The notes under the pieces: generated by a model | The model's input: the letters and a program-made list of their open reading frames with translations, nothing else | The model's database searches: none | What the model was told of the DNA's origin: nothing | Made by a program: the position numbers and the translations under genes | In this document: one piece after another, positions 1-64,000 of the stretch | How positions within the stretch are numbered: position 1 is the first letter of the stretch | How the letters are laid out: each line of letters starts with the position of its first letter | NCBI GenBank assembly: GCA_007376145.1 | Contig: VMFP01000004.1 | Span: 6,988 to 70,987 of the forward strand | From: Parcubacteria group bacterium Gr01-1014_38 | Lineage (GTDB): Bacteria; Patescibacteriota; Andersenbacteria; UBA10190; CAIZMI01 | DNA: 64,000 bases | Direction: 5' to 3'

Positions 1-1308
1 ATAGTTGGTAACCCGCCCTTCATTCGATATCAATACCTCCCAAAGGATTTTCAGCAAAGAGCAGAGGAAGTTTTTGAAAATTTGGATTTACCATTTACGA
101 AACATGCCAACGCTTGGGTACCTTTTGTTTTAGCTTCTATGGCTCTACTGCGCCCCGGTGGTCGTCTCGCAATGGTAGTGCCAGCCGAGATTATGCATAT
201 CACGCATGCTCAACCCCTAAGGTCTTATTTAGGAAAAGAATGCCGCAGACTAGTAATCGTTGATCCGGAGGAACTTTGGTTTAGCGATACACTTCAAGGC
301 GCTGTTCTTCTTCTTGCTGAAAAAAAAGGTAGTCCCGCAGACAAAGCGGAAGGTGTTGGTATTTACCCAGTTAAGCAAAAAGAATTTCTCAATACTGATC
401 CTGAAATTATTTTCTCTGCTCCTAAATCATTAAATGGCAGAACGATCGCTGGAAAATGGACTTATGCACTCTTGGATCGCTCTGCCCGTTCTTTGTTGGA
501 TAACCTATCTAAACATCCGAATGTGCATCATTTTAAGGATATTGCAGAAGTAGATGTTGGGATTGTTACAGGTGCAAATAACTATTTTCTCGTCTCCGAT
601 GAAACTGTGGAGGAATTCGGCTTATCAAAATGGGCTCATCCTATGTTCGGACGAAGCAAGCACTGCCCTGGAGTTATTTATGACGAGTATCAACACCGAA
701 TGAATAAAGAGGAGGGCAAGCCAGCAAATTTTATTTGGTTTTCGGATGATTCTGTGAGTAGATACGTTTCCGCTCAAAAATATATAGACTACGGAGAGGA
801 ACAAAATCTTCATACACGATATAAATGCCGAGTTCGTGATCCTTGGTATTCAGTCCCCTCCGTCTACACTACGGAAATCGGGATGCTCAAAAGATCGCAC
901 GATGCGCCAAGACTCATACTCAATAAAATTGGAGCTTTTACTACTGATACGGCTTACCGAATTAGTGCTCACGGCGTGGCTAATAAGCGCCTAGTGGGAT
1001 CTTTTATTAACTCTTTAACGGCACTAAGCGCTGAACTCGAGGGACGTCATTATGGAGGTGGAGTATTAGAGTTAGTGCCGTCCGAAATTGAGAAACTACT
1101 CATCCCATTACCGGAATTAGCAGTGAATCTTACAGAACTGGACAAGGATGTTAAAACTTTACCGATGGTGGATGTTTTAGAGCAACAGGATAAGAAAATT
1201 TTAAGCAGCTTAGGGCTGACAAAATCTGAGCAGAATCTACTAGTAAATAACTGGCAAAGACTCCACGACAGACGCCAGAGGGTTTCGAGCGATTCCGAAA
1301 TCGCTTAG
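1..1308 (+). CDS. N6-adenine DNA methyltransferase (gamma-class, Eco57I/TaqI-like), 5' partial at window edge
   Basis: Reading frame is open from nt 1 and translates IVGNPPF (motif IV NPPF) followed by about 430 aa consistent with a target-recognition region. Codon usage is AT-rich relative to the rest of the window. The 3' end overlaps the convergent PLD nuclease gene by 4 nt. Confidence 0.7.
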   Translation: MVGNPPFIRYQYLPKDFQQRAEEVFENLDLPFTKHANAWVPFVLASMALLRPGGRLAMVVPAEIMHITHAQPLRSYLGKECRRLVIVDPEELWFSDTLQGAVLLLAEKKGSPADKAEGVGIYPVKQKEFLNTDPEIIFSAPKSLNGRTIAGKWTYALLDRSARSLLDNLSKHPNVHHFKDIAEVDVGIVTGANNYFLVSDETVEEFGLSKWAHPMFGRSKHCPGVIYDEYQHRMNKEEGKPANFIWFSDDSVSRYVSAQKYIDYGEEQNLHTRYKCRVRDPWYSVPSVYTTEIGMLKRSHDAPRLILNKIGAFTTDTAYRISAHGVANKRLVGSFINSLTALSAELEGRHYGGGVLELVPSEIEKLLIPLPELAVNLTELDKDVKTLPMVDVLEQQDKKILSSLGLTKSEQNLLVNNWQRLHDRRQRVSSDSEIA

Positions 1309-2477
1309 TCAATCTCCAGTACAAATCGTCCCTGATCCGCCTCATCTCTATAGAGGGACAAGGTACGTCCGATCAAATCTGGACGTGAGACGTATTCGCG
1401 TATAGGACCCCAACTCAAGCGCGTCATAGCGTTTCGTTGCTGATATGTACGACTGTTCGTATCGGTGCTATGCCTAATTTGTAGTGGAAACTCTCCGTAA
1501 TATATTCCTTTGATAATTAACTGAAAACGAGCCTCCGCTTCCTCCACGCTAACCGTTGCGCGAGGGGTCCACTGAAGGTGGGCAAAAGCTGCATCGCGAA
1601 AGTAGTGTCTGTGATCTATCGCTTCATCTAAAAGACCTTTATCTAGGTTTATAGAACCAGTTGCGTGCGTGCCTCTCTCATGAGGAATATTAAGATCTCG
1701 CTCTGTTAAGGCCTTGCTTTGCCAGACAAGCTCAAGATTGGTTGCGGCTTGGGTTTGAGGTTGTCCTTGGGGAACGTGGCCAACAGCTCGGCGGATTACT
1801 GGTTCTGATCGTGCACGCCGTGACGCACGAGATAGTGGTATAACATCAAGCCGAATGCGTGAAATCGGGTCATTGGAGGGCCTTGATGCGGTAACCGCGG
1901 GGCGTGGAGGCAGAGTTTCCGCCTCGTCGAGTAGGCGGCCACTGTTTTGTAATCTATCCAGCTCTAATGCACCTCGAATTATGAAAATATGTTCAGGATA
2001 TCTTCCGGGTAATTCGGTAAACTGCTCCTGAATTTCGCTGACGAATTCGCGATCGGATTGTTCATCTAGATTCAAATCGAGAGCCAAACTAGCCTCGATG
2101 TTATTGTTCAGCCCGCCGAGGGTTAGATTAGCACTGCCAACAAGCAAGCGTGCGTGTTGCGCACCTCTTGATAAATATAGCTTCGGATGAAAAATAACAC
2201 CCCGCGCTCCAGTATCTACAACGTAAACTGAAACTCCCAGTTCTAATAATCGAGCGAGTCCTTGGCGAGAGGTTATATCATTTCGTATGCCCGAGAAAAC
2301 TTTTGTTTTTGATGCGAAAGGGCGCAGATTATTTTCAATAAGACGTACCCCGTCTTCGTTTATAAAAGCAACACTAAGAACAATCTCCTCAATATCTGGA
2401 ATCTCAATTACGTGTCTGATAGCATCAATGTGATTCCGAGTTGTAAATCCCTGAAAAATAAAATCTTTACTCGCCAT
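1305..2477 (-). CDS. PLD/HKD-family nuclease, putative restriction endonuclease (BfiI/NgoAVII-like) with extra C-terminal domain
   Basis: HKD motif 'IFHPKLYLSRGAQHARLLVGSANLT' (HxK...GSxN). Most plausible start is the ATG at 2477..2475 (MASKDFIFQG); the track ORF extends further 5' into rpsI. AT-rich like the MTase. The start lies 9 nt downstream of the rpsI stop. Confidence 0.65.
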   Translation of the reverse strand: MASKDFIFQGFTTRNHIDAIRHVIEIPDIEEIVLSVAFINEDGVRLIENNLRPFASKTKVFSGIRNDITSRQGLARLLELGVSVYVVDTGARGVIFHPKLYLSRGAQHARLLVGSANLTLGGLNNNIEASLALDLNLDEQSDREFVSEIQEQFTELPGRYPEHIFIIRGALELDRLQNSGRLLDEAETLPPRPAVTASRPSNDPISRIRLDVIPLSRASRRARSEPVIRRAVGHVPQGQPQTQAATNLELVWQSKALTERDLNIPHERGTHATGSINLDKGLLDEAIDHRHYFRDAAFAHLQWTPRATVSVEEAEARFQLIIKGIYYGEFPLQIRHSTDTNSRTYQQRNAMTRLSWGPIREYVSRPDLIGRTLSLYRDEADQGRFVLEID

Positions 2478-2485
2478 GCTATCGT

Positions 2486-2914
2486 TTACCGCTTCTGCCA
2501 CTGTGGCGCCCGGCGGGCGCGCTTGAGTCCAGGCTTTTTGCGTTCCTTTTCTCGCGGGTCGCGGGTGAGCATGTCGGTGTCGCGCAGCGGTTTGCGGAAG
2601 CCTTCTTCCTGCTTTTCGAGCGCACGGGCGATGCCGAGCTTCACGGCACCAGCCTGCGCGTGAATCCCTCCGCCGCTTACCCGTACCGACACATCGAATT
2701 TTCCCCAACTGCCGGTGATCTCAAACGGCTGGCGGACGGGAGTTTGGAGTGCGACGATCGGGAAATACTCCTCCCACGGTCGCTGATTAATAAGGAAGGT
2801 CGTGGCGTCCTTGTCCTTGCCGCCACCCAAACTTCCTGCCGGGAGGAGACGCACCCGAGCGACGGCGGTTTTCCGTCTCCCCACGCCTTCAACGTACCGA
2901 GCTTGGTCAGGCAT
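2486..2914 (-). CDS. rpsI: 30S ribosomal protein S9
   Basis: Translation ends ...KKPGLKRARRAPQWQKR, which matches the S9 family along its full length. Confidence 0.95.
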   Translation of the reverse strand: MPDQARYVEGVGRRKTAVARVRLLPAGSLGGGKDKDATTFLINQRPWEEYFPIVALQTPVRQPFEITGSWGKFDVSVRVSGGGIHAQAGAVKLGIARALEKQEEGFRKPLRDTDMLTRDPREKERKKPGLKRARRAPQWQKR

Positions 2915-3341
2915 TGGCTCCTCCTTTCTGCGCCAGGTGTGGATGCTCCGCGCCTTGGTAGAGCTTTAAGCGAAGAATCATCCGATGGCGCAGGCGGTTC
3001 TTCGGGAGCATGTTCCAAATCGCGTCCCGCACGACGGTACGCGAGTCACGCTCGAGGCGTTTACGGAGCGAGAGAATTCGGACGGCGCCGGGCTTCCGCT
3101 GCGTGTGGCGCATATAGACTTTCGTCTCTCTTTTGGTTCCCGTGACGCGAACACGGTCGGTATTCGTGACGACCACGATGGCGCCCGTATCACGGTACGG
3201 GACCCACTGGGGATGATCTTTCCCGCGAAGGGCGATGGCAACCTCGGTCGCCAGGCGCCCGAGGACGTGTTCCTCCGCGTTGTAGAACCGCCAGGGACGG
3301 TGGGCCTCTGACGGTTGGCTCGTACGCTTGGGAGCAGTCAT
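2907..3341 (-). CDS. rplM: 50S ribosomal protein L13
   Basis: L13-like sequence (…WRFYNAEEHVLGRLATEVA…). Start chosen at ATG 3341 (MTAPKRT); the track ORF extends to 3386. Confidence 0.9.
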   Translation of the reverse strand: MTAPKRTSQPSEAHRPWRFYNAEEHVLGRLATEVAIALRGKDHPQWVPYRDTGAIVVVTNTDRVRVTGTKRETKVYMRHTQRKPGAVRILSLRKRLERDSRTVVRDAIWNMLPKNRLRHRMILRLKLYQGAEHPHLAQKGGANA

Positions 3342-3345
3342 GAGA

Positions 3346-3696
3346 TTAGACGAACTCAATGAGGACTTGCGGTGCGTGATCACCACTACGGTGCGTCGGG
3401 AGTCGCGTCATGCGCGTATAGCCGCCCGGTCGGCTCCGGTACGCGTCGGCGCGTTTCAGGAGTAGCGCTGCCGCCTGGCGATTCCCGAGTGCCGCAATGA
3501 GACGTCGCCGGGACGTCAGAGTATTTGCTTTTGCGGTGGTCACGAGCGGCTCGACAAACTGCCGCACAAACTGGGCCCGTGCCGGCGTGGTGGCAATCTT
3601 TCCGTGCGTGATGAGGGCAATGCCCAGTTTCCGCGCGAGCGCTCGGCGCTCGGCAGGCGTGCGCGACAGGGTGAATTTCGCTCGACGGTGTCTCAT
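3346..3696 (-). CDS. rplQ: 50S ribosomal protein L17
   Basis: MRHRRAKFTLSRTPAERRAL… matches the L17 family; located downstream of rpoA as in the alpha operon. Confidence 0.9.
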   Translation of the reverse strand: MRHRRAKFTLSRTPAERRALARKLGIALITHGKIATTPARAQFVRQFVEPLVTTAKANTLTSRRRLIAALGNRQAAALLLKRADAYRSRPGGYTRMTRLPTHRSGDHAPQVLIEFV

Positions 3697-4775
3697 CCGG
3701 CAGAGTGTTCCTCGCGGAGGCTCACGCCGAGTTTGGTCAGCCCGCTCTCAATCTCTTCCAAGGCCTTCTCGCCAAGCCCTGGAATGCCGAGCATCTGACT
3801 CCGCGTCTTCAACACGAGCCCAGCGACGGTTTTGATACCTTCCTTCTCCAGAAGGTTCTGAATCCGGGTCGCAATGGGGAGCTCCACCACACTGGTGAGC
3901 CTGGGATCCTTCGCGAGTTCCTCCGGCGCCCGCACCGCTCCTGCAACAGCGGTCTCCACGAGACGCGCGGGCGTTTCGATCTCGGTGAGCGGCGGCACCG
4001 ATTCTCCTGGCCCTGCGGTCACAGTCAGTCGGGGGGCGACCGGTGCCTCCTCAACTGGGAGAGCTTCCCGCCGCGTGGTGAGCCGCTCGTGGACGTCGGT
4101 TGCGAGTGCTCCGAAGTGATCCTGGAGAATGGACGCGGCAGCGGACAGGGCGTCACGCGGCGTCACCGTGCCATCGGTCCGGATCGTCATGATGAGTTTG
4201 TGGTACTCCGTGATCTGGCCGACTCGCACATTTTCCACACGGAAACTTACCCGCTCTACCGGCGTAAAAATGGCGTCCACCGCAATGGTCTCTAAGGCAC
4301 GCTCTTCGTTTTCGCGCAACTCGACCGGCACGTACCCCCGACCCTGCTCAGAGGTGAGCGTCATATCCAACGTTGCCTTGTCGTCGGTGAGGTGGGCAAT
4401 CACATGGTCCGGATTCGCGATCTCCACGTTCGCGACCTTCTCAATGTCCCCCGCGGTGACCGTCCGCGCACCGGTGGCTTTGATGCGGAGCTCTACCGGA
4501 GTGTCGGTATGCAGTTTGATCCGGATGCGCTTGATGTTGAGGAGAATGCTGACGAAATCTTCCGCCACACCGGGGAGTGTGGAGAACTCGTGCTCAATTC
4601 CCTCGCAGCGGACCGCGGTAATCGCCGCCCCGGGAAGCGAGGAGAGAAGGACGCGACGCAGTGCATTGCCAACCGTCGGTCCGTATCCAGGGAAGTACGG
4701 ACTGATTTCAAACGTTGCCTCGTTCCCTTCTTCCTTCATCAGGGTGATGGTGCTGGGGAGAAGAATTTTATCCAT
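3693..4775 (-). CDS. rpoA: DNA-directed RNA polymerase subunit alpha
   Basis: N-terminal domain (…FEISPYFPGYGPTVGNALRRVLLSSLPGAA…) and C-terminal domain (…LPIATRIQNLLEKEGIKTVAGL…) typical of RpoA. Confidence 0.95.
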   Translation of the reverse strand: MDKILLPSTITLMKEEGNEATFEISPYFPGYGPTVGNALRRVLLSSLPGAAITAVRCEGIEHEFSTLPGVAEDFVSILLNIKRIRIKLHTDTPVELRIKATGARTVTAGDIEKVANVEIANPDHVIAHLTDDKATLDMTLTSEQGRGYVPVELRENEERALETIAVDAIFTPVERVSFRVENVRVGQITEYHKLIMTIRTDGTVTPRDALSAAASILQDHFGALATDVHERLTTRREALPVEEAPVAPRLTVTAGPGESVPPLTEIETPARLVETAVAGAVRAPEELAKDPRLTSVVELPIATRIQNLLEKEGIKTVAGLVLKTRSQMLGIPGLGEKALEEIESGLTKLGVSLREEHSAG

Positions 4776-4805
4776 GGTCTACGTCAGGTTTTACGGGTAA
4801 ACGGG

Positions 4806-5429
4806 TTAGCGCGAGTAGAATTCTACGACCGCGCGGAGGTCTACCGGAATCTCGGCTGGATCTGGCCGCGGAACGTCAATGACCTTCCCCGTCCACGGAT
4901 CCTCCCGCTTCAGCCAAGAAGGAAGAGTTTTCGTCGCCGTCCGCTCCGCCAGGTTGGTGAAGATCGGCTTTCCACGCTTCGCTTCCTTAATCTGAATCAC
5001 GTCATTCACCTTCACCGGGTACGAGGGGAGGTCCACCCGCCGGCCGTTCACCGCCATGAGCCCGTGGTGGACGAGTTGGCGAGCATGGGCCTGCGAGTGT
5101 GCGAAGCCGAGGCGGTACACAATCCGATCCAAGCGGGATTCCAACCGGGTAATGAGCGCATCAGCGGTCACGCCGCGTTCTGAACGTGCCTCGCGGAAGT
5201 ACCGCTGCAATTGACGCTCGCGAATGTTGTAGATAGCGCGGAGTGCTTGCTTCTCTTTCAGCTGCGCTCCGTACTCCGTCGGTGCGCGGCGCCTCTGCCC
5301 ATGGATGCCGGGCGGGTACGGACGCTGCACAATTGGACACTTCGGCGTGAAGCATTTCTCTCCCTTGAGGAAGAGCTTCGCGCCGGCGAGGCGACAACGA
5401 GCACACACGTGATCAAAGGCAATAGCCAT
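4806..5429 (-). CDS. rpsD: 30S ribosomal protein S4
   Basis: MAIAFDHVCARCRLAGAKLFLKGEKCFTPKCP… zinc-ribbon N-terminus and S4 domain. Confidence 0.95.
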   Translation of the reverse strand: MAIAFDHVCARCRLAGAKLFLKGEKCFTPKCPIVQRPYPPGIHGQRRRAPTEYGAQLKEKQALRAIYNIRERQLQRYFREARSERGVTADALITRLESRLDRIVYRLGFAHSQAHARQLVHHGLMAVNGRRVDLPSYPVKVNDVIQIKEAKRGKPIFTNLAERTATKTLPSWLKREDPWTGKVIDVPRPDPAEIPVDLRAVVEFYSR

Positions 5430-5441
5430 GGGAAAGTCCCG

Positions 5442-5909
5442 TTACACGCGACGCCGTCTCGGCGGTCGGCACCCGTTATGAGGAATGGGAGTGTTATCGC
5501 GGATGGAGGTGAGCACAAATCCACCGTGGGCGGCGAGTGTACGCACGGCCGATTCCCGTCCGCTCCCGATCCCGCGAATCACGACGGATGCTTCCTTCAC
5601 TTGGAATGGCTCGACGCGTTTCAGGAGATCGCGAACCACCTCGTTCGCAACGTACGGAGTCGACTTGCGTGCTCCTTGGTAGCCAATGCGACCGGCGCTG
5701 CTCCACGCAATGACCTTTCCCTCCGGGTCTGCAGCCGTCACGAGGGTGTTGTTGTACGTCGATTGAATGTGAATTTTGACCGTGGGAACCCGACGCCGTC
5801 CAACCTTTTTCTTACTCTCCTTGGCCGACGGTTGCTCCGCGGACGACGCAGACATCGTTGCTTCGGTGGCGGGGGTTTCCGCAGGCATGGCTACCGCTCT
5901 TTGATGCAT
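5442..5909 (-). CDS. rpsK: 30S ribosomal protein S11
   Basis: …TPIPHNGCRPPRRRRV C-terminus and S11 core. N-terminal start is uncertain (alternative ATGs at 5888 and 5855). Confidence 0.9.
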   Translation of the reverse strand: MHQRAVAMPAETPATEATMSASSAEQPSAKESKKKVGRRRVPTVKIHIQSTYNNTLVTAADPEGKVIAWSSAGRIGYQGARKSTPYVANEVVRDLLKRVEPFQVKEASVVIRGIGSGRESAVRTLAAHGGFVLTSIRDNTPIPHNGCRPPRRRRV

Positions 5910-6301
5910 TACTTCTTTTCCGGGGATGCGCGTCGGCCCGAACCTGCCGTCCGACGGATGTTCCCACGAACGGTCCGACTGTTCGTCCGCGTCCGCTGGC
6001 CGCGGACTGGCAGTCGCCGAATGTGCCGCAACCCGCGATAGCAGTGAATGTCCTTCAACCGTCGGATATTCTCGGTGACGTCACGCCGCAGCTCTCCCTC
6101 CACCGAGATACCGCGCTCGATACTCTCGCGGATGGCGCTTGCCTCTTTCTCTGTGAGATCCCGTACCTTCACCGACGGATCCACGCCGGCCTGGGCCAGG
6201 ATTTTCCCGCTCAGGCTTCGGCCAACGCCGTACAGGCGCGCCAAAGCAATTTCGACGCGCTTCTGATCCGGGAGAATCACACCGGCAATACGGATCGCCA
6301 T
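5909..6301 (-). CDS. rpsM: 30S ribosomal protein S13
   Basis: [32 protein letters not shown]… matches the S13 family. Confidence 0.95.
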
Positions 6302-6393
6302 AGGTCTGCTCAGTACTGAGTTCCGAGTTCTCAGTGGGTTACTGAAAGACTCAAACCTCGCAACTCATGACTCAGCGCTGCACTTGGCGGACA

Positions 6394-6510
6394 TTACCCC
6401 TGCCGCTGCTTGTGCTTCGGATTTGCCGGGCACACCACGAACAAGTGGCCTCGACGGCGGACTAATTTGCACTGCGCGCACCGGCGTTTTACGGAAGCAT
6501 GAACCTTCAT
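6394..6510 (-). CDS. rpmJ: 50S ribosomal protein L36
   Basis: Not in the ORF track (38 aa). Reverse-strand translation [38 protein letters not shown] has the C-x2-C…C…H pattern of L36. Sits between infA and rpsM as expected. Confidence 0.85.
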
Positions 6511-6620
6511 GAATGGTGTTCAAGATCCAAGGTCCGTGGTCACAGGACAGCCGCAGGGAGGCGGGATAAACAACCCTCGCCCGATGCTTGGGACCGCGTA
6601 CCTCGTTCCTTGATGGGTCG

Positions 6621-6845
6621 TTAGGAGCGTGCGTCGAGACGCTGGATGATTCTCCCGCGCGTGAGATCGTAGGGGGAGAGTTCGACGGTCACCCGGTCAC
6701 CGGGAAGGACTCGAATGCGGTGCACCCGCATGCGCCCGGAGATGTGCGCCAGCACTTCGTGTCCTCCCTCCGCTTCGACTCGGAACGTCGCGTTGGGAAG
6801 ATTCTCTTTCACGACCCCAGTCAGTTGGATCGTGTCCTTCGCCAC
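6621..6845 (-). CDS. infA: translation initiation factor IF-1
   Basis: [40 protein letters not shown]… S1-like IF-1. Confidence 0.95.
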
Positions 6846-7017
6846 AACAGAACGTTCAGAACGTTAGAAACTCCTGCGGAGAAGCCCGCAGCACTTCCTG
6901 GGGTGGTACTTGGAAGTAGACCGACAGGAACATGCCCAAGTGCGTGCGGAGCAGGATCACAGACGCGTTAGGATAGAGCATACGAAAGTCGGAAAGCGCT
7001 GTCAAGAGCAACGGTGA

Positions 7018-8526
7018 TCACGGTTGGGTTGCCACGTCGATGTGGATATTCCGGCGAAGCGAGGGAATGCGCTTGATCCAGACCGGCGAGAGACGAACCT
7101 CTGCGGTGCGCACGCCGGGAATCGCGCGGAGGAACGCGGCAGCATCATCCGCGGTTCTGCCTTGGAGCCGCTCACGCAGCTCATCGAAGTTGAGACGCGG
7201 GATCAGCGGGGTTTCTGAATGGAGCGAGAACTCGGTTCTCCCGTGGTCCCAGCGCACGTCGACGACCCGAAGGTCCTCAAAGGAGCTTTTCCGGACCGGA
7301 TCTTTCTCGTTCCCGATTCGCTGCTGAAGCAGATCGGTCAGAAATGCCTGGAGCGACGCAGCATCCGCGGTGAACGCCTCGCCGCGAACCGTGGTCCGAA
7401 TTCGGAAGGACTCTGCATCGGTCCCGACGGGGGGAGAGATTTCCGCCTCGCCAACGACCACGCGAGAAAGCTCCGGGCGCGAAAAGGACACCTGCTCCTG
7501 CCTCGAATGGGGCGTGGGCGCGGTACGCGCCTCACGTTGTATGAGTTCCAGGAGTTTGCGCTCGGCGTTCTCGCGAAGTGCGGTGGTACCCCGCTCAACG
7601 TCTGTGGTCGCGAGCTGGCGCACCAGCCGGTCAGTTCCGCCGTGCAGCGGACGCACGATTTCCCCGTAGAGAAGTCGACGGGATTCTGCCGGAAGCGCGG
7701 GTATGACGAGCCGCTGCGGGTCAAGATTTGCCTTGCTGCCTCCCTCCTCCGCCCGCACGGCAACCGACGCACGGCCCAAGGCTGGAACAATGACGTCGCG
7801 CTGCGTACGCACCACCACCCCCGACGTGCCCTGGAGCCGCGTGCGTGCTTTGATCCCCTGCTGGGCCGCCGTCTGGTTCACGATGTCGACCACGCCCTCG
7901 GCACGCGCTCCTTTCTCGACGGTGGTGTGAACGGGGAATTCCTCTTCGACTGCTTCCTCGATGCGGAGGAGGCGCGCGGGGTGTGTTCCGGTATCGCGTT
8001 GAGGTTCGCGCACACTCGCATCCAGTCGCAGGGTGAGATCAGCCGCAAATGGCTCGGTCGCGAGGACGAGACGGACGCGTGCCCGCGGCACCACGAACGT
8101 CACGACGCCGGTGAGAAGCATACCAGTGAGAACTGCGAAGACCGCCAGGGTCGCACGACCCCTCGGCGTCACGATGGGAAACCGCCGCCAGGGGAGCAAA
8201 GGGAGTTCACGGGGTCCTCCGGGGAGCAGGCGCCGCCTCCGGAAACTGGAAGAACCCGCCCGCTCCCGCGGCCCACGCTGATCAGCGCTGACCGTGGCGT
8301 GCCGTACTGCACGGTCAGCGAGCTGAAAGGTAATGTCCTTTCCAAAGTCTGCAGCGGTCGCTTGGAGGAGTCGGCGGACCAGCGGATCCGCCCGCAGAAC
8401 GGGATGTTGCCGGCAGTCGATTACGACGTGCGGGGCGGGAACTCGTTGGATCTTCTCCAGGATATCCGGCAGATCATCCGAGGCGGGGATGCGTAAGACG
8501 GGTGCCGTGCTCTGACTACTTGGCAT
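7018..8526 (-). CDS. hypothetical protein with a single transmembrane helix and a large C-terminal domain (possibly PilN/PilO-like)
   Basis: Long ORF with one hydrophobic helix (LAVFAVLTGMLLTGVVTFVV). The track ORF (to 8658) overlaps the upstream gene by about 140 nt; the internal ATG at 8526 was chosen to minimise overlap, so the start is uncertain. Confidence 0.4.
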   Translation of the reverse strand: MPSSQSTAPVLRIPASDDLPDILEKIQRVPAPHVVIDCRQHPVLRADPLVRRLLQATAADFGKDITFQLADRAVRHATVSADQRGPRERAGSSSFRRRRLLPGGPRELPLLPWRRFPIVTPRGRATLAVFAVLTGMLLTGVVTFVVPRARVRLVLATEPFAADLTLRLDASVREPQRDTGTHPARLLRIEEAVEEEFPVHTTVEKGARAEGVVDIVNQTAAQQGIKARTRLQGTSGVVVRTQRDVIVPALGRASVAVRAEEGGSKANLDPQRLVIPALPAESRRLLYGEIVRPLHGGTDRLVRQLATTDVERGTTALRENAERKLLELIQREARTAPTPHSRQEQVSFSRPELSRVVVGEAEISPPVGTDAESFRIRTTVRGEAFTADAASLQAFLTDLLQQRIGNEKDPVRKSSFEDLRVVDVRWDHGRTEFSLHSETPLIPRLNFDELRERLQGRTADDAAAFLRAIPGVRTAEVRLSPVWIKRIPSLRRNIHIDVATQP

Positions 8527-9709
8527 GCCACCGCAACTGGCGTTCCTGGATGGGTTGGTATACAGCGGAAGCAGCGGGTGCATGCTCGAGTCTCCGGAGC
8601 GCAATGTCGGCAAGCTGCTCGAGGAGCGCGAAAATTGTCGCCGGGATGCGCGCGGCAATCAGGCGTGACGGATCCACCGGAGTCATCACTGGGCGCGGCA
8701 AGAGCTGAACGATGCGCGGCGCTCTCGAGAGGTACAGCGTTGGATTCCGATGGAAGAAGAGTCGGTGAAGGAGCGTCGGCCAGAACCCGGCAACCACCAG
8801 TCGCACTGGCCACTCCGAGTCCGGAAGATGCGCAAAGAAGAGTCGAACGATGGTCCGAAAGAGGGGAAAGAGCGGACGAAAGACCCGGACAAGGATCCGC
8901 ACTCCCTCCGGCGAGAGCACGCTCGCGTCAGCGCGCTCGAGCAACGTGGCCGCTTCGCGCGGTGAACAGGACAGGGCGCGCACGAGCGTTCCGACGAGAA
9001 GATCACTTCCGAGCGGCGCGGTCCGCAACATCCGCAGAATGTCGCCGTCTCGTACCACAAACGTCAGATGGGACTCTTCGCTGACAAGCAAGCCAATCGG
9101 TTCGGACGTCTTTTGGAAGATTTCGCCTAAAAACACGGGGAGGAGCACCAGGTCACAGACTGGCACATCCGGCGGCGGCAAGGATTGGAACCGCGCCGGC
9201 GTTGGCGGAACGAGAAGGGATTCACCGAAGGCCGTCGGCCCTTGGAAGAGGGTGGTGACGGTCGCTTCAAGACCGTCACCACCGCGCGCTTCCTGCCAGG
9301 GACGTACCTCTTCCCGGAAGACCGCGAGATCTTCCAGCGGGCACCCAAAAAACTCTGCAGCTTCCTCGCGGAGTTGCTCCCGCGCGTGCCAGTGGGCTTG
9401 AAGCGTCAGCTCCCGAAGGTCCAGTGCGGTTCGCCCGGTGCCGGGAAGCGCGCGACCAATCGTGACGGAACCTCCCGCCAGTGCTGGCGTCGGCACAGCC
9501 AGAACGAGCGGTTCATGTGCGTGCCAGCCGAGGAGACGTTCCAGTGGCTCTCCGAGCGCCGCACCGGATTCCCAGGGAATCGTGGCGGCAGCCAGCAGCC
9601 GATGCTGACCGTCTCGACGTTCGACCCGAAGGAGATCAAGCTCTTCTCCCCGGGTACGCCCGACGACCACGCGGTGCTCACGTTTCGTTTTCGGAGAGAA
9701 CGGGGACAT
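8516..9709 (-). CDS. hypothetical protein (possibly PilM/actin-like ATPase fold)
   Basis: 397-aa ORF whose N-terminus (VVVGRTRGEELDLLRVERRDG..HRLLAAATIP) loosely resembles PilM/FtsA-type N-termini. No firm motif was recognised. Confidence 0.45.
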   Translation of the reverse strand: MSPFSPKTKREHRVVVGRTRGEELDLLRVERRDGQHRLLAAATIPWESGAALGEPLERLLGWHAHEPLVLAVPTPALAGGSVTIGRALPGTGRTALDLRELTLQAHWHAREQLREEAAEFFGCPLEDLAVFREEVRPWQEARGGDGLEATVTTLFQGPTAFGESLLVPPTPARFQSLPPPDVPVCDLVLLPVFLGEIFQKTSEPIGLLVSEESHLTFVVRDGDILRMLRTAPLGSDLLVGTLVRALSCSPREAATLLERADASVLSPEGVRILVRVFRPLFPLFRTIVRLFFAHLPDSEWPVRLVVAGFWPTLLHRLFFHRNPTLYLSRAPRIVQLLPRPVMTPVDPSRLIAARIPATIFALLEQLADIALRRLEHAPAASAVYQPIQERQLRWHAK

Positions 9710-9747
9710 ACCAACGTTTCTCGTCTTCGCGCTGGAGCGTTAAACGT

Positions 9748-11520
9748 TCACTCAACCACCGCGCGAATGCGACGAATGCCTTGGGCCAGGCCCTCCTCTT
9801 TCGTAATGTGAAAGCGCCCGATCACCCCTGTCCGCGGGACGTGGGGACCGCCACAAATCTCTTTCGAGAAATCACCGACCGTGTACACGCTCACCTGATC
9901 GCCGTACTTCTCTTCGAAAAAACCTAATGCGCCGGCAGCTTTCGCTTCCTCCGGCGTCATGACTGCGCGCGTCACGGGAAGATCTCGGCGAATCTCCTTG
10001 TTCACGAGGTCCTCTACTTTGCGGATTTCCTCGGTGGAGAGCTTCCTCGGATGGGAGAAATCAAACCGGAGCCGCTCGGGTGTAATGTTCGACCCCTTCT
10101 GCTCGACGTGCGGCCCGAGGATGCGTCGGAGTGCCTCATGGAGGAGATGGGTGGCGGTGTGCATGCGCACCGTCCGCTCGGAGTGGTCCGTAAGACCGCC
10201 AGCAAACCGCTGGGTCATGCCCGCGCGGGAGACTTGCTGGTGCTTCTGGAACTCCTCCTCAAAACCTTTGAAGTCTACCGTCACGTCCTGGGACGCACCG
10301 AGTGACCGAAGAAGATCCGGATGAATGCCGCTCTCTTGATAAATCGCGAACGCCTCTGCCCCAGAGATCCGTGTGTCACCGCGCCCCCGTACCTGTTCGA
10401 TAAACTTCCCAGCCCGCTGTTCGATAACGATGTATTTTTGGAGCTCGCCCCAGAGCTGGGTCTCCGCTTGGCTTTTGCGCTCGAAAATCTCCGGGTAGGC
10501 CTCGCCATAAATACGCGCAAGTTCGTCAACAAACCGATTACCAATATCCAGAAGGTGATGTTCTTCTGCTCCTTGGAGACGGAGAGACCGCAAGGCACGG
10601 CGGATGAGTCGCCGGAGGACATAGCCCTGTTCGACATTGCTGGGGACGATTTCGTGCGGATCGCTCAAGACGAAGACGGCGGCGCGGAGATGATCGGCAG
10701 CAATCCGGAGATGCCTCTCATCGGCACGCGGCACGCTCCCCCGAATGAGCTCCATGAGCGGGGCGAACACGTCCGTTTCGTACACGTTTGTATGACCGCA
10801 CAGAACTGCCACCGCGCGCTCCAGCCCCATGCCGGTATCCACGTTCTTCTGTTGTAGAGGAGCGAAGGTACCGTCGGAGCGCTTCTCGTATTCCATGAAG
10901 ACATCGTTCCAAATCTCAACAAAGCGTCCGGAGTCGTCGTTCGGGCGCGTGGATGCTGGCCCTCGACCAGTATCGAAGAATATTTCCGTGTCCGGACCGC
11001 AGGGACCCGCCTTCCCGGGCGGCCCCCACCAGTTCGCGCTCTTCCCAAAGAAGAACATTCGGTCTTTAGGGATTCCGAGCCGTTCCCAGATGCGCGCGGA
11101 CTCGGTATCGCGTGGCGCGTCGGCGTCACCGGCAAAGCAGGTCACCGCGAGCTTCTCCGCTGGGAGCGAGAGCCACCGATCGGAGGTCAGAAACTCAAAA
11201 CTCATTTCAATCGCTTCCTTCTTGAAATAATCACCGAGCGACCAGTTCCCGAGCATTTCAAAGAACGTCAGGTGGAAGGCATCACCAACCTCGTCAATGT
11301 CGCCCGTCCGGAGGCACTTCTGCACGTTCGCGAGTCGCTTTCCCTGCGGATGGGGTTGTCCGAGTAGATACGGCACGAGCGGCTGCATACCGGCGGCGGT
11401 AAAAAGAACAGTGGGATCGTTCTCCGGAACCAGCGATGCGGACGGAAGAATGGCGTGCCCGCGCTCGCGGAAGAATTCCAAGAACCGTTCGCGGAGCTGC
11501 GTGCTCGTGATTGCGCACAT
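9748..11520 (-). CDS. alaS: alanine--tRNA ligase, compact form lacking the C-Ala domain
   Basis: Class II catalytic core plus editing-domain zinc motifs (HTATHLLH … CGGPHV). Ends at 590 aa. Confidence 0.95.
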   Translation of the reverse strand: MCAITSTQLRERFLEFFRERGHAILPSASLVPENDPTVLFTAAGMQPLVPYLLGQPHPQGKRLANVQKCLRTGDIDEVGDAFHLTFFEMLGNWSLGDYFKKEAIEMSFEFLTSDRWLSLPAEKLAVTCFAGDADAPRDTESARIWERLGIPKDRMFFFGKSANWWGPPGKAGPCGPDTEIFFDTGRGPASTRPNDDSGRFVEIWNDVFMEYEKRSDGTFAPLQQKNVDTGMGLERAVAVLCGHTNVYETDVFAPLMELIRGSVPRADERHLRIAADHLRAAVFVLSDPHEIVPSNVEQGYVLRRLIRRALRSLRLQGAEEHHLLDIGNRFVDELARIYGEAYPEIFERKSQAETQLWGELQKYIVIEQRAGKFIEQVRGRGDTRISGAEAFAIYQESGIHPDLLRSLGASQDVTVDFKGFEEEFQKHQQVSRAGMTQRFAGGLTDHSERTVRMHTATHLLHEALRRILGPHVEQKGSNITPERLRFDFSHPRKLSTEEIRKVEDLVNKEIRRDLPVTRAVMTPEEAKAAGALGFFEEKYGDQVSVYTVGDFSKEICGGPHVPRTGVIGRFHITKEEGLAQGIRRIRAVVE

Positions 11521-11529
11521 GGCACCGAT

Positions 11530-11889
11530 TTACCGTGACCGTTGGAACGCTTCCTCGCGTAAGGAATTGACGTCGCGCTCGAGCCGCGAGATCTTCGCTT
11601 TCTGCCCTGCGACGCGGTGCTCCAATTCTTGAAGCGCCCGCTCCCGATCCCGTTGCCGTTGCTCGAGTTGCAGCATCTCCGTTTCTTTTCGCTCCCGGTC
11701 TCGCCGGATTCGCGCAACCTCCTCCTTCCGCTGTCGCTCATCACCAAGCAGACGCGAAAGAGCTTCGCGCTCTTCCGCAAGCTCTAATTCCTTTTTCTGG
11801 TACTTCGACCGACGCTCGCGCGCGGAGGGCTTTCCCCCGCGGTCTCCAAATGGAGCTTCCTCGTCCGATCCACTCCAGACCTTTGACAT
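11530..11889 (-). CDS. coiled-coil protein (Glu/Arg-rich heptad-like region)
   Basis: ATG at 11889 (MSKVWSGSDEE…), followed by a long charged coiled-coil segment (ELELAEEREALSRLLGDERQRKEEVARIRRDRERKETEMLQLEQRQRDRERALQELEHR). Confidence 0.5.
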   Translation of the reverse strand: MSKVWSGSDEEAPFGDRGGKPSARERRSKYQKKELELAEEREALSRLLGDERQRKEEVARIRRDRERKETEMLQLEQRQRDRERALQELEHRVAGQKAKISRLERDVNSLREEAFQRSR

Positions 11890-11938
11890 GAGGCTATCGT
11901 ACAGACGCTCGTTGCGAGCGTACAGAGCGCCCGACAGC

Positions 11939-12694
11939 CTAAAAAAACTTGCGCTCTTTGGATTGCTCAATAATCGGCAGTGCTTCTTCCGCGGAATCCA
12001 CGATGGTAAACACCTCGAGATCGAATGCGTCAATGAGCGGGGGATCGTGTTCGATCATGAAGGTGCGCATCCACTCCCGGAATGGTTCCCAAAACGTCTT
12101 CCCGATGCAGATGATGGAAATTTTCTCCATCTTCTTCGTCTGGACGAGCGTAGCAATTTCCGTCATTTCGTCGAGTGTGCCGAATCCCCCGGGAAAAAAT
12201 ACGTACGCCTGCGCCGACGCAGAGAGCATGACCTTCCGGGTGAAGAAGTAATCAAACGCCATTCGTTTTCGGACGTACGGATTGCGTCGCTCTCCTTCCG
12301 GAAGATTAATGTCGATACCGACAGAGCATTCTTCGACCGTTCCTTGGCACCCCTCGAGTGCGCCTTTGTTTGCTGCCTCCATGATGCCGGGACCTCCCCC
12401 GGTGATCACCGTATACCCGCGCTCGGTCAGAAGTCGCCCGAGTTTCTCCGCCTCGTGATACCAGGGATCTCCGGCCGGAATGCGCGCGCTGCCGAAAAAC
12501 GTCACCTCCCGTTTGAGCGGAAGGAGAAAGCGGAACCCCTCCACAAACTCTCGGAGAATTTCATCCAGGTGCCACGTTTCGTCGCCCTGAAATTCGTTCG
12601 GGTCCAAGCAGATGAGCGGCCGCGGGCCTTCCTGCGGCGGAGGCGGCACGGGAGGCGGTAACGGACCGATATGTTCTTGGTCTCTCGTGCCCAT
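11939..12694 (-). CDS. LOG-family (TIGR00730) Rossmann-fold nucleotide-binding protein
   Basis: Motifs GGGPGIMEAANKGA and PGGFGTLDE are typical of the LOG / lysine-decarboxylase-like family. Confidence 0.85.
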   Translation of the reverse strand: MGTRDQEHIGPLPPPVPPPPQEGPRPLICLDPNEFQGDETWHLDEILREFVEGFRFLLPLKREVTFFGSARIPAGDPWYHEAEKLGRLLTERGYTVITGGGPGIMEAANKGALEGCQGTVEECSVGIDINLPEGERRNPYVRKRMAFDYFFTRKVMLSASAQAYVFFPGGFGTLDEMTEIATLVQTKKMEKISIICIGKTFWEPFREWMRTFMIEHDPPLIDAFDLEVFTIVDSAEEALPIIEQSKERKFF

Positions 12695-12697
12695 TGC

Positions 12698-14497
12698 TTA
12701 CACGTGGAGCCCGCCAAGCGGAGGGGGTGGCAGAGGAGGGGGCTGGACGCGCACGCGGCCTGACGCGATCGGGGATCGTCCCTGCTCCGCTCCACGCGCG
12801 CCGAGCTTGAAACGCTTGCGTTCGGCACGAACAATCGCCAAACACTCCGGGCAGTACTTTTCCTTCCCAGGAACTGGCTCAAAGGGAACCTCCGTTGCCC
12901 GTCCGCACCGATCGCAGGTGATGGGGTACGCCCGCTTCAGACGCTGCGGCTCTTCCTGTCGGAGACGATCCTCGAGACTCGCGATCTGCTGACCAGACGG
13001 CGCCACGACGGCGTTCTCCAAGGCTTCAACGGGCGGGAGCGCGCGCTCGGGCGTTCGTGTGTGTGGTCGAGGAAATTCTCGACGTTCACTGTGGTCGGAA
13101 CGTTGCTGTTCTTGGCGCCGCTCGAAGGTATAGGCGGCGGATTCTTCCTCCCCGGCTTGTCGGAAGGTCTTGGAACTCCACCGACTAATCTTCTCTTCCA
13201 CAACTTCACGGGGGCGACCATGGCGCTCTCGTGAAACCCGGATGATCTTCTCCGCTTCCCCGTACCATGGGGATCGTGAGCCGAGAGGAATCGTCATCAT
13301 GGAAAACGGCTTGCTCGCGGTCCCGTCAATCATGAGCTTGATGTAGGCATTGTACTTGTCGAGGTTCACGAGATCCGTTTCCGTAAAGTGCGGAGCGAAT
13401 TCCCGCTCGAGGAACTCCGCATCGTAGGCGCCAATTCGGAAGCACAGGGTGGTTCCCACGTTCCCGAAGACGGCGTCGCGCACTTCCTCTGACATCTGGG
13501 TAATGTACTGATGCGCCATGATGATATCCAGGCGGTACTTCCGAGCTTCGCTCAAAATAGTCGCAAACGACTCCGTGGCAAAATTCTGGAACTCGTCTAC
13601 GTACAGGTAGAAATCCTGACGCTGTTCCTCGGGAAGCTGCGCGCGGTCCATGGCGGCCAGTTGAATCTTCGTAATCATCATTGCCCCGAGGAGCGCGGCG
13701 TTGTCTTCTCCAATCTTCCCTTTTGAGAGATTCATGATGAAGACTTTTTTCTGGTCCATAATCTCCCGGAGATCAATGGTGGAGTTGGGCTGACCAATGA
13801 TGTTCCGGATGATGCTGCTCGTCAGAAACTGTCCGACTTTGTTTTGGATCGGGGCAATCGCCTCCTGGCGGAACCGCTCGTTGTACTGTGCGAATTCGTC
13901 CACCCAGAATGACTTCACAACGGGATCGCGGATGTTCGAGACAATCTCCTTCCGAAAGTCCTTGTCCACGAGAATCCGCAGGATACCGAGGAGCGTGTTC
14001 CCCGGCGAGTCCAGGAGGGCCAAAATGGTATTCCGGAGAATGTATTCGAGCCGGGGTCCCCACGAATCAGCCCAGAGCTTCTTGAAGACACCGACGAGAC
14101 CCGACGTAACGAGGTTTTTCTCCTGGGCGAAACGGGAGTCCTCCGGGCGGACCGTTTCTAGGACGTTGAAGGCGACGGGGAACTCCGCGTCTGACGGATC
14201 AAAGTAAATAACGTCGTTGATGCGGTTCGGTGATACGTAGTCGAGCATCGTGGTGGCAAAGTCCCCATGGGGATCAACAACTGCCAACCCCTCGCCGTGC
14301 TGAATATCTTGGATCGCCATGTTCTCGAGGACCGTCGTCTTTCCGGACCCAGTTTTTCCAATGACGTAGAGGTGTCGGCGGCGATCATCGCGCTTAATCC
14401 CGAATGCGCGCCGGACATTACGAAAGTTGGTTTCGCCGACAACCGTGATAAGTTCTGGTGAGACGGTAGGGCTCATGTGTGCGTTCCCAGTATACAA
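12698..14497 (-). CDS. TrwB/VirD4/TraD-like (DUF87-type) P-loop ATPase with C-terminal zinc ribbon
   Basis: Walker A VIGKTGSGKTT and Walker B-like LYVDEFQNF. C-terminal C-x2-C…C-x2-C (ITCDRCGRATEV…KYCPECL) precedes a Pro-rich tail. No N-terminal TM segment. Confidence 0.8.
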   Translation of the reverse strand: MYTGNAHMSPTVSPELITVVGETNFRNVRRAFGIKRDDRRRHLYVIGKTGSGKTTVLENMAIQDIQHGEGLAVVDPHGDFATTMLDYVSPNRINDVIYFDPSDAEFPVAFNVLETVRPEDSRFAQEKNLVTSGLVGVFKKLWADSWGPRLEYILRNTILALLDSPGNTLLGILRILVDKDFRKEIVSNIRDPVVKSFWVDEFAQYNERFRQEAIAPIQNKVGQFLTSSIIRNIIGQPNSTIDLREIMDQKKVFIMNLSKGKIGEDNAALLGAMMITKIQLAAMDRAQLPEEQRQDFYLYVDEFQNFATESFATILSEARKYRLDIIMAHQYITQMSEEVRDAVFGNVGTTLCFRIGAYDAEFLEREFAPHFTETDLVNLDKYNAYIKLMIDGTASKPFSMMTIPLGSRSPWYGEAEKIIRVSRERHGRPREVVEEKISRWSSKTFRQAGEEESAAYTFERRQEQQRSDHSERREFPRPHTRTPERALPPVEALENAVVAPSGQQIASLEDRLRQEEPQRLKRAYPITCDRCGRATEVPFEPVPGKEKYCPECLAIVRAERKRFKLGARGAEQGRSPIASGRVRVQPPPLPPPPLGGLHV

Positions 14498-14500
14498 GAG

Positions 14501-15838
14501 TTAGCCCTCCTCCAGCGGAGCAAACGGAACTTCCGGCGGCGGTTCACCTTTCTTTGCACGCGCGTGCTCAAGCGTGGGTGTCCGGACGTAACTCACCGGG
14601 AAGTGGAAAATGGTCGCGAGTTCTTCCACGTTCAAAATGTATCCCTTCTCGCGAAAGTATCGCTGCTGGTACCGCCGGAGCAAGCGGCGTTTCCGGAAGC
14701 GCTGCCGCTGCGCGCTTAAGCCATAGACGGGACGGGAGGTCGTAAACCGCCCATCGGGAAACAGGGTATTCAAGTTCTGCGACCCGAACGGCCTGAAGAT
14801 ACCAAAGATCTGTGGAATGCGGGCGCGGCGGATAAACTTCCCTTTGAGACCAATGGCCAAGGTCCGGATGATGCAGCCGTACCCCGACTTGCTCACGTTC
14901 CGCTGAATGGCGCGGACGATATCCGTCTCTCCCGGGGTAAGCCGGAGCATGCCAAGGTCCAGCGCCGAGGGTCGCTTCGCTTCCACTGCCGGTCCGGGAA
15001 GAAAGATGCCAACGACTGTTCCCAGGAACCCCAGCACCCGCTGGACTCGTGAGGGCTTTTTCTTGATGGCGCTCTCCTTGCCGGCCAGTTTCAGCGCCAG
15101 CTCCTCTCCCCTTTTTTGCCAGTCGCCGCGTGCAATGCCGGGAAGCTTGAGGCTGGGAATCTCTGGTCGAAAGAGAATCTGAATCCAGATTTCCTCACCA
15201 AGATTGAGCGCGCTCACGACTTCGGTCACCGCGGCCATCGTGTCCACAAACCGACCGTCCTCCGCAAATTCGTCTTCAAAATCTACGTAGGTTCGAAGGG
15301 GATAGGCATCGGGTTTGAGGAGAATCATCTCCGTCCCCCAAAGGTCGAAGTCTTTCCCGAGATCCGAGAGGGAGAACCGTTGAGTGTAGTCCTCCGTCTC
15401 GACAATCTCCGCGTCGGGGTACTGCGCGTACACCGCACTTTCAAAAAGTTGGCGAATGGCGGTAGGAATGCGGAAGATGAACGTGACGCCTTCGGACGTT
15501 CCGCGAATCTCCAGAGAGAACCATGCATGCATATACCCGTCGAGGTAGAGGTCGTAGAGGTCGGGAGGGCGAAATGCGCCGTGGAGAACATTGAAAACTT
15601 CCTCCATGGAGCGCGGAGTGCGCGTGTTCAGCTCCGGCACCCGCACCTGGAGAAAGGTCCACGGAAACGCCGCAAGGTACTGCCGCCGAATCGTCTCCAG
15701 GTACAGGGAAAACAGGATCATCAGGAAGAGCACGAGTCCGACAGCCGGACCGATGCGGACGAGTGCGACACCCAAAAACGCCGCGAAGTTCCCGGTGGCG
15801 TTCAGCAGAGTGGCGAGGAGAAGATCGAGGAGCGGCAT
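14501..15838 (-). CDS. membrane protein (two N-terminal TM helices), partner of the adjacent ATPase
   Basis: Hydrophobic N-terminus ([21 protein letters not shown]…[14 protein letters not shown]), then a soluble domain of about 380 aa. Separated from the ATPase gene by 4 nt. Confidence 0.6.
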
Positions 15839-15862
15839 GTTGGTGTGGAGACGGCCGAGAAG

Positions 15863-17089
15863 TTACGAAGTCGGTGACGGCCTCGGCTCTGGCGACGGCT
15901 GGCGCGGCGCAGTGCGGAGCGTCTCGGCGAGCGTATAGGTTCCGTCCGGCAGGTGGTGGAAGAACGAGCGATTTACGAGACAGAGGAGCACGGTGTTGCG
16001 CTTCACGAAGCGCTGCTTCAAGACTTCCGCGACGATCTCGGACTTCGGAAGCGGCCGGTGCGCTTCTCGGAGAAGACGGATAATCACATCCGATACGCGT
16101 CCCGGCATGAAGCCCCATTCGCGGAGGGCATAGAGCCCGCGCCCAACGAGCACAAACCGGGGGTCGCGGATGAGATCGTTGTGCACCGTTCCGGCCAATG
16201 CGCGCTTCCGATCAAACCGCATGCGATTGATCTCATCGGCGACGGTGCGAAAATGGAGCGGTTTACTCTGGGCTTTCAACACGAGGTACGCCTTATCGCC
16301 GACGCTCCGAGGGACAGCCGCCCGCCACGCACGGAGACCGAAGTCCCCGAACGGATTCCGAACAATTCTCTTGGAGACAGTGAGGAACGACCGGAGCATG
16401 GCATCGGTCACGGGAACGTCGAGGATACGCCGCAGCTCGTCAAGGTACCGGGACTCGGGAGCAAGCGCTCCTTCACGCTCCAAAATCCGTTCTCCTGCCT
16501 CCAGGACCGTTTCGAGCGACGGTCCAACTGGCGTCGAACTGTCGGGTGCCGGCTCCATCCCATTCCGCGATGTGGTGCGGGCGGTGGCGATCCAGTGCGG
16601 CCGGGTTCGCTGCGTCTCCTGCGCTTCCGAGAAATCCGGGAAGGATGACAGGAGAAAGCGTACAGCGCTCCGGTCTTTCGCTTCCCCACCCCCAAGGGAG
16701 GCGAGAAGCGTCTCTTCCGTCGTCACCCCGCCGGACGATGTACAGAGCGACAGGAGAATACGGCGTGCGCGTTCGCGCGCCGTCCCTTTCGGTGGAGAAT
16801 CGGCGCGCAGTGTGTAGAGAGCACCCGCGACGATTTGCCGGATGCGCTCACGGGAAACTCCCTCTCGTTTGCCGATGTCCACGAGAGTTTTCGGACGACC
16901 GTTTCCGAGACCGAAGCGCTCGGCAAGCATGCGCTGCGGGCGCTCCGGCAGAAGGGCAAGCAATTCCTGAATGGCAGCGCGAACGGTACCTGGTTCCAAT
17001 TCTGTGGCGAGCGGTGCCAAGGCAGCAGACACCGCATTCCCCTCCTCACTCTGAAGGCGAGTACTTCGCGTCATCACGTCTGCGGTCAC
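15863..17089 (-). CDS. sigma-70 region-4-like HTH fused to a C-terminal HARE-HTH/winged-helix-like domain
   Basis: N-terminal LPERPQRMLAERFGL…KTLVDIGKREGVSRERIRQIVAGALYTL resembles sigma region 4. C-terminal …FRTVADEINRMRFD…RFVLVGRGLYALREWG resembles HARE-HTH. Confidence 0.55.
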   Translation of the reverse strand: MTADVMTRSTRLQSEEGNAVSAALAPLATELEPGTVRAAIQELLALLPERPQRMLAERFGLGNGRPKTLVDIGKREGVSRERIRQIVAGALYTLRADSPPKGTARERARRILLSLCTSSGGVTTEETLLASLGGGEAKDRSAVRFLLSSFPDFSEAQETQRTRPHWIATARTTSRNGMEPAPDSSTPVGPSLETVLEAGERILEREGALAPESRYLDELRRILDVPVTDAMLRSFLTVSKRIVRNPFGDFGLRAWRAAVPRSVGDKAYLVLKAQSKPLHFRTVADEINRMRFDRKRALAGTVHNDLIRDPRFVLVGRGLYALREWGFMPGRVSDVIIRLLREAHRPLPKSEIVAEVLKQRFVKRNTVLLCLVNRSFFHHLPDGTYTLAETLRTAPRQPSPEPRPSPTS

Positions 17090-17131
17090 GTTTCTTTATA
17101 GGCGTCAGTATGACACAGAATGTTTCGCTAG

Positions 17132-18043
17132 TCAACCAGCGGTATCGTGTGGGAGCACCACGATTTCCTTCTCGAGGGAAATACCGAACGCTTCAAGGAC
17201 CTCTCGTTCAATCTGCTTGATGAGCGCAAGAACATCCGTCGCCGTGGCGCCACCGCGGTTCACGATAAAATTTGCGTGCTTGACCGACACCTCGGCACCA
17301 CCGATCCGACGCCCCTTGAAGCCTGCCGCCTCAATGAGTGCTCCGGCTGGACGTTCTACCGACGGGTTCTTGAAGACGGAGCCGACGCTGGGAAATTCGT
17401 AGGGCTGCTTCGCCTTTCGGGCCGCGAGGTCGTCATTCACGAGACGTTCTCCTTCCTCTGGATTACCAGCATCCAAGGAAAATGTGGCGTTCCAAATGAC
17501 GTAGCCGGCCGGTTCCCGCTTGAACGTGGAGTCGCGGTAGCCAAAGGACAGTTGTTCGCGGGGAAGAACATCCTCGTGCCAACCCTCCGGAGTCAAGCGC
17601 AGCACGCCCACCTTGGAGAGGCGGTCTTTCGTCTCCACGCCAAAGGCACCGGCATTCCCTCGGACCGCTCCGCCGATCGTTCCCGGAATGCCCGCGAGGC
17701 GCTCCAGACCCCGGAAGCTACGGCGGACGGCCTCGATGACCGCAAGGCGCGTGAGCGCACCGGCGTCCGCCGTGAGTTCTCCGGTGCCCGGAACGCTCCC
17801 GGGGGTCAGGGTCACGGATCGGCTCTCGATCCTGATGACCAGACCTGGAAACCCTTCATCCCGACAGAAGAAGTTTGCTCCCCCGCCAAGGATGAACCAC
17901 GGGAGATCGCGGTCGGCTGCCCAGTTGAGCGCAGCACGGAGCACTTCAAGATCGGCAATGCGGACGAAGTACCGCGCCTCACCCCCGACGTGGAGCGTCG
18001 AATACCGCGCAAGCGAGACGTGCTCCTGGACGTCCATCGACAT
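17132..18043 (-). CDS. murB: UDP-N-acetylenolpyruvoylglucosamine reductase
   Basis: FAD-binding MurB N-terminus (YSTLHVGGEARYFV) and MurB C-terminal domain. Confidence 0.9.
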   Translation of the reverse strand: MSMDVQEHVSLARYSTLHVGGEARYFVRIADLEVLRAALNWAADRDLPWFILGGGANFFCRDEGFPGLVIRIESRSVTLTPGSVPGTGELTADAGALTRLAVIEAVRRSFRGLERLAGIPGTIGGAVRGNAGAFGVETKDRLSKVGVLRLTPEGWHEDVLPREQLSFGYRDSTFKREPAGYVIWNATFSLDAGNPEEGERLVNDDLAARKAKQPYEFPSVGSVFKNPSVERPAGALIEAAGFKGRRIGGAEVSVKHANFIVNRGGATATDVLALIKQIEREVLEAFGISLEKEIVVLPHDTAG

Positions 18044-18108
18044 CCATGATACACAAAGTCGGGGCTGTTGTTCTTTCTCACGAGGCTTTTCCTACAAAGG
18101 AGCTCTGT

Positions 18109-18561
18109 ATGAGCGTGTACGTCATCCGCGAACCGCTGGACATTCCCACAGAAGACTCTCGGGGTTCATTCCGCTTTCACTTTGACTCAAGCGTTTGGAT
18201 CTCCCAGGAGCCCGACATACCCACGGCGATCCGAGAGCTGCTAAGAACGAATGCCGAAAAGGTGTATATTTCTGATGCGTCGGAGGCGTTCCTCTTGGCG
18301 CTGCTGACTTTCGACGGGAACGGAAAAATCCGCCGGGCACTCGGAGAGTTGACTCGTATTGCGTACGACGAGACCCTCATATTCTTACCGGAACCGAAGG
18401 ATTTCCTCATCACCGTTCGAAATGTCCTTGGCTCCAGACGGAAAATGGGGAAATCGGCGACCGTCATTGCGGCAATACTGACGCTGTACAAGGCAGACGC
18501 CGAAACGGCACTCGCGGAACTCGTCCGTGAGATTGCCCGCGCCGTTCCTCACCACGTATGA
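18109..18561 (+). CDS. hypothetical protein
   Basis: ATG at 18109 preceded by AAGGAG (18097-18102). 150 aa with no recognised domain. Confidence 0.5.
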   Translation: MSVYVIREPLDIPTEDSRGSFRFHFDSSVWISQEPDIPTAIRELLRTNAEKVYISDASEAFLLALLTFDGNGKIRRALGELTRIAYDETLIFLPEPKDFLITVRNVLGSRRKMGKSATVIAAILTLYKADAETALAELVREIARAVPHHV

Positions 18562-18634
18562 TGATTCCCGAGGCGCCGTTGGGTGCCGAAACCCCCGCAG
18601 TCTCCACTGGGGGGTTTTCCTATTTACTCGGAAG

Positions 18635-20101
18635 CTACCCGCGAACAAGCCCCCGTGCCACCGAATCAATGGTGCCGGCGCCGGTAAGCAACAACACATC
18701 GTCCGGACGCGCCTGCTGTCGGAGCAGTGCTTCAACCTCCGGAAGCGTCGCCGCATAGTGTGCCTCGGTTCCCAGCGCGCGAAGCTCGTCCACCCAGCCT
18801 CTGGTCGTGACACGAAGTGCCGCATCCTCCCGGCCCGCAACGTCGTAGACTTCGGCAAGCAGGACCGCGTCGAACAGCGCCAGGGCCTTCACGAATTCGG
18901 CGTGGAAGACAGCGGTCCGCGCCCGGTGGTGCGGCTGGAAAACCATGACCAGGCGTCGCTTTGGATACCGCTGGCGCGCGGCTTGGGCGAGCGCGCGGAG
19001 TTCCGTGGGATGGTGTGCGTAATCCGAAATGACCGGAGCCCCGTTGAGATCTCCGACTCTTTCAAATCGCCGCCAGATGCCACGGAATTGCTCGAGGGCG
19101 CGACGGACATCCTCCGGCGACACGTGAAACGGAAACGTCGCGGCAATGGCCCCTGTCGCGTTCAACACCACATGCCGGCCCGGAACCGGGAGCGCGAAGA
19201 TGCCCCAGTCTGTTCCGTGCACGGTGAGACGAAACGTTTGCCGGCCATTCTCAACTATGGGTTCAGAAGCGTGGACATCAGCGTCTCGCATATCTTCCCC
19301 AACGCCGTACGTGACGAGCTGAATTCCAGGCGGGACATGCGCGCGAAGTACGAGTGCTGCAGGATCCGCGGCGGACAACACCACGGTGCCGCCTGGGCCA
19401 ACGCGCCGGAGAAAGTCCACAAACGCCGCGGAGTACTCGGCAACCGTCGGGTAGGAATCCACGTGGTCGTGATCGAGCGAGGTCACCAGCGCGACCGTCG
19501 GCGCGAGATACAAGAAATGTCCCTGGTACTCATCGGCCTCCACGACGGCGAGGTCAGACTGCCCAAGGCGAAAATTGCCTACTGCCCGCTGCCTGTTTCC
19601 TGTTGCCTGCTCCCACTGCGGAACCAAGCTGCCGACAACCACTGTGGGATCATGTTTTGCCGCTTCCAGAATAAGCCCGGCGATGGCGGTGGTCGTGGAT
19701 TTTCCATGCGACCCGGCAATGGCCACCGTCCGCAGCGGCTTTGTCAGTTCTCCTAAGAGTTCAGCATACGAACGTTCTTGAATACCACGGGTCTGCGCAG
19801 CAGCACGAATTGGATGATCCGTCGGAACCGCATCAGAGTACATGAGCAGTCCGGTGTCGGCCGGGCAGTCCTTGACCTCGCCGATGTCCACGCGGATGCC
19901 AGTGCGGGCCAGCGCCTCCGTCACGGGAGATGCCTCGCGGTCAGTGCCCGCGACCGTCCATCCTTGTGTGTGCAGCCACTGCGCCGCCGCGGAAGCTCCA
20001 ATGCCTCCGATCCCGACGATGTAGGCGTGCCGGACTTGCTTACCCTGGTCCTGCACGGAATTCCGGTGAGCCTGTGATTGCTCCAGACGCTCGGTCCCCA
20101 T
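18635..20101 (-). CDS. murC: UDP-N-acetylmuramate--L-alanine ligase
   Basis: Mur ligase motifs (IVGIGGIG…, GSHGKSTTTA). Confidence 0.9.
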   Translation of the reverse strand: MGTERLEQSQAHRNSVQDQGKQVRHAYIVGIGGIGASAAAQWLHTQGWTVAGTDREASPVTEALARTGIRVDIGEVKDCPADTGLLMYSDAVPTDHPIRAAAQTRGIQERSYAELLGELTKPLRTVAIAGSHGKSTTTAIAGLILEAAKHDPTVVVGSLVPQWEQATGNRQRAVGNFRLGQSDLAVVEADEYQGHFLYLAPTVALVTSLDHDHVDSYPTVAEYSAAFVDFLRRVGPGGTVVLSAADPAALVLRAHVPPGIQLVTYGVGEDMRDADVHASEPIVENGRQTFRLTVHGTDWGIFALPVPGRHVVLNATGAIAATFPFHVSPEDVRRALEQFRGIWRRFERVGDLNGAPVISDYAHHPTELRALAQAARQRYPKRRLVMVFQPHHRARTAVFHAEFVKALALFDAVLLAEVYDVAGREDAALRVTTRGWVDELRALGTEAHYAATLPEVEALLRQQARPDDVLLLTGAGTIDSVARGLVRG

Positions 20102-20128
20102 GGGTGGCTGAGCGTAGCAGGAAGCTCG

Positions 20129-21313
20129 TCAGCTCGCGAGTACCTGTCGCGGCACTCGGCCGCGCGTCATTTCAACGAGGATGGTGGCAAGGTCTTCCGC
20201 GGCTGTCGGCCGGTGGAGGAGTCGCACCCGCTCGGCCATGACGTGGAGATCTTGCGGGTTCGTGAGGAGGCGCTTGATGGTCGAATAAAAGACCGACGGG
20301 GTGAGGTTACTTTCGTCGAGGACGACCGCGGCCCCCTGCTCGCGGAAGAAGTAGGCGTTTTCCCACTGGTGCTGTTGCGCCGCCTCGCGGAGGGGGATGA
20401 GTACGGACGGCTTTCCTGCGGCGGCAATTTCCGCAAGAGTCGTTCCGCCTGCCCGGCTAATGACGATATCCGCCGCGGCGAACGAGCGTGCCATGTCCTG
20501 CTCGGGAAGGAACCCGACCACGTGGTAGTCCTCGACGCCGGGAAACTGCCGAAGATCCTTCAGGGTGAAATCCCGGATCGCCGCGAGGTTCTGTTCCCCG
20601 ACTTGATGGAGGATTTGAACCTCGGGGAGGAGCCGCGTGAGGTTGGTCAGGAGGACCGTGTTGATCCGCTGGGCGCCCTGACTCCCGCCCGTGACGAAGA
20701 GCACCGGTTTCCGACCGTGCAATCCTAATCGCTGCCGGGCGACATCCGAAGATTCCAGCTGCCGAAACGCCGGGCGAAGCGGCGTGCCGACCGCGAGCGC
20801 CTTTCCCGCGGGGAACGCGTTCTCTGCTTCCCGAAACCCGACCGCAATGGCCGACGCGAAGCGGGCAAAGCGCCGGTTCACGAGGCCCGGCACGATGTCG
20901 GTTTCGTGGATGAGAATCGGAATGCGGTACACCCACGCCGCGAGCATGACGGGAACCGCACCATAGCCGCCTTTACTGAAGACCACGTCCGGCATGATGA
21001 AGAAGAGCGTCCAGAGCGCGCGGAACAGTCCGACCGGCAAGCGAAACGTGAGGTCAATGACGGTCAGCGGTGCTCCGGAGAGGTACCGTCGGATCTTCCC
21101 GGACGGGACGTGGCGGTACGGAATGCCTGCAGCCTCCAGGGCCGTCCGGTCTGTCTCGGTGACGACGCCGACGTACACGAGCTCGAGCGGAGGATCGTCC
21201 GGTTCGAAATCCGGCAGCGTGCCGCGCGCCTCCCATTCCCGTAAGACTCCGCTGATCGCAAGAAGCGGCGTCAGATGGCCCCCGCTCCCACCGCCAGTGA
21301 GAACAACCCGCAT
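20129..21313 (-). CDS. murG: undecaprenyldiphospho-muramoylpentapeptide beta-N-acetylglucosaminyltransferase
   Basis: MRVVLTGGGSGGHLTPLLA… and C-terminal GT28 domain. Confidence 0.9.
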   Translation of the reverse strand: MRVVLTGGGSGGHLTPLLAISGVLREWEARGTLPDFEPDDPPLELVYVGVVTETDRTALEAAGIPYRHVPSGKIRRYLSGAPLTVIDLTFRLPVGLFRALWTLFFIMPDVVFSKGGYGAVPVMLAAWVYRIPILIHETDIVPGLVNRRFARFASAIAVGFREAENAFPAGKALAVGTPLRPAFRQLESSDVARQRLGLHGRKPVLFVTGGSQGAQRINTVLLTNLTRLLPEVQILHQVGEQNLAAIRDFTLKDLRQFPGVEDYHVVGFLPEQDMARSFAAADIVISRAGGTTLAEIAAAGKPSVLIPLREAAQQHQWENAYFFREQGAAVVLDESNLTPSVFYSTIKRLLTNPQDLHVMAERVRLLHRPTAAEDLATILVEMTRGRVPRQVLAS

Positions 21314-21386
21314 GACGTTCAGCGTACTGCGGAGTCCTCTGCGGGTACAGCCGGGCGGAAGAAACGCGAGATTTCTTCCACCCGGA

Positions 21387-22481
21387 TTACTGATGCGCGT
21401 ACTTGGAGATGTTCAGAAGAATCCCGACTCCCGCGAGTGCGACCACCAGTGCGGATCCGCCGTAGGAGATGAGCGGGAGCGGAATGCCGGTCAGGGGAAT
21501 GAGACCGGCGTTCGCCCCCATGTGAACGACGGCCTGCACAAAAAACCAGGAGGTAATGCCCACGGCGACGAGACGCCCGAAAGGATCGGCACAGGTGCGG
21601 GCGATGCGGTACCCCCGGAGAACGATGAACGCATACAGGAGGAGAAAGAGAAGCATCCGAATGAAGCCGAGCTCTTCAGCGGCGATCGCGAAGATGGCAT
21701 CCCCGGCCGGCTCCGGAAGATAGCGGAACTTCTGTCGACTCCGTCCAATCCCGAATCCCCAAAGACCCCCCGAGCCGATCGCGAGGAGAGCCTGTTGCAC
21801 CTGGTAGCCGATACCCTTCGGGTCAGTCTCGGGGCGCAAAAAGGTAATAAGTCGGGCTACCCGGTAGGGCGCGGAGCGGACGAGAACGACGAAGAGCACG
21901 GCAGCAACCATTGCCATGCTGACCAACTGCGAGAGCGGTGCTCCTGCCGCCGCGTAGGTGAGCATCGCGGCAGCGATGATGAGGACGAGCGTTCCGATGT
22001 TGGGCTGCTTGATGAGGAGGACCGCGATGAAACCGACGACCACGACGAAGGGGAGAAGCGTCTCGCGGACGTGCCCTCGGCGCACGTCCCGTCCGGCGAG
22101 GAGCGCCGCCAGGTACAGAATGAGGGCGAGCTTGGCGAGTTCGGCGGGCTGGATCGTGACTGGCCCGAGGCGGACCCACCGCGCGGCACCGCTGGAGGCG
22201 GTTTGAAAAGGGGGAATGAACACCAACACGAGCAGGACGATCACGACGAGGAGGAAGGGAATCACAATCTTGCGGAGAAACCGGTAGGGAATGTTCATCA
22301 TGACCAAAAGCGCCCCAAGCCCCGGGAGTACGCCGAAGATGATTTGGTGTTTCGCGAACGTGTACGGGTCGCCGGTCAAGTCAATGCCCAGCACGCTACT
22401 CGCGGAGGCCAGGAGGAGAATACCGAATGCCGTGACGGCAAGAACGGCGAGGAGAAGCAGGAGGTCGGGGTGTGCGCGCAT
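21387..22481 (-). CDS. ftsW: SEDS-family cell division protein FtsW/RodA
   Basis: Ten-TM SEDS pattern (…PAELAKLALILYLA…, …GIPLPLISYGGSAL…). Confidence 0.9.
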   Translation of the reverse strand: MRAHPDLLLLLAVLAVTAFGILLLASASSVLGIDLTGDPYTFAKHQIIFGVLPGLGALLVMMNIPYRFLRKIVIPFLLVVIVLLVLVFIPPFQTASSGAARWVRLGPVTIQPAELAKLALILYLAALLAGRDVRRGHVRETLLPFVVVVGFIAVLLIKQPNIGTLVLIIAAAMLTYAAAGAPLSQLVSMAMVAAVLFVVLVRSAPYRVARLITFLRPETDPKGIGYQVQQALLAIGSGGLWGFGIGRSRQKFRYLPEPAGDAIFAIAAEELGFIRMLLFLLLYAFIVLRGYRIARTCADPFGRLVAVGITSWFFVQAVVHMGANAGLIPLTGIPLPLISYGGSALVVALAGVGILLNISKYAHQ

Positions 22482-22495
22482 GCGCGGACGTGGTC

Positions 22496-23905
22496 TTATC
22501 CTAGCGCGTGAACGGCAGCACGGAATTGATCGCCGCGGTCAAACTCGTCTCGGAAGAGCTCAAAAGACGCGGCTCCGGGAGAAAGCAGGATGACATCGCC
22601 GGGCCGGGAGACTGTCCACGCCTGCTCGACGGCAGCAGACATCGTGCGAACTGCAGGAGACTCGTTTCGCAGTGGGATGTTTCCCAGCGCCGACCGGATT
22701 TTTTCAGTTGCGGACCCTTCGAGAAAAACGATCGCACGGAGATTGTCTGCGGACTGGAGGGCTCCCGCCAGGCTGCGAAAATCGAGATTCTTATCCGTTC
22801 CTCCGGCAATGAGGACGACACGCTGTGTGGGGAAGGCGTTGAGCGCCGCGATAACCGCTTCCGGGATGGTCGCCGCCGTGTCGTTTACAAAGGTCCGGCC
22901 GCTGACCGCGCCGATAATCTCAAGTCGGTTGGGAAGCCCGCGGAACGTTCGAAGGACTTCACGGACATCGGTTGGCGAGGCTCCCATCTCCAGCGCGAGC
23001 AGGGCACCCGCCAGCAGATTTCGCTTCGAGTGTTCCCCCACTCCACACAGATCCTCCCATGGAAGAAATAACTCATCGAGCTCCGGTGTGCGCCGAAGCA
23101 CAGAGTTCCCGACACGGAATAAGCCTGTGGTGTACTCATCCGTCTGCTCGGCAACACCAAACCAGACGACCCGCGCTGCTGTCTTCTTGGCAAACTTCTG
23201 TCCCCACGGATCATCTGCGGGGAGAATTGCCACGTCGTCTGCACGCTGATGCGTCACGATGGTCTCCTTCGCGGCGACATACGCTTCGAACGAGGGGTAC
23301 CGGTTCAGGTGGTCGGGGAGTATGCAGGTGAGGAGTGCCCAGTGCGGACTCATCCCAAAGGGTTCGAGTCCTTCGAGTTGCCAGCTCGAGAGTTCCAGCA
23401 CCACGGGCGTGTCCGGACGAATGCGCTCGAGGTCCGCCAGTGGCGATCGGCCGATATTCCCAGCGATGACGGTCTCCGGCCGAGCTCGACGGAGGATCTC
23501 ACCCGCGACCGCAACGGTCGTCGATTTCCCTCGCGTCCCGGTCACGCCGGCGATCGGCGCGGGGCAGAACTGGAAGAAGAGCGTGCTGTCCATGACCACG
23601 GGGATGCCACTCTCCGCGGCGATCTTCAGGAACGGGGACTCGAGAGGTACGGCAGGATTACGGACCACGAGATCGGCAGAGCGGAAATCGTCGGGTCGGT
23701 GTTGCCCAAGTATGTACGTCACCGGAAGGTCACGGAGTTCAGCGAGAGACGCCTGCAACTCCACGTCCGATTCTTGGTCCGTGACGACGACGTGCGCTCC
23801 CTGATGGACGAGCCACTTCACGACTTCCAAGCCCCCGCCTTTGGTACCAAGCCCCATGACCAAAACCCTCTTCCCTCGCACTGCGGCGGGAGACGACGGC
23901 AACAT
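22496..23905 (-). CDS. murD: UDP-N-acetylmuramoylalanine--D-glutamate ligase
   Basis: Start ATG at 23905 overlaps the mraY stop (ATGA). Motifs KRVLVMGLG, GVTGTRGKSTT. Confidence 0.9.
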   Translation of the reverse strand: MLPSSPAAVRGKRVLVMGLGTKGGGLEVVKWLVHQGAHVVVTDQESDVELQASLAELRDLPVTYILGQHRPDDFRSADLVVRNPAVPLESPFLKIAAESGIPVVMDSTLFFQFCPAPIAGVTGTRGKSTTVAVAGEILRRARPETVIAGNIGRSPLADLERIRPDTPVVLELSSWQLEGLEPFGMSPHWALLTCILPDHLNRYPSFEAYVAAKETIVTHQRADDVAILPADDPWGQKFAKKTAARVVWFGVAEQTDEYTTGLFRVGNSVLRRTPELDELFLPWEDLCGVGEHSKRNLLAGALLALEMGASPTDVREVLRTFRGLPNRLEIIGAVSGRTFVNDTAATIPEAVIAALNAFPTQRVVLIAGGTDKNLDFRSLAGALQSADNLRAIVFLEGSATEKIRSALGNIPLRNESPAVRTMSAAVEQAWTVSRPGDVILLSPGAASFELFRDEFDRGDQFRAAVHALG

Positions 23906-24972
23906 TAGAACTTCCCTGCCCCCAGGATGCCGAGGATGGTCCCGAGCGAAGCAGACACGGCAGCGAGAATCCAAAACCGCATCGTGACTTTCGTCTCCGG
24001 CCAGCCGGTTGCTTCGAAGTGGTGATGGATCGGAGTACTCAAAAAGACTTTCTTCCCACGGAGTTTCTTGGCGGCAACCTGGATAATGACAGAGAGGGAT
24101 TCGACGACGAGTGGAAAGGCAATGATCGGGAGTACGAGCGCGGAGTTCGTGAGCATCGCCATGATGCCGAGCGTGACCCCGAGACTCATGGAGCCGGTAT
24201 CACCCATGAAGAATCGTGCGGGGTACACGTTGAACCACAAAAACGCGAGGAGTGCACCGATGATCACTGCGCAGAACGCCGCGAGGTCCGTGAGCCCTTT
24301 CGTGAACGCGATCGCGGCGTAGGCGCCGAAGCAAAAGAGGAGGATGCCGCCGGCGAGCCCGTCGAGTCCGTCGGCCTCGTTGACCGAAAACGCCGTGGCG
24401 ACGACCACGAGAATGAAGAGGGGGATGTACCACCCGCCGATGACGAAATCGCCGAACGCGGGAACATGGATGCGGTCCCAGCCGAGCTTCACGAAGAACC
24501 ACCAGGCCCCGATGCTCGCAATGGCGGCGTAGAGGAAGAGGCGGTGGCGCATCCGTAAGCCACCACCGAAGGGAGAAATGCGCCGGACATCCCAGTAGTC
24601 GTCGACGAGACCGACCACGGCAGAGGCAATGAGTGCCGCCAGCGGCAGGACGGTTTCGCGCCGCGAGAGAAACGAGAGAAAATTCAGAAGCGGAGAGCTC
24701 GTCAGCGTCGCCGAAATAAGCAACCCGAAGGCAAGAAGCCCGGTCGTCGCCCAGATCAGAACGCCGCCGCCCGTCGGCGTTCCCTCTTTCTTCTTGTGGA
24801 GACTCGCGAACACCGGAACGCCGGCCGTGCGAATGCTCTTTGCGAAGCGGTACTTGTACAGCACGTGGGAAAGGAACGGTGTACCGAGCATGGCGATGAC
24901 GAAGGCGAGCGCGCCAAGACCAACCACGCGCGCAGCATCTGCGACTAAGCCGGGATCAGAGAAGCGAATCAT
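23905..24972 (-). CDS. mraY: phospho-N-acetylmuramoyl-pentapeptide-transferase
   Basis: MraY family polytopic protein (…NEADGLDGLAGG…, …FMGDTGS…). Confidence 0.95.
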   Translation of the reverse strand: MIRFSDPGLVADAARVVGLGALAFVIAMLGTPFLSHVLYKYRFAKSIRTAGVPVFASLHKKKEGTPTGGGVLIWATTGLLAFGLLISATLTSSPLLNFLSFLSRRETVLPLAALIASAVVGLVDDYWDVRRISPFGGGLRMRHRLFLYAAIASIGAWWFFVKLGWDRIHVPAFGDFVIGGWYIPLFILVVVATAFSVNEADGLDGLAGGILLFCFGAYAAIAFTKGLTDLAAFCAVIIGALLAFLWFNVYPARFFMGDTGSMSLGVTLGIMAMLTNSALVLPIIAFPLVVESLSVIIQVAAKKLRGKKVFLSTPIHHHFEATGWPETKVTMRFWILAAVSASLGTILGILGAGKF

Positions 24973-25030
24973 ACTCGGGTGGGAACCTTACGCTTCCCCC
25001 TCCGGGATCCCCGTAGGATTCGCGCTGTAT

Positions 25031-25963
25031 TCATTGATTCGACTCCTCCGGCCACTGGTACGCCCAGAACGTCCAATTGAGAAGGTTCTCCACATCCGTG
25101 AACCGGTCGGTACTGCCGAGGATCACGGTAGCCACGAGATGCCCCTCGGACGACTCCGCCATGACGGCGAGATTCTCCCCCGCCGCTTCGGTAAAGCCGG
25201 TCTTCCCTCCGAGGATGTCGGTGCGCACTCCGAGGAGACGGTTTGTGGTGCGGAGCACGTGCGGCTGCCCCGCGCGTGAGGTAATGGTAAGCTCCTCCAT
25301 CCGCAGGAAGGGACCAATGACCGGGTCTTGCCAGGCCACCGTCAGGACTGCCGCCACGTCGGACGCGGTCGAGAAGTGCGTCACGCTGTCGAACCCGGTC
25401 GCATTCACGAAGCGCGTGCGGGTAAGACCGAGCGCACGGGCTGTTTCCTCCATGCGGTCGGCAAACGTCGCTTCATCCCCGCTGACATGTTCTGCCAGCG
25501 CCACGGCCGCATCGTTCGCGGATGTGATGAGGAGCGCCGCGAGGAGATCGCGCACGGTGAAGCGCTCGCCCGCGCGCAGCTCGGCATCTGCGCCACGGCG
25601 CCCGGCGGCGATGGCCCGCGGATGTACCGTAACCTCCGCATCGAAGTCCGCGTGCCGGAGGACCGTGAGTGCGGTAAGAATTTTCGTGAGGCTTGCGACG
25701 GACCGAATAGCCGATGGTTCCCGAGCAGCGAGGACCCGCCCCGACTCGACGTCGACCACGATGAATGATACGGCGTGGAGCACCGGACCCAACGTCTCTT
25801 GGATAGGGCGGGGGCCGTCACCGGATGTCCGGGCTGCTTCGGCGAGGAGAACGCGACCTTCGGGAGCAAATTCACTCAAGACACGCCCCGGGTCATCGAG
25901 CCGCTCTGGCGGGGGCGCATTGAGAAACAGCGCGATGATGGCGGTGAGAAGATGCGCGAGCAT
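25031..25963 (-). CDS. serine-type D-Ala-D-Ala carboxypeptidase (PBP5-like)
   Basis: SxxK (ASLTKIL), SxN (ITSAND) and KTG (GGKTGFT) motifs. Confidence 0.8.
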   Translation of the reverse strand: MLAHLLTAIIALFLNAPPPERLDDPGRVLSEFAPEGRVLLAEAARTSGDGPRPIQETLGPVLHAVSFIVVDVESGRVLAAREPSAIRSVASLTKILTALTVLRHADFDAEVTVHPRAIAAGRRGADAELRAGERFTVRDLLAALLITSANDAAVALAEHVSGDEATFADRMEETARALGLTRTRFVNATGFDSVTHFSTASDVAAVLTVAWQDPVIGPFLRMEELTITSRAGQPHVLRTTNRLLGVRTDILGGKTGFTEAAGENLAVMAESSEGHLVATVILGSTDRFTDVENLLNWTFWAYQWPEESNQ

Positions 25964-26002
25964 GATGACGACGATGCGGAAGAGGCGCCGGGTGGCGGAG
26001 GA

Positions 26003-26572
26003 CTACGTCGGGGATCCGGGAGCGGACGATCCGTCTGCCGCTTCGGTAAGCGTCGTCATACCGGCGTGCGCATGGAGCTGCGCGTAGTCGGGAAGCTCGT
26101 CCACCGCAGTCACCCCGAGATGTCGGAGGAACTCCGCGCTCACCTGGTACACGAACGAGCGCCGATCCTTCGGGTGGGGCTCACGGGTGACCAGCCCGCG
26201 GAGCGCTAAGAGTCGCAAGGTGAAGGAGGAATTCACGCCCCGGATCGCCTCAATGCCGGCGCGACTGATGGGGCCCCGGTAGGCAATGAGAGCGAGCGTT
26301 TCGGCTGCCGCTGGCGTCAGCCGCTCCCGAATGCTGTGAGTGACAAATGCCTCGACTGCTTCGTGTGCCTCGGGGACGGTCACGAGCTGAACGCCTTCGG
26401 GAGAGCGAAGGAGACGAATGCCGGTGGCCGTGGCCTCGTACCGCTTCTCGAGGGCGGTCAGCGCACCGCGAAGGCCTTCCTGCGAAACATTGAACGCGCG
26501 CGCCAGCGTGAGCAACGGCACCGGCTCGCCCGCGACAAAAAGCGCTGCTTCGAGTTGCGTCGAGAGTTCCAT
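26003..26572 (-). CDS. scpB: segregation and condensation protein B
   Basis: ScpB winged-helix tandem (LEAALFVAGEPVPL…). Confidence 0.85.
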   Translation of the reverse strand: MELSTQLEAALFVAGEPVPLLTLARAFNVSQEGLRGALTALEKRYEATATGIRLLRSPEGVQLVTVPEAHEAVEAFVTHSIRERLTPAAAETLALIAYRGPISRAGIEAIRGVNSSFTLRLLALRGLVTREPHPKDRRSFVYQVSAEFLRHLGVTAVDELPDYAQLHAHAGMTTLTEAADGSSAPGSPT

Positions 26573-26575
26573 ACC

Positions 26576-27328
26576 CTATTCCGCCTGCTCCGTCGGGCGT
26601 GTCACCAGTATATCGTGAAAGGCTTGAGGCTGCTCGACCGCCACGAGACGCTGTTTCACGAGCTCGAGAAGCGCAAGAAAGGACACGATCACGTCCAACT
26701 TTGACGTGGTGGAGGACCGCACGATCTCAAACGTGATCCGCGCGTGCTCGGTCAGCCGCTGCTGGATATCCCGGATCCGCTCTTCGATGGATACCACACG
26801 GCGGAGGACGTCCTGCGGGAGGACGTCGAGCCGCGGCAGATTCTGGAGAACGGTATCCATGGCGGCTCGGAGCGACGGGAGATCAACGTTCGACGGGGGA
26901 TAAAAGGTCACGGTGAGTCCAAGAAAACTCTCGCGCGCGTAGGAAACCAGACCTTGGTTCCACCGCTGGAGAAACGTCCGAGCGGCATCGCGAAACCTCC
27001 GGTACTCGCGCAGTTGCTCTTCCAGCGATGCGATGGATGCCTCCTCTTCTTCGCTCAAGGGAAGCTCCGGGAAAAGCTTTCGGCTCTTTAAGAGCAGGAG
27101 CGTTGCCGCCACCACGAGGAACTCGGCGAGGTGCTCGGGGGGAAGGTCGCTGACGCTGCGCAGACGCGCGAGATACTGGTCCGTTACCGAGGCGAGTGAA
27201 ATGGCGTTCACGTCGAGCTTGCCCTCCTCGATGAGGGACAACAGAAGATCAAGCGGGCCGCTGAAGCCAGGGACCGAGACGGGGTGAAGCGTGTACGGAG
27301 TTTCGGGGTCCGGGAGATCGTGTTCCAT
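26576..27328 (-). CDS. scpA: segregation and condensation protein A
   Basis: ScpA/kleisin N-terminal (FSGPLDLLLSLIEEGKLDVNAISLASVTDQYL). Confidence 0.85.
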   Translation of the reverse strand: MEHDLPDPETPYTLHPVSVPGFSGPLDLLLSLIEEGKLDVNAISLASVTDQYLARLRSVSDLPPEHLAEFLVVAATLLLLKSRKLFPELPLSEEEEASIASLEEQLREYRRFRDAARTFLQRWNQGLVSYARESFLGLTVTFYPPSNVDLPSLRAAMDTVLQNLPRLDVLPQDVLRRVVSIEERIRDIQQRLTEHARITFEIVRSSTTSKLDVIVSFLALLELVKQRLVAVEQPQAFHDILVTRPTEQAE

Positions 27329-27547
27329 ACCGAACAGGATACTGCACGTGTGGCGTGGTGACGACTCGGTACCGCATACTCGGATTGTCCCTGCGGTGGA
27401 CGCTCCGGCTCACGCGCGACGCGTTCGCCCAGGCTCCACTCGCACCGCTGCGGAGGATTCTCGAGGCCGCCTCTGGGACATCTCCTCGCCTCCGCTCCTC
27501 TCTCTAAAACCGCAGGCTCGTGAAGAGCGACAGCGGCGGAAGAACCC

Positions 27548-28363
27548 TCACGGCGCACGCCGGACGGGGGCGGCTCCCTCCCACCGGTACTTCCAGAAGT
27601 ACTTCGCTCCGGACGCGATATGGATGCGGGTGATGGGGTGAAAGAGGGCGGAAAGGCCCACCTCCTGCGCGGAGGCGCGCTTGTAGTAGTGCGCGAAACG
27701 GGCGTCCGGAACATACCAGACCTCGAAGCCTTTGTCCCAGAACCGGCGACACCAGTCCATGTCTTCGAAATAGAGAAAGAACCGTCTGTCCATTGTCCCG
27801 ACCTCCGCCATCGCAGACCGACGCACGAGCATGCAGGCTCCTAAGACCCAGTCCACGCGGCGCGCGCTCGTCCGGTCGTAGTCGCGCAACAGGACGTGCC
27901 GCAGGTGTCGGCGACCGAAGGTGAGCAACCCCAGCGGCGTCCGACGGGCGAGAATCGTGAAGGGACTGTAAAAACGAAAACAGGAATCCTGCACGCTCCC
28001 ATTCGGATTGAGAAGTTGACCGGCGAGCACCGCCGCCTGTGGATGGGAATGAGCAAACTCCAGGAGCTGGTCAATCGCCGGCTCCAGCACGATGATGTCG
28101 GGATTGAGAATGAGGAGAAACTCTCCCTGCGCAGCCTCGATCCCCGCATTCACTCCCCGGGCAAATCCGAGGTTCTCCGTCTGCGGGAGAAAACGGATGT
28201 CGGGTACTTCGGTCGCCAACAGCTCCTGACTGTCATCCGGGGAAGCATTGTCCACCACGATAACCTCATACAACGCGTGGGGTGCGCTCCGCCGAATGGA
28301 TTCCACGCACGCCTTCGCCAGCCGACCGGAGCCGTAGTTGACAATAATGATGGAGAGATCCAT
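27548..28363 (-). CDS. glycosyltransferase family 2
   Basis: MDLSIIIVNYGSGRL…VIVVDNASPDDS…, DxD region, GT-A fold. Confidence 0.85.
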   Translation of the reverse strand: MDLSIIIVNYGSGRLAKACVESIRRSAPHALYEVIVVDNASPDDSQELLATEVPDIRFLPQTENLGFARGVNAGIEAAQGEFLLILNPDIIVLEPAIDQLLEFAHSHPQAAVLAGQLLNPNGSVQDSCFRFYSPFTILARRTPLGLLTFGRRHLRHVLLRDYDRTSARRVDWVLGACMLVRRSAMAEVGTMDRRFFLYFEDMDWCRRFWDKGFEVWYVPDARFAHYYKRASAQEVGLSALFHPITRIHIASGAKYFWKYRWEGAAPVRRAP

Positions 28364-28435
28364 GATCTGCTCTGCCCTTTACCACAAGACGCCTTGCACG
28401 ACAAGCAAGGCTTCTCCCCCAAGCATGAAAGGAGA

Positions 28436-28786
28436 ATGAGCGTGTACCGGTTTTACGTTTACCGAGCCCACGAACCGCCGGATCCGGATTTCACTTATGC
28501 CTCGCTGTCGAACGTGCCCCCTGAAGAGAGAAGCGAAGATGCCGAGTACTCGTCGGTGGATATCGTTGAGATTCATGAGATCTCCAGAGACGGAAAGGTT
28601 CTCAATGCATTGATGTTTCTCAGCGAGGTCCTGTCCCAAGATCCCGAACATGAAATACTGCGCTTCCTCGAGCGGATCTTCGAGCGCGGCGTTCGCACGG
28701 GAGTTTGCCATGCCGACCGCCTTCGTGGAATTCAGTTCCAGTTTGAACGCGAGGACGCGGATGCGGATGAGGATCAGAGACCATGA
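28436..28786 (+). CDS. hypothetical small acidic protein (116 aa), opposite strand to flanking GT genes
   Basis: ATG at 28436 preceded by AAAGGAG (28428-28434). Competes with the antisense ORF 28379..28849; coding status is uncertain. Confidence 0.35.
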   Translation: MSVYRFYVYRAHEPPDPDFTYASLSNVPPEERSEDAEYSSVDIVEIHEISRDGKVLNALMFLSEVLSQDPEHEILRFLERIFERGVRTGVCHADRLRGIQFQFEREDADADEDQRP

Positions 28787-28845
28787 ACAGTCCACATCAA
28801 CGGCCTTCCCGTTAGTCCCGGGAAGGCTGTTTTCTCGCGGGTTGA

Positions 28846-29796
28846 TCACGCTCTCGAGGAGAAGGTGGCACCAGCGCGGGCGAGAAGACGAGAGCGTTTC
28901 TCACTGAACGTAGGAAGAAGCCGAATCAATTCCGGCAACGCTGGCCACAGTGTGGGCGTGAACAGCCACTGGAAACCGCGGGCGGCGCTTTCAAGGGCTA
29001 TCCACGGCGCATGGCGAATGAGCACGCGCGTCGGAACGTTTTTGATAAGGACGAGAAAGTAATTCCGCCACGAGAGTCGCGCAACAGGCGGATCCTTCGC
29101 CGTATCCACCCGTACCGTGCGGACGTGGGTTGCGCGCGCATCCTGCGCGCCCACAATCTCCCAGCCTCGAAGCCTGAGCCGCCAAGACAAATCCACGTCC
29201 TCCCGGTATGCGAAAAGATCCTCATCGAACACTTCCCCATCGAGTGCGACATCGTGAAGCGCTCGTCGGCGGAGGAACGCAGCTGCCCCGGTAAACCCCC
29301 ACGGCTGCGCCAGCGACCTTGAGGGAACTGCGGAAAGCGTCTGATCCTCGTACTGGTTCACTGCCCGGAGGCTTGGCAAGAGCCGAGTGCCATAGGAGTC
29401 GATGATCGTCGCGTCTCCCTGCTCCGTACTTCCTCCTTCCTGCTTCCTGAGTAAAAGCGGCGCCACCGCTCCAACCTGCTCAGCGGAAAACCCCTTCAAG
29501 CCCTGCTCGACAAAATCAGGAGCGAGCACCACGTCAGGGTTGAGCACAATCACAACCTCAGAATTCGGCAGTGCACGGAATCCGTCATTGTGCCCACCGC
29601 TGTACCCGCGATTTGTTGTATTGGCGACAATCCGCACGGCGGGGAACTTTTCTCGAACGAATTCGACCGAACCGTCGGTTGAAGCGTTATCAATGTAGAC
29701 GACCGGCACTGACACCGTTTGCTGGAAGCAGGACCGAAGACAGGACTCGAGGTAGTGCCGGTGGTTCCGCCCCAGAACCTGAATGTGCGCCGTCAT
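28846..29796 (-). CDS. glycosyltransferase family 2
   Basis: ATG at 29796 (MTAHIQVLGRNHR…) overlaps the upstream gene's stop (ATGA). YIDNASTDGS motif. Confidence 0.8.
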   Translation of the reverse strand: MTAHIQVLGRNHRHYLESCLRSCFQQTVSVPVVYIDNASTDGSVEFVREKFPAVRIVANTTNRGYSGGHNDGFRALPNSEVVIVLNPDVVLAPDFVEQGLKGFSAEQVGAVAPLLLRKQEGGSTEQGDATIIDSYGTRLLPSLRAVNQYEDQTLSAVPSRSLAQPWGFTGAAAFLRRRALHDVALDGEVFDEDLFAYREDVDLSWRLRLRGWEIVGAQDARATHVRTVRVDTAKDPPVARLSWRNYFLVLIKNVPTRVLIRHAPWIALESAARGFQWLFTPTLWPALPELIRLLPTFSEKRSRLLARAGATFSSRA

Positions 29797-31205
29797 GACC
29801 GACTTCGTGCCCCCGCAACAAGACCTGCAAATGTCCAAAAGTAGAGGTTGGCTGGGAACATATCCGTCACATCAAGAAAGAGCCAGAGGACTGCAAGACC
29901 ACAGACTGCCGCGGTCGCGGCCACGCCAATCGCGCGAGTTTCCGGATCGGTTGCGTGCCGGAGCGCGAGGAGTCCAAGCCTCACGAGATGCGCGGCAATC
30001 CACCCGACGATAACGAGACCGATTGCGCCTTGCTCTACCCACGTCTTCACCACGCCGTTATCCACGAACGTGCGAGCTTTCGCAACTTGGACCTCCTGCG
30101 CGCCAGCCGACACGATGTCGTACAGCGAAATCTCTGCCGTGCGCTGCAACAGCGTGGTCGTATCGCCGAGCCCTTCTCCGATAACCGCGCCGACATTCGA
30201 AATTCCCACCAGTGAACCGGCAGCAATCTCGAGACGGGTCTTGTTGCTTTGGTACGCTGGATCCGCGACGGCACGGACAAACTGCCGAACGCGCGGGACA
30301 GCGAGCACGGCACTGCCGAAGAGAACCATCGTGAGAAACGCGGCTCCCACTGCCCGGGGCGCCAAGGCCACTCGCGGCAGCACTGCCGCACTGATGAGCG
30401 CAACGGGAACGGCGATCCACGCGCTGCGCGAATACGTGAGGGTAGTCGCAACAAGGCCAGCGGCGGTGAGGATCCCTGCGCCGAGCCGGAGTCCTCGCGG
30501 CAGTCCTCGGATTCCCGTTACGGCCGCCGCGAGTGCGAGCGTGAAGACGAGGTATCCTCCGAGGTGATTCGGGTGAGCGAGCACGCTGGAGACGCGCGGA
30601 ATCCAGACCTGACGTGCGGCATCAAACCGGAGGACCATGCTGTCCGGAAACTGCAGCCGCTGAATTCCTGCGAGGAGGAGAATGAGTCCCGCGGTGCCGA
30701 GGAAAACCGTGAAAAAAGTCCGCTGCCGCTCGGTGGTGTGTATCTGCCGCGCCGCAATGACGAGAAGCGGGATATAGAGGAGGAGATCGCGGAGCCGGAG
30801 AAGTCCGAGCGCGAAGGCATCCGCGCGAACGAACGTGACGAGATCCCACGCGACAAGCGCTAGCACCGGAACCCGAAGCGCGGGGGGGAGGAGCGACCCC
30901 CCTCCGCGGAGCGACTGCAGGAAGAGTGTGAGAATCACGACATCCTTCAAGACGGTGAGGGGCCCGAGAACCACCGTTGCCTTGAGGATAAGCAGAAACG
31001 GCGCGGTGGCGATCAGCAGAAGGAACGCTGGCCATGGGTATCGCCACGTCCCAACAGCCACCCAGGCGGCGGCGAGAAATAGCAGTCCAGCTTGCGCACT
31101 AAAGAACAACCCGAGGAACAGCGCCGTGGCGCCAACCCCAAGCATCGCCAGAAGTGCCGTTCCTCCGAGCGGCTGGCGGAGTGCCACGAGGAGAGAAGCG
31201 ATCAT
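29793..31205 (-). CDS. O-antigen ligase/polymerase-like (Wzy_C) polytopic membrane protein
   Basis: Multi-TM protein with a periplasmic loop containing …TYSRSAWIAVPV…. Start ATG at 31205 overlaps the upstream stop. Confidence 0.75.
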   Translation of the reverse strand: MIASLLVALRQPLGGTALLAMLGVGATALFLGLFFSAQAGLLFLAAAWVAVGTWRYPWPAFLLLIATAPFLLILKATVVLGPLTVLKDVVILTLFLQSLRGGGSLLPPALRVPVLALVAWDLVTFVRADAFALGLLRLRDLLLYIPLLVIAARQIHTTERQRTFFTVFLGTAGLILLLAGIQRLQFPDSMVLRFDAARQVWIPRVSSVLAHPNHLGGYLVFTLALAAAVTGIRGLPRGLRLGAGILTAAGLVATTLTYSRSAWIAVPVALISAAVLPRVALAPRAVGAAFLTMVLFGSAVLAVPRVRQFVRAVADPAYQSNKTRLEIAAGSLVGISNVGAVIGEGLGDTTTLLQRTAEISLYDIVSAGAQEVQVAKARTFVDNGVVKTWVEQGAIGLVIVGWIAAHLVRLGLLALRHATDPETRAIGVAATAAVCGLAVLWLFLDVTDMFPANLYFWTFAGLVAGARSRS

Positions 31206-32101
31206 ACGCGACGGACGCTCGGCGGCTTCCGTGAAAGTGAGGCGATGAGTGCCGTACCGAGGCTCACTGGCACGAGGGTGGAAAGCCCGATTGCCGCCCA
31301 CCAGCCCTGATGTTTCCACGTGTACCGAAGGGCACTGCGCGAAAACTGCCACGCGCGCCAGAGCGGAGAGACTTGGGCGAACGACGTCGCGCGATCATGG
31401 ACAACCTCCGCAGATGGCGTAAACCACGTTTCCCAGCCGGCCAACTTTGCGCGACGACAGTAGTCCACTTCCTCGAACCAAATCCAATACCCTTCGTCGA
31501 GAAGGCCAATGACGTCAACGACGCCGCGCCGGATGGCGAAGCACGCCCCCATCACTTGGTCAACCTTGGTGTCGCGGCCGTACGGAAAGTCCGCCATTTC
31601 GTAACGGCGTATTGCTGGAAAAGAAGTTTGCAGCCGCGCAAGACGGGTGAGAAGTAAGGCGAGCACGATCGGCGTCGGGAACCGACGAACCGATCGCTGC
31701 AGACTACCATCCGTATTCAGTAATTTCCCACCGACAATGCCGGCTTTCGGGTGAGTCGCAAAGAAGTTCATGAGTGCCGAAAAACTTCCGGGTCGCGGTT
31801 CTGTATCTGGGTTGAGAAGGAGAAGAATGTCGCCGCGTGCTTGCCGAAGGGCGATGTTATTTGCGCGGGCGAAGCCGACGTTTTTCGGAAGTGAAATATG
31901 AGTAAAAGGTTGGTAACTCTCGCGTGCGTGTGTCAGTGAATTATCCCGCGAGGCATTATCCACGACGAAGACTTCGTACTTGAAGGGTACGCACGTAGCT
32001 GCTCCATCCACAACCTTGAGAGCCGCGTACGGCAGCGCATCGAGACATTTCCGGAGCAGTGGTCCGGTATTCCAATTCACGATGATGATGGACAATTTCA
32101 T
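31202..32101 (-). CDS. glycosyltransferase family 2
   Basis: MKLSIIIVNWNTGPLL…VFVVDNASRDNS. Confidence 0.85.
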   Translation of the reverse strand: MKLSIIIVNWNTGPLLRKCLDALPYAALKVVDGAATCVPFKYEVFVVDNASRDNSLTHARESYQPFTHISLPKNVGFARANNIALRQARGDILLLLNPDTEPRPGSFSALMNFFATHPKAGIVGGKLLNTDGSLQRSVRRFPTPIVLALLLTRLARLQTSFPAIRRYEMADFPYGRDTKVDQVMGACFAIRRGVVDVIGLLDEGYWIWFEEVDYCRRAKLAGWETWFTPSAEVVHDRATSFAQVSPLWRAWQFSRSALRYTWKHQGWWAAIGLSTLVPVSLGTALIASLSRKPPSVRRV

Positions 32102-33198
32102 GCGCCTGCTTTTTCAATCACCTCGGCAGTCTGTTCCGCCGCTCGGTCCCACGTGAAGTGAGACGCGCGTACGTGCCCCTTCGCAACCATGTCCTGCCGG
32201 AGTGAGGAATCGCGGAGAATACGGAGGATCGCGCTCGCCATCGCCGACGGATCCGAGGGATCAACAAGAACCGCCGCATTGCCGACAACCTCTGGAAGCG
32301 AGGAAGTGTTCGAAGTAATCACCGGCGTTCCGGCCGCCATTGCTTCTAACACTGGCATACCGAAGCCCTCCGAGAAACTCGGGAGCACAAAGGCAGCAGC
32401 CATGGAGTACAAAGCTGCAAGATCGTCACGTGGAACACGTCGGAGAAGATGAATCGAATTTCGAACGGACGACGTTTCAATCCGAGCGAGAATCTGTGTT
32501 TCTTTCCACTCCCCGCCACCCGCGAAGACGAGATGCACGGCAGGCTCCGAGCGCTTCAGTTCCTCGAACGCAGTGATGAGACCAACAATGTTTTTCCGGG
32601 GTTGGAGCGCCCCAACAAACAACACATATCGCTCAGGAAGCTGGTATCGCTCCCGAATCCCTTCCCTTTCCTCGGCATTCTGAAATTGCTCTTGCGCCAC
32701 TCCGTGATGCACCACGGTGATGTCGGTCGGGGAGCGTCCATACGTACTCACTACATCGTCCTTCGTGTACTGCGAGACGGCGATGAGCTGGGTCGCGTTT
32801 CGCACCGCGTGCCGCGTGAAAAAAAGGAGGAGTGCGCGGTTCGCAAGAGTGTATGTCGCTGGATAATGGATGAACTCGAGATCATGGACCACCGCGACCG
32901 TCTTCATCGTTCGCGGTCGTATGAGAGGCAGCATCTGAATCGGCATGAACAAGACATCCGGCCGATCGCGACGAAGTGCTGCGGCAAAGAATCGCTGCGT
33001 CCAAAACGGACTTCCCGGGACCACACGAATTTCACCTACGATCGTCACTCCACGTGGCGACGCTGGAAGATATGTCGTGACCTCGTGTCCGCGGTCGCGC
33101 AACAGGCGAGAAAGCCGCGGGAGAAGCTCTCCGGCATACACGCTCGGCCCCTCGAAGCGGTCCGCCGCGAGGTCCGAGCCATCAAGCGCAATCCGCAC
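32098..33198 (-). CDS. glycosyltransferase family 4
   Basis: GT4 C-terminal motifs (…PSFSEGFGMPVLEAMAAGTPVITS…). Likely start is GTG at 33198 (VRIALDGSDL…, the typical GT4 MRIALD start); the track's TTG at 33276 is upstream. Confidence 0.8.
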   Translation of the reverse strand: MRIALDGSDLAADRFEGPSVYAGELLPRLSRLLRDRGHEVTTYLPASPRGVTIVGEIRVVPGSPFWTQRFFAAALRRDRPDVLFMPIQMLPLIRPRTMKTVAVVHDLEFIHYPATYTLANRALLLFFTRHAVRNATQLIAVSQYTKDDVVSTYGRSPTDITVVHHGVAQEQFQNAEEREGIRERYQLPERYVLFVGALQPRKNIVGLITAFEELKRSEPAVHLVFAGGGEWKETQILARIETSSVRNSIHLLRRVPRDDLAALYSMAAAFVLPSFSEGFGMPVLEAMAAGTPVITSNTSSLPEVVGNAAVLVDPSDPSAMASAILRILRDSSLRQDMVAKGHVRASHFTWDRAAEQTAEVIEKAGA

Positions 33199-33217
33199 GC
33201 GACGCAGCCTAGGTGAG
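33179..33217. repeat. direct repeat copy 1 (GT4 start region: CCATCAAGCGCAATCCGCACGCGA-N2-NAGCCTAGGNGAG)
   Basis: 39-nt segment spanning the GT4 GTG start; it recurs at 34051-34089 (3 mismatches), and its 21-nt core recurs at 35676-35696. Confidence 0.85.
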
Positions 33218-33320
33218 TTTCTTCCTTTTGACAACGGCTCTATGTGTTGAATGGGTTGAACGGGCCGAGCAACCAATTGACAAAATCCTGTCCGGCAGAT
33301 ATACTGAAAGCACTAAACGT

Positions 33321-33356
33321 GGGGCGGATATTTCGCATGTCCGCCCCGTTTTTATT
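33321..33356 (-). terminator. rho-independent terminator immediately after the NYN stop codon (bidirectional-looking)
   Basis: GGGGCGGA-N11-TCCGCCCC stem (33321-33328 / 33340-33347), flanked by an A-tract upstream and TTTTTATTT downstream on the plus strand. Confidence 0.6.
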
Positions 33357-33987
33357 TCTTGGGCTCCTCGAACCTTAAGGCTTTTTCGAGCCGAACAAAG
33401 TCTCGGAAGTTCGCACCAGCAAATTTGCGGATCTCACGTGCAGTCCTAGAACCACGTGCGAGAATAATGATTTCCTCTCTTTCCTCACGAAGATACTTAA
33501 GGACCGGAAGGAAATCTCCGTCCCCCGAGAGAATAACGGCACGATCAAAATTTTCTTTCTCTTTCATAAGCCGGAAGGCCATATCGACGTCACAATTCGC
33601 TTTGCGTTTCGTGCTGCCGTCGTCCTGGTCGTACAACTTCACGGGTTTTAAGTAGAGCTCGTACCCGAAGCTCTGGAGCTTTCGGTAAAAGCGCACTCGC
33701 TGGAGATGTCGCCCAAGAAGGAGTAATTCCGCCTCGTTGAGTTCTTTGCCTTCGTTCTTAATACGCTCAGTGAGATAGTCTTCCAAGTCTTCAAGCGGTA
33801 CCGACTCAAACGCAAGGTAATCAAACGGAAACGTGTGAATCTCAACCCCACCAAAATACAGCGCGCGGGTTACCCCGTACTTCTTGCGCAGGTACTGCAG
33901 AAGTTTTCGATAATCAATTTTCCAACCAAGACTCTTCTCGCCTCCATAGAAGAGGTTTGATGCATCGATAAACGCAAGTGTTCTCAC
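33352..33987 (-). CDS. NYN-domain (LabA-like, PIN-fold) ribonuclease
   Basis: AFIDASNL…CDVDMA…ILSGDGDF acidic motifs of the NYN family. GTG start at 33987 overlaps the stop of the upstream short ORF (GTGA). AT-rich codon usage. Confidence 0.8.
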   Translation of the reverse strand: MRTLAFIDASNLFYGGEKSLGWKIDYRKLLQYLRKKYGVTRALYFGGVEIHTFPFDYLAFESVPLEDLEDYLTERIKNEGKELNEAELLLLGRHLQRVRFYRKLQSFGYELYLKPVKLYDQDDGSTKRKANCDVDMAFRLMKEKENFDRAVILSGDGDFLPVLKYLREEREEIIILARGSRTAREIRKFAGANFRDFVRLEKALRFEEPKK

Positions 33988-34050
33988 GCCGAGAAGTGTA
34001 ACATTGCTTTGTATTTCGCGTGTGCTATGCCCGCTTCCCTAGATTGCAAC

Positions 34051-34089
34051 CCATCAAGCGCAATCCGCACGCGAGGTAGCCTAGGCGAG
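34051..34089. repeat. direct repeat copy 2 (GT4 start region)
   Basis: Matches copy 1 at 36 of 39 nt. Its in-frame GTG opens a 28-codon ORF (VRIALDGLQSREAGIAHAKYKAMLHFSA*) that is translationally coupled to the NYN gene. Confidence 0.85.
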
Positions 34090-34208
34090 GCTTGCTCTGT
34101 TGGCAACCGACGATCTTGACGTGGGCAGTCCTGCAATATATCCTCGGCGTGGTGTTGTCCTTTCTCACGCCGCAACAAGCGCGGCATAGTTCTCACGGAG
34201 TATGTCAC

Positions 34209-35171
34209 ATGCCTGACCCAAGCACGCAGCGACCACCACACCCTCTCCTAACCCGAGAACTGCGTCTGATCCGGACCTGGAAGGAGTGGAAAAAACTCTG
34301 GGACGAGGAGGTGCATCCGGAACGCCTGCTCGGCCTTCTCCACTTCGGCTTCAATGTCACAGAGTTTGACGCAGGAGAGTGGCCTGAACGAGTTCTCCTC
34401 TACCTTTCCATCGCAGATGGACATGCGTGGGAAATCTCGAAGCCAGGAACGCAGAAATATGAAATCTCCTGGTCAACCTTCGGAAAACCCACGACATGGT
34501 CAAAGGTGCGTCAGCTGATCGCCCAAAAAGCGTTCAAGGAACTCTGTCAGCACCTCTTCAAATACACCCGGTCGCATCATGATGAAGAACCGTCCTGGCT
34601 TCAGCCACTCACCCAGAACTCCTGCCAACTCTTGGATGCGGTACTCGCGTTCTTCCTCCTGCATGACACGCTCGAACCTCAGCTACGCAATCTCCCGCGA
34701 GACGACAAGAGTCATGAGTACGGACTGACCGTCTCCTTCCTCCTCAGCCTGTGTGACTTCGGATGGAAGCTTCGCACGCTCCGCGAGTATGGAGCCGATA
34801 TAGAAGTCGCGGAGAACCTCCGACAGCGCCGTCCGCAGTTCATTCGCGTACTTGCAGGTCTCAAAAGGCTCGATCTCGTGACGACGAAGAGCATGGAACT
34901 CGACGAGGCGGACTGCGACATGCTACGGAAGATCGCACTCGGCACGGAGCTCTACCTCCCCACCGAGCCGAACTGGGGAGAGAAGCACCGGCTTCCAAAA
35001 ACGCTGGAAGAAGCGGTCGCCGGCGGATCTTCTGCAGCCAGACTCCTACTCCTGCATAAGATAAAACTCCAGGAGAAAGCCCGCTTTGCGCAGCTTCGAA
35101 AACTCGCAGCCACGCAGGAAGATGCTTCTCTACAGATCGAACGACTAAAAACTTCGCAGACAAAGTCCTAA
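34209..35171 (+). CDS. hypothetical protein (320 aa), no recognisable domain
   Basis: ATG at 34209 preceded by GGAG. The frame is open from TTG 34092, which would add a hydrophobic N-terminus. Followed by a terminator. Confidence 0.55.
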   Translation: MPDPSTQRPPHPLLTRELRLIRTWKEWKKLWDEEVHPERLLGLLHFGFNVTEFDAGEWPERVLLYLSIADGHAWEISKPGTQKYEISWSTFGKPTTWSKVRQLIAQKAFKELCQHLFKYTRSHHDEEPSWLQPLTQNSCQLLDAVLAFFLLHDTLEPQLRNLPRDDKSHEYGLTVSFLLSLCDFGWKLRTLREYGADIEVAENLRQRRPQFIRVLAGLKRLDLVTTKSMELDEADCDMLRKIALGTELYLPTEPNWGEKHRLPKTLEEAVAGGSSAARLLLLHKIKLQEKARFAQLRKLAATQEDASLQIERLKTSQTKS

Positions 35172-35194
35172 ATGGAGGCACAAATGCAAATGCT

Positions 35195-35222
35195 CCCCGC
35201 CGCAATCGCGACGGGGTTTTTT
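35195..35222 (+). terminator. rho-independent terminator of the 320-aa gene
   Basis: CCCCGCCGC-AATC-GCGACGGGG followed by TTTTTT. Confidence 0.6.
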
Positions 35223-35257
35223 CTTCTCATCGTTGCAATCCTCTGCCCCCCAAAACA

Positions 35258-35297
35258 CGAGTACAAAAGAAACCGCCGCGAGGAAATCCTCGCGGCG
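35258..35297 (-). terminator. rho-independent terminator of the 96-aa minus-strand gene
   Basis: Perfect 10-bp stem CGCCGCGAGG-AAAT-CCTCGCGGCG, with a U-tract on the minus-strand RNA (plus-strand AAAAGAAA at 35264-35271). Confidence 0.55.
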
Positions 35298-35304
35298 TGG
35301 GGGT

Positions 35305-35595
35305 TCACGATTTGGGAAGTCTGACAATACGATTCCCCGCAATCACCCATGGGCTCGGGTCGAAGCGAACAACAAACGACGGGACGGGAGGCCAGGCGCG
35401 AGCAGGATCTTCTTCGATGACTGTCCCGGCAAAGTCCTGCTCGCACTCTTTCTCAACAACATGGGCACTCACCATTCGTATTCCCTTCTCCCCGTGAGGA
35501 TAGATGGCCCCAATCACCCATCCTTCCAGGAGAAGCTCGACGATAGGGGTGCCCGGGAGCACAGAGCGCTCCGCGATTCGGAAATCAATAGGCAT
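35305..35595 (-). CDS. hypothetical protein (96 aa)
   Basis: ORF flanked by a terminator and preceded by repeat copy 3 about 80 nt upstream. Confidence 0.4.
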   Translation of the reverse strand: MPIDFRIAERSVLPGTPIVELLLEGWVIGAIYPHGEKGIRMVSAHVVEKECEQDFAGTVIEEDPARAWPPVPSFVVRFDPSPWVIAGNRIVRLPKS

Positions 35596-35675
35596 CAGTC
35601 TCTCCTTTCAGTGTCTTTCGTTCTGGGGATCGAAGGTGAAATGAACAAGCTACACAAGACGCTCAAAAATCCGAA

Positions 35676-35696
35676 CCATCAAGCGCAATCCGCACG
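35676..35696. repeat. direct repeat copy 3 (21-nt core CCATCAAGCGCAATCCGCACG)
   Basis: Exact 21-nt match to the cores of copies 1 and 2. Encodes a mini-ORF VRIALDGSDF* on the minus strand. Confidence 0.8.
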
Positions 35697-35780
35697 GGCA
35701 CACTCTACGCAGAGCAGCCGTTCCTGACAAGGCACAGGAGAAGATGAAATATTCCTTCCGGCAATTCCTCATTTCCAAGA

Positions 35781-35804
35781 AAAGTGCTTTCATATAAGAG
35801 AGCA
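35781..35804. repeat. palindromic repeat A (AAAGTGCTTTCATATAAGAGAGCA) containing the TrpR-like GTG start
   Basis: Imperfect palindrome TGCTTTCAT/AAGAGAGCA. Matches 36211-36234 at 21 of 24 nt. Confidence 0.8.
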
Positions 35805-36206
35805 GTGAGCAGAACTTACCGAAGAAAACTTGATGCACCACGCGCTCTCACACTGATTGAGCAAACGTTCCACACGGCCTCCCGTCAGAAGAATTTTCGG
35901 CGCTTTCTTACGGAGTTCTTTACCGTGAACGAGCGCGACACTTTTGCTCAACGCCTCCGTATCGCCTGGTTTCTTCATGCGGGCCACAGCTTCCGACTTA
36001 TTCAAGACGAAACGGGTGCCTCGTTTCGTACCATTACGACTCTCGACCGCTGGCTGAAAAAGCAGAATCCGCGCTACCGGCGGATCATTCCGCTCCACAG
36101 ACATAGACACCGAAAGCACGCCGCCCAACGTTTTCCAGGAGACCGGCCATTGCCCGGGAGCATCAAAGCATTCACACGGAGTCTCCTCGGCACGGATATT
36201 CTCTAA
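35784..36206 (+). CDS. TrpR/YerC-YecD-like helix-turn-helix regulator
   Basis: …NERDTFAQRLRIAWFLHAGHSFRLIQDETGASFRTITTLDRWLKK… fits the TrpR-like HTH fold. GTG start lies inside the palindromic repeat. Confidence 0.55.
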   Translation: MLSYKRAVSRTYRRKLDAPRALTLIEQTFHTASRQKNFRRFLTEFFTVNERDTFAQRLRIAWFLHAGHSFRLIQDETGASFRTITTLDRWLKKQNPRYRRIIPLHRHRHRKHAAQRFPGDRPLPGSIKAFTRSLLGTDIL

Positions 36207-36210
36207 ATTC

Positions 36211-36234
36211 AAAGTGCTCTCTTACAAGAGAGCA
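36211..36234. repeat. palindromic repeat B (AAAGTGCTCTCTTACAAGAGAGCA)
   Basis: Perfect 9-bp arms TGCTCTCTT-AC-AAGAGAGCA. Re-encodes VLSYKRA, the first 7 codons of the TrpR-like gene. Confidence 0.8.
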
Positions 36235-36274
36235 CATTCAAGTTTTCTAATTCACGCTACGACCGTCGGGATCG

Positions 36275-37069
36275 CTATTTCCACGCCAGGATGGCCCGGA
36301 CGCTTCTTTCGTCTTTGAGCTTTCCGTTTGGGCTAAGTCCGCGTAGCATCCTCGCTAGTTCCTTTTCAAATATCTTTATCCTGTCTCCGAATAACTCTCT
36401 GCGAGCAAATGATGTGGAGTAGAGATTACCAATGATCTGGTGAATGTTCCGCTCCACGCGCTGTTTATAATTGTGAGTTTCAATCTTCGAAAACGAGCAT
36501 TCCATGATGATGTCCTCAAACCGACGTGTATCAGTGGGAAACGTCCCCGTGCCCGCACGGCGCTCCTCTCCGAGATACGTCTTAACGAGTTTCACGATTC
36601 CTTGCTGCCAGTCCTTATCGCTCTTCCAGATATCCTGGCGGCTCACCACCGCAAGTCCGCCACCCGGCATGAGAAGTTCATAAACCTTTGCAAGAACCTT
36701 TTTCTTCTCCATCCAATGGAGCGCGGTGCCGATCGTCACGAGTCTGAACGAGCCAGGACGGTCTACGTACTCCTCCGCCGTGCTCTTCACCCATGAGATA
36801 TCCCTCGCGCCCGCTTTCGCGGCGCGCTGCTTCCCCTCCTCGATCATATCCGCATCGGGCTCAACTGCCACCACTTCCTCAAAGTCCCTGCACAGCAGCA
36901 CGGCGAGTTCTCCCGTTCCCGTTCCTAAGTCGAGGAGTCGGCCAGTGCCGTCCAGGGAAAATTTCTTTCTGAGCAATTCAAAGAAGCTCTGTGGATACGG
37001 TACTCGATAACGGGCATAGTACCAGGCTGCCCCTCTGAAGAGTGTCTCGTCGTATACGCTCGTGCTCAT
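36275..37069 (-). CDS. class I SAM-dependent methyltransferase
   Basis: Motif I LDLGTGTGELAV and Methyltransf_11-like core. Confidence 0.85.
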   Translation of the reverse strand: MSTSVYDETLFRGAAWYYARYRVPYPQSFFELLRKKFSLDGTGRLLDLGTGTGELAVLLCRDFEEVVAVEPDADMIEEGKQRAAKAGARDISWVKSTAEEYVDRPGSFRLVTIGTALHWMEKKKVLAKVYELLMPGGGLAVVSRQDIWKSDKDWQQGIVKLVKTYLGEERRAGTGTFPTDTRRFEDIIMECSFSKIETHNYKQRVERNIHQIIGNLYSTSFARRELFGDRIKIFEKELARMLRGLSPNGKLKDERSVRAILAWK

Positions 37070-37076
37070 ATAGGGA

Positions 37077-38279
37077 CTAATCGGAAAGAAGATGTTCCAA
37101 CACAGTTACACGCATGTCCCACGTATGGCGCTTGGATTCTGCGATGCGGGCGTCCCTGCCTTCTGCGCCGCGCTCAAGCGCTTCTTGAATGCCGCGGGCG
37201 AACGCGTCCGCAGATGACGTGAGGGTCACAAGGTGGCGGTACGGCTCCAGCGACGGGAGACCAGACGCGACGATGGGTTTTCCGGCGGCGAGAAATTCCC
37301 AAAATTTGAGGGGAAAACTCGCGCGGTTATACGGGCTGTCGCGGTACGGAATGATCGCGACGTCAAACGCGTGCACGTAGCTTGGAACTTCCTCGCGCGG
37401 TTTTGGCCCGAGAAAGTGTACGTTCGAGAGCTGGCCAAGTTTTCGAACGCTTTCCGCGCCGCCGGTTCCGGAATAGTCTACTGGACCGATGAGGACGAAG
37501 TGCCACTCGGGGTGTTCACTGGCGATCTTCTGAAGCAATTCAACATCCACCTTATAGACATCGAGGGCTCCGACGGTCCCAATGCGCGGATGCGGAATGG
37601 CTGCAATATCGCGCGGCTCATGCGCGGGCCTTCCGGAAAACGCTTCAACGTCGGCGGCGTTGGGAACGAGCTGCACATTGCGATGAATTTTTGAGAATCG
37701 TTCAAGGAGTGGCGAAGTCGTCACGGAAATTACAGCCGCGCGCGCCGCAATCGCGCTCTCTTCTTTCTCAACGAGCGCCGAGTTTCTTTCTATCCCGGCT
37801 TGGACGCGATGATCATCCACACAGTCATAGACGACGCGAGACTTCGGAAAGTCATCGAGAAATTCTGCGGCTTCGGTGTCGTAGATCAAGAGGACCGGCT
37901 CTCGAAAACCGAGCTCCCACGCGTGCAAACGGACATGCCACGCATTCCACAGAACGTGATTCAGCCGTCCGACGAAGGGGATTCGGCGTGAACCGGGGAT
38001 GAGATTTGCTTGCGCCTGCACCCAGAGATTCGGCCGCACGCGCTGCGGCGCGACCTGGCGAAGAAGCCAGTGCCAGCCTCCGCCAAGGCTACGGCCGGTC
38101 TTCGACCAGCGGCCCCCGGGATACCGAAAGAGCATCCGAAGAAGAAACAGACGCGGTTCCACGTAGAGCACGCGCCAGCCGCGTTCGGCCAAACTCGTCG
38201 CAATGTGCTGGCGATTTGTCCAGAGCGGCGCGTCATAGAGCGCGCCGGCGAAGACGATGACGTCTTTCGAGTGATTCAT
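37077..38279 (-). CDS. glycosyltransferase family 4 (GT-B)
   Basis: C-terminal GT-B signature …FDVAIIPYRDSPYNRASFPLKFWEFLAAGKPIVAS…. Confidence 0.75.
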   Translation of the reverse strand: MNHSKDVIVFAGALYDAPLWTNRQHIATSLAERGWRVLYVEPRLFLLRMLFRYPGGRWSKTGRSLGGGWHWLLRQVAPQRVRPNLWVQAQANLIPGSRRIPFVGRLNHVLWNAWHVRLHAWELGFREPVLLIYDTEAAEFLDDFPKSRVVYDCVDDHRVQAGIERNSALVEKEESAIAARAAVISVTTSPLLERFSKIHRNVQLVPNAADVEAFSGRPAHEPRDIAAIPHPRIGTVGALDVYKVDVELLQKIASEHPEWHFVLIGPVDYSGTGGAESVRKLGQLSNVHFLGPKPREEVPSYVHAFDVAIIPYRDSPYNRASFPLKFWEFLAAGKPIVASGLPSLEPYRHLVTLTSSADAFARGIQEALERGAEGRDARIAESKRHTWDMRVTVLEHLLSD

Positions 38280-39703
38280 GCGGGGGAAACGAACAACCGC
38301 CGGGCGCGGTGGATCAGCACGGGAAACGCCACGACGACAATCCAGACCGCGATGCCCGCAAAGAGCGCGGCGCGCGCAGCGAGCGGTAGCGGAACAAACG
38401 CCGTCGCCGCCCCTGCCGCGATGACCGGAAGAAGCAAGGTGCGCGGGAAGAGCGAGAGGTGCATGCGGAAGGCAGAAATCCCAATTGCAGTCGCGAGCCC
38501 AACCAGAGCGCCAAGGAGCAGTCCAAGATTCGCAGCGCCTTCGGGCATCTGCCGAAGCGTAAGCATGACTCCAAGCGTCCCAACAGCCATCACGCCAAAT
38601 CCCGCGGCACGGAAGTTCGCACGACGCGCGGGAACAAACACCGTATTCGACGCGATATCCAGAAACGCAAACGCGGCGTAGGCCCAGGTCACAGCGGGAA
38701 TGAACCGGAGTGCCCCAAGATACTGCTGACCGGCGAGGATCGGCACCAGCTCGCGCGCGAACAGCACAAGGAAGAGACCACCGAGCAGCGTCACGGCACC
38801 TACGTCCTCGAGGGTACGCACCGCGAGGCGGCGGAATGCCTCACGGCTTTGGGCAAATGCTTTACTCAAGAACGCCAGGTTCACTTCACCAAGCGCCGCG
38901 GCGAGCAGCTGAAGCTTCGACCCAAAGGTTGTTGCCGCGGTGAACAGCCCGACAACCTCGGGACTCACCCACCGCCCGAGGAGGAGAATGGGCACGCGCT
39001 GCCAGACCACGGAAAGAATGCGCGCCACGTAGGTCCATGCCCCTGTATGAAGAATGTCAGCGAGTACGCCGCGGACCTCCGCCGGTGGCGGATGCGCGAG
39101 GGTCCCGCCGAGTGCCCGCCGCAGAAATAGGGCGAGGAGTGTACTAAAGATGAGCGCCGCCAGAATGACCGCCTCAAAGAATCCGTTCAGGTCTCGCCAC
39201 CAGACGAGCCCCGCAAAGATCGGCACGTTTACGACGGCCGTGATGAGTTGGAGAGCGTACAGCGTCCCGAAGGCGCGCTGCCCGGTGTACGCGCCGCCGA
39301 GAATCCCTTGCATGCCATGGAGGATGAGAATGAGGCTCATGAGACGCACCAAGTGCGGAATCTCGGGGAATGGGTAGAGCCGCGTGCCGATCCATGTTGC
39401 TGCGAGAGCGAGGAGCACCGAAATCGGCACCGTGATCAGGAGCCGAAACCACAGCGAGACCCAGAAGACCGCAGCTTTCCGCTGCGGCGTGTCGGCCACG
39501 GCGATTTCGCGGATCGCCGCATCCACCGCGCCGACGTGCTGCGAGACGCCGACGAGCGCGCCGAGGGAGATGACAATCCCAACAATTCCGTACGCTTCGG
39601 GACCGAGGAGCCGGAGGACAATCGCGGTTTGCACGATGCCGAGCGCCGCCGTCGCCACTTTGGTGAGAACCCCCCAAATTTGGACCGTCCGAATGTCAGT
39701 CAT
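38276..39703 (-). CDS. Wzx-like oligosaccharide flippase (MOP superfamily)
   Basis: About 14 predicted TM helices; N-terminal flippase-like segment. Confidence 0.75.
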   Translation of the reverse strand: MTDIRTVQIWGVLTKVATAALGIVQTAIVLRLLGPEAYGIVGIVISLGALVGVSQHVGAVDAAIREIAVADTPQRKAAVFWVSLWFRLLITVPISVLLALAATWIGTRLYPFPEIPHLVRLMSLILILHGMQGILGGAYTGQRAFGTLYALQLITAVVNVPIFAGLVWWRDLNGFFEAVILAALIFSTLLALFLRRALGGTLAHPPPAEVRGVLADILHTGAWTYVARILSVVWQRVPILLLGRWVSPEVVGLFTAATTFGSKLQLLAAALGEVNLAFLSKAFAQSREAFRRLAVRTLEDVGAVTLLGGLFLVLFARELVPILAGQQYLGALRFIPAVTWAYAAFAFLDIASNTVFVPARRANFRAAGFGVMAVGTLGVMLTLRQMPEGAANLGLLLGALVGLATAIGISAFRMHLSLFPRTLLLPVIAAGAATAFVPLPLAARAALFAGIAVWIVVVAFPVLIHRARRLFVSPA

Positions 39704-40866
39704 CGGGTCTGCTCTGTGAGCATCGCGTGAACCATTCCTTGAAACAAGAGTGCACGGCCTTTCCAGTGAAACTCCGTATCCGCGCGAGCACGCGCGGCTG
39801 CTCCGAGCCGGGCACGCCGTGCATCGTCGGTGAGAAGTTCTCGGAGAGCTCCCGCCGTCGCGTGCGCGTCCCCGGGAGCCACGAGGATTCCAGTCTTGCC
39901 ATCGAGTACCGCTTCTGGAATGCCACCGGTCCGACTGGCCACGGCCGGCTTTCCCATGGCTGCAGCCTCAATGTACACAATACCGAAACCCTCTCGGTCG
40001 TCCGGCAGGTCGAGTGGCGTGAGTGCGAACAAGTCGGCGACGGCGAGCGCGCGGCGCACGTTGTCATCTGATGCATTCCCTAACAGGGTGACTGCATCGC
40101 GCACACCGCGCTCGTTGATACGGTGTTCAAGCGCTTCTCGTTCCGGGCCCTCACCGACGAGGAAAAGGTGCACATTCGGAACGGCACGCCGGACCTCTGC
40201 GAGCGCATCCACGATAACGTGCACGCCTTTCCGCGGCACGAGACGCGTGACCGTCGCAATGACGCGCTTTCCGTCCAGCTGGTATCGAGCGCGGAAGGCT
40301 TCGAGCTCCGGCGGGACAGCAAAGTATTCTTCCCGCACCCCGGGGTAGAGTTTGACGAGACGCTCCTCGGCGACCCCAAGAGACTTTAGCAGAGCTTTCG
40401 TTTGGTCATTGATCACGACCACGCGTCCCGCCTTCCGCAGGACACTCTGGAGCTGCTGGCATGCGTGCGGGCTGCGGACCCACGTTTGAATCTCCATTGC
40501 GTACGTGCAAACCACAAACGGAATGCCGAACTCGACTTGAAGCTTTAGCGCTGCCCGTCCTTCAAAGAGCGCTTTCCCGCAGACGACCGCTTCGATACGC
40601 TCACGACGGGCCAACTCACGCACGGCCTGCCACGCTGGTCGCCACCGTGGGTACGCCCAGGCGCGCATCGGCGCGCGGACAATCCGATAGCGTCGGTGTG
40701 CATCCCACGCGCGGTCGCCGGGCTGTGGTGCAGCCACAACAGACGACTGCTGGGGAGGCAGTGCGCCCCAAATCCCAGAGAGATATGCCTGGATGCCGCC
40801 GACCGACGGCGAAAAGGTCTCGGTCAACAGCAGTAACCGGTGCGCAAACAAAGGTGAGGGGAACAA
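39700..40866 (-). CDS. glycosyltransferase family 4
   Basis: …REGFGIVYIEAAAMGKPAVASRTGGIPEAV… GT4 motif. Confidence 0.85.
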   Translation of the reverse strand: MFPSPLFAHRLLLLTETFSPSVGGIQAYLSGIWGALPPQQSSVVAAPQPGDRAWDAHRRYRIVRAPMRAWAYPRWRPAWQAVRELARRERIEAVVCGKALFEGRAALKLQVEFGIPFVVCTYAMEIQTWVRSPHACQQLQSVLRKAGRVVVINDQTKALLKSLGVAEERLVKLYPGVREEYFAVPPELEAFRARYQLDGKRVIATVTRLVPRKGVHVIVDALAEVRRAVPNVHLFLVGEGPEREALEHRINERGVRDAVTLLGNASDDNVRRALAVADLFALTPLDLPDDREGFGIVYIEAAAMGKPAVASRTGGIPEAVLDGKTGILVAPGDAHATAGALRELLTDDARRARLGAAARARADTEFHWKGRALLFQGMVHAMLTEQTR

Positions 40867-40932
40867 CGGGCCAGAAATTCCTGCGCAGCATACCGCGATT
40901 CCCGCCCGTTGGGAAGCCTCGCGAGGATGGAA

Positions 40933-42369
40933 CTAGTACGCTTTCTCGAGCTTCGCACCGGTGAAATAGTACGTAAGAATTTTTCGGTAATCCCAGTTGT
41001 CCTTGCGGGCGAAACCGACGGCGCCACGGCCACTTAAGCCGGTCCCGTGACCGACAAGCCGACTCCCGCCATGCGGATCATCCTTTTCTTGCAAGTACGG
41101 AAATCGCTTCGACCGCCAGACCTGTTCTCCGCTTCGCGTCCTTCCATCACTCTGCGAGAAGTAGAGCGACGCGATCGGTTTTCCGTCGTAGGTGAGAATG
41201 GCCCCTTTCGTTGAAATCGTCTGTTCCCGAAAGTCGGGAACACGTGCCTCGTAGTCCAACCCCGCGTACAGCTGATCGTTCGCGGTGTTTGTAATAACAA
41301 AGCCGTTGTGCGGCTGGCGGCCACCAGCATTGAGGTGGTAGAGCACGTACGTGCGCGCAAGGATTGCCAGCGCTTTGTGGAATTCCGGCGGGGCGGCATC
41401 GGTCGTTTCCGCAAGACCCCGGACATACTCTTCTGCTCGCACCTCATTGATCGCCCAGAGACCATCTCTCCGATCACTCACGCGCACTTCCAGGGTTCCC
41501 CGATAGCGATTGTACGGCCCGGACCCCGGAACGCCGCTTGGTTTTGACGTTTGCGATGCGAGCACCAGCGGTTCACCATCCATGCCGCCGAACTTCGGCG
41601 GACTCTCCAACTCGGTCGTGAAGCCGCCCGGGCCTTTCACGATATACGCATTCCCGCCCCACGAAACCGTGACGGTCTGCTCCGGGCCGTTGAAGATTTT
41701 CTTCTTCCCTTCCGGCAAGCGGATAAAAAACTTTCCTGCCCCGCTAACGCGCACGCCCTTGCCTTTCGCTTCCAGAAGACCGATACGAACAAGGGGCCCC
41801 GACTGGTGCCCCCCAAATCCGAGACCCTCATTGAATGCGATGCGTGTCGTGGTAGCGCTCTCACCGCGCGAGGCGCGCGCACAGAATTCTTCTTTCGTTC
41901 CCGACCCAACGGAAACTCCGCTGCTCTTGTGGAAACTCAGCGCACCGACCAGCGCTTTCTCTGTCGTGAGATCCTTACAGACGACGCGGTCCGTCCAGTA
42001 GCGTTTCTCTTTGTCGTTCGGCGCTCGGCTAAACACGCCCTGAAAGAGCTGCGGAACGCGACTCGCGAGTTGGTCGGAGGTCCCCTTTCCTGACCCGCTC
42101 GTCGCTTTTCCAGCGCTCTTTGCAAACCCCATGGCGCCGCGAAGTTCGGACTCAACCGGCTTGTCCTTCCGCCGACCTTCCCAGTATGCAAGCTCATCTT
42201 TGGTTGGCGCTCGACCAAAGACCTCGCGGAAGAGTTTTGCTACATCGGTGGCGGGTGCGGCAAATGCGAGAGACGCGGACAGCGCAAATCCCGCGACCGC
42301 CACCGCACCAACACCGAGAATGCCGAGTCTCCTCCGCACGTTCAGTCGCAGTATACGCCAGTCGAGCAT
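40933..42369 (-). CDS. SpoIID/LytB-domain protein with N-terminal signal/TM
   Basis: C-terminal SpoIID/LytB region (…NRYRGTLEVRV…EVRAEEYVRGLAETTDA…FSQSDGRTRSGEQVW…). Start at ATG 42369; the track shows a TTG at 42378. Confidence 0.8.
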   Translation of the reverse strand: MLDWRILRLNVRRRLGILGVGAVAVAGFALSASLAFAAPATDVAKLFREVFGRAPTKDELAYWEGRRKDKPVESELRGAMGFAKSAGKATSGSGKGTSDQLASRVPQLFQGVFSRAPNDKEKRYWTDRVVCKDLTTEKALVGALSFHKSSGVSVGSGTKEEFCARASRGESATTTRIAFNEGLGFGGHQSGPLVRIGLLEAKGKGVRVSGAGKFFIRLPEGKKKIFNGPEQTVTVSWGGNAYIVKGPGGFTTELESPPKFGGMDGEPLVLASQTSKPSGVPGSGPYNRYRGTLEVRVSDRRDGLWAINEVRAEEYVRGLAETTDAAPPEFHKALAILARTYVLYHLNAGGRQPHNGFVITNTANDQLYAGLDYEARVPDFREQTISTKGAILTYDGKPIASLYFSQSDGRTRSGEQVWRSKRFPYLQEKDDPHGGSRLVGHGTGLSGRGAVGFARKDNWDYRKILTYYFTGAKLEKAY

Positions 42370-42461
42370 CGTGGTCAAGAAAGAAAAAAAACGCGGGGGG
42401 GTACACCACGCAATAGACAGAGAGCCCCGCAGCTGCTATCGTACGCGCGCTGCGCAGATGA

Positions 42462-42595
42462 ATCCCGTTACATGTTTACCCGCCTCCCTGTCAGGCAGGA
42501 AACGTCCAGCCGGACGTTTCCTGCCCCTGCGCACAGAAAAGGCTTCGGACACCTGAGAGTCCCCTTTACTACCAACGTAAACATGTAACGGGATG
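42462..42595 (+). promoter_or_regulatory. structured 5' leader: 18-bp perfect inverted repeat enclosing a 14-bp GC hairpin, with the right arm overlapping the GT2 start codon
   Basis: ATCCCGTTACATGTTTAC (42462-42479) pairs perfectly with GTAAACATGTAACGGGAT (42577-42594), and the ATG is at 42593. Inner hairpin 42494-42525 (GGCAGGAAACGTCC-AGCC-GGACGTTTCCTGCC). Confidence 0.5.
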
Positions 42596-43579
42596 AAGCT
42601 CGTCATTCTCATCCCCGCGTTGAACGAGGCCGCGACGATCGCGCACGTCATTCAGGAGATTCCGAAGAGCTTCCTCGACATCGCGGGTCACGAAGTCGTG
42701 GTGATTGATGATGGGTCAACAGACACGACGGTGACAGAAGCGCGCGCGGCCGGCGCCACCGTCATCTCCCACGGAGCGAATCGCGGCGTCGGCGTGGCCT
42801 TCCGCACCGGGCTCACGGAAGCGCTCAAGCGCGGTGCGGACGTCATGGTCCATGTCGATGCGGATGGGCAATTCAACCCCGCAGATATTCCCGCGCTGCT
42901 CCAACCGCTCGTTGAGCACCGCGCAGACATCACGACGTGCACGCGGTTCAAGCGCCCGGAACTGCAGCCGACCATGCCGCCGATCAAGGTGTGGGGCAAC
43001 CGCATGGTCACGCGCATCGTGAATGCTGCAACCGGACAGCGCTTCACCGACGTGTCGTGCGGCTATCGCGCACTGACCCGCGAGGCTGCACTTCGCCTCA
43101 CGCTGTTTGGCCGCTTCACCTACACGCAGGAGATGTTTCTTGACGCGGCGCAGAAAGACTTGCGCATAGTCGAAGTGCCACTCCGCGTCCGCGGAGAGCG
43201 GGAAGTGGGAAGATCCCGCGTCTACACCAATGCGTGGAACTACGCCGTGCGCAGTGCCGCCATCCTCTTTCGCGCGGTGCGTGATACCAGTCCACTGCAG
43301 GTGTTTGGATTCGTTGCAGTGATCCTTGGCGGCCTCGGGATCCTCTCCGGCGGATTCGTCTTCACCCATTGGCTCCGGACAGGGCAGACCTTCCCCTACC
43401 GCTCGATGGTGACGCTGGCATCCGTCCTCGTCCTCTTGAGCGCCTTCTTCGCGACGATCGCGCTCCTCGCCGACATGCTCCGCCGGCAGCGGAAAATCCT
43501 TGAGGAGATGCTCTACTACGCCCGCCGCGAGTTCTTCGATCGGCACCGGACTCCGCCGCCCCCGCCCGCATCCTCCTGA
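42593..43579 (+). CDS. GT2 polyprenyl-phosphate hexosyltransferase (DPM1/GtrB-like) with C-terminal TM helices
   Basis: MKLVILIPALNEAATI…VVVIDDGSTDTT… and two C-terminal TM segments. Confidence 0.85.
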   Translation: MKLVILIPALNEAATIAHVIQEIPKSFLDIAGHEVVVIDDGSTDTTVTEARAAGATVISHGANRGVGVAFRTGLTEALKRGADVMVHVDADGQFNPADIPALLQPLVEHRADITTCTRFKRPELQPTMPPIKVWGNRMVTRIVNAATGQRFTDVSCGYRALTREAALRLTLFGRFTYTQEMFLDAAQKDLRIVEVPLRVRGEREVGRSRVYTNAWNYAVRSAAILFRAVRDTSPLQVFGFVAVILGGLGILSGGFVFTHWLRTGQTFPYRSMVTLASVLVLLSAFFATIALLADMLRRQRKILEEMLYYARREFFDRHRTPPPPPASS

Positions 43580-43606
43580 CGCCTCGTTGGACCAAGTCTT
43601 GGTGCT

Positions 43607-44680
43607 GTGGCAACCCCTTCAATCCTTTTTGTCACCCGAGCTTTCCCTCCCGTGGTCGGGGGCATGGAGAACCTAAGTGCAGAGTTCGTTGCCGCAGTCA
43701 GTCGAAAAACGCGAACCCGGCTCATCGCCAATCGGCACGGGAAGAAAGCGCTGCCGTGGTTTCTGCCGTGGGCAGCGTTCCAGATGACTCGCATGGCGCC
43801 GCAGGCAGACGTGATTCACCTCGGCGATCCGCTCCTCACCCTTCTCCTCCTCGCACGCCTTGGTCTCCAGAAACCGGTCACGGTGACCGTGCACGGACTG
43901 GACGTGCTCTACCCCTCCCCGCTCTACCAAGCGCTGCTCCGCCGCTCCTTCCCGCGCGTGAGCCTCGCGTTCTGCATTAGCCACTTCGTCGAACAGCGCG
44001 TGCGGGAGCGGTTCCCAGCAGTGAAAACCACCGTTCTCTCCCCCGGGCAGAGAGGCTCGTGTGCGGTTCCCGGCGCGACGAGAGCTGGCCTCGCCCGCGC
44101 CCTTGAGCGCTCCATCCCCACCGGTCCGCTCCTCCTCGCCATTGCTCGCCTCGTGCGACGGAAGGGACTCGCCTGGTTTGTCGAACGGGTTCTCCCGCAG
44201 GTCCCGAGCGCGATGCTCCTCATTATCGGGGATGGTCCGGAAAGACAGAGAATCGCCGAGTCGGCGCGACGGGCAGGCGTGCCCGAACGGGTTCTCCTGG
44301 CGGGTACCGTCCCGCGCGAGACGCTGAACATGGCGTACACGGTTTCTGATCTCCTCGTGATGCCGAATATTCCCGTCCCTGGTGACGCGGAAGGATTTGG
44401 CCTCGTGGCGCTCGAGGCCGCATCGGCGGGGCTTCCCGTAATCGCAGCCGACCTTGAAGGTATTCCCGACGCAGTTATTCCGAATGAGACGGGTATCCTC
44501 GTCCCGCCGCAGGACGCGACCGCCTGGGTTGCAGCGCTCACGCGCCTCCTCCGGGACTCGATGACCCGCCAGCAGTTGGCGAACCGCGCCCCGAAAGCCA
44601 TCCGCGAACGCTTCTCGTGGGAACAGCGCGGAGATGTCATCCTGGAAACGTTTACGCGTCTCTCCCGCCATAGACCTTGA
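43607..44680 (+). CDS. glycosyltransferase family 4
   Basis: …AEGFGLVALEAASAGLPVIAADLEGIPDAV…. Confidence 0.85.
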   Translation: MATPSILFVTRAFPPVVGGMENLSAEFVAAVSRKTRTRLIANRHGKKALPWFLPWAAFQMTRMAPQADVIHLGDPLLTLLLLARLGLQKPVTVTVHGLDVLYPSPLYQALLRRSFPRVSLAFCISHFVEQRVRERFPAVKTTVLSPGQRGSCAVPGATRAGLARALERSIPTGPLLLAIARLVRRKGLAWFVERVLPQVPSAMLLIIGDGPERQRIAESARRAGVPERVLLAGTVPRETLNMAYTVSDLLVMPNIPVPGDAEGFGLVALEAASAGLPVIAADLEGIPDAVIPNETGILVPPQDATAWVAALTRLLRDSMTRQQLANRAPKAIRERFSWEQRGDVILETFTRLSRHRP

Positions 44681-44905
44681 CATGGTTCGTGACGAAGACA
44701 CAGACTGTGGGTGTTTGAGAGGCACTCGTTCGCTCTTTCACAAAGTTCGTTAAAGTCCCTGGAACGTGGATAAACCGTGCTGGCGAGTTTGTGCGCAGCT
44801 GGTACACCACTGTGCGCACCACCATGCGGTCTATGGTGCTCGCTGGCACGGCCTTTTCTCTTCACTCGGTGGAACCCCACCGAGTTTTTCTACTTTCACG
44901 AAATG

Positions 44906-46780
44906 TTATTCAGCGGGCGGAAGGACTCGAATGCTCACCGGCCCGGACATGAAGAGAGAAGTACCGGCCCGGGGGCAGCGGGAAGTCTCCGGCCCGCAGA
45001 AGAGGTACGCCGCTCTCGGAGGAACACTCTCTCCGCTGTGAAAAAGATTCTGGACAGCCGCGAGCACCGTATCGTCCGGTGAGAGCCAGTACTCGCTCCG
45101 AACTTGGGCCCGGCCAGTAAACGCCGGGAGGGAAAGCGGCGCAACGTCTCGGTTCTTGAACACGCTCTCTGGCGCTCGGAGAAAGATACTCTCGGAAGGA
45201 GTGTGAGCTCGAATCCAGGCGAAGGCGGCGAGTTCATCCGCGGACACGACATGCGGTGGCTTCCACACAAGGATGTCGAGCGTCCCAAGCACCGACGCGG
45301 CGACAGGAAGAAGGAGAGCAAGCACCGTGAACGCTCCACCGCCCCACAGGACTACATGCTCCGCAACAGTGTGCTCCACGTGGCGCACCTGCCGCCACCA
45401 CCAATCGGCAACCCGCTGCACGACAGGAATCACGGCTGGCCACCCGAGGAGCGCAAGGAGAAACAGGAACCTCGGCGAATTCTCCGCAATGATGTCGCGT
45501 CCCGAAAAGACCAAGGTGGCGATGCCAAGCACTGGCAGGAGAACTGCGGCTGTGAGAAGACTCGGCGCGCGGTGCAGCCAGGCCGTATCCCAGAGCGCCC
45601 AGAGCACCACGAGCGCGGGAAGTGCGGCCGTGAGGAACTGCGGGACGGCCGTGTAGGCGACGTTCACGGTTCCAAGCGCGCCGGCGCCGGGCGGAAACAG
45701 GAAAAAGAGCGCCGCGAGAATTGCCGACCCAACGAGTCCCGAAAGACGATCCCGCAGCGACCAGCCCCGATTAAAGAATTGAAGGAGGTTTGACCCGATG
45801 GCGAGCGCAATCGCCGCGGTCCCGAGCACCGCGTTGCTAAAGAGGAGCACAATTGCCAGTGTCCCGACCCCGAAACGGAGTACGCGGCGTTCAACCGTCC
45901 GCTCGCTCTGATCGCGGAGAACAAGGAGAAGAATACAAAGGAAGAAGAGCCCGGTAAGAAAGGTGTGCGACTGCGGGTAGATGAAGCCCTCCCAGGTGGA
46001 GCCAAACGCCGCAAGCAAGAGCAGCGCCGACCAGAACGGAATCTTCTCCCGCCGCAGGAAGAACTGCGTTGAGAGCACGCTCACGGCAACCGTGCCGGCG
46101 ATCACGGGAATGATGAGCCACCAGGCGACGCGCGTGATATCACCACCCGTGGTGTCGAGGAGATCGGCGAGCGCACGATGGAGCAGTGTTGGGTACTCCA
46201 GCGGCCCGTTGCCCGCAAACGGATTCTCACGGAGGAGCATCGCTCCCTCCCGTGCGCCCGAAGCGTTCGTGAGCGCAAAGAGCGTCATGGTATCGCCGTT
46301 CACAAACCCGCGCGCGTGGAATGCTTCGCGACCGTCCGGCAGTCGAACGTAGCCGTTCCTCGCGTTGACCACGGCGATGCTGACCAGCACGGGGACGAAC
46401 GCCGCGACGAAGAGGAGTTCTCCGCGCGTGATGCCGCAAAGAACGCGCGACAGCTTCGTCCGCCAGAGCACGAGTGCCGACATACCGCCAAGGAGGATGC
46501 TCAGCGCAAGAAGGCAGAGGGAAAACGGCAAGCCTCCAAACACCGGCACTGCCGCGCGGAGGAGCGCCCCAAAGAGGAGCACCCCGACGCCGAAGACCAC
46601 GCTCGTTCCCATCCAGAGGAGCACGCTCATTTCGGGGATGAGGAGAAGCGCGAGAGCGGCCCCCACGCCCAGGAGAGCGGCGGTGACGGCCACGACGGGG
46701 TATCCCGTGCCGAACGCGAAACCCGCGATCGGAAGCCCGACCCCGACCACGAGCGCGAGCACCCAGGGAGAGAACCGCAT
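44906..46780 (-). CDS. polytopic membrane protein (putative GT-C-type glycosyltransferase/polymerase)
   Basis: 624 aa with more than 12 hydrophobic helices; sits within the glycan locus. Confidence 0.55.
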   Translation of the reverse strand: MRFSPWVLALVVGVGLPIAGFAFGTGYPVVAVTAALLGVGAALALLLIPEMSVLLWMGTSVVFGVGVLLFGALLRAAVPVFGGLPFSLCLLALSILLGGMSALVLWRTKLSRVLCGITRGELLFVAAFVPVLVSIAVVNARNGYVRLPDGREAFHARGFVNGDTMTLFALTNASGAREGAMLLRENPFAGNGPLEYPTLLHRALADLLDTTGGDITRVAWWLIIPVIAGTVAVSVLSTQFFLRREKIPFWSALLLLAAFGSTWEGFIYPQSHTFLTGLFFLCILLLVLRDQSERTVERRVLRFGVGTLAIVLLFSNAVLGTAAIALAIGSNLLQFFNRGWSLRDRLSGLVGSAILAALFFLFPPGAGALGTVNVAYTAVPQFLTAALPALVVLWALWDTAWLHRAPSLLTAAVLLPVLGIATLVFSGRDIIAENSPRFLFLLALLGWPAVIPVVQRVADWWWRQVRHVEHTVAEHVVLWGGGAFTVLALLLPVAASVLGTLDILVWKPPHVVSADELAAFAWIRAHTPSESIFLRAPESVFKNRDVAPLSLPAFTGRAQVRSEYWLSPDDTVLAAVQNLFHSGESVPPRAAYLFCGPETSRCPRAGTSLFMSGPVSIRVLPPAE

Positions 46781-46797
46781 CTGCGCTCATCCTACGA

Positions 46798-47562
46798 GTG
46801 CTCCATGGTATCTTGCAAAAAAGAAACACCCATGGTTTCTTTATCCCTCCAAGTCTCCGCGTGACGGTTTCGCTGGTCATCCCCGCCTATAACGAAGAGG
46901 GACGTCTGCCGACGTTCCTGGAAGAACTCGTCACGTTTGGCCGAAAGGCACCGGGCGTATTGAGGGAAGTCCTCGTGGTGGACGATGGCTCCACGGACCG
47001 TACCGCGGCGGTCGCGCGCATGTTTGCGGACCTTCTCCCTCTCCGTGTCATCCGCGTACCCGAAAACCGCGGCAAGGGTGCAGCAGTGCGGACGGGTGTC
47101 TTCGAAAGTCACGGAGAGGTGGTGGTCTTCGGAGATGCCGACGGGGCGACCGCGCCCGCAGAACTCCCGAAGCTCCTCGCCGCGCTCGAACGGGCGCCTA
47201 TTGCGGTTGGGAACCGGTGGATGCCGGGGAGCCGCGTGGAAGGACGAGAGCCGTTTCGTGCACTCAGCGGATGGATGTACCGGACGTACGTGAGCCTCTT
47301 CGGACTCCGCGACATCGATACCATGTGCGGCTTCAAAGGGTTCCGGCGCGACGTCGCCCGGACACTCTTCGAACCGCTCCGAGAAGAACGGTGGCTCTTC
47401 GACACGGAAATCATGCTTCGTGCTCGTCGCCGCGGCTACGCCATTGCGAACGTTTCCATTCACTGGACCTCAAAGCACGGGTCGAAACTCAAGCTCCCGG
47501 CTCTGATCCGCGCCGTCTTTCAGATCCCGTTCCTCGCCGCGCGTGTTGCTTCCGAGCGGTAA
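46798..47562 (+). CDS. GT2 dolichyl/polyprenyl-phosphate glycosyltransferase-like
   Basis: …VSLVIPAYNEEGRL…VLVVDDGSTDRT… Start is uncertain (GTG near 46861 is possible). Confidence 0.8.
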   Translation: MLHGILQKRNTHGFFIPPSLRVTVSLVIPAYNEEGRLPTFLEELVTFGRKAPGVLREVLVVDDGSTDRTAAVARMFADLLPLRVIRVPENRGKGAAVRTGVFESHGEVVVFGDADGATAPAELPKLLAALERAPIAVGNRWMPGSRVEGREPFRALSGWMYRTYVSLFGLRDIDTMCGFKGFRRDVARTLFEPLREERWLFDTEIMLRARRRGYAIANVSIHWTSKHGSKLKLPALIRAVFQIPFLAARVASER

Positions 47563-47565
47563 CGT

Positions 47566-48759
47566 ATGCGCGTCCTGTTTGTCGCGGCTCTTCCCCCGGA
47601 ACGCTCAAGTATGGTGGGGCGGATTCTGCCGCTCGCGCAGGAAGTGCACGCGGCCGGTCACGCCGTGGAAATTCTCACGTTGTCCGGCGCCCGTCGCGGG
47701 CCGTACACCGAGCGTCGCGACGTCGGCGGCATACGGCTGCGAACGGTGGGTCCGGCGCTCCGCGCGACAGACGAGATTCATCCGCATCCGGTCCGCACAT
47801 TCGTACGCTTTCTGATGGGACACACCGCACTCGCACGCGCCCTCGCGACGGCGAAAGCCGATGTGGTGATTCTCGAAAAACCACAACCACAAAACACGTT
47901 CCCGGCCCTGTCGTTCGCGCAGCGCGTCTCCGTCCCCCTCGTTCTTGATCTCGATGACCTCGAGGCGGAGGCGTCGCGACTCCCCGCACTGTTCCGGTGG
48001 GCATTCGCGCGCCTGGAATCCCAAGCAGTGGAGCACGCAGCAGTGGTGACGGTCGCCTCCGCGGCCCTGGCAGAGCACGTTCGCGCGCTCCGCCCCCGCG
48101 TACGGATGGAGCTCGTGCCGACAGGCGCGCGTCTTCCGCCAACGATCCCGAACGCACACCTCCGCGAACGCCTCGGCCTCCCAGCCGACGCCAAAGTCAT
48201 TCTGTACGTTGGCAGCCTCTCGATTGCTTCGGGTCATCGTGTCGATCACCTCCTGGACGCCTTTGCGAAACTCGCTCATACGATGCCTAACGTTCATCTT
48301 GTCCTTGCGGGGAACGGGCTCGACGAACAGCGCCTCCGTGCGACCGCTCGCTCCCTTCCTCCTGCCGCAAACATTCACTTCCTTGGTCGCTTCACGCCAC
48401 CGTCGGACTTCGCGCTCGCGCACGATGCCGATCTTCTCGTGGATCCTGTCGACCGGAGCCTCACGAATCAGGCCAAATCTTCGCACCGCGTGCTCTTGGC
48501 GCTCGCCACGGGCACGCCGATCGTTGCCGGAGCTGTCGGCATCCGCCCGCTGATGCTTCCTCCCGCCCTGCATGTTACGTGCCTCTACGATCCTGATGAT
48601 CCGGACGCGCTCCGTGCGGCGCTTGCGCGCGGGCTTCACGAAAGCGTCCGTGATCACTTCCGCCTGTACACGGCGGACCGCATCCATCCCTGGACGTGGC
48701 CGGTGCTTGGGCCACGGTTTGTCCATCTTCTTCAATCCGTTGCCCGCTCGACGTCCTGA
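47566..48759 (+). CDS. glycosyltransferase family 4
   Basis: GT-B two-domain pattern; MRVLFVAALPPERSSMVGRIL…. Confidence 0.8.
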   Translation: MRVLFVAALPPERSSMVGRILPLAQEVHAAGHAVEILTLSGARRGPYTERRDVGGIRLRTVGPALRATDEIHPHPVRTFVRFLMGHTALARALATAKADVVILEKPQPQNTFPALSFAQRVSVPLVLDLDDLEAEASRLPALFRWAFARLESQAVEHAAVVTVASAALAEHVRALRPRVRMELVPTGARLPPTIPNAHLRERLGLPADAKVILYVGSLSIASGHRVDHLLDAFAKLAHTMPNVHLVLAGNGLDEQRLRATARSLPPAANIHFLGRFTPPSDFALAHDADLLVDPVDRSLTNQAKSSHRVLLALATGTPIVAGAVGIRPLMLPPALHVTCLYDPDDPDALRAALARGLHESVRDHFRLYTADRIHPWTWPVLGPRFVHLLQSVARSTS

Positions 48760-51173
48760 TGCGCATTGCCTTGACCCTCGTGGCACTCACGCTTTTCCCC
48801 GGCGTTCCGCTCGCCGTCGTCCTGCTCCGCAGTGTGCGCGATGGACTTTCCTGGCTGAGCGTGGCCGGCGTTTTGGGTCTTCTCTGGTCAGCTGCCGCCA
48901 CGGTTGGACTCACGATGCTCCACGTTCCACTCTCACCGCCGAGCGTGCTGGCGATCAATCTCATCCCCGCGCTCGTTCTCCTCACACGGCGGAGCACTCG
49001 GCGTTCGGCGGTCGGAGCCATCCGGACGCTGTCGTTTCCGCCCACCACGGTGTTCCTCGTCCTCCTGGTCGTCGGCGTGCTCCTCCTTCCGTTTCTGACG
49101 GTGCATCGCGGGCTCCCCACCGGCGATGTGCAGAAAGCCATCTTCTGGGGAACCGAGATCTTGGAATCCGCGCGTCTGCCGGACTACGCGGAGGCAACGC
49201 GGTTCAACCGTGACCCCGCAGACTTTGCCACTCCCGCACTGCACACGCTGACGGCCGCCGCGATGCGCCTGTCGGGTGATCCGCTCCGCGGTCCGACGTG
49301 GCTGGCGTTCCTCTCCGGCCTGTTCCTCGCCGGGCTGGCAGCGGCCTTCGGGAGTCTCCTTGACTACCACCACCGCCTGTCCCTTCTCCCTCCGCTCGCC
49401 TTTCTCCTCGCCGCCGCGAATGCTCGTGCTCTTCGCTACACTGCCGCGCCGGGGTACCACTACCAGAATCTTTTCGGAGAGCTCTTTCTCCTCATCAGTT
49501 TCTTCGCGCTCCTGCACGCGATCGGTGGGCGTGGGAATCAGCGCGTGGTCCTCCTCACCGCCGCCGCCGCAGGCCTTCTCCCCTTCGTCCACCAGTTCAG
49601 CGCGTTCTTCGCCATGCTCCTCTTGCCCACCATCTTCCTCATACTTCTCCTGAAGTATCGGGGGGAAGTCGCCTCACTGCTCGTCAATCGCTTCGCGAAA
49701 CGCCGCTCCCTGCTCGCGGCGGGAGCGCTGCTGGCAGCCGCTCTGGTGGCCACCCTCCTCACCAACATGGCACCGAGCGTGTTCTCTCGCCTGGTCACGC
49801 CTGCGCCGCATCTCCGTGCATCTCTCATTCTTCCCTCATCGATCCCGGAACTCCTGGGACTTCCGTTCGTCCTCCTCGGGATCGCCGGGATCATCATTGC
49901 CATCGTTCGCCTCCGTCGTCAGGATCTCGAGTGGCGGTGGTCGCTCCTCCTCATCTGGATCTTCCTCCTTGCGGCTCTGTCCCAGGGACCTCGCTGGTTC
50001 CTCGATATCCCTTCAGCACGCACGTTGTTCTACATCGTCACGCCCCTCGCGGTGCTCGCCGCGCTCGCCGTTGCGCGTGCCGTGGAGCAGATTCGGACTC
50101 TCTGGCCACGCGCGGCTTCCCTCCTGATTCCGGTTGCGCTCGCACTGGCACTCGCGCCGACGGTCGGCGTCCCCCTCAACGCGGGCCTCCAGGGTTTGGA
50201 CCAGCCGACATCCGGTACCTCGGTTCTCACCGATCAGACACACCCCCACAATGCCACCTTGACGCCGGCGATGCGTGAGCTTCTCTCCTTTCTCACTGAA
50301 CATCCACCAGCGTGCGAAGCATCACGCGCCTCCTGTCGTGACGCCATTCTCGTGGATGACTGGGGACAGCGGCGGAGCACCTGGGCGTTGCTCTCTCCCT
50401 ACCGCATGGTCATGCGAGTCGGGGCGGACATCGCCGTCAGCGCGGGAGAAGCGCATCAGAGTGCGCAGCGACGCCAGCAGTACGAAACACTCTTGGATTT
50501 TGAGAAGGTCTTCTCGCTGGGAACCTCGCCGCTGATCCGTCCTCTGTTGGAACGGCACGGGATCTCTCTTCTTCTCGGCAAGAACGGATCCTCCGCTGAT
50601 GTTTTTCGGCGCAACCCATTGCTGGAACCCATCTTCCAGACGTCGGAGGCGACGCTGTTCCGGGCAAAAATGGATGTCGCTGTGCAGCGCATGCCGGTCG
50701 ACGCGCCAGACGCCGACTTTCTGCTCGCGCCCACAACGCTCGTGAACGACATCGGGGACGCGGAAGATGCCGCCCCCCACCTCCCGCTCCCGCTCTTCGC
50801 CCCCAACAGCTCTCATCCGTTGAACATCTCGGAGCAGACCATTCGTGAAATCCGGAGTCAAGAAAGCCGTATCGGAATCAATGTCGGCCGTTTCGTGCCG
50901 GAATTCTGGGATGCCGACCGCAATCGCGTGGTGGACCGTCCGCTCCACCTTCTCCTCCGCGCGCTCTCGAACGGCGCGCGCGGACGTCTCCTCGTCGAGA
51001 ACACGGTTATCGCGACGTTCGCTCTCCCCACAACGGGAGAGCTCCGGAGTATCCGTGTCACCGTTCCGGAACGACTGCTCCGCTTCAATACCAGCGGCGA
51101 AGCCTTCCTCACCCTCGCGCTTGACCGTGGTCCACTCCGCCTTGACCTCCTGGCGGTGGGCCCTCCTCACTGA
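48759..51173 (+). CDS. large polytopic membrane protein (putative GT-C-type)
   Basis: ATG at 48759 overlaps the upstream stop (TGATG). About 800 aa with an N-terminal multi-TM region and a C-terminal soluble domain. Confidence 0.55.
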   Translation: MRIALTLVALTLFPGVPLAVVLLRSVRDGLSWLSVAGVLGLLWSAAATVGLTMLHVPLSPPSVLAINLIPALVLLTRRSTRRSAVGAIRTLSFPPTTVFLVLLVVGVLLLPFLTVHRGLPTGDVQKAIFWGTEILESARLPDYAEATRFNRDPADFATPALHTLTAAAMRLSGDPLRGPTWLAFLSGLFLAGLAAAFGSLLDYHHRLSLLPPLAFLLAAANARALRYTAAPGYHYQNLFGELFLLISFFALLHAIGGRGNQRVVLLTAAAAGLLPFVHQFSAFFAMLLLPTIFLILLLKYRGEVASLLVNRFAKRRSLLAAGALLAAALVATLLTNMAPSVFSRLVTPAPHLRASLILPSSIPELLGLPFVLLGIAGIIIAIVRLRRQDLEWRWSLLLIWIFLLAALSQGPRWFLDIPSARTLFYIVTPLAVLAALAVARAVEQIRTLWPRAASLLIPVALALALAPTVGVPLNAGLQGLDQPTSGTSVLTDQTHPHNATLTPAMRELLSFLTEHPPACEASRASCRDAILVDDWGQRRSTWALLSPYRMVMRVGADIAVSAGEAHQSAQRRQQYETLLDFEKVFSLGTSPLIRPLLERHGISLLLGKNGSSADVFRRNPLLEPIFQTSEATLFRAKMDVAVQRMPVDAPDADFLLAPTTLVNDIGDAEDAAPHLPLPLFAPNSSHPLNISEQTIREIRSQESRIGINVGRFVPEFWDADRNRVVDRPLHLLLRALSNGARGRLLVENTVIATFALPTTGELRSIRVTVPERLLRFNTSGEAFLTLALDRGPLRLDLLAVGPPH

Positions 51174-51193
51174 ACCTCATCCTGCCCTCACCC

Positions 51194-52684
51194 ATGACCT
51201 CACTCTTTACTCTCCGCCGCACGAAGCGCGTGTCCGGTGCTGCCTACCTGGCGGTATCTCAAACGATCCTGGTTGCCCTCGGGTACGTCACGCATGTGCT
51301 CGTCGGAAAGATTGGCGGACCGCCGCTGTACGGTGTCTACGGCCTCGTCCTCTCCTTGATGAGCATCATCAACATGCTTCTCTCGCTCGGAATTCCCGTC
51401 GCGGCATCGAAAGAGGTTGCAGAAGATGAAGCGAACAGCGGGGGCGTGTTTGTTTCTGCCCTGCGACTCCAACTGCTGTTTGCAGTGATACTCGGGGTGG
51501 CAACGTTTCTTCTCGCCACCCCCTTCGCAGCACTCCTCGGTGACTCGCGCCTGCATCCTCTCATTCGATTCGCGGCACTCATCTTTCCCGCGACGGCCGT
51601 GTATGCGTTGTTCTCGAACTACTTCAACGGCCTGCACGCCTTTGCCGCGCAAGCGCGCCTCACGGTCCTCTACGCCGTCGTGAAACTCGCCGGATCCGTG
51701 GGGTTTCTCTTTCTTTTCCGCTCGGTGACCGCCGCGCTTTCGGGATTTATCGCCGGAGGACTCGCGGCAACCGCAGTGGGATTCCTGCAGGCTTGGCCGA
51801 CCATTCGCGGACGTATCCAGAGAACGATCCCGCCACGCCGACTGTTTGTCTTTGCCGGGTCGTTCGTGGGGATCTCCATTGCACTCCAGATTCTCATGAG
51901 TTTGGATCTCTTCCTGGTCAAGCGCTTCCTGCAGGACAACACTCTCGTCGGCTACTACAATGCGGCGACGACCGTTGCGCGCATTCCGTACTTCATCCTC
52001 CAGGGTCTGGGCTTCGTCTTCCTGCCGAGCGTCGCCCGGCTGTTCAAGGAAGACCTCACCCGCGCCCGCACCTTCATCCGGGACGTCTTCCGCTACCTGT
52101 TCCTGTTCCTCGCGCCGATTACGGCGCTCGCGGCCACGACGAGCACAGCGCTCCTGAACCTGTTTTTCTCCGCGGAGTACAACCCGGCCGCTCGCCCACT
52201 CACGCTCTTGAGTATTGCGTTCGGATTCCTCTCCGCGTTCTATCTGCTGTCCACGATCGCCGCCGGTGCGGGGAGACCGAAGATTCCTCTGCGCATCGCC
52301 TGGACGCTCATCGTGTCGGCCGGTGCGCTCGGAACGCTCCTTATTCCTCGAGCGGGTCTCGAAGGAGCGGCGATCGCCACGCTGGCGGCGGCGGGAGCGG
52401 GCGCAGCGCTTCTGGCGATCTACATGTACCGGCAGTTCCTCCTTGCCTTCCCGCTCCAGACCTTCGTTCGTGGGACCATCGCCGTGGTCATTGCCGTCCT
52501 CCCGACCTATTTTGTGACGCCGCCAGCGATGTTCCTTCCTGTCTGGTATGCGCTTCTCTTTGCGGTGTACGCACTCACCTTGATTGCTCTCGGCGAAGTG
52601 CGCCGGGAAGATTGGATGCACCTGAAGAGTCTCCTCCCGCACGGCGGGCGACGCGGCACGACTCCGACAGAGATTGCTCACTAA
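51194..52684 (+). CDS. Wzx-like oligosaccharide flippase (MOP superfamily)
   Basis: About 14 TM helices. Confidence 0.75.
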   Translation: MTSLFTLRRTKRVSGAAYLAVSQTILVALGYVTHVLVGKIGGPPLYGVYGLVLSLMSIINMLLSLGIPVAASKEVAEDEANSGGVFVSALRLQLLFAVILGVATFLLATPFAALLGDSRLHPLIRFAALIFPATAVYALFSNYFNGLHAFAAQARLTVLYAVVKLAGSVGFLFLFRSVTAALSGFIAGGLAATAVGFLQAWPTIRGRIQRTIPPRRLFVFAGSFVGISIALQILMSLDLFLVKRFLQDNTLVGYYNAATTVARIPYFILQGLGFVFLPSVARLFKEDLTRARTFIRDVFRYLFLFLAPITALAATTSTALLNLFFSAEYNPAARPLTLLSIAFGFLSAFYLLSTIAAGAGRPKIPLRIAWTLIVSAGALGTLLIPRAGLEGAAIATLAAAGAGAALLAIYMYRQFLLAFPLQTFVRGTIAVVIAVLPTYFVTPPAMFLPVWYALLFAVYALTLIALGEVRREDWMHLKSLLPHGGRRGTTPTEIAH

Positions 52685-52692
52685 GCCCCCAC

Positions 52693-53307
52693 ATGCGCCG
52701 AACGGTCGCGGCAACTCTTCTGACGGTGGGAGGTGGACTGCTGGCATTTTTCTCAAGTGACCAGTTTCCGTCCAGGGAGTACGTGCTGAACTTTTCCGAC
52801 GAGCGTGACCTCGCCGTTCTTACCTCAATCCAAGGTATCCCCTTCTCTGTCTCGGACGGGCACGTCACCGTCACCGAACCGCTCGCACAGCTCCGCCTCC
52901 CCTTCGGAAAAACCGTTCTCGGGAAGCGACTGGTGTTCCGCGCCCGATTCCGGGCGGATGCAGCCGCCGAGGTTGCCATCGGCGTGAAGAAAGGCACGTT
53001 TTGGCTCGACTACGAGCGGCAATCGTTGTTTGCCGCCGGTTCGGAGGAGCGCGGAGCGAATGCCGACTGGATCGAAGGAGAACGACAGTTTGACTTGAGC
53101 CCCGCATATCTTGCGCCTGACGGATCGCTTGAGCTGATGTTCTTCGTGAAGTATGCGGAGGAACAGCCGCGCCTTGTGCTGGACGAACTGCGGCTCCGTG
53201 TAGAATCTAGCGCACCGAATCTCCGAACGCTCGTCCACCGAGTCCGCAGCCAGGCCGCGCGCCTCATCCGGCGACCGCCGGTGACATCGCTCATCCCAGT
53301 GCCGTGA
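52693..53307 (+). CDS. hypothetical protein with N-terminal membrane anchor (204 aa)
   Basis: ATG at 52693 (MRRTVAATLLTVGGGLLAFF…). Coupled to the next ORF by a GTGA overlap. Confidence 0.5.
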   Translation: MRRTVAATLLTVGGGLLAFFSSDQFPSREYVLNFSDERDLAVLTSIQGIPFSVSDGHVTVTEPLAQLRLPFGKTVLGKRLVFRARFRADAAAEVAIGVKKGTFWLDYERQSLFAAGSEERGANADWIEGERQFDLSPAYLAPDGSLELMFFVKYAEEQPRLVLDELRLRVESSAPNLRTLVHRVRSQAARLIRRPPVTSLIPVP

Positions 53308-53633
53308 CCCTCGACCGCCACTCAACGCTCCGCGGCATCACGCTCGGCCTGTGGGTCCTGACGGGACTCGCGTTCCTCGCCGAAGCGCTACTTCCGGGGA
53401 TCGGGAGATTTCCTCTGCTCGCACCGTGGCTCCTCGCCACATCCATCGGCTGGGTTGCCCTTATCCCGAACCGCGAAAACCTTACCCGTCTCCCCGCATC
53501 ACGCGTGCTTCTCCTCGCCGGCTTCGTGCTCGCCCTCGCCACAAGCTTCGTTCTCATCCGCGATGGCGACCGCCGCTCGCTCCTCTTCGCTGGCTTCGCT
53601 AGCCTTGCGACCCTCCTCCTACACAAAAAGTAA
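53304..53633 (+). CDS. small membrane protein (3-4 TM, 109 aa)
   Basis: GTG start overlapping the upstream stop; hydrophobic throughout. Confidence 0.4.
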   Translation: MTLDRHSTLRGITLGLWVLTGLAFLAEALLPGIGRFPLLAPWLLATSIGWVALIPNRENLTRLPASRVLLLAGFVLALATSFVLIRDGDRRSLLFAGFASLATLLLHKK

Positions 53634-53711
53634 ACGTGCCTGAGCATTTAACTAAACCAATACTGCCCGCATGAGAAAGACCTTCGACCAGGCGTCGAAG
53701 GTCTTTGGGAG

Positions 53712-53930
53712 TCACTTGCGCAGCGACTCCCGGCGTGTGTCCTTTGACGGGAACACCCATCCGCTTCCGCCACACCCAGGGCAGATCGTGGTGCCCTTAC
53801 AACGAGGGCATGCCCCGCAAAGCAATTCGCGGAAGCGTTCGTGCATGGCTCCCACGGTGCCATACGGGTACTTGCTGCATTCGCAGCGGCCAGTGCCAGA
53901 ACAACCACCGCACTGAACAGGCGCGCACAT
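53712..53930 (-). CDS. small cysteine-rich protein with CxxCxGxG (DnaJ-type zinc-finger-like) repeats
   Basis: CGGCSGTG…CGACPRCKG…CPGCGGSG. GGAGG lies 7 nt upstream of the ATG at 53930. Confidence 0.45.
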   Translation of the reverse strand: MCAPVQCGGCSGTGRCECSKYPYGTVGAMHERFRELLCGACPRCKGTTICPGCGGSGWVFPSKDTRRESLRK

Positions 53931-54092
53931 AGAGCACCTCCAGAAAATGGGAAAAGGGTATTCGACAGCAGAGAGGAACGATAACGTTCCGCTTCTGCGC
54001 CGAGCAGCGCCTTATTCCCGTAAAGGTGCTCTTGGAAAGGAGCAGGATGCGATGCTAGCACGTACTTCCCGTTCTGTCAACCTCCAGGAGAC

Positions 54093-54142
54093 AACAAGAA
54101 AAAACCCCGCACTGGATTCACTTCGGTGAATCCGCTGCGGGG
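54093..54142 (-). terminator. rho-independent terminator with UUCG tetraloop, downstream of the 54164..54577 gene
   Basis: 17-bp stem CCCCGCACTGGATTCAC-TTCG-GTGAATCCGCTGCGGGG (54105-54142). Minus-strand U-tract corresponds to plus-strand A6 at 54099-54104. Confidence 0.65.
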
Positions 54143-54163
54143 CAAAAAGGAAGATGCTGCTCG

Positions 54164-54577
54164 CTACCCGACAATCGTGCAGATTCTGACGATCCGCACG
54201 CCTCGCAGGTTGCCATCGTCTGGAAAGAAACCATATTCATGGGTGCGGTCGGTCACCAAGTGGAGGTTGCCACTCTGGATCGCGTCGAGAAGAAGTTGGC
54301 GAGCCTCGTCCTCACTAACGAAGTCACCACGCTGGCGACTGTAGTAGAGGTACAAGACGGAGGCGGGTGTATCCGTCATCGGGTTCCCGACCTTGACCTT
54401 GATCTTCATGATCTCGGGCGTGTCGTCGTTCGGCGGAAAGCCATATTCGACGAAGCGATCCGTCATGATGTCGAGGTTCTCCTCTTCTACAGCCTGGCGG
54501 ACGATACGTCGCGCCTCTTCATGAGGCACGAACTTACGTTGCTTGAGGTCGAAGTACAGGGTGTGGCGCGCTGCCAT
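54164..54577 (-). CDS. hypothetical protein with internal tandem duplication
   Basis: Two about 45-aa repeats (FVPHEEARRIVRQAVEEENLDIMTDRFVEYGFPPNDD / FVSEDEARQLLLDAIQSGNLHLVTDRTHEYGFFPDDG). GGAGG RBS; followed by a terminator. Confidence 0.55.
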   Translation of the reverse strand: MAARHTLYFDLKQRKFVPHEEARRIVRQAVEEENLDIMTDRFVEYGFPPNDDTPEIMKIKVKVGNPMTDTPASVLYLYYSRQRGDFVSEDEARQLLLDAIQSGNLHLVTDRTHEYGFFPDDGNLRGVRIVRICTIVG

Positions 54578-54989
54578 ACGTCCTCCTGAGAGAGTGTTGA
54601 GGTTTAGTTGTCCAAAGAGATAAAAATCCTAGCAGTAAACAGCCTTCCTGTCAAGGTTCGCTGAAGATACGCGTCAGACGTGATACACTAGCAAGACCTC
54701 TCTCCAATGATCGAATCGAAGTTCAGTGAATTCTTTCGGAGTCCGCTCGGCGTGCTCTCGGTGATCGGCGTGATTTTTGTCGCTGGCGTTCTCGTCTTTC
54801 TTTTTGTCGCGCGCGTCTTCCGCGGCCTGATTGAACAAGCCCCGCCGGTGCTGTACTAATTCGCAAGCCAGCCCCACTTCGCCAAAAGCTCCGCGGGGCA
54901 CAACCTCTCCCCGGAGAGGCTGTGGAAAAGTGGGGGTTGACGGCGGTTCGCAGTGCGATACGCTCAGTTCAGAACAGCTTTTTCCAACT

Positions 54990-55180
54990 TTTGGCGTTCA
55001 GTCGGAGTGAAGTGGGTGAAATTCCCACGCTGTGCCGCAACGGTAATTACCCTTAAGCAGCGTCGAAGGGTAAAAGTCCGATCTTCCTCTGAACGATTCT
55101 CGTTCTCCCGAGCAGGAGTGTCGTAAAGACAACGATTGTTGGTGCGTTGCGCCCTGTTCGAGAGAACAGGATTTTTTCTT
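54990..55180 (+). promoter_or_regulatory. cobalamin (AdoCbl) riboswitch with intrinsic-terminator expression platform
   Basis: Conserved core GGTGAAATTCC (55015-55025), then …CTGTGCCGCAACGGTAAT… and a B12-box-like AGTCCGATCTTCC. Followed by terminator CCTGTTCGAGAGAACAGG+TTTTTT (55153-55177). Gene start at 55197. Confidence 0.6.
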
Positions 55181-55196
55181 AATTGTGCGCGCACAC

Positions 55197-55736
55197 ATGC
55201 CGAGCACATTCTTCGCAAAATTCCGTCGCTTCGGGCCTGAAGCGCTCTCACTCGCCCTGCTTCTTCCGCTTGTCCTCGTCCTGGGGTTCGTCCTAACGCG
55301 GTTTCCGAAGGATAGTGTCGTCACGCCGCCTGCGCCGTCCCCAACCGGTAGCATTGTCTCTCCAGCAGCCACCCCGACCAGTTCTCCGGAAGCTTCTCCG
55401 GTATTCAAAGCTCAAACACAGATCATCACCCTCGAAATTCGTGGTCCGGAGGGGTCCGCAACCTACCGGCTACCGGCGCAGGCAGAAGCATCCGTCGCGG
55501 ACCTTCTCGTTCGCGCTTCACTAGAACAGGGGCTTCGCCTGGAAACCAAAGACTACGGAGGGTCACTCGGGATCTTTGTGAAAGCACTCAACGGCTCCCG
55601 TAATGACCCGAAGCGCAAACTGTACTGGTCCTTGTACGTCAATGGGGTGTTCTCGCAACTCGGCGCTTCCAGCGCACGGGTACGCCCCGGCGACAGCGTG
55701 ACCTGGGCGTACGAGCCGATGCACGAAGAGCAATGA
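55197..55736 (+). CDS. DUF4430-domain protein (transcobalamin/intrinsic-factor beta-domain-like, putative corrinoid-binding) with N-terminal anchor and Pro/Ser/Thr linker
   Basis: …DYGGSLGIFVKALNGSRNDPKRKLYWSLYVNGVFSQLGASSARVRPGDSVTWAYE matches the DUF4430 signature (YW.YVNG…GD.[IV].W.Y). Confidence 0.7.
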   Translation: MPSTFFAKFRRFGPEALSLALLLPLVLVLGFVLTRFPKDSVVTPPAPSPTGSIVSPAATPTSSPEASPVFKAQTQIITLEIRGPEGSATYRLPAQAEASVADLLVRASLEQGLRLETKDYGGSLGIFVKALNGSRNDPKRKLYWSLYVNGVFSQLGASSARVRPGDSVTWAYEPMHEEQ

Positions 55737-57739
55737 TCCGGCGACGGTGGCACTGGTGGGGACTCGGCTGGGGCTTCGTACTTATCGCCGCAGCGGGCGC
55801 ACTCGGGCAAGGAGCCGACGGCGTTTCTGTTTCTCTCCGCATTGAAGGAAGCACGACGACCGTGTTCGAGGGCACGGTGACCGCGACGCCCTGCACCATT
55901 ACCGATACCGCGGGGAAAGAGCACGCCCTGCCCGCAGTAGCAGCCTGTGCGCTCCAGAAAGCAGCGCAAGAGCGGAAATTCGCCACAAGCTTCCAGGATT
56001 TCGGATTCGGCTTGTTCCTGAAAAAGATTGCCGGAGACGATACGCCGCCTGATTTTTCCCGATCCTGGAACTTCTGGGTGAACGACGATCCCGCCAGCGT
56101 TGGATTGGATACCTACGCGGTGACACCGAATGACCGGATTCTCCTCGCCTTTGCTCCGTATCCCGGCGTTCCGCTGCGCGTCACGGCGCCGGAGAAAGCA
56201 ATACTCGGGACTTCTCTTCCTGTCCGGGTCGAAAAGCGCGTGGGGGACTTCGACGCGCAGTTCGTCTGGCACGGACGCTGGGAGCCCGCCGCCGGCGCAA
56301 CGCTTCACGTGGGTGACGCTGCGCATCTGGTCCCGAGCGACGGCACGGTCACCCTGACGTTTCCAGAGTCAGGATCGTTCCCACTCTCCGCCGATGGATC
56401 CGGATTCGTCCGGAGCGCTCGGAGGACACTCGCCGTGGCCGCGCCCTCGCCGAGTCCCACCCCGTCTCCTTCCCCCTCCCCGACGCCAACACCAGCACCG
56501 ACGCCAACGCCGACAGCCGCGCCAAGCCCGACGCCGAGTCCGCAACCGACACCGGTGCCCGATGTCTCTCCGGAGCAGCGGCGCGAGCGCGCTCGTTCCG
56601 CGCTCCGGTATCTGCGCAGTCAGCAGCGCGACGGAGGCGACATTGACGGCGACATCGTGACCGCGTGGAGCGCGATCGCGTTCGGGGCGAATGAAGAGCG
56701 CGGCAAGACAATTCGCAGCGATCAGTCTTCCCTTCTGGACGCGCTGACACGTGGCCGACTCATCTCCGCGACAGATATCGAGCGTCACATCCTCGCGGTC
56801 CGAGCAACCGGAGCAAATCCACGCTCGTTCAACGGCAGTGATCTCCTCCAGCTCCTGCGCCAGCGCGTTCGGAACGGACAGATCGGCGAAGAAACACTGG
56901 TGAATGACGATATCTTCGGCATTCTTGCGTTCGTTGCGGCGGGGGAACCGGCAAACGATGCAGACGTTCAGAGCGCCGTGCGCACTGTCCTTCAGTACCA
57001 GGTAGGAGATGGATCGTTCGGCGGCCTTGATTTGACCGCAGCGGCGATGCAATCCCTCCACGCGTATACCGTTCGCGGCGGAAGCCAGCAGGTAAGCACC
57101 GCCCTCGACCGGGCACGCGCGCACCTCCGCTCCCGCCAGGACCGCTTCGGCGGCTTCGGAGAAAATTCTGCGACGACTGCCTGGGCACTGCAAGCACTCG
57201 TCGCAGTTGGCGAGGATCCAGCGACCTGGCGTACCACGGATGGCGCCACGCCGTGGACAGCGCTTCTCCGATACCAAAACGCGGGCGGGGGCTTCGGGTG
57301 GAAAACACGCGAGGACGTTTCGCCGTTCATGACGGCCTATGCAGTGCCGGCACTGCTTGGTGTGCCGTGGCCTGTCACACTTCTCGGCATCGAGTCCGCT
57401 TTCGCAGCTCCGGTCTCTTCCCCGACCCCAACGCCCACGGCAGCGCCGCGGCCGCGCGTCGCGGGAACCGCTGCCGGAGCGCCATCAGCAGTCACCGCGA
57501 CGGTTGCATCGCCCGCCCCGTCTCGCGCGCTGTCGTCCATGACTAACCAGTCATCCGAGACGGCAACAGCACCGACGTCCGTGCCTACCGCTGACAGCGA
57601 AATGCTCCGCACACCTCCCGGATTTGTTCCCCTCGCCTCGGTTGACCGGCAGTTCGCGCTCACGCTGTTTGGCGCTGCGAATATCGGTGTCGGGCTTTCG
57701 GTGGCACGCATCATCAGCAAACTGCGAGGCAGCCTTTAG
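55733..57739 (+). CDS. two-domain surface protein: N-terminal DUF4430 + C-terminal prenyltransferase/terpene-cyclase-like alpha/alpha-toroid repeats, PT-rich linkers, C-terminal TM anchor
   Basis: N-terminal …FGFGLFLKKIAGDD…WNFWVNDDPASVGLDTYAVTPNDRILLAF. Repeats QQRDGGDI…, VGDGSFGG…, RQDRFGGFGENSATTAWALQAL, QNAGGGFGW. PSPTPSPSPSPTPTP linker. Terminal hydrophobic helix. Confidence 0.65.
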   Translation: MIRRRWHWWGLGWGFVLIAAAGALGQGADGVSVSLRIEGSTTTVFEGTVTATPCTITDTAGKEHALPAVAACALQKAAQERKFATSFQDFGFGLFLKKIAGDDTPPDFSRSWNFWVNDDPASVGLDTYAVTPNDRILLAFAPYPGVPLRVTAPEKAILGTSLPVRVEKRVGDFDAQFVWHGRWEPAAGATLHVGDAAHLVPSDGTVTLTFPESGSFPLSADGSGFVRSARRTLAVAAPSPSPTPSPSPSPTPTPAPTPTPTAAPSPTPSPQPTPVPDVSPEQRRERARSALRYLRSQQRDGGDIDGDIVTAWSAIAFGANEERGKTIRSDQSSLLDALTRGRLISATDIERHILAVRATGANPRSFNGSDLLQLLRQRVRNGQIGEETLVNDDIFGILAFVAAGEPANDADVQSAVRTVLQYQVGDGSFGGLDLTAAAMQSLHAYTVRGGSQQVSTALDRARAHLRSRQDRFGGFGENSATTAWALQALVAVGEDPATWRTTDGATPWTALLRYQNAGGGFGWKTREDVSPFMTAYAVPALLGVPWPVTLLGIESAFAAPVSSPTPTPTAAPRPRVAGTAAGAPSAVTATVASPAPSRALSSMTNQSSETATAPTSVPTADSEMLRTPPGFVPLASVDRQFALTLFGAANIGVGLSVARIISKLRGSL

Positions 57740-57749
57740 CCTTCTGCGC

Positions 57750-58307
57750 ATGAAGCGTATCGCCGGGGGAACAATCGTGGTGTTGAGTCTCATTCTTCTC
57801 TCGGCCGCGGCTCGGCTGTTTCCACATCCGGCAAACGTTTCACCAATCGCGGCGATTGCGCTCCTCGGGGGAGCGTCACTGCATCTTCCCTGGGCGCTTG
57901 CTGCACCTGGCGCGGCGATGCTCTTGTCAGACCTCGTGATCGGGTTCGACCGCCTTCCGATTACGCTCTCCGTGTACGGATCATTCTTCGCAAGCGTTTT
58001 CCTCGGGCGGTGGCTCCGCGGTCGGTCCAGCCCGTGGCGCACGCTCGGCACCGCGCTTGCAAGTTCCATCCTGTTTTACCTCGTCACGAATGCGGCGGTG
58101 TGGTGGTTCTCGGGACTGTACGCGCAGACCTTCGATGGCTTGATGCTTTCCTACTTCTACGCCATCCCTTTCTTCCGCCACACGCTGCTGGGCGACCTTG
58201 GGTACACCGTGGCGCTCTTCTGGGCGTACGAGTACGCTCCGCGCCTTGCCATCTTCTCATTCCGCCACCAACAGAGTCCGTCGCGTCAGCACGTGTCTGT
58301 GAGGTGA
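57750..58307 (+). CDS. small polytopic membrane protein (5-6 TM), candidate corrinoid permease / ECF S-component-like
   Basis: ATG at 57750 (MKRIAGGTIVVLSLILLSAA…). Last gene of the riboswitch-led operon. Confidence 0.5.
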   Translation: MKRIAGGTIVVLSLILLSAAARLFPHPANVSPIAAIALLGGASLHLPWALAAPGAAMLLSDLVIGFDRLPITLSVYGSFFASVFLGRWLRGRSSPWRTLGTALASSILFYLVTNAAVWWFSGLYAQTFDGLMLSYFYAIPFFRHTLLGDLGYTVALFWAYEYAPRLAIFSFRHQQSPSRQHVSVR

Positions 58308-58330
58308 AACGCTCCATCCAGGCAGACGGA

Positions 58331-59410
58331 ATGGCTGGCCTGTTCCGTTTTTTTCGCCCTGTGGTACAGTCTCCTGTCATGCATCGAACAGGGGTCGCAG
58401 ACCAACCGCTCCCATCTTCGCTTGAGCGGGTGCACCAGGGCGTTCTGCGGGTACTGCACGACGTCCGTCTGCCCTCCCGGCCGACATTTTCTGAACTCCT
58501 ACGAAAAGAATGGAGTCCCGTCCCGCCCGTTGAACTCTCCGCATCCGCGCTCCACGAGGAGGAGATGAATCGCTTGTATGAACTTCGCGCCCAGCTCCTG
58601 GACTGGACAGTGGAAACCGGTTTCCTGGGGTTCTTCGATGAGAACGCCGGCCGACGATATATTTACACGCGCCGACTCGAGGTTTTTGAGGAAGTACTTC
58701 CCGATCTCCGTGGAAAGCGTGTTCTCGAGATTGGGTGCGCGGCAGGGATCGTTGCCGCCCTTCTCGCTCCATCCTGCCAAGAGTTTATCGGCATTGACGT
58801 CACGGAAACGGCGGTGCAGTTTGCTCGTCAGCTCCACCGGGAGCTTGGCATCTTCAACAGCCGGTTTTTCGTTGCCGATGCCCACGCGCTCCCATTTCCA
58901 GACCGACGGTTTGATGTTCTCGCGAGTACGGAGACATTTGAACATCTCCTCCACCCCGCGAAGGCGCTGGAAGAATTCCACCGCGTGCTCGTGCCGGGAG
59001 GAAGTATTACCCTCACAACCACGACAGCGCTCACACCCTCCGATCTTGCCGTGAAGCTCATTCGGCTCTTTAAGCGAGATTTTTACGTTGATACCGAGGA
59101 GCAATTCGACAAAAAGGCGTACCTGGCTGCCCAGGAGAAAGGCCTCGCGGTCCCTCCAGAGGTCTTCCGACGCGTGCATCGCCGATTTGGATACGCGAAT
59201 CTCGTTCGTCTCTTCCAGCGTCAGGGATTTTCTGTTGAGCGTGCGAAAGGCGCGGTCCTCGCCTTCCCGCCCGTCTACCTTGCCGTCTATCAGTTTTTTC
59301 CGCAGTCGCTGCTCCCTGTGGTACGGTGGGGAGAAGAACTCTTAAATGAGCTGGGCATTTTCAAGCGCTTTGGCTCGGTTACGACAGGGTTTCACCTCCG
59401 GCGTCTCTAA
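58331..59410 (+). CDS. class I SAM-dependent methyltransferase
   Basis: Motif I VLEIGCAAGIVAALLA and Methyltransf_11-like core. Start is ambiguous (ATG at 58331 or 58379). Confidence 0.75.
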   Translation: MAGLFRFFRPVVQSPVMHRTGVADQPLPSSLERVHQGVLRVLHDVRLPSRPTFSELLRKEWSPVPPVELSASALHEEEMNRLYELRAQLLDWTVETGFLGFFDENAGRRYIYTRRLEVFEEVLPDLRGKRVLEIGCAAGIVAALLAPSCQEFIGIDVTETAVQFARQLHRELGIFNSRFFVADAHALPFPDRRFDVLASTETFEHLLHPAKALEEFHRVLVPGGSITLTTTTALTPSDLAVKLIRLFKRDFYVDTEEQFDKKAYLAAQEKGLAVPPEVFRRVHRRFGYANLVRLFQRQGFSVERAKGAVLAFPPVYLAVYQFFPQSLLPVVRWGEELLNELGIFKRFGSVTTGFHLRRL

Positions 59411-59462
59411 CCGCATCAAGAAGAGTCGCGAGCGACGCGGACCGCTCCGCCGCGCGCTCTTC

Positions 59463-61001
59463 ATGGTGGTGTTCCCCCACCTTGGTCTCATCGGTGTTTT
59501 GGCGGTCGCCCTCGCTGCTCGCCTGATCTACCTCCGTTGGTTCAAGACCTTCCCACCGGGCGACGTTTTCAATTTCATCACGATCGCGCAAGGAATCCCT
59601 CAAGGAATCTATTCGGCAGACGAACGACGGCTTCCGTTTTATCCCTTGCTGATCCTCATGGCGCACACGGTACTCGAATGGGAATATGCCGGACTTGTTG
59701 TCGCCGTTGCCGCATCACTCGCCGGGCTTCTGGCCCTCTATACGCTGGGGCGGACACTGGGGTTTTCGAAAACCGCGCTCGTCGCCCTTCTGCTGGTCCT
59801 TCAGACGCATCCGCAGTTGATGACCGCGACTCGGGGGTATGCGGACACGACCTTGTTCGCGCTTCTTCCCGCCACATTGCTCGCACTGTTCCGTGCACGA
59901 ACCTGGAAAGGTGTGGTACTCGTTGGCGTGCTTTGCGGCGCGATGGCGCTGACTCGCTACGAGGGTCTGGCCGCTGCCGCGGTGCTTCTTCCGCTGTGGT
60001 TTCTGTTCCCGGTGGGACGCCCACGACGGTACGCCGCAATTGCCGTCCTGGTATGGATTCTTTCGCTTACCCCATACCTGCTCATTTCCGCCGCGAATAA
60101 CCGACCTCCGTTCGGCGTAGGCTACGTCGCGGACATCGAAGGACCGGAGGGCTACGGGTCCGCGAATTTCCGAGAATTCTGGGACAGCGGACGCACGATC
60201 TGGCAGCGGAACGGGCTGTTCGGCGCGTGGAAAATTCCATACGCGATCGCACGTGAGATTGCGGAAGACCCGTTTGCAACGCCGCGCATCCTTGCGGCGC
60301 GGCTCACCGCGCCGGGGGAGCCGTTGGCGCTTTTCGCGCTCCTCGGAGCACTGGTTCTTCTCCGCCGACGATGGCCGGTTCTCCTCTTTCTCCTTGCGGC
60401 TACGGCCGCAGCGAGCGCTCCGCCCGCGTGGTTCAACCCACTAAGACGGTATGATATCGTCGTCCTTCCGCTTCTCTTCCTTCTCGCGGCGAGCGGAGTA
60501 AGCGCCATCCAGAGCCTTCTGGAACGCGGTACGGCGTTCGGCGGCAGCGCCGGAAGAGCGATACGCTGGCTTGCCGGATTCGCCTTCGCTACGGTGGCGG
60601 CAGGATTCTGGACCGCGACCTACGCAGAGGAAGTCCGAAACCGCCAACTGAAGCACAACGGACGAGAGTATGCCTACTACCAGGCGATCCACGCCGCTCG
60701 TGCGCTCCAAGGCAAGATCCTCTTTGAGCGCGCGGGGATAACCGCCGAGTTTTATTTTGGTGCACGAGGAGTGTACCTCCTCGATCAGTTTATCCGCGCT
60801 GGCGTACCGCCCCAGGAAATTCTGCCCCGACTCCGGGTCGAAGGGGTACGGTACGCGGTTGTCTCTGAATCTCACGCGAAAGCATTTCCATTCCTTGATG
60901 GTCCCTCCGTGCGGGAAGTGTCTCTCTTCGAATGGCCGCGCCCAGGAGGCGATATCAGCCGCGCAACAATTTATGAGATTCTCATTGCCGAGAACCGCTA
61001 G
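59463..61001 (+). CDS. GT-C-fold glycosyltransferase (ArnT/PMT-like) polytopic membrane protein
   Basis: Multi-TM protein with a DE-containing first loop (…IYSADERRLPFYP…). ATG at 59463. Confidence 0.55.
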   Translation: MVVFPHLGLIGVLAVALAARLIYLRWFKTFPPGDVFNFITIAQGIPQGIYSADERRLPFYPLLILMAHTVLEWEYAGLVVAVAASLAGLLALYTLGRTLGFSKTALVALLLVLQTHPQLMTATRGYADTTLFALLPATLLALFRARTWKGVVLVGVLCGAMALTRYEGLAAAAVLLPLWFLFPVGRPRRYAAIAVLVWILSLTPYLLISAANNRPPFGVGYVADIEGPEGYGSANFREFWDSGRTIWQRNGLFGAWKIPYAIAREIAEDPFATPRILAARLTAPGEPLALFALLGALVLLRRRWPVLLFLLAATAAASAPPAWFNPLRRYDIVVLPLLFLLAASGVSAIQSLLERGTAFGGSAGRAIRWLAGFAFATVAAGFWTATYAEEVRNRQLKHNGREYAYYQAIHAARALQGKILFERAGITAEFYFGARGVYLLDQFIRAGVPPQEILPRLRVEGVRYAVVSESHAKAFPFLDGPSVREVSLFEWPRPGGDISRATIYEILIAENR

Positions 61002-63486
61002 CGAACGCTTCTCGCCACAATCGTACCCCGAACACAACCGCAAATGCGAGTGGGAGCACTCCGGCGAGGAGTAGATGGAGAGGCGCGTACTGCACGCGCA
61101 GCGAAAACGGACCCTTCGATACTGGGATCGCGGAAAACATGAGATCGGCGCGGAGAACAGGAGCAGAGTTGTTGTTTATCCACGCACGGAAACCAGGATA
61201 GAAGAGTTGAGAGAGCACAATCACGCCGTCACGAGGAGCCGTGCCCGCGATGTTCCATGCGCCCGGATGCGTGGACTGGGCAACTATTTTGCTACGCTCC
61301 ACCGGCCCTTCTCGCCGAGGATACGCAGTGAAGAACGCGTTGCGCGCCGATACGCCCTCGGGCCCCGCGGGAATCGGCGGAAACGCGAAATTGGCGATAC
61401 GGGATGTTTTTGCCGACGGGTACACAAGCGCGATTTTTCGCGGATGAAAGGCAGGAATGCTACCGCCAAGCAATTCGGTAACGACGCGCTCCGCATCCGC
61501 CTCGCTCCCATCAAGCAGGACGGGGTCTGCAAAAAACGCGTATGGCGCGGCGGACGGAAGCGTGTGGATGCGCACGATACGATCCCACTCCTCCTTCCAT
61601 GCGCCGCCATTGACGGCATGCGCAAGGAAATTTCCGGAAATTTCGGAGTTGCCCGGCATTGGCTCCCACAGAATCTCTTTTTCCAGCGGAAGATCCAGGC
61701 GCCGCGTCGTGACGACGTGCGTTGCGTGCGCAAGTTCGAGCAGCGTGCGCGCGAACACGGAAAATGTTCCACTCCACTCGCTCCACACACGAGCGAACGG
61801 CACCGCAACACTTCCCGGCATACCCCAAGCGAGTTCCGGCACGCCCACAACCTCCAATCCGGCGTGCGCGATGGCATCGTCAAAGCAGGGAGAAGGCCAC
61901 CGTCCATGATCGCCGATGCAGAACACGCGTCCGACATCCCCGTAGTCGCGCATGCGCGATGCAAGATACGCAATGTGCGGAAGACGACGCATATTTTCAA
62001 ACGTTTGGGTAGGTATAGAAAACCGGAGCGTCGGCTGGACGTTCGGATCATCGCTGCGGATGCCGCGAATAATGCCGGTGACACCCCAGAGCATCTCTGC
62101 GCCAAGCAGCATGCAGATGGTTGCCGTTGTCAGCAAAGCGGGCATGCGAGAAACCGTGGTAGGCGGCGACGGAAGTCGCGATGCGACGAACCTCCGCGCC
62201 TGATGCGCCATGCGGATCACCCATGCGGTGCCGATTGCGGAAAACAGCGCGCACGAGAAGAGCATCAGCACACCAAGCACGGGCCAATTCCCGGAAGGCG
62301 CCCAAAGCGGATGCAGCCGATGCAACGGACCGTAGGCAATGCCATGCGTGGCGACGTTGGCGAGAAATACGACAAGAACAAGATGCGCGCCGGGCCGGAC
62401 GGCATGTCGGAGCGTGCGTCGTTTGAGCGCAATCACGGCTCCAAGAAGCGCGAGAACAACGACGGCATCGCCGGGACTGAATGGAACACCGAAATGCGCC
62501 ACGGGTCCCTGCCTGGAAACAAACATGCGGCCCAGATCGTTCGGAAGCAGCGTGCGGAGAAACTCGCGCGCCGTAAGATCACGATCCCGCCATCCGTAAA
62601 TGCGGCCAAGACCGAATCGTGATCCCCCGGATTGCTGCGCAAAAAACTCCGACGCGGCAAGGTGCTCGGGCGCGGCGGTAAGAAATACCGACGCGACAAT
62701 AAGCGCGCCACCCGCGCAGATGCGACCGACCATGTTCCACTGCCGACGCAGTAACGCGCCGGCACAGGCCGCAACAAGAAACCAGACGACCACAAGCGTC
62801 ATCTGCGCAAACACCGTCGGCATGCTGATCGCCATAAACGCAAGAGGAATGCCGGCTGCCAGCGCGTCGGTGAACCGCATCGTGCGCAAAAAGCGGAGAA
62901 GCAATCCCCACGCAAGCGGAATCCACGCAAACCCGAAAACATAAATCGCGTGCACTTCGGGACTCAAGCGCCGGAACACCCACGGATTCCACACGAGCGC
63001 CACGCATCCGATCAGCACAGCAACGCGAGCAATACCCAACTCGCGCAACACCAGCGCGAGCGTCGCGGCCGCAAACGAGAGATGTACGAGCAGAAGAATG
63101 TTCACGCCGATATCCATGTCGCGAAACAACAGCAGCACGGATGTGAGTGGACTGAAGTATGCCGTGTAGGGATGCGCGAGCGCGGGGAGCCCGAGACTCA
63201 AATTCGAAAGCCACAACGGCGCGTGATGGGCGCGAAGAATGCTCACCCGGTAGAGCTCGAACCACGGTTTCGTCGTGATGTGGATGACCGCCTGCTGGAA
63301 TGTCTCCGTCAACGGAGAAAACAGTATGAGCATCAAGCCCCATGTCAGCGCGCCAATCAGAAGAAAAAAGGGCCACTCACGACGAATGCGCTCGCGAAAT
63401 GGTGCAAGCGCACATGCAAGCAGTACCCACGGCACCACCACCATGATGCCGAGGAACAGCCGATCAAGAACACTCGCGATCATCAT
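60982..63486 (-). CDS. YfhO-like large membrane protein (GT-C-type)
   Basis: 834 aa: N-terminal multi-TM block, a large extracytoplasmic domain, and a terminal TM helix, which is the YfhO-like topology. Confidence 0.55.
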   Translation of the reverse strand: MMIASVLDRLFLGIMVVVPWVLLACALAPFRERIRREWPFFLLIGALTWGLMLILFSPLTETFQQAVIHITTKPWFELYRVSILRAHHAPLWLSNLSLGLPALAHPYTAYFSPLTSVLLLFRDMDIGVNILLLVHLSFAAATLALVLRELGIARVAVLIGCVALVWNPWVFRRLSPEVHAIYVFGFAWIPLAWGLLLRFLRTMRFTDALAAGIPLAFMAISMPTVFAQMTLVVVWFLVAACAGALLRRQWNMVGRICAGGALIVASVFLTAAPEHLAASEFFAQQSGGSRFGLGRIYGWRDRDLTAREFLRTLLPNDLGRMFVSRQGPVAHFGVPFSPGDAVVVLALLGAVIALKRRTLRHAVRPGAHLVLVVFLANVATHGIAYGPLHRLHPLWAPSGNWPVLGVLMLFSCALFSAIGTAWVIRMAHQARRFVASRLPSPPTTVSRMPALLTTATICMLLGAEMLWGVTGIIRGIRSDDPNVQPTLRFSIPTQTFENMRRLPHIAYLASRMRDYGDVGRVFCIGDHGRWPSPCFDDAIAHAGLEVVGVPELAWGMPGSVAVPFARVWSEWSGTFSVFARTLLELAHATHVVTTRRLDLPLEKEILWEPMPGNSEISGNFLAHAVNGGAWKEEWDRIVRIHTLPSAAPYAFFADPVLLDGSEADAERVVTELLGGSIPAFHPRKIALVYPSAKTSRIANFAFPPIPAGPEGVSARNAFFTAYPRREGPVERSKIVAQSTHPGAWNIAGTAPRDGVIVLSQLFYPGFRAWINNNSAPVLRADLMFSAIPVSKGPFSLRVQYAPLHLLLAGVLPLAFAVVFGVRLWREAFASGSRQ

Positions 63487-63491
63487 GCGCG

Positions 63492-63995
63492 CTACTGTTT
63501 CTGCCGATCCCAGTCGAGCCGTAGGACAACGGTACGTTCTTCTGTTTCCCCGTTCAGTCCGTGCCGGGCGGCGTAGACACGTTCTTCCGTAACAACACCG
63601 CGCAGACGCAGCACGTCCGCAAGCTGCTTCATCAATTCTGAGTCGTCCACAATCACCCAGACAGGCCGGCGATCGGCAAGAGAGACGGCAATCTGCTGCG
63701 GGTCAGTGTTCGGATAACCAAATTCAAGAAAAATGGCGCGGAAATTCGTGAGCGACGGGAGACGAAAGACGGCGAGCGCCATGGGATAATCTTTCCGCAA
63801 GACGACGTCGCCGGATTCTCGCGCAAGCGCCCACGTGGCCTGGTACAGAGCGTAGCCGTTCCCTTGATACGAGAACACCCGGCCAACTGCGCCCGCGTAC
63901 AATCCCGAGAATTCTTCTCGTACTAAGAGCACGAGAAGCGCGAGCGTTAGAGCCGTCGATTTTCGCATAGCGCAGTAGAGTATAGCAAAGCGCAC
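63492..63995 (-). CDS. hypothetical exported protein
   Basis: Signal-like N-terminus (MRKSTALTLALLVLLV). Confidence 0.45.
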   Translation of the reverse strand: MRFAILYCAMRKSTALTLALLVLLVREEFSGLYAGAVGRVFSYQGNGYALYQATWALARESGDVVLRKDYPMALAVFRLPSLTNFRAIFLEFGYPNTDPQQIAVSLADRRPVWVIVDDSELMKQLADVLRLRGVVTEERVYAARHGLNGETEERTVVLRLDWDRQKQ

Positions 63996-64000
63996 TCCTT

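Follow-up and report, generated by a model that had tools for sequence, protein, structure and literature searches.

The stretch of DNA analysed here (the window) comprises 64,000 nt of Parcubacteria group bacterium Gr01-1014_38 (GCA_007376145.1, VMFP01000004.1, positions 6,988-70,987, forward strand). The source is a metagenome assembly representing a partial genome, and the host stretch is part of a 245-kb contig. At the left end of the window, a DNA methyltransferase (MTase) gene and a gene for a phospholipase D (PLD)-superfamily nuclease face each other, with stop codons that overlap by 4 nt (TTAG, 1305-1308). The ATG of the PLD gene lies 8 nt beyond the rpsI stop codon (2486-2488) on the same strand, and rplM, rplQ, rpoA, rpsD, rpsK, and rpsM follow upstream of rpsI, also on that strand. 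The coordinates of the features are collected in Table 1.

Table 1. Features of the two-gene locus and its right-hand border (positions in the window).
Feature	Position	Strand	Basis or remark
MTase gene, 3' part (1.3 kb; C-terminal 435 aa plus stop of 545 aa)	1-1308	+	Translation, Pfam, PADLOC
MTase catalytic motif IV, IVGNPPF	1-21	+	Direct reading
M_Eco57I_C target-recognition domain, aa 258-526 of the full protein	442-1248	+	Pfam PF22837, 4e-90, full-length protein
PLD + B3-like putative restriction endonuclease (P0001), 390 aa	1305-2477	-	ORF, homologues, BfiI matches
B3-like DNA-binding pseudobarrel domain, aa 246-390, presumed sequence-recognition module	1308-1742	-	
Linker, aa 186-245, basic, Pro-rich, disorder predicted for aa 191-241	1743-1922	-	pLDDT <50 (191-241)
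N-terminal PLD-superfamily nuclease domain, aa 1-185, single HxK	1923-2477	-	Pfam PLDc_2, BfiI alignment
Codons of the putative catalytic H97-P98-K99 (HxK)	2181-2189	-	cttcggatg, reverse complement CAT CCG AAG
Spacer from rpsI stop to PLD ATG, 8 nt, right border of the low-GC island	2478-2485	-	No terminator within
rpsI, last host gene of the rpsM-rpsK-rpsD-rpoA-rplQ-rplM-rpsI cluster, context rather than cargo	2486-2914	-	Pfam Ribosomal_S9

The two genes form an island of low GC content. The GC content of positions 1-2477 was 0.446, compared to 0.607±0.031 (mean and standard deviation, 1-kb windows) elsewhere in the window, and the four 1-kb windows of the island had z scores between -4.3 and -5.7, the minima of the whole window. 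GC3 was 0.356 for the MTase gene and 0.377 for the PLD gene, compared to 0.69-0.72 for rpsI, rplM, rplQ, rpoA, and rpsD, with rpsI itself at 0.69. The GC step was abrupt at both borders, and the left border coincided with the start of the MTase gene. The original prediction, made from the window sequence, had described an AT-rich first ~2.5 kb in which an MTase gene converges on a PLD gene, the module being appended directly to a ribosomal operon. The composition, the overlapping stops, and the 8-nt distance from the rpsI stop bore out each of these points. The complete cassette is ~2.86 kb long with two genes, and the window holds just its right-hand 2477 bp. No terminal repeats, target duplication, or integrase was found at the island borders, where the repeats present were short and at chance level, and a scan of the whole window with Rfam returned no family at the gathering score.

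When the contig was extended 10 kb leftward (L001), lexA, two glycosyltransferase genes, a DUF4012 gene, murJ, and lepA were found. The MTase gene starts 330 nt left of the window edge and 53 nt after the end of lexA, with which it shares its strand, and the full gene occupies positions 11170-12807 of the extended contig. The ribosomal-protein operon and lexA converge on the cassette, which lies exactly between their 3' ends. On the metagenome contig of a relative (L050), this site is empty, with the lexA and rpsI stops 77 nt apart and a hairpin in the spacer, and in another relative (L010) the slot is taken by a DUF4145 gene. The lexA/rpsI gap in relatives is thus a variable slot, found both as an empty site and with alternative cargo. 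Horizontal acquisition of the island by insertion between lexA and rpsI is supported. A promoter scan with a sigma-70 consensus, which may not apply to candidate-phyla-radiation (CPR) bacteria, gave 4 sites where 4.2 were expected, and none had a useful position. Terminators were absent both from the rpsI-PLD interval and from the convergent junction. Given their positions 3' of rpsI and lexA, both cassette genes may be at least partly expressed by read-through from the host operons.

Frame 1 of the + strand opens exactly at IVGNPPF and remains open through to the stop at 1306-1308. The in-window part of the MTase matched the Pfam models M_Eco57I_C (2e-90), Eco57I (2e-9), and N6_Mtase (3e-5), and the full-length protein matched M_Eco57I_C (4e-90), N6_Mtase (2e-16), and Eco57I (2e-13). 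The best PADLOC match of the in-window part was the model MTase_II PDLC03267, at 1.4e-156 over profile positions 110-537 of 539. Motif I (EPSCGDG, aa 40-46) precedes motif IV (NPPF, aa 114-117), which is the gamma order, and the protein groups with DNA MTases rather than with rRNA or protein MTases. The gamma motif order together with the M_Eco57I_C domain places it among the M.Eco57I-type enzymes, which it also resembles in having an N6_Mtase/Eco57I catalytic domain and the size of a monomer (545 aa here). Its partner differs, being a PLD + B3 nuclease in place of a Type IIG R-M-S fusion. Read from its sequence, the protein is a complete stand-alone M.Eco57I-type gamma-class N6-adenine DNA methyltransferase of 545 aa. 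This agrees with the gamma-class N6A MTase predicted from IVGNPPF at the window edge, and the long region after motif IV that had been pointed out corresponds to the M.Eco57I-type C-terminal target-recognition domain. The suggested kinship of this long C terminus to PglX is excluded, as the C terminus is M_Eco57I_C and the enzyme is complete at 545 aa, whereas PglX of BREX has ~1200 aa. Source annotations for the MTase gave generic names only ("N-6 DNA methylase" and "putative modification methylase"), with no characterised REBASE relative or site.

The nuclease is 390 aa long, the 391 aa given originally having included the stop codon. Its ATG at 2477 agrees with the N termini of 54 homologues. 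The PLD domain was detected with Pfam PLDc_2 (4e-7, 30.4 bits versus a cut-off of 27), and the best sequence match in the PDB was BfiI (2c1l, 2e-6), with the similarity limited to ~75 residues around the HxK motif. The nuclease residues H97, K99, N117, and E128, which are invariant across 55 sequences, align with H105, K107, N125, and E136 of BfiI, named as catalytic in a paper on the BfiI mechanism (PMC4081073). In a predicted-fold search with the full-length protein, BfiI ranked first (1.1e-9), with SauUSI and R.NgoAVII next. The PLD domain groups with the single-HKD dimeric nucleases BfiI, SauUSI, NgoAVII, Nuc, NucT, and Zucchini ahead of the lipid synthases. As in BfiI, the PLD nuclease domain contains one HxK with a conserved Asn and Glu, and by analogy the nuclease is probably BfiI-type and metal-independent. 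One HxK per chain would imply a homodimer with one composite active site and metal-independent covalent chemistry.

The linker differs in length among homologues, with a PPRP...D...R-I-x-L patch retained in which P190, P191, P193, D203, R207, and L210 are near-invariant. The extra C-terminal domain that had been predicted was confirmed and is the most conserved part of the protein. This domain, for which there is no Pfam model, had no match in Pfam at E≤10, and a 24-sequence profile of it gave chance matches only (E>1) against all PDB sequences. Its likeness to the C-terminal domain of BfiI is at the predicted-fold level only (12% identity). Based on the predicted B3-like pseudobarrel fold, the domain is presumed to be a B3-like DNA-binding module. 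In EcoRII-N, UbaLAI-B3, LlaJI.R1-N, and plant B3 factors, the B3 domain is fused to PD-(D/E)XK nuclease or transcription-factor modules and is often N-terminal, whereas here it is C-terminal.

More than 1341 full-length homologues of the nuclease were found, with both domains kept along the full length. Their database names are generic ("phospholipase D family protein" and "HKD family nuclease"). The convergent nuclease/MTase pair with 4-nt overlapping stops was present at 7 of 7 loci from different phyla, namely this Parcubacteria genome, a Betaproteobacteria MAG, Kazan, a prophage with the pair between terminase and portal, a Patescibacteria island with an integrase and Mrr, a JGI contig, and the Yoonia plasmid pBS5-3-2. 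Helicase, SNF2, PglZ, or BrxC genes were found beside the pair at none of the seven loci, and the pair stands alone on a 16.5-kb plasmid and in the prophage moron slot. The identity of the M_Eco57I_C domain was 57-69% among six loci, and that of the nuclease B3 domain was 60-74% across loci; the two recognition domains are thus co-conserved. The lists of the best 120 homologues of the nuclease and of the MTase shared 26 identical longest-contig sizes, which is indirect support for the pairing. A tblastn search of a phage record collection with the nuclease gave no match, yet one metagenomic prophage has the pair. On a Lysinibacillus plasmid, a stand-alone B3-like protein adjoins an MTase homologue, indicating that the DNA-binding domain of the nuclease can occur without the nuclease.

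The region is likely, on sequence grounds, to be a self-contained, horizontally acquired, mobile two-gene restriction-modification (R-M) cassette of a BfiI-like Type II kind. The original reading, in which an R-M system pairing a gamma N6A MTase with a PLD nuclease of the BfiI/NgoAVII type had been acquired horizontally, is supported, and it can be sharpened to the BfiI type because of the PLD + linker + B3-like architecture and the lack of an ATPase partner at seven loci. The two outcomes that had been named as refuting it, a PLD domain clustering with lipid-synthase-like proteins and an MTase grouping with housekeeping enzymes, did not occur. BfiI/BmrI is a Type IIS enzyme recognizing ACTGGG 5/4 (PDB 2c1l and 3zi5). 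It shares with the nuclease described here an N-terminal single-HxK PLD domain, a linker, and a C-terminal B3-like pseudobarrel in the same order, with the catalytic H, K, N, and E in register. In both cases the R protein stands alone without an ATPase, which for the present family is judged from gene context only (no adjacent ATPase or helicase gene at seven loci), and the MTase is encoded adjacent. There are also differences. The C-terminal domains have only the predicted fold in common, and the linker here is longer (~55 aa, 51 of them predicted disordered) and variable in length. A cognate-type MTase was alongside at all seven loci, but its class is unlike that of the BfiI MTases: here there is one gamma N6-adenine M.Eco57I-type enzyme, whereas BfiI reportedly has two N4-cytosine MTases.

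By analogy with BfiI, the nuclease would homodimerize via its PLD domains, creating a single composite active site, and its B3 domains would bind the recognition sites. Cleavage of unmethylated DNA would then proceed independently of Mg2+ via a covalent phospho-histidine intermediate, with the cut probably some way off the recognition site. An ATPase partner would not be needed, and none is encoded beside the pair at the seven loci. M.Eco57I methylates both strands via the degenerate specificity CTNNAG, and a single enzyme of this type is able to protect a site on both strands (PMC3874165). We infer from this that the single gamma MTase could methylate adenine on both strands of a target that, by analogy with M.Eco57I, would be palindromic or degenerate-palindromic. 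The enzyme would act as a monomer with its own C-terminal recognition domain.

The PLD + B3 protein might not be a classical restriction nuclease but a site-specific nickase, an inactive DNA-binding remnant, or an addiction toxin, and the MTase might then serve as antidote or be an orphan epigenetic enzyme. The generic database names of family members and the stand-alone B3-like protein on the Lysinibacillus plasmid are consistent with such a role, as is the fact that R-M systems in general behave as addiction modules. However, addiction behaviour fits an R-M cassette equally and is thus no alternative to it, the four catalytic residues are invariant, and >1300 homologues retain the two domains over their full length. 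The strict pairing with the MTase, the overlapping stops, and the co-conserved recognition domains are hallmarks of a functional R-M pair, and we consider a non-restriction role unlikely.

It is very unlikely that the nuclease is instead an NgoAVII/CglI-type ATP-dependent enzyme, with the gene for a separate helicase-like N/H ATPase subunit at another place in the genome. R.NgoAVII, R.CglI, NgoFVII, and AspCNI also have a two-domain PLD + B3 R protein and gave good fold matches, whether the full chain or the B3 domain was compared. In these enzymes, the R protein is complexed with the N/H subunit (PMC4267654 and PMC5737866). In contrast, a separate DEAD/helicase-like N (H) gene was absent beside the pair at all seven loci, including the 16.5-kb plasmid and the prophage moron slot. 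The Pfam RE_NgoFVII match of the nuclease was below its 23.8-bit cut-off, and BfiI was the better match both by sequence and by fold.

A PLD-family protein beside an N6-adenine MTase also matches the DrmC/DrmMI pairing of DISARM, and there is a superficial likeness of the long MTase C terminus to BREX PglX. The pair could accordingly be a fragment or minimal version of DISARM (DrmC + DrmMI) or BREX (PglX), with the other genes beyond the left window edge, as had been suggested. We regard this as extremely improbable and dropped it on the basis of the contig extension and the PADLOC and NCBIfam scores. The DrmC matches in PADLOC and NCBIfam were weak (1.2e-4; 19.3 bits), and the 19.3 bits compare to an equivalog cut-off of 133. 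In the 10 kb to the left, no SNF2/DrmA, DUF1998/DrmB, PglZ, BrxC, or BrxL gene was found, as was likewise the case at the six other loci, and housekeeping genes follow on the right; no DrmA/DrmB/DrmD/DrmE or PglZ/BrxA/B/C/L genes are present here. The MTase matches the Type II MTase model end to end, PglX and DrmMI are absent among the 25 PADLOC families listed, and the low-GC island stops at the MTase start. Finally, the abrupt GC step at both borders and the metagenomic source could suggest foreign DNA joined to the CPR contig by chimeric assembly or binning, but this is scarcely credible. The junctions coincide exactly with gene ends, at distances of 8 nt and 53 nt from host stop codons, host-type sequence flanks both sides within the single 245-kb contig, and relatives have the slot empty or holding other low-GC cargo. 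In addition, a separate Logan assembly, made from another run (L002, 1721 nt, with cut genes on either side), encodes an identical PLD protein, the comparison covering the protein.

Beyond the BfiI-like R-M cassette itself, a more far-reaching joint reading is possible, which we consider doubtful as a whole. Here, the PLD + B3/M.Eco57I-type pair would represent a very large uncharacterised metal-independent BfiI-like clade, which comprises ~700 clusters at 50% identity from CPR bacteria, Proteobacteria, plasmids, and prophages. The long, partly conserved linker may confer an unusual cleavage reach or autoinhibition, together with a new recognition specificity, and in this CPR genome the nuclease gene would be transcribed together with the ribosomal-protein operon, and the methylase gene together with lexA. 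If this is true, the balance of restriction and modification would track growth rate and SOS state, and defence cargo would repeatedly land in the lexA/rpsI gap in this lineage.

No new type of defence system is revealed by this locus, which belongs to a known kind of R-M system but to an uncharacterised, widespread family, and the AT-rich anomaly of the genome is explained as an ordinary mobile R-M cassette. Metal-ion-free DNA cleavage is not known for any restriction endonucleases other than the BfiI-type enzymes, of which just a handful have been characterised. The Yoonia sp. BS5-3 plasmid, which has the pair, offers a cultured source for enzymology and possibly a new specificity. The MTase is also carried by strains of Burkholderia ambifaria and Sphingobium jiangsuense. 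With >1300 close homologues and a different kind of MTase, the nucleases form a much larger uncharacterised family with the BfiI architecture, one that spans very distant phyla and includes the small genomes of CPR bacteria.

The AT-rich start of the window belongs to a BfiI-like Type II restriction-modification (R-M) cassette that is both mobile and self-contained. Its two genes converge, and their stop codons share 4 nt (TTAG). In the window these are the 3' part of an M.Eco57I-type methyltransferase (MTase) gene and a nuclease gene annotated as 'hypothetical protein' in Parcubacteria group bacterium Gr01-1014_38. The nuclease ATG lies 8 nt from the stop of rpsI (2486-2488), the final gene of a same-strand run of rpsM, rpsK, rpsD, rpoA, rplQ, rplM, and rpsI. 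The GC content was 0.446 in window 1-2477 versus 0.607 in the remainder, four 1-kb windows of the island were at z = -4.3 to -5.7 and formed the window minimum (remainder SD, 0.031), and GC3 was 0.36 to 0.38 in the two genes versus 0.69 to 0.72 in five adjacent host genes. The AT-rich two-gene stretch noticed in the original prediction is therefore real and far beyond chance; the sole correction to that description concerns the nuclease length, 390 rather than 391 residues. The second-lowest GC in the window (0.51 to 0.53, z about -2.4 to -3.2) was found at 33000-37000, which codes for an NYN-domain protein, a Trp-repressor-like protein, a class I SAM methyltransferase, and two further open reading frames (ORFs) without a Pfam match. 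Upstream of the ribosomal cluster, at a distance of a few genes, a 397-aa gene without a Pfam match adjoins a 502-aa gene whose match to Baseplate_J (phage baseplate) is weak.

The full-length MTase gene was recovered on the locus of the 245.5-kb source contig (L001); this locus runs opposite to the window and extends 10 kb past the window's left edge. A LexA-type repressor gene (Pfam LexA_DNA_bind and Peptidase_S24) is on the same strand, and the MTase starts 53 nt downstream of it; past lexA are two glycosyltransferases, a DUF4012 gene, murJ, and lepA. The low-GC stretch runs from L001 10001 to about 12860 (2.86 kb), and GC is back at 0.57 to 0.61 within lexA. The island therefore comprises exactly two genes, which fill the space between the ribosomal operon and lexA, whose 3' ends converge there.

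Features of the R-M cassette, its homologues, and related loci
Feature	Location	Strand	Description
MTase 3' part	1-1308	+	Frame 1 opens with IVGNPPF; 435 open codons; stop 1306-1308
Full-length MTase	L001 11170-12807		545 aa
Nuclease	ATG at 2477, stop 1305-1307	-	390 aa
Nuclease N-terminal domain	aa 1 to about 185	-	Conserved in 55-homologue alignment
Nuclease linker	aa about 186-245 (1743-1922)	-	Variable length; Pro, Ala, basic-rich; conserved PPRP...D...R-I-x-L patch
Nuclease C-terminal domain		-	About 145 aa; most conserved part of protein
Baseplate_J-like gene	7018-8526 (L001 3952-5460)		502 aa
Pair, L003			Betaproteobacteria MAG
Pair, L004/L005	8001-10777		Kazan-phylum genome (candidate division Kazan)
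Pair, L006/L007	L006 8001-10816		Prophage (JGI Ga0484001_0000004); between large terminase (GpA) and portal genes
Pair, L008			Patescibacteria genome; beside integrase and Mrr nuclease
Pair, L009			JGI contig; adjoins DndB-family gene
Pair, L036			16.5-kb plasmid pBS5-3-2 of cultured Yoonia sp. BS5-3
Small ORF, L003	10837-11079	-	Near MTase start
Small ORF, L006	10813-11010	-	Near MTase start
Small ORF, L009	8871-9077	-	Near MTase start; Pfam RHH_1
Small ORF, L036	6929-7075	-	Near MTase start
Stand-alone B3-like protein, L037	5001-5435	+	144 aa
MTase, L037	3226-4875	-	549 aa
Slot cargo, L010	6633-7211	+	Single low-GC DUF4145 gene, 192 aa

Nuclease residues 70-155 matched Pfam PLDc_2 with a score above the gathering threshold, and the top PDB sequence match was BfiI (2c1l, 2e-6). 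Residues H97, K99, N117, and E128, invariant across 55 aligned homologues, align with BfiI H105, K107, N125, and E136, which are given as catalytic in a review of Type II enzymes (PMC4081073). Even at E≤10, Pfam gave no match to the C-terminal domain, and a profile of the domain had no sequence match in the PDB. The AlphaFold2 model of the full nuclease had a pLDDT of 80, with residues 191-241 below 50. Its first fold match was BfiI (1.1e-9, both domains aligned), followed by SauUSI and R.NgoAVII and then by the single-HKD nucleases Nuc, NucT, and Zucchini type; other PLD-fold proteins also matched, with scores similar to or weaker than those of the single-HKD nucleases. The figures listed with the fold comparison were 8.8 and 8.6 for EcoRII-N, 8.7 for BfiI-C bound to DNA, 8.0 for RAV1, 7.3 for VRN1, 7.1 for both UbaLAI-B3 and NgoAVII-B3, 7.0 for LlaJI.R1-N, and 4.4 for ARF1. 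The sequence and predicted-fold matches thus indicate that the nuclease, as modeled, is a PLD + linker + B3 protein. Although the linker is predicted as disordered, its residues P190, P191, P193, D203, R207, and L210 are near-invariant; they might act as an element for docking or autoinhibition, a role that the BfiI linker has.

The full-length MTase matched Pfam M_Eco57I_C (4e-90, aa 258-526), N6_Mtase (2e-16), and Eco57I (2e-13), the PADLOC Type II MTase model PDLC03267 matched the window-encoded part end to end (1.4e-156), and motif I (EPSCGDG) precedes motif IV (NPPF), the gamma-class order. These results indicate that the long region after motif IV, which had been likened to PglX, does exist but is the standard M.Eco57I-type recognition domain. 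No competitive match of the MTase to rRNA or protein methyltransferase families was found.

At all seven loci read with a nuclease homologue, including the window contig, the nuclease gene converges on a 544- to 551-aa M.Eco57I-type MTase gene with ends overlapping by 4 nt, and the genes that flank the pair at one locus are unrelated to those at another. The pairing is indirectly supported by 26 'longest contig' values common to the best-120 match lists of the two proteins. Across six loci the MTases are 60 to 69% identical and their recognition domains 57 to 69%, and the nuclease C-terminal domains are 60 to 74% identical versus 50 to 60% for the PLD domains. Both recognition modules are therefore conserved together, which suggests that the family may have one specificity in common. 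At E≤1e-3, a profile of the B3-like domain matched representatives of 697 clusters (50% identity); in most of the best 150, the domain is at the C terminus of a 340- to 430-aa protein, and it is also C-terminal in the shorter proteins, some of which may be fragments.

Several features of individual loci were also observed. The nuclease gene is co-oriented with its upstream gene in six of the seven. The Kazan pair is likewise near a ribosomal cluster, about 3.4 kb downstream of rpsI, after secE, nusG, rpmG, and rmuC and in their orientation. The moron-like position of the prophage pair is a plausible vehicle for spread. Four of the seven loci have a small ORF (48 to 80 aa) that either immediately precedes or overlaps the start of the MTase gene. 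Alignment among these four is weak, and the Pfam match of the L009 copy suggests a ribbon-helix-helix protein, which may be a controller-protein analogue. The island in the window lacks this ORF and has lexA in its position. On Lysinibacillus capsici plasmid pFN9A (L037), a stand-alone protein 41% identical to the B3-like domain is divergent from an MTase 37% identical to that of the window, with a 1004-aa 'DNA methyltransferase' encoded nearby; the arrangement represents either the decay of a system or a B3 domain that acts alone.

The closest genome relative (L010, proteins 70 to 88% identical) keeps the order GT2, GT1, ..., lexA, [X], rpsI, rplM, rplQ, rpoA, with a DUF4145 gene as X in place of the R-M pair. 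In a metagenome relative (L050; LexA 85% and RpsI 73% identical) the slot is empty, with the lexA and rpsI stops 77 nt apart (382-464) and a GC-rich spacer with a GAAGAG/CTCTTC hairpin. A further locus (L061, 1-6130) has in common only the last 43 LexA residues (98% identical), followed by other, unrelated genes including an IS1595 transposase. In this CPR lineage, the slot between lexA and rpsI varies in content, and the empty and alternative slots, the composition contrast, and the cross-phylum distribution show the pair to be acquired cargo. No integrase, terminal repeats, or target duplication was found at the island. L010 also has a lower-GC, three-gene, 2.7-kb insert (3204-5832) between glycosyltransferase and lexA, by eye resembling an ABC-transporter permease, binding protein, and ATPase, where the window contig has only 84 nt.

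The original prediction of a horizontally acquired R-M system with a BfiI/NgoAVII-type nuclease is borne out. The PLD + linker + B3 architecture is already known from BfiI/BmrI and the R proteins of NgoAVII and CglI. BfiI/BmrI is the closest known system, with the architecture, catalytic residues, and stand-alone R protein in common; however, in the present family the DNA-binding domain is not detectable by sequence, the linker is longer, and there is a single adenine MTase, whereas BfiI has two N4-cytosine MTases. NgoAVII and CglI have the R-protein architecture in common but act in complex with an ATPase subunit that is absent at the present loci. DISARM and BREX, raised as alternatives, failed the defining-gene tests and were rejected, with no helicase, SNF2, DUF1998, PglZ, or BrxC gene at the seven loci.

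The domain architectures, intact catalytic residues, conserved two-gene unit, and lack of adjoining partner genes are established here. By analogy with BfiI (PMC4081073), the nuclease would dimerize via its PLD domains to form one active site from two HxK motifs, would recognize DNA via its B3 domains, and would cut unmethylated DNA metal-free via a phospho-histidine intermediate. As for M.Eco57I (PMC3874165), one monomeric gamma MTase would protect the host by methylating an adenine in both strands of a target that is palindromic or degenerate-palindromic. Ribosomal-operon transcription probably reads into the nuclease gene, given the 8-nt distance from rpsI and the absence of the empty-site hairpin; the MTase may likewise receive read-through from lexA, and the two transcripts would have to converge without an intergenic terminator. 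A promoter scan yielded 4 sites, where 4.2 were expected.

A 2014 review counted 'over 40 putative' PLD-type enzymes of unknown organisation in REBASE (PMC4081073), so another PLD restriction family is expected rather than surprising. The family of this cassette is uncharacterised, although the kind of system is already known. What is notable is how large the family is and how widely it is spread across phyla, its B3-like domain without annotation, and the position of the cassette, which adjoins the end of a ribosomal-protein operon and occupies a slot with other cargo in relatives.

What the first reader, a model, noticed from the sequence alone, without database searches (positions are those of the whole stretch)
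2470..2500. Defense nuclease start 9 nt after the rpsI stop: likely read-through expression from the ribosomal operon
The ATG of the PLD nuclease (2477) is co-oriented with rpsI and sits 9 nt downstream of its stop codon, with no intervening terminator or obvious promoter. This would tie a foreign nuclease to a highly expressed essential operon, which is an unusual integration site and expression strategy.
Basis: seen in the sequence. Interest (0 to 1): 0.55.

Follow-up and report, generated by a model that had tools for sequence, protein, structure and literature searches.

The report
Restriction enzyme gene fused behind rpsI
A recently acquired two-gene restriction-modification system fills the gap between the ribosomal gene rpsI and the SOS repressor gene lexA in an uncultured Parcubacteria genome, and its nuclease gene has no promoter or terminator of its own, so it is most likely transcribed as the last gene of the ribosomal operon.

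Summary
On the minus strand the rpsI stop (TAA, 2488-2486) is followed by 8 nt and then the ATG (2477) of a 390-aa PLD-family nuclease. No terminator-like or promoter-like site lies between them, and an independent assembly reproduces the junction exactly.

The nuclease is the R gene of a BfiI-like Type II restriction-modification pair. Its partner is a convergent M.Eco57I-like methylase that overlaps it by 4 nt at the 3' ends. Both genes are foreign: GC3 is 0.36-0.38 against 0.65-0.78 for host genes.

They fill the gap between convergent host genes rpsI and lexA. Two relatives carry different cargo at that site. One of them keeps a bidirectional terminator 27 nt after rpsI.

In 54 of 78 species, rpsI is followed by a terminator-like hairpin, against 6% of random control stretches. 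The nearest homologous systems have a C-protein gene or a -10 box directly upstream of R. This copy has neither.

Read-through transcription from the ribosomal operon is therefore the most economical reading, but it is inferred, and the expression level is unknown.

The site is better described as a variable rpsI/lexA slot. The family's recurrent neighbour is lexA, found upstream of M in 10 of 13 related systems, not rpsI.

Moderately interesting; a new variant of a known kind.

The parts
6977..7005 (-). Candidate sigma-70-type promoter TTGACA-17-TATGCT, upstream of infA. It is the likely promoter of the infA-rpsM-rpsK-rpsD-rpoA-rplQ-rplM-rpsI(-R) transcription unit.
   Evidence: 10/12 match. 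It lies in the 170-nt non-coding stretch before infA. Function is inferred.
2907..6845 (-). Host ribosomal/RNA polymerase gene string: infA 6845-6621, rpsM 6301-5909, rpsK 5909-5442, rpsD 5429-4806, rpoA 4775-3693, rplQ 3696-3346, rplM 3341-2907. Genes are tightly packed or overlapping. GC is about 0.62.
   Evidence: Pfam assignments for the called genes; GC.
2486..2914 (-). rpsI (ribosomal protein S9, 142 aa), the last host gene of the string. Stop TAA at 2488-2486. It has a strong SD (AAGGAGGA).
   Evidence: Ribosomal_S9, 3.6e-40; SD duplex -11.9 kcal/mol.
2478..2485 (-). 8-nt spacer ACGATAGC between the rpsI stop and the R start. The host/foreign DNA junction lies here: relatives share only TAAA(C) after the stop.
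   Evidence: L003 and L004 rpsI 3' ends; DNA similarity to R homologues begins at the ATG; GC falls from 0.62-0.65 to 0.38 here.
1305..2477 (-). R gene: 390-aa restriction endonuclease with an N-terminal PLD (HxK) nuclease domain and a C-terminal B3-like DNA-binding domain, the BfiI/R.NgoAVII architecture. The ORF is intact and all family-invariant residues are present.
   Evidence: PLDc_2, 4.1e-7; PADLOC REase_II, 2.6e-8; BfiI 2c1l, 1.3e-8; model; EcoRII-N 3hqf, NgoAVII 4rct; invariant H97, K99, G114-S-A-N-L-T.
1..1308 (+). M gene (3' 435 codons; the 545-aa gene runs off the left edge of the window). It is an M.Eco57I-like gamma-class N6-adenine DNA methyltransferase, convergent with R, with a 4-nt overlap of the two stop codons (TTAG, 1305-1308).
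   Evidence: M_Eco57I_C, 2.2e-90; Eco57I; N6_Mtase; PADLOC MTase_II, 1.4e-156; full gene in L001 11170-12807.
1..2483 (.). Low-GC foreign island. The whole island is 2.86 kb (L001 about 10000-12860) and contains exactly R and M. It is bounded by rpsI on one side and by host lexA on the other. lexA lies outside the window at L001 12861-13505, is co-oriented with M, and has a 53-nt gap to the M ATG.
   Evidence: GC profile; GC: R 0.467, M 0.429, lexA 0.609, flanks 0.619; GC3 0.38/0.36 against 0.65-0.78; CAI 0.45/0.46 against 0.67-0.77.

Best explanation
A compact two-gene Type II restriction-modification cassette was acquired horizontally by this Parcubacteria (CPR) genome. It now fills the whole gap between two convergent resident genes, rpsI and lexA. 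R is a BfiI-like PLD nuclease with a B3-like DNA-binding domain. M is an M.Eco57I-like adenine methylase.

On the R side the cassette arrived without, or later lost, the control region that relatives carry there. In relatives this is either a C-protein gene with its operator or a -10 box a few bases before the ATG. The native rpsI terminator is also gone.

The R gene therefore begins 8 nt after the rpsI stop. It is most likely transcribed as the last cistron of the infA...rplM-rpsI operon, from the promoter near 7005.

Translation probably comes from ribosomes that terminate at the rpsI UAA and re-initiate, or from weak de novo initiation. The weak SD and the foreign codon usage probably keep the yield low.

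M is expressed from the opposite side. The most likely source is read-through from the lexA promoter, as in most related systems.

Shown: gene identities, foreign origin, junction positions, absence of signals, the state in relatives. Inferred: co-transcription, re-initiation, expression level, and the lexA-M operon.
For: Geometry and signals:
- Gene layout and the 8-nt gap.
- No terminator or promoter at the junction, in a genome that has canonical promoters and terminators elsewhere.
- A candidate operon promoter lies at 7005..6977.

What normally follows rpsI:
- A terminator-like hairpin within 150 nt of the stop in 54 of 78 species representatives, against 23 of 400 random windows; none in the window.
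- Relative L004 has a bidirectional terminator 27 nt after the stop.

Foreign origin of R and M:
- Sharp GC borders at the rpsI stop and the lexA stop.
- GC3 and CAI far from host values, while lexA is host-like.
- The same rpsI...lexA...GT4 synteny holds in L003 (LexA 86%, GT4 75% identity) and L004 (LexA 66% by tblastn; GT4 59%), with different cargo: DUF4145 in L003 and a 469-aa unknown protein in L004.

Identity as a restriction-modification pair:
- R and M are convergent neighbours in nearly all of about 85 loci.
- PLD plus B3-like architecture.

Loss of R's own control:
- The nearest homologues (69% identity) have an HTH_3 C gene 5 nt upstream of R.
- C-less relatives have TAAAAT or TATAAT 7-12 nt before the ATG.
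- The window has neither.

Other points:
- R is intact: full length, with all 69 family-invariant residues.
- The junction is reproduced in an independent assembly.
- R's SD strength (-3.9 kcal/mol) is in the range of the other internal cistrons of this operon, -0.4 to -5.9.
Against: - No transcript data exist here, so co-transcription is an inference from missing signals.
- The scans use E. coli-type consensus patterns. A divergent promoter inside rpsI, or Rho-dependent termination, would escape them. One 8/12 promoter-like match lies inside rpsI at 2724..2697, although that is background level.
- High expression of a restriction enzyme, with convergent transcription running antisense into its own methylase gene, would be hazardous. 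Some unseen damping must exist if the read-through is strong.
- The weak SD and a CAI of 0.45 are also compatible with a gene that makes almost no protein.
- There is only one genome with this junction, so selection for the arrangement cannot be shown.
Confidence: 0.65

Rival explanations
1. R has its own promoter, unrecognised by the scans, inside the 3' part of rpsI. Operon read-through would then contribute little, for example because Rho or an unconventional terminator stops most transcripts at the end of rpsI.
For: One TTGAGA-16-AAAATT match (8/12) lies at 2724..2697 inside rpsI. In a known C-protein restriction-modification system, promoters for R lie inside the upstream gene (Csp231I, PMC4824078; title and abstract seen). 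CPR promoter and termination rules have not been studied experimentally (my own knowledge).
Against: The 8/12 match is at background level: 27% of 450-nt host segments reach it. There is no TAnnnT in the 120 nt before the ATG. That DNA is host rpsI coding sequence, conserved in relatives without the R-M, so any promoter there would be fortuitous. No hairpin with a U tract is present.
Confidence: 0.15
2. The R gene is effectively silent or on its way to decay. Losing its C gene and promoter disarmed it, and the system now works as an orphan methylase plus a barely translated ORF.
For: The C gene and -10 box present in relatives are missing. The SD is weak and the codon usage foreign. Loss of R function is a common fate of restriction-modification systems (established knowledge).
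Against: The ORF is full length, with no frameshift or stop, and keeps every family-invariant residue including the HxK and GSANLT active-site motifs. The unameliorated composition suggests the cassette is recent. Without a terminator it would still be transcribed. Most cistrons of this operon have equally weak SDs yet must be translated.
Confidence: 0.15
3. The junction is an assembly chimera that joins a high-GC Parcubacteria contig to an unrelated low-GC fragment.
For: The GC step is very abrupt, about 0.62-0.65 to 0.38 within a few bases.
Against: An independently built Logan contig spans the junction with 100% identity. Both borders of the island fall exactly between genes, and host sequence resumes on the far side with lexA and GT4 in the same order as in two relatives. 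The contig continues for 245 kb.
Confidence: 0.02
4. The restriction-modification pair is ancestral at this position and was inherited vertically with rpsI and lexA, rather than being a recent insert.
For: The same R-M clade lies next to lexA in several CPR lineages.
Against: GC3 is 0.36-0.38 against 0.65-0.78 for host genes, and CAI is 0.45 against about 0.7. The two closest genomes have other cargo in the same slot. M is 65-74% identical between lineages whose LexA is only 27-42% identical, and RpsI of other CPR genomes is about 47-53% identical to the window's. That is the reverse of what vertical descent predicts.
Confidence: 0.03

Closest known systems
BfiI (Type IIS) and the R subunits of NgoAVII/CglI: PLD-superfamily restriction endonucleases with a C-terminal B3-like DNA-binding domain
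   Same: The N-terminal PLD domain carries a single HxK motif (profile against BfiI 2c1l, E = 1.3e-8). The C-terminal beta-rich domain matches the EcoRII N-terminal / B3-like fold, and R.NgoAVII matches over both domains. It is paired with a separate methyltransferase. There is no adjacent ATPase gene, so it resembles BfiI more than NgoAVII/CglI.
   Different: Sequence similarity is confined to about 90 residues of the PLD core. The C-terminal domain has no sequence-level match to any solved structure. The partner methylase is an M.Eco57I-like N6-adenine enzyme. The recognition site and cleavage mode are unknown. Homologues are annotated only as 'phospholipase D family protein' or 'HKD family nuclease'.
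C-protein-controlled Type II restriction-modification systems with convergent C-R and M units (e.g. AhdI, PMC2275141; PvuII, PMC2175313)
   Same: The nearest homologous systems (69% R identity) have exactly this layout: a 73-aa HTH_3 gene 5 nt upstream of R, and a convergent M. R depends on transcription that starts upstream of another gene.
   Different: In the window the C gene and its operator are absent, and rpsI occupies the C position. The delay circuit that protects a new host during establishment is therefore missing, and R is wired to a housekeeping operon instead.
Defence or cargo hotspots flanked by conserved core genes
   Same: The flanks are conserved (rplQ-rplM-rpsI on one side, lexA-GT4 on the other) and the content differs in three related genomes: R-M, a DUF4145 gene, and a 469-aa unknown protein.
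   Different: The slot is tiny (0.6-2.9 kb, one or two genes). No integrase, repeats or tRNA were seen at the borders. The cargo abuts both flanking genes to within 8 and 53 nt.
rplM-rpsI operon ending in an intrinsic terminator (the usual bacterial arrangement)
   Same: rpsI is the last ribosomal gene of the string, as in 70 of the 78 species examined, which have no long co-oriented ORF starting within -15 to +60 nt of the stop.
   Different: 69% of the species have a terminator-like hairpin within 150 nt of the stop, and L004 has one at +27 nt. Here it is absent and a foreign ORF starts at +9.

Membership tests
PLD-superfamily (BfiI-like) Type II restriction endonuclease | PLD catalytic motif HxK...(G)SxN in an N-terminal nuclease domain | tested here: met
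   Pfam PLDc_2, 30.4 bits (cut-off 27), E = 4.1e-7. FHPKLY...GSANLTLGGLNNNIE is invariant in 30 homologues. BfiI 2c1l, E = 1.3e-8.
PLD-superfamily (BfiI-like) Type II restriction endonuclease | C-terminal B3-like (EcoRII-N-like) sequence-recognition domain | tested here: met
   In the AlphaFold model the C-domain (residues 248-390) has pLDDT of about 75-94. Foldseek gives EcoRII-N with DNA (3hqf_A) at E = 6e-3, prob 1.0, TMt 0.46, and R.NgoAVII (4rct_A) at E = 6e-6. The support is fold-level only and moderate.
PLD-superfamily (BfiI-like) Type II restriction endonuclease | Adjacent cognate DNA methyltransferase | tested here: met
   The convergent M.Eco57I-like gene overlaps R by 4 nt. The same pairing is seen in nearly all of about 85 homologous loci.
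PLD-superfamily (BfiI-like) Type II restriction endonuclease | Sequence-specific cleavage that is blocked by the cognate methylation | not testable with these tools
   This needs biochemistry or methylome data.
C-protein-regulated restriction-modification system | A small HTH (C) gene immediately upstream of and co-transcribed with R, with C-box operators | tested here: not met
   tblastn with the L083 C protein finds nothing in L001. Only 8 nt separate rpsI from R. The C gene is present in the 69%-identity relatives L083, L085, L091-L094 and in L121.
Cistron of the infA...rplM-rpsI operon (co-transcription with rpsI) | Same strand, short intercistronic distance, and no terminator or promoter between the genes | tested here: met
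   This is pattern-level evidence only.
Cistron of the infA...rplM-rpsI operon (co-transcription with rpsI) | A continuous transcript across the junction | not testable with these tools
   No transcriptome data were accessible.
Variable cargo slot between conserved core genes | Orthologous flanks with different content in related genomes, and composition of the cargo unlike the host | tested here: met
   L003 and L004 against L001. GC, GC3 and CAI values.

The most novel reading that the evidence does not exclude
The two halves of this restriction-modification system are wired to two host stress and growth circuits, and the wiring on the M side is a selected, recurrent design in CPR bacteria. 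M sits directly downstream of, and co-oriented with, the SOS repressor gene lexA in 10 of the 13 systems of this R-M clade. The gaps are 15-19 nt in eight of them, too short for a promoter. This holds even though LexA is host-like and only 27-42% identical between lineages, while M is 65-74% identical. If M is co-transcribed with autoregulated, damage-inducible lexA, then self-restriction damage would raise methylase expression: a negative-feedback safeguard that replaces or supplements C-protein control. In the window the R half is additionally tied to ribosome synthesis.
Probability: 0.25. Interest if true: 0.6.

Novelty: new variant of a known kind. Interest (0 to 1): 0.4.

Why it matters
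Restriction enzymes are toxic unless their expression is balanced against the methylase. Known systems achieve this with their own promoters, C proteins or antisense RNAs. Here a complete, intact R gene appears to have given up its own control and to borrow the transcription of an essential ribosomal operon, while the methylase borrows that of lexA.

If confirmed, this would be a clear natural example of a mobile defence cassette surviving by plugging into host operons in a very compact genome. It would also point to a possible link between restriction, growth rate and the SOS response in CPR bacteria, where gene regulation is almost unexplored.

As it stands it is one genome with sequence-level inference only. 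It is a useful, testable curiosity rather than a major surprise.

Tried and rejected
- Assembly chimera: rejected, because the independent Logan contig is identical across the junction.
- Alternative start codon for R: rejected, because the N-terminus is conserved from M1 in all homologues.
- Intrinsic terminator or stable structure at the junction: none found.
- Known RNA element, ribosomal leader or attenuator in 1-8000: Rfam finds nothing at E <= 1.
- tRNA or tmRNA as an integration target: none in the window.
- SD strength as a discriminator: uninformative, because most cistrons of this operon have weak SDs.
- Strains with an identical RpsI but no insert: only the same contig was found.
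- Remnant of a donor lexA 3' end in the 53-nt lexA-M spacer: no convincing match. Only the last about 20 nt resemble the L108/L109 spacer.
- Microhomology (TAAAC) between the rpsI end and the C-gene end of relatives as the recombination point: noted, but too short to evaluate.
- Mechanical 'nearest upstream ORF' tally for R in 72 loci: most calls in high-GC loci were spurious ORFs. Only the C-gene, RmuC, SPFH and 56-aa cases were kept.
- rpsI-lexA adjacency in other CPR or Chloroflexi genomes: absent in 78 other loci, so it is specific to this lineage.
- Literature searches for a lexA-methylase link or restriction-modification systems in CPR: nothing relevant found.
Full report
**1. What is there**

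All relevant genes lie on the minus strand of the window:

| Gene | Coordinates |
|---|---|
| infA | 6845-6621 |
| rpsM | 6301-5909 |
| rpsK | 5909-5442 |
| rpsD | 5429-4806 |
| rpoA | 4775-3693 |
| rplQ | 3696-3346 |
| rplM | 3341-2907 |
| rpsI | 2914-2486 |

The rpsI stop codon TAA is at 2488-2486. It is followed by 8 nt (ACGATAGC). The ATG at 2477 then opens a 390-codon ORF that ends at 1305.

The ATG is the genuine start. More than 1,300 homologues exist. The best 30, at 381-411 aa, align from residue 1 with a conserved N-terminus MAxKxFILQGFT.

The source organism is 'Parcubacteria group bacterium Gr01-1014_38', a member of the Candidate Phyla Radiation.

**2. The junction is real**

The same protein is encoded on a 245-kb ENA contig and carries an NCBI record. 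It is also on a 1,721-bp contig assembled independently by Logan from run SRR8863434. The Logan contig spans the last 257 nt of rpsI, the whole nuclease gene and the methylase 3' end, and it is 100% identical to the window.

**3. What the nuclease is**

- Pfam finds a PLD-like domain (PLDc_2, 4.1e-7).
- PADLOC's best model is a Type II restriction enzyme (2.6e-8).
- A profile of 30 homologues hits BfiI (2c1l, 1.3e-8), SauUSI and R.NgoAVII.
- An AlphaFold model (mean pLDDT 74.5) has two well-predicted domains joined by a disordered linker.
- The N-terminal domain matches PLD nucleases: SauUSI, Nuc, NucT and Zucchini.
- The C-terminal domain matches the EcoRII N-terminal, B3-like DNA-binding domain (3hqf, prob 1.0). 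R.NgoAVII matches over both domains.

This is the BfiI/NgoAVII architecture described in PMC4267654 and PMC2853115 (abstracts seen).

The gene converging on it runs from 1308 off the left edge of the window. It is 545 aa in full (locus L001). It is an M.Eco57I-like N6-adenine methyltransferase (M_Eco57I_C, 2.2e-90; PADLOC MTase_II, 1.4e-156). The two stop codons overlap (TTAG, 1305-1308).

In about 85 homologous loci from metagenomes and genomes, the two genes are almost always convergent neighbours.

The 'defense nuclease' is therefore the R gene of a two-gene Type II restriction-modification system of an uncharacterised BfiI-like family. The family also occurs on small plasmids.

**4. It is foreign and fills a variable slot**

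GC falls from 0.62-0.65 to about 0.38 exactly at the rpsI stop. It rises again exactly at the stop codon of a lexA gene on the far side of M.

| Gene or region | GC | GC3 | CAI |
|---|---|---|---|
| R | 0.467 | 0.38 | 0.45 |
| M | 0.429 | 0.36 | 0.46 |
| lexA | 0.609 | 0.72 | 0.73 |
| Flanks (GC) / 16 host genes (GC3, CAI) | 0.619 | 0.65-0.78 | 0.67-0.77 |

(Values.)

The island is 2.86 kb and contains nothing but R and M.

Two related genomes keep the same neighbourhood, rplQ-rplM-rpsI ... lexA ... GT4 glycosyltransferase:

| Locus | RpsI identity | LexA identity | GT4 identity | Cargo between rpsI and lexA |
|---|---|---|---|---|
| L003 | 76% | 86% | 75% | A 192-aa DUF4145 gene on the opposite strand; its stop overlaps the rpsI stop |
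| L004 | 65% | 66% | 59% | A 457-nt spacer followed by a 469-aa protein of unknown family |

After the rpsI stop the three genomes share only TAAA(C). The foreign DNA in the window therefore begins within about 5-6 nt of the R ATG.

The nuclease is not ancestral at this position.

**5. Signals at the junction and what normally follows rpsI**

- No promoter-like or terminator-like site lies on the minus strand near the junction.
- Folding shows nothing beyond shuffled controls (z = 0.09).
- There is no TAnnnT hexamer in the last 120 nt of rpsI. The best promoter match inside rpsI is at background level.
- Rfam finds nothing in 1-8000.

This absence carries some weight, for three reasons.

- The genome has canonical promoters and strong terminators elsewhere. 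One is a TTGACA-17-TATGCT promoter in the non-coding stretch upstream of infA (7005-6977), which is the obvious candidate to drive the whole string.
- Relative L004 has a bidirectional intrinsic terminator (ATCCCTGCATCAAGCAGGGAT followed by a T-rich tail) 27 nt after its rpsI stop.
- Among 78 species representatives, 54 have a terminator-like hairpin within 150 nt after rpsI, against 23 of 400 random windows. The window has none.

A long co-oriented ORF starting within 12 nt of the rpsI stop is rare: about 4 of 78 by a mechanical ORF call, and none is a nuclease.

**6. What R's relatives have in that position**

- In the closest systems (69% identity: L083, L085, L091-L094) and in L121, a 73-aa HTH_3 gene ends 1-5 nt before the R ATG. 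This is a classical C (controller) protein. An AT-rich region with repeats lies upstream of it.
- In C-less relatives (L089, L096, L108, L109) a TAAAAT or TATAAT box lies 7-12 nt before the ATG, the geometry of leaderless or short-leader transcripts.
- Others have 35-130 nt of spacer.

The window copy has none of these. DNA similarity to relatives begins at the ATG. rpsI sits where the C gene sits in the nearest relatives.

**7. Most likely mechanism**

Transcription of R most plausibly comes from the ribosomal operon. Nothing recognisable stops RNA polymerase at the end of rpsI and nothing recognisable starts it afresh.

Translation may occur by re-initiation of ribosomes that terminate 8 nt upstream, or by weak direct initiation. 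The predicted SD pairing (-3.9 kcal/mol) is as weak as that of the other internal cistrons (-0.4 to -5.9). Only rpsI has a strong SD (-11.9).

Foreign codon usage should lower the yield further.

These steps are inferred. No expression data were available.

Because R and M overlap tail to tail without a terminator, read-through would continue antisense into M. That is a feature of the whole family, but it could be accentuated here.

**8. The M side and the lexA link**

M starts 53 nt after the stop of host lexA, on the same strand, with no terminator-like hairpin or convincing -10 box in between. lexA has a TTGACA promoter element upstream in L001 and L003.

A LexA-type gene lies directly upstream of M, co-oriented, in 10 of the 13 non-redundant systems of the CPR clade of this R-M family. 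The exceptions are L084, L086 and L088. In eight of them the lexA-M gap is 15-19 nt.

These LexA proteins are only 27-42% identical to the window's, whereas M is 65-74% identical. In each case LexA has a composition closer to the flanks than R and M do.

rpsI-lexA adjacency itself is peculiar to the window's lineage. The proximity of R to rpsI therefore looks like a by-product: the cassette occupies the slot downstream of lexA, which in this lineage is bounded by rpsI.

It is unresolved why the cassette recurs next to lexA. Three possibilities are selection for co-transcription with an autoregulated, damage-inducible gene; a targeting mechanism; and repeated exchange. I found no literature on it.

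**9. Verdict**

- Read-through is the best explanation, at about 0.65.
- It is unproven.
- 'Highly expressed nuclease' does not follow from it.
- The site is a variable rpsI/lexA slot rather than a special choice of the ribosomal operon.

The system is a new, uncharacterised member of the BfiI-like restriction-modification systems. Its regulatory wiring, with no C gene and R fused behind rpsI, is a new variant of a known kind.

Interest is moderate (0.4). The lexA-M linkage is the more general lead.

Noticed in passing
L001 12808-13505 (outside the window, left of position 1); also L083, L085, L089, L092-L094, L096, L108, L109, L121: A LexA-type gene (LexA_DNA_bind + Peptidase_S24) lies directly upstream of, and co-oriented with, the M gene in 10 of the 13 systems of the CPR clade of this R-M family. 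The gaps are 15-19 nt in eight of them. LexA is host-like and only 27-42% identical between lineages, whereas M is 65-74% identical. This suggests a lexA-M operon or a preferred insertion slot.
   Followed up: partly
L003 4560-5138 (-) and L004 4438-6304: The same rpsI/lexA slot holds a DUF4145 gene in L003. Its stop overlaps the rpsI stop and it lies 5 nt after lexA. In L004 the slot holds a 469-aa protein with no Pfam match. The slot therefore turns over its cargo.
   Followed up: partly
L004 4438-4900: The 457-nt spacer after rpsI in this relative is dense in signals: 8 terminator-like sites against 0.8 expected, and 4 promoter-like sites against 1.1 expected. Two of the promoter-like sites are 10/12 TTGACA promoters. 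It could hold small RNA genes or several transcription-unit boundaries.
   Followed up: no
L089 3975-4000, L096 2770-2795, L108 3975-4000, L109 1235-1258: C-less members of the family have a TAAAAT or TATAAT box 7-12 nt upstream of the R ATG, which suggests leaderless or very short-leader R transcripts.
   Followed up: no
window 2521-2534 (+): A terminator-like hairpin with a T run (GCTTGAGTCCAGGC TTTTTGCGTT) lies on the strand antisense to rpsI, inside the codons for the KKPGLK motif. It could stop transcripts that enter rpsI antisense from the M/lexA direction, or it could be a by-product of the coding sequence.
   Followed up: no
window 333-351 (-): A terminator-like site (TTCCGCTTTGTCTGCGGGA CTACCTTTTT) lies on the R strand about 1 kb past the R stop, inside the antisense of M. 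It is a possible end point for read-through transcripts. It may be a chance match.
   Followed up: no
window 2915-6850 (-): Within the infA...rpsI string only rpsI has a strong Shine-Dalgarno sequence (-11.9 kcal/mol). The other cistrons score -0.4 to -5.9, and infA shows no pairing (+0.4).
   Followed up: partly
window 33277-33349 (+): A near-consensus promoter (TTGACA-17-TATACT, 11/12) is followed within 14 nt by the strongest terminator hairpin of the window (13-bp stem plus a T run). This could be a very short transcript, an attenuator, or a bidirectional terminator for the neighbouring minus-strand gene.
   Followed up: no
L088 6871-9041: In one Patescibacteria genome the M gene is preceded by a tyrosine recombinase (Phage_integrase) instead of lexA. 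An HTH_3 gene and an Mrr-type nuclease gene follow. This is a small defence island and a hint at how the cassette may move.
   Followed up: no
L086 204-5146: In the Kazan-group genome the homologous R gene lies 35 nt behind rmuC and only 3.4 kb downstream of rplM-rpsI (with secE-nusG-rpmG between). This is a second, looser association with the same ribosomal genes, possibly by chance in a small genome.
   Followed up: no

Follow-up and report, generated by a model that had tools for sequence, protein, structure and literature searches.

Type IV coupling proteins and their relatives

Type IV coupling proteins (T4CPs) of the VirD4/TraD/TrwB type, for instance TrwB of R388, DotL of Legionella and Cag-beta of H. 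pylori, contain a P-loop motor, which belongs to the FtsK/HerA superfamily and carries an all-alpha insertion between the Walker A and Walker B motifs, as well as a membrane anchor N-terminal to the motor and a C-terminal extension that is available for binding adaptors or substrates. Actinomycetes such as Embleya NBC_00896 (plasmid protein WP_331738717.1) and Streptomyces sp. BHT-5-2 (p1) possess 'long' T4CPs, in which a transmembrane segment, a DUF8128-like domain and the motor are combined in single polypeptides of 812-817 aa. These proteins are encoded inside plasmid TrbL/PrgI/VirB4/relaxase/NlpC-P60 conjugation clusters, and the gene order on the Embleya plasmid is TrbL-like, PrgI, VirB4-like, the 812-aa T4CP, Replic_Relax and NlpC/P60. 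VirB4/TrwK, to which VirB3 is often fused or adjacent, has the same layout of a membrane-proximal N-domain and a RecA-like motor, with about 800 aa in total.

Recently, a survey of 3,035 Patescibacteria genomes recorded T4CP homologues in 2,918 of them, in most cases at a large distance from virB4, whereas VirB4 was present in 2,417 genomes, and the Patescibacterial T4CPs have been flagged as possibly exapted (Quinonero-Coronel et al. 2025, PMC12102498). They occur about twice per genome and belong to a 'Patescibacteria-enriched core family', and in Southlakia epibionticum one of them adjoins SEML1_0294, a gene for a sigma_r4 and HARE-HTH protein (PMC12102498; Wang et al. 2023, PMC10633639). 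Here, we describe a related locus in a 64,000-nucleotide stretch (the window) of the draft assembly of Parcubacteria bacterium Gr01-1014_38, which belongs to the class Andersenbacteria. A first-pass annotation had considered it to be no described secretion, competence or defence system. This statement was too strong because the T4CP homologues had already been counted, and both the HTH and the T4CP-like homologues of Southlakia appear in published Tn-seq tables.

Gene organisation of the locus

The locus contains five co-directional ORFs on the minus strand, as previously annotated. The 408-aa protein encoded at 15863..17089 combines sigma-70 region 4, a HARE-HTH domain and a C-terminal winged helix (referred to as sigHARE; Pfam and NCBIfam matches). 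It is followed after 24 nt by the gene for a 445-aa DUF8128 protein (14501..15838) and by the gene for a soluble 599-aa ATPase (12698..14497). The spacer between the latter two genes is 3 nt with the TTG start at 14497 or 24 nt with the annotated ATG at 14476. After a further 3 nt, a 251-aa LOG protein is encoded at 11939..12694 (TIGR00730, 133.9 bits versus a cut-off of 96.35), and 49 nt separate its gene from that of a highly charged, helical coiled-coil protein of 119 aa (11530..11889; G01um101438_494, annotated as hypothetical protein), half of whose residues (50%) are charged. AlaRS follows after 9 nt. A consensus scan identified a candidate promoter-like site, TTGACT-17-CATACT with a TG element, in the spacer between MurB and sigHARE (17107..17135).

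The MurB/MurC/MurG genes upstream and AlaRS downstream are packed equally tightly in the same direction and, therefore, close spacing by itself does not set five genes apart as a module. The neighbourhood is indeed conserved across Patescibacteria for the sigHARE, DUF8128 and ATPase genes, but not for the other two. The LOG gene adjoins the module only in close relatives (L001-L005), the coiled-coil protein belongs to a database cluster of 2 sequences and no homologue of it was detected in 80 loci. A 167-aa version of the latter ORF (TTG at 12033) overlaps the LOG gene and is absent from databases. Thus, the conserved unit comprises only three of the five genes; the LOG and coiled-coil genes are lineage-specific, lie outside of it and count, together with the Mur genes and AlaRS, as synteny passengers. 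The linkage to the Mur genes is also lineage-specific, and SecDF or LeuRS is found upstream of the module elsewhere.

Two probable halves of a long coupling protein

The ATPase matches the Pfam families TrwB_AAD_bind (PF10412, 38.4 versus 20.5 bits), T4SS-DNA_transf (PF02534, 28.5 versus 20.1), TraG-D_C (PF12696, 25.3 versus 22) and DUF87 above their cut-offs. The VirD4-like CD1115 family is matched with an E value of 8e-14, but the protein misses all NCBIfam equivalog cut-offs by a wide margin (for CD1115, 51 versus 250). In the PDB, the best sequence matches are TrwB and DotL, and a direct alignment with TrwB covers 319 residues (23% identity, E 1e-9). A Foldseek search with the structural model, which is of mediocre quality (pLDDT 64; below 50 for residues 303-395), retrieved DotL (1.9e-7), Cag-beta and HerA, in this order. 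The earlier assignment of the ATPase as coupling-protein-like is thereby borne out. In the region of the Walker A motif GKTGSGKT (residues 47-54; 14336..14359), G47, K48, T49, G50, G52, K53 and T55 are invariant (alignment A2). In the same alignment, L298-F306 are invariant in the Walker B region YLYVDEF (residues 297-303; 13589..13609), whose motif reads YVDEFQNF. Eight helices are modelled between the two motifs (residues 123-248), corresponding to the all-alpha insertion. Further parts of the protein are a charged linker, a C-terminal zinc ribbon and a tail rich in Pro, which ends in PPPLPPPPL. The treble-clef zinc ribbon CxxC-x17-CxxC (C528/C531/C549/C552; 12842..12916; zf_Tbcl_2, PF23477 and TIGR04272 matches), whose four cysteines are invariant in alignment A2, is an addition with respect to VirD4/TrwB proteins. 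It is not family-wide: 34 of 60 split ATPases possess it, as do none of 120 fused proteins, and poly-Pro tails occur only in an Andersenbacteria-like clade.

A Kyte-Doolittle scan detected no hydrophobic segment in the ATPase. In the DUF8128 protein, the same type of scan revealed a stretch at residues 6-51 (15686..15823) and a marginal one at residues 268-286. The former is probably a two-helix membrane hairpin, for which its length is sufficient, and in the AF2 model (pLDDT 78) residues 2-57 are predicted as one long helix. The protein was unmatched in the Pfam copy that was scanned, but an identical database protein carries PF26449 (DUF8128). This domain of about 380 aa is lacking in TrwB, and the anchor encoded in the window is a separate polypeptide. 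Since the missing anchor of the motor is provided by the upstream membrane protein, the reading as a split coupling protein, which had been proposed beforehand, holds; judged by sequence, the two proteins appear to be the halves of one long T4CP.

The split reading is further sustained by natural fusions. The two genes adjoin in 62 of 71 Patescibacterial loci (87-89%), the adjacent ATPase being missing in about 10% of loci, and single fused proteins of about 850-930 aa occur in paralogues and in other lineages. DUF8128-motor fusions were found in three loci (L030, L110 and L111) and in more than 120 database proteins; the 120 proteins that best match the fused form in the database range in length from 751 to 904 aa, and PF26449 is found in all of them and PF10412 in 116. 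A single HSP with a fused 856-aa paralogue (820 residues, 34% identity) runs across the gene boundary in the window, and the fission point coincides exactly with the linker of the fused relatives. Two Patescibacterial paralogue clades exist. The sigma-r4/HARE-HTH gene is linked to clade A, whose members may be fused or split, while those of clade B are always fused and have a small upstream ORF. In L110 and L111, the fused form directly follows the HTH gene, and its motor domain shares 49-52% identity with the split clade versus 41-43% with clade B. The T4CPs counted by Quinonero-Coronel et al. (2025) and the proteins SEML1_0293 and SEML1_0142 (Wang et al. 2023) very probably represent the same two families, the HTH-linked copy of S. 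epibionticum being a fused protein of 921 aa.

Moreover, sequence comparisons indicate that the whole arrangement is homologous to the T4CPs of actinomycete conjugative type IV secretion system (T4SS) clusters. The motors share 30-33% identity, and the DUF8128 profile detects the N-domains of the Embleya and Streptomyces proteins with 51 and 48 bits, respectively, whereas 500 shuffles per sequence gave at most 2.4 bits. An hhalign comparison of DUF8128 with the actinomycete N-domain extends over 298 columns (E 1.3e-4). However, the actinomycete proteins have neither a zinc ribbon nor a sigma-r4/HARE-HTH neighbour. A Foldseek search with the DUF8128 model yielded TrwK chains as the top three hits (E 1.4e-3, probability 0.98, TM 0.31-0.35), but at the sequence level hhalign gave a probability of 0.6% for VirB4/TrwK and HMMER no match. 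This model-based resemblance is a lead only, and the motor in the window resembles T4CPs more closely than VirB4.

The sigHARE protein

The sigHARE protein contains a Sigma70_r4 domain (residues 43-95, E 4.6e-10) with the canonical region 4.2 motif (RFGL...TL.EIG...TRERVRQIE) and a HARE-HTH domain (residues 264-325, E 5.5e-11). It lacks sigma regions 1-3 and so cannot be a sigma factor. The HARE-HTH fold is shared with the RNA polymerase delta subunit (RpoE), but sigHARE scores below the cut-off for delta (33.5 versus 42), contains additional winged-helix domains and is devoid of the acidic tail. Its gene is located directly upstream of the DUF8128 gene in 54 of 70 loci, and a reciprocal test confirmed the linkage in 15 of 18 cases. 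In Southlakia, Tn-seq revealed that the homologue SEML1_0294, a Patescibacteria-enriched core family, is essential and that the adjoining T4CP-like gene SEML1_0293 is not (Wang et al. 2023, PMC10633639); orthology to the genes in the window was assigned by domain architecture and synteny. Therefore, no single indispensable function is common to the two genes, and their linkage could be a matter of regulation or simply of synteny.

Possible functions of the module

The best explanation, which we regard as fairly probable, is that the split long T4CP is a membrane-anchored motor with an HTH partner that acts independently of a T4SS. The membrane hairpin and DUF8128 would make up the first half and the VirD4/TrwB-type P-loop motor with its all-alpha insertion the second. 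By analogy to TrwB and VirD4, both polypeptides may assemble into a membrane-anchored hexamer. At the membrane, this hexamer would engage a nucleic acid or nucleoprotein as its substrate and move it at the expense of ATP. Binding of the substrate or of an adaptor could fall to the zinc ribbon and the basic, Pro-rich tail, comparable to the C-terminal tails of TraD and DotL. The HTH protein would be co-expressed and may be a DNA-targeting adaptor or a regulator, with a wider, essential and probably RNA polymerase-associated role. In Gr01-1014_38, the motor most likely operates in the absence of a classical T4SS channel, although it would then be left without a known channel partner.

Alternatively, the module could be an ordinary coupling protein of a Patescibacterial monoderm-type T4SS that is encoded elsewhere, working only with a VirB4/VirB6 channel. 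The homologous T4CPs sit inside real conjugative clusters, about 80% of Patescibacteria have T4SS genes, and virB4 and the T4CP genes are often widely separated. However, we regard this as unlikely because only 148 of 5,713 Patescibacterial T4CP genes are near virB4 (PMC12102498), the T4SS of Southlakia is essential while SEML1_0293 is not, and Gr01-1014_38 is listed without VirB4, albeit as a draft assembly. Moreover, VirB4-less genomes retain 1-3 t4cp1 matches each. No T4SS genes were found within ±10 kb of the module in about 110 loci, and VirB4, PrgI and VirB6 had no matches across 1.47 Mb of loci. Across Patescibacteria, the pair belongs to the core genome beside the HTH gene, usually remote from secretion machinery. 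Unlike in VirD4/TrwB systems, the genes lie on the chromosome, belong to the core genome and are very conserved, with no relaxase genes nearby; the motor has a median identity of 56% across Patescibacterial classes versus 49% for AlaRS, which is atypical for conjugative T4CPs. A motor for the uptake of environmental or host DNA, analogous to ComFA, archaeal Ced/Ted or Helicobacter ComB, would fit the T4CP-type DNA motor with zinc ribbon and basic tail as well as the natural competence of Patescibacteria and their dependence on imported nucleotides. Yet, it is improbable: com and pilin genes are absent from the window and from the flanks of the module, transformation of Southlakia needs ComEC, which is not essential, the weak P-loop match to the DNA-translocating ATPase CedD is limited to residues 20-91, and no feature points to a direction of transport.

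The combination of Sigma70_r4 with an RNA polymerase delta-type HARE-HTH domain, the phylum-wide linkage and the essential Southlakia homologue would also be compatible with a motor acting on transcription complexes. In this case, sigHARE would be an RNA polymerase accessory subunit (a sigma flap-binding module plus a delta fold) and the ATPase would remodel or tether RNA polymerase-DNA complexes, loosely like delta with HelD. As action on RNA polymerase is not known for any T4CP and the two genes differ in essentiality, this option is improbable as well. An FtsK-like translocase for chromosome segregation or division is highly improbable, even though MurG-MurC-MurB are encoded immediately upstream of the module, ScpA is encoded at 26576-27328 and the motor is a member of the FtsK/HerA superfamily. 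Southlakia has a canonical, essential FtsK (4TM, alpha, motor and gamma), while its HTH-linked T4CP-like gene is dispensable, ftsK is also present in TM7x, a Pfam search of the window ATPase gave no FtsK_SpoIIIE or gamma-domain match and the mur linkage is restricted to a lineage. The partition role that had been suggested for the locus is disfavoured because of the canonical FtsK in this cultured relative. Finally, a novel system including the LOG and coiled-coil genes, or an anti-phage defence module of the MADS/HerA type, was suggested by the tight spacing of five genes and by matches to PADLOC mad8 (E 3e-16) and, more weakly, to HerA. It is effectively refuted by the neighbourhood analysis, and its probability is close to nil: the two additional genes are confined to close relatives, the module is part of the core genome, with vertical inheritance and high conservation, and its neighbours are housekeeping genes with no other defence genes among them.

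The previous studies list the genes only; DUF8128, the splitting into two genes, the link to the HTH gene and the two-clade structure are not described there (PMC12102498; PMC10633639). Taken with these features, the module is most likely a split, chromosomally fixed T4CP variant, which would provide Patescibacteria with a membrane-anchored nucleic-acid or nucleoprotein motor.

Gene order and conservation of the module

The module is embedded among housekeeping genes on the minus strand of the window, where co-directional and tightly spaced genes encode, in this order, MurG, MurC, MurB, an HTH protein (408 aa; 15863-17089), a DUF8128 membrane protein (445 aa; 14501-15838), a motor ATPase (599 aa; 12698-14497), a LOG protein (251 aa; 11939-12694), a charged coiled-coil ORF (119 aa; 11530-11889) and AlaRS. 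In a database comparison, the ATPase matched G01um101438_496 and the membrane protein G01um101438_497 of Gr01-1014_38 with 100% identity; the assembly of this genome, GCA_007376145.1, has been assigned to the GTDB class Andersenbacteria (PMC12102498, Table S1). The domain assignments of the first-pass annotation were confirmed: the HTH protein contains Sigma70_r4 and HARE-HTH domains, the ATPase matches the models for type IV coupling proteins (T4CPs) and carries a zinc ribbon, and the LOG protein matches TIGR00730 (133.9 bits with a cut-off of 96.35; Lysine_decarbox, E 3e-24).

A profile search with the membrane protein yielded 80 loci that represent many lineages of the Patescibacteria. The ATPase gene is located directly downstream of the DUF8128 gene in 62 of the 71 evaluable loci, and in an additional locus (L074) the two genes overlap. 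The HTH gene directly precedes the DUF8128 gene in 54 of 70 loci, and in a reciprocal metagenome search with the HTH protein, 15 of 18 evaluable loci had DUF8128 on the downstream side. Thus, the conserved unit consists of the HTH, DUF8128 and motor genes. The earlier proposal that five genes form a functional unit was rejected after the locus comparison: the LOG gene adjoins the module only in the closest relatives (database loci L001-L005), and no homologue of the coiled-coil ORF, which is annotated as a hypothetical protein with 50% charged residues and whose database cluster has two members, was detected among the 80 loci. The window protein is a true member of the LOG family, yet it lies outside the conserved module. 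Moreover, the flanks vary, with MurB in the window and SecDF or LeuRS in other loci, and AlaRS is often found a few kb downstream. The 42-nt spacer between MurB and the HTH gene contains a consensus match to a sigma-70-like promoter (TTGACT-17-CATACT with an extended TG; 17107-17135, minus strand), and this candidate would provide the HTH, DUF8128 and motor genes with their own promoter.

The motor is a type IV coupling protein homologue

The motor scores above the Pfam gathering thresholds of all three T4CP models (TrwB_AAD_bind, T4SS-DNA_transf and TraG-D_C), and DUF87 was found as well. TrwB and DotL ranked best in a sequence search of the PDB, and a tblastn comparison with TrwB gave 23% identity over 319 residues (E 1e-9). 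The question of whether the motor resembles TrwB, HerA or FtsK was addressed with Foldseek, which placed the T4CPs DotL and Cag-beta on top and HerA below them, and the FtsK_SpoIIIE model remained silent. The AF2 model of the motor has a pLDDT of 64 and is good only to about residue 300, and we relied on its N-terminal two thirds; the low confidence at residues 303-395 is due to an alignment that is too shallow and too similar. The model contains an all-alpha insertion of eight helices (residues 123-248, block pLDDT 65-89) between Walker A (47-54) and Walker B (297-303), and the motor is therefore predicted to possess the all-alpha domain of TrwB. The protein falls outside the characterised equivalogs TraD_Ftype, SXT_TraD, CD1115 and TOL TraD (19-51 bits with cut-offs of 250-647).

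The motor is unusually conserved, with a median identity to proteins from other classes of 56%, compared to 49% for AlaRS and 37.5% for MurB; DUF8128 and the HTH protein reach 33-34%. Its zinc ribbon is a CxxC-x17-CxxC treble clef, which is present in 34 of 60 split motors. The poly-Pro tail is confined to the Andersenbacteria-like clade. Many other split ATPases (L006, L007, L013, L014, L018, L029, L030, L036 and L037, among others) end in '...KPG(Q/E)VIKF' instead, and further ones terminate in a 'DLxxLRxxLxE' helix. In the window, a stretch at 12630-12760 encodes two poly-proline ends, PPPLPPPPL at the end of the motor and PLPPPVPPPP at the start of the LOG protein, the genes being 3 nt apart, and a conserved GEPPxxxP motif also ends the DUF8128 protein. 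These proline-rich ends may reflect short linear motifs that the proteins have in common, or the base composition of a C-rich tract.

A coupling protein split into two genes

A hydrophobicity scan did not detect a hydrophobic segment in the motor, which excludes an N-terminal transmembrane anchor on the same protein, and found a segment of hairpin length at residues 6-51 of the DUF8128 protein. The membrane anchor is provided in trans by DUF8128, and fused relatives show that both proteins represent the same unit. Indeed, some loci carry a second copy with DUF8128 and the motor joined in one polypeptide (856 aa; L030:1560-4130), which spans the window gene boundary in one HSP with 34% identity over 820 residues. 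The best 120 database relatives of this fused protein all have 751-904 aa and PF26449, and PF10412 is present in 116 of them. The gene boundary in the window coincides exactly with the linker: it separates the conserved end of DUF8128 ('...ELATIFHFP...AKKGEPPxxxP') from the start of the motor ('ITVVGETNFR'). Together with the adjacency of the two genes, these data lend good support to the former suggestion of a split coupling protein.

The Patescibacterial relatives fall into two paralogue groups. Clade A is linked to the HTH gene and either split or fused, the fused and split members being 49-52% identical in the motor domain; for instance, in L110 and L111 the HTH gene is immediately followed by a fused form of about 880-930 aa. 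All members of clade B are fused; a small ORF that lacks a Pfam match precedes them, their motor domains are 41-45% identical to those of clade A, and the zinc ribbon is absent from all 120 clade B proteins. In three clade B loci (L030:1057-4130; L085 9409-12586; L086 9499-12544), the protein has about 850 aa and lacks the ribbon, and an ORF of 163-193 aa without a Pfam match and a divergent CorA gene are located upstream.

At the junction in the window, the DUF8128 stop codon TAA is followed, after one codon, by the TTG start of the motor in the same frame, and GGAGGAGG is located just upstream (14497-14503). The in-frame arrangement is also present in the two closest relatives (L001 7994-8001; L004 7997-8001) and could mark a recent fission. 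Programmed read-through of the TAA was rejected: among 71 loci, both genes are in the same frame in 29, a share that does not clearly exceed one third.

Origin of the pair from monoderm conjugation

DUF8128 corresponds to PF26449, for which a precomputed match exists for the identical database protein P0121 and for all relatives; a local Pfam copy without this model gave no match for 27 family members even at E 10. At E<=1e-3, 3,780 representative clusters belong to the family. A tblastn search over plasmids identified 523 records with a relative of the motor, of which 418 are typed as non-mobilizable. The closest case with full context is an Embleya linear plasmid, on which an 812-aa T4CP is encoded with a VirB4-like ATPase on one side and a relaxase of the Replic_Relax type on the other, in a cluster that also carries TrbL-like, PrgI and NlpC/P60 genes. 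The DUF8128 profile matched the N-terminal 420 residues of this T4CP with 51 bits and those of a Streptomyces homologue with 48 bits, whereas 500 shuffles of each sequence reached a maximum of 2.4 bits, and hhalign aligned DUF8128 and the actinomycete N-domain over 298 columns (E 1.3e-4). Thus, DUF8128 is the domain next to the membrane in a class of 'long' T4CPs (membrane anchor, DUF8128 and motor) that acts in genuine monoderm conjugation. The window pair is a fissioned member of this class and descends from conjugative T4CPs. The close relatives of the motor are not all long T4CPs. Those of Bradyrhizobium p131_1 (L089 7026-9152, 708 aa) and of a Sulfitobacter plasmid (L088 7992-9179, 395 aa) are 32-38% identical and have no DUF8128-like N-domain; they reside on non-mobilizable plasmids, with CHAT/TPR genes or transposases as neighbours.

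For a model of the membrane partner (pLDDT 78), Foldseek ranked TrwK/VirB4 chains first, but sequence methods did not support this match: hhalign and HMMER comparisons of DUF8128 with TrwK/VirB4 were empty. Thus, a possible homology of DUF8128 to the N-domain of VirB4/TraC stays a structural lead. A search of the PDB with the DUF8128 profile returned chance matches alone.

The HTH protein and data from Southlakia

The HTH protein contains Sigma70_r4 alone and no sigma region 2, and all NCBIfam sigma models match only residues ~30-98, far below their cut-offs. The RNAP delta subunit (RpoE) model TIGR04567 scored 33.5 bits with a cut-off of 42. The delta subunit has an acidic C-terminal tail, whereas the C-terminus of the window protein is Pro-rich. 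The protein joins the RNAP-flap-binding module of sigma, a delta-subunit fold and two or more winged helices.

Tn-seq data are available for Southlakia epibionticum ML1, whose genes we infer to be orthologous to those of the window from their architecture and synteny. SEML1_0294 (349 aa, Sigma70_r4 and HARE-HTH, annotated as 'RpoS') is essential at every time point (PMC10633639). The gene directly downstream, SEML1_0293, encodes 921 aa with TrwB_AAD_bind at 402-719 and is non-essential; normalised reads for it decreased from 5817 to 2940 and 1372 while those of the neighbouring genes were flat (PMC10633639). These data show that the essential function of the HTH protein is wider than serving the motor. 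Moreover, the essential genes include a second T4CP-like one, SEML1_0142 (1019 aa), together with the small ORF that precedes it (PMC10633639); SEML1_0141 and SEML1_0142 are presumably the counterparts of the small ORF and the clade B gene.

Alternative assignments

The strongest competing view is that the pair serves a type IV secretion system (T4SS), as its ancestry might suggest. No association with a T4SS (VirB4) or a relaxase was found within the window, and homologues of VirB4, PrgI and VirB6 were absent within ±10 kb of about 110 loci (1.47 Mb searched). A phylum-wide survey detected T4CP homologues in 2,918 of 3,035 genomes and VirB4 in only 2,417 (PMC12102498); each genome has about two T4CP homologues, as would fit one each from clades A and B. 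Only 148 of 5,713 T4CP genes were near virB4, and the authors raised a possible exaptation; the 1.03-Mb genome of Gr01-1014_38 was scored 'No' for VirB4 (Table S1), and other VirB4-less genomes retain 1-3 t4cp1 matches (PMC12102498). This evidence points away from a role as a T4SS component in the window organism. The window pair is a fissioned, chromosomally fixed long T4CP that is probably independent of a T4SS. The view of the first-pass annotation that the array is undescribed is not supported: T4CP homologues had already been recorded across the phylum and their exaptation suggested (PMC12102498).

Among other DNA-translocating ATPases, FtsK/SpoIIIE is not supported by the window proteins, none of which matched PF01580, PF13491 or PF09397 (motor, 4TM and gamma). 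A query with the E. coli FtsK motor revealed no FtsK gene in 1.36 Mb of Patescibacterial loci, which is uninformative because about one match was expected. The Southlakia data argue against an FtsK-like role, as a canonical FtsK (SEML1_0096) is present and essential in this organism (PMC10633639), and ftsK also occurs in TM7x. In the case of HerA-NurA, the generic DUF87 P-loop region alone matches and no nuclease gene adjoins the module. A MADS defence system was considered since the mad8 profile matches the ATPase (E 3e-16), with a faint mad3 match to the same protein (E 0.0063, no stretch passing alone); a defence system was rejected because the other four proteins gave no mad match and the context is one of housekeeping genes.

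Other features of the window

Several regions outside the module are noteworthy. Positions 1-2708 have a GC content of 45% compared to about 60% and encode an Eco57I-type methyltransferase C-domain protein (82-1308, plus strand) and a PLD-like protein (1305-2708, minus strand); the region is probably a horizontally acquired restriction-modification island beside rpoA (3693-4775). Two ORFs of 546 and 397 aa without a Pfam match, overlapping as listed, are located downstream of AlaRS (7018-9709); at the same position, L001 and L004 have ORFs of similar size (479 aa, and 433 aa with a weak Baseplate_J match) without a strong match. ScpA (segregation and condensation protein A; 26576-27328) is encoded about 9 kb upstream of the module, past the mur/mraY genes, and adjoins a 189-aa ORF (26003-26572). 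Furthermore, four large ORFs without a Pfam match (44906-46780, 624 aa; 48696-51173, 825 aa; 51200-52756, 518 aa; 60982-63486, 834 aa) are found in or beside a glycosyltransferase, Wzy and polysaccharide-synthesis cluster (28.8-48.8 kb), some of which may be shadow ORFs because the sequence is GC-rich.

A possible mechanism and its meaning

TrwB and VirD4 are hexamers, and the C-terminal tails of TraD and DotL bind the DNA-binding adaptor TraM or adaptor proteins. For the module, the analysis establishes which parts it has, that its coupling protein is fissioned, that its genes are linked throughout the phylum and that the pair stems from conjugative T4CPs. By analogy with the systems above, DUF8128 would anchor a hexameric motor at the membrane, and the zinc ribbon and the basic or Pro-rich tail of the motor would bind nucleic acid or an adaptor. 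With energy from ATP hydrolysis, the motor could then engage or translocate a substrate made of nucleic acid or nucleoprotein. The HTH protein may serve the motor as a DNA-targeting adaptor or as a regulator, or it may be an RNAP factor in its own right that simply shares the transcript. That clade A constitutes an autonomous, T4SS-independent membrane pump or tether for nucleic acids, coupled to an essential RNAP-binding sigma-r4/HARE-HTH factor, is a speculative and rather unlikely reading.

Patescibacteria account for much of bacterial diversity, and most of their core 'enriched' gene families lack an explanation. Two such families are now identified: DUF8128 provides a long T4CP with its membrane domain, and the motor that goes with it is the 'orphan' T4CP homologue. 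They are encoded by one gene or two, and throughout the phylum the pair is linked to a sigma-r4/HARE-HTH protein that is essential. We consider this of moderate interest because two Patescibacteria-enriched core families are tied to a testable machine. The annotation can also be corrected, as a 'CxxC-x17-CxxC domain protein' and a 'hypothetical protein' are halves of one machine. Moreover, the vague notion of a possibly exapted T4CP is turned into hypotheses that are testable in the genetically tractable Southlakia. If the pump or tether reading were true, a conjugation motor would have been exapted into the core housekeeping of ultra-small epibiotic bacteria, for instance, to transport DNA or RNA towards or away from the membrane that faces the host, or to anchor and clear transcription complexes.
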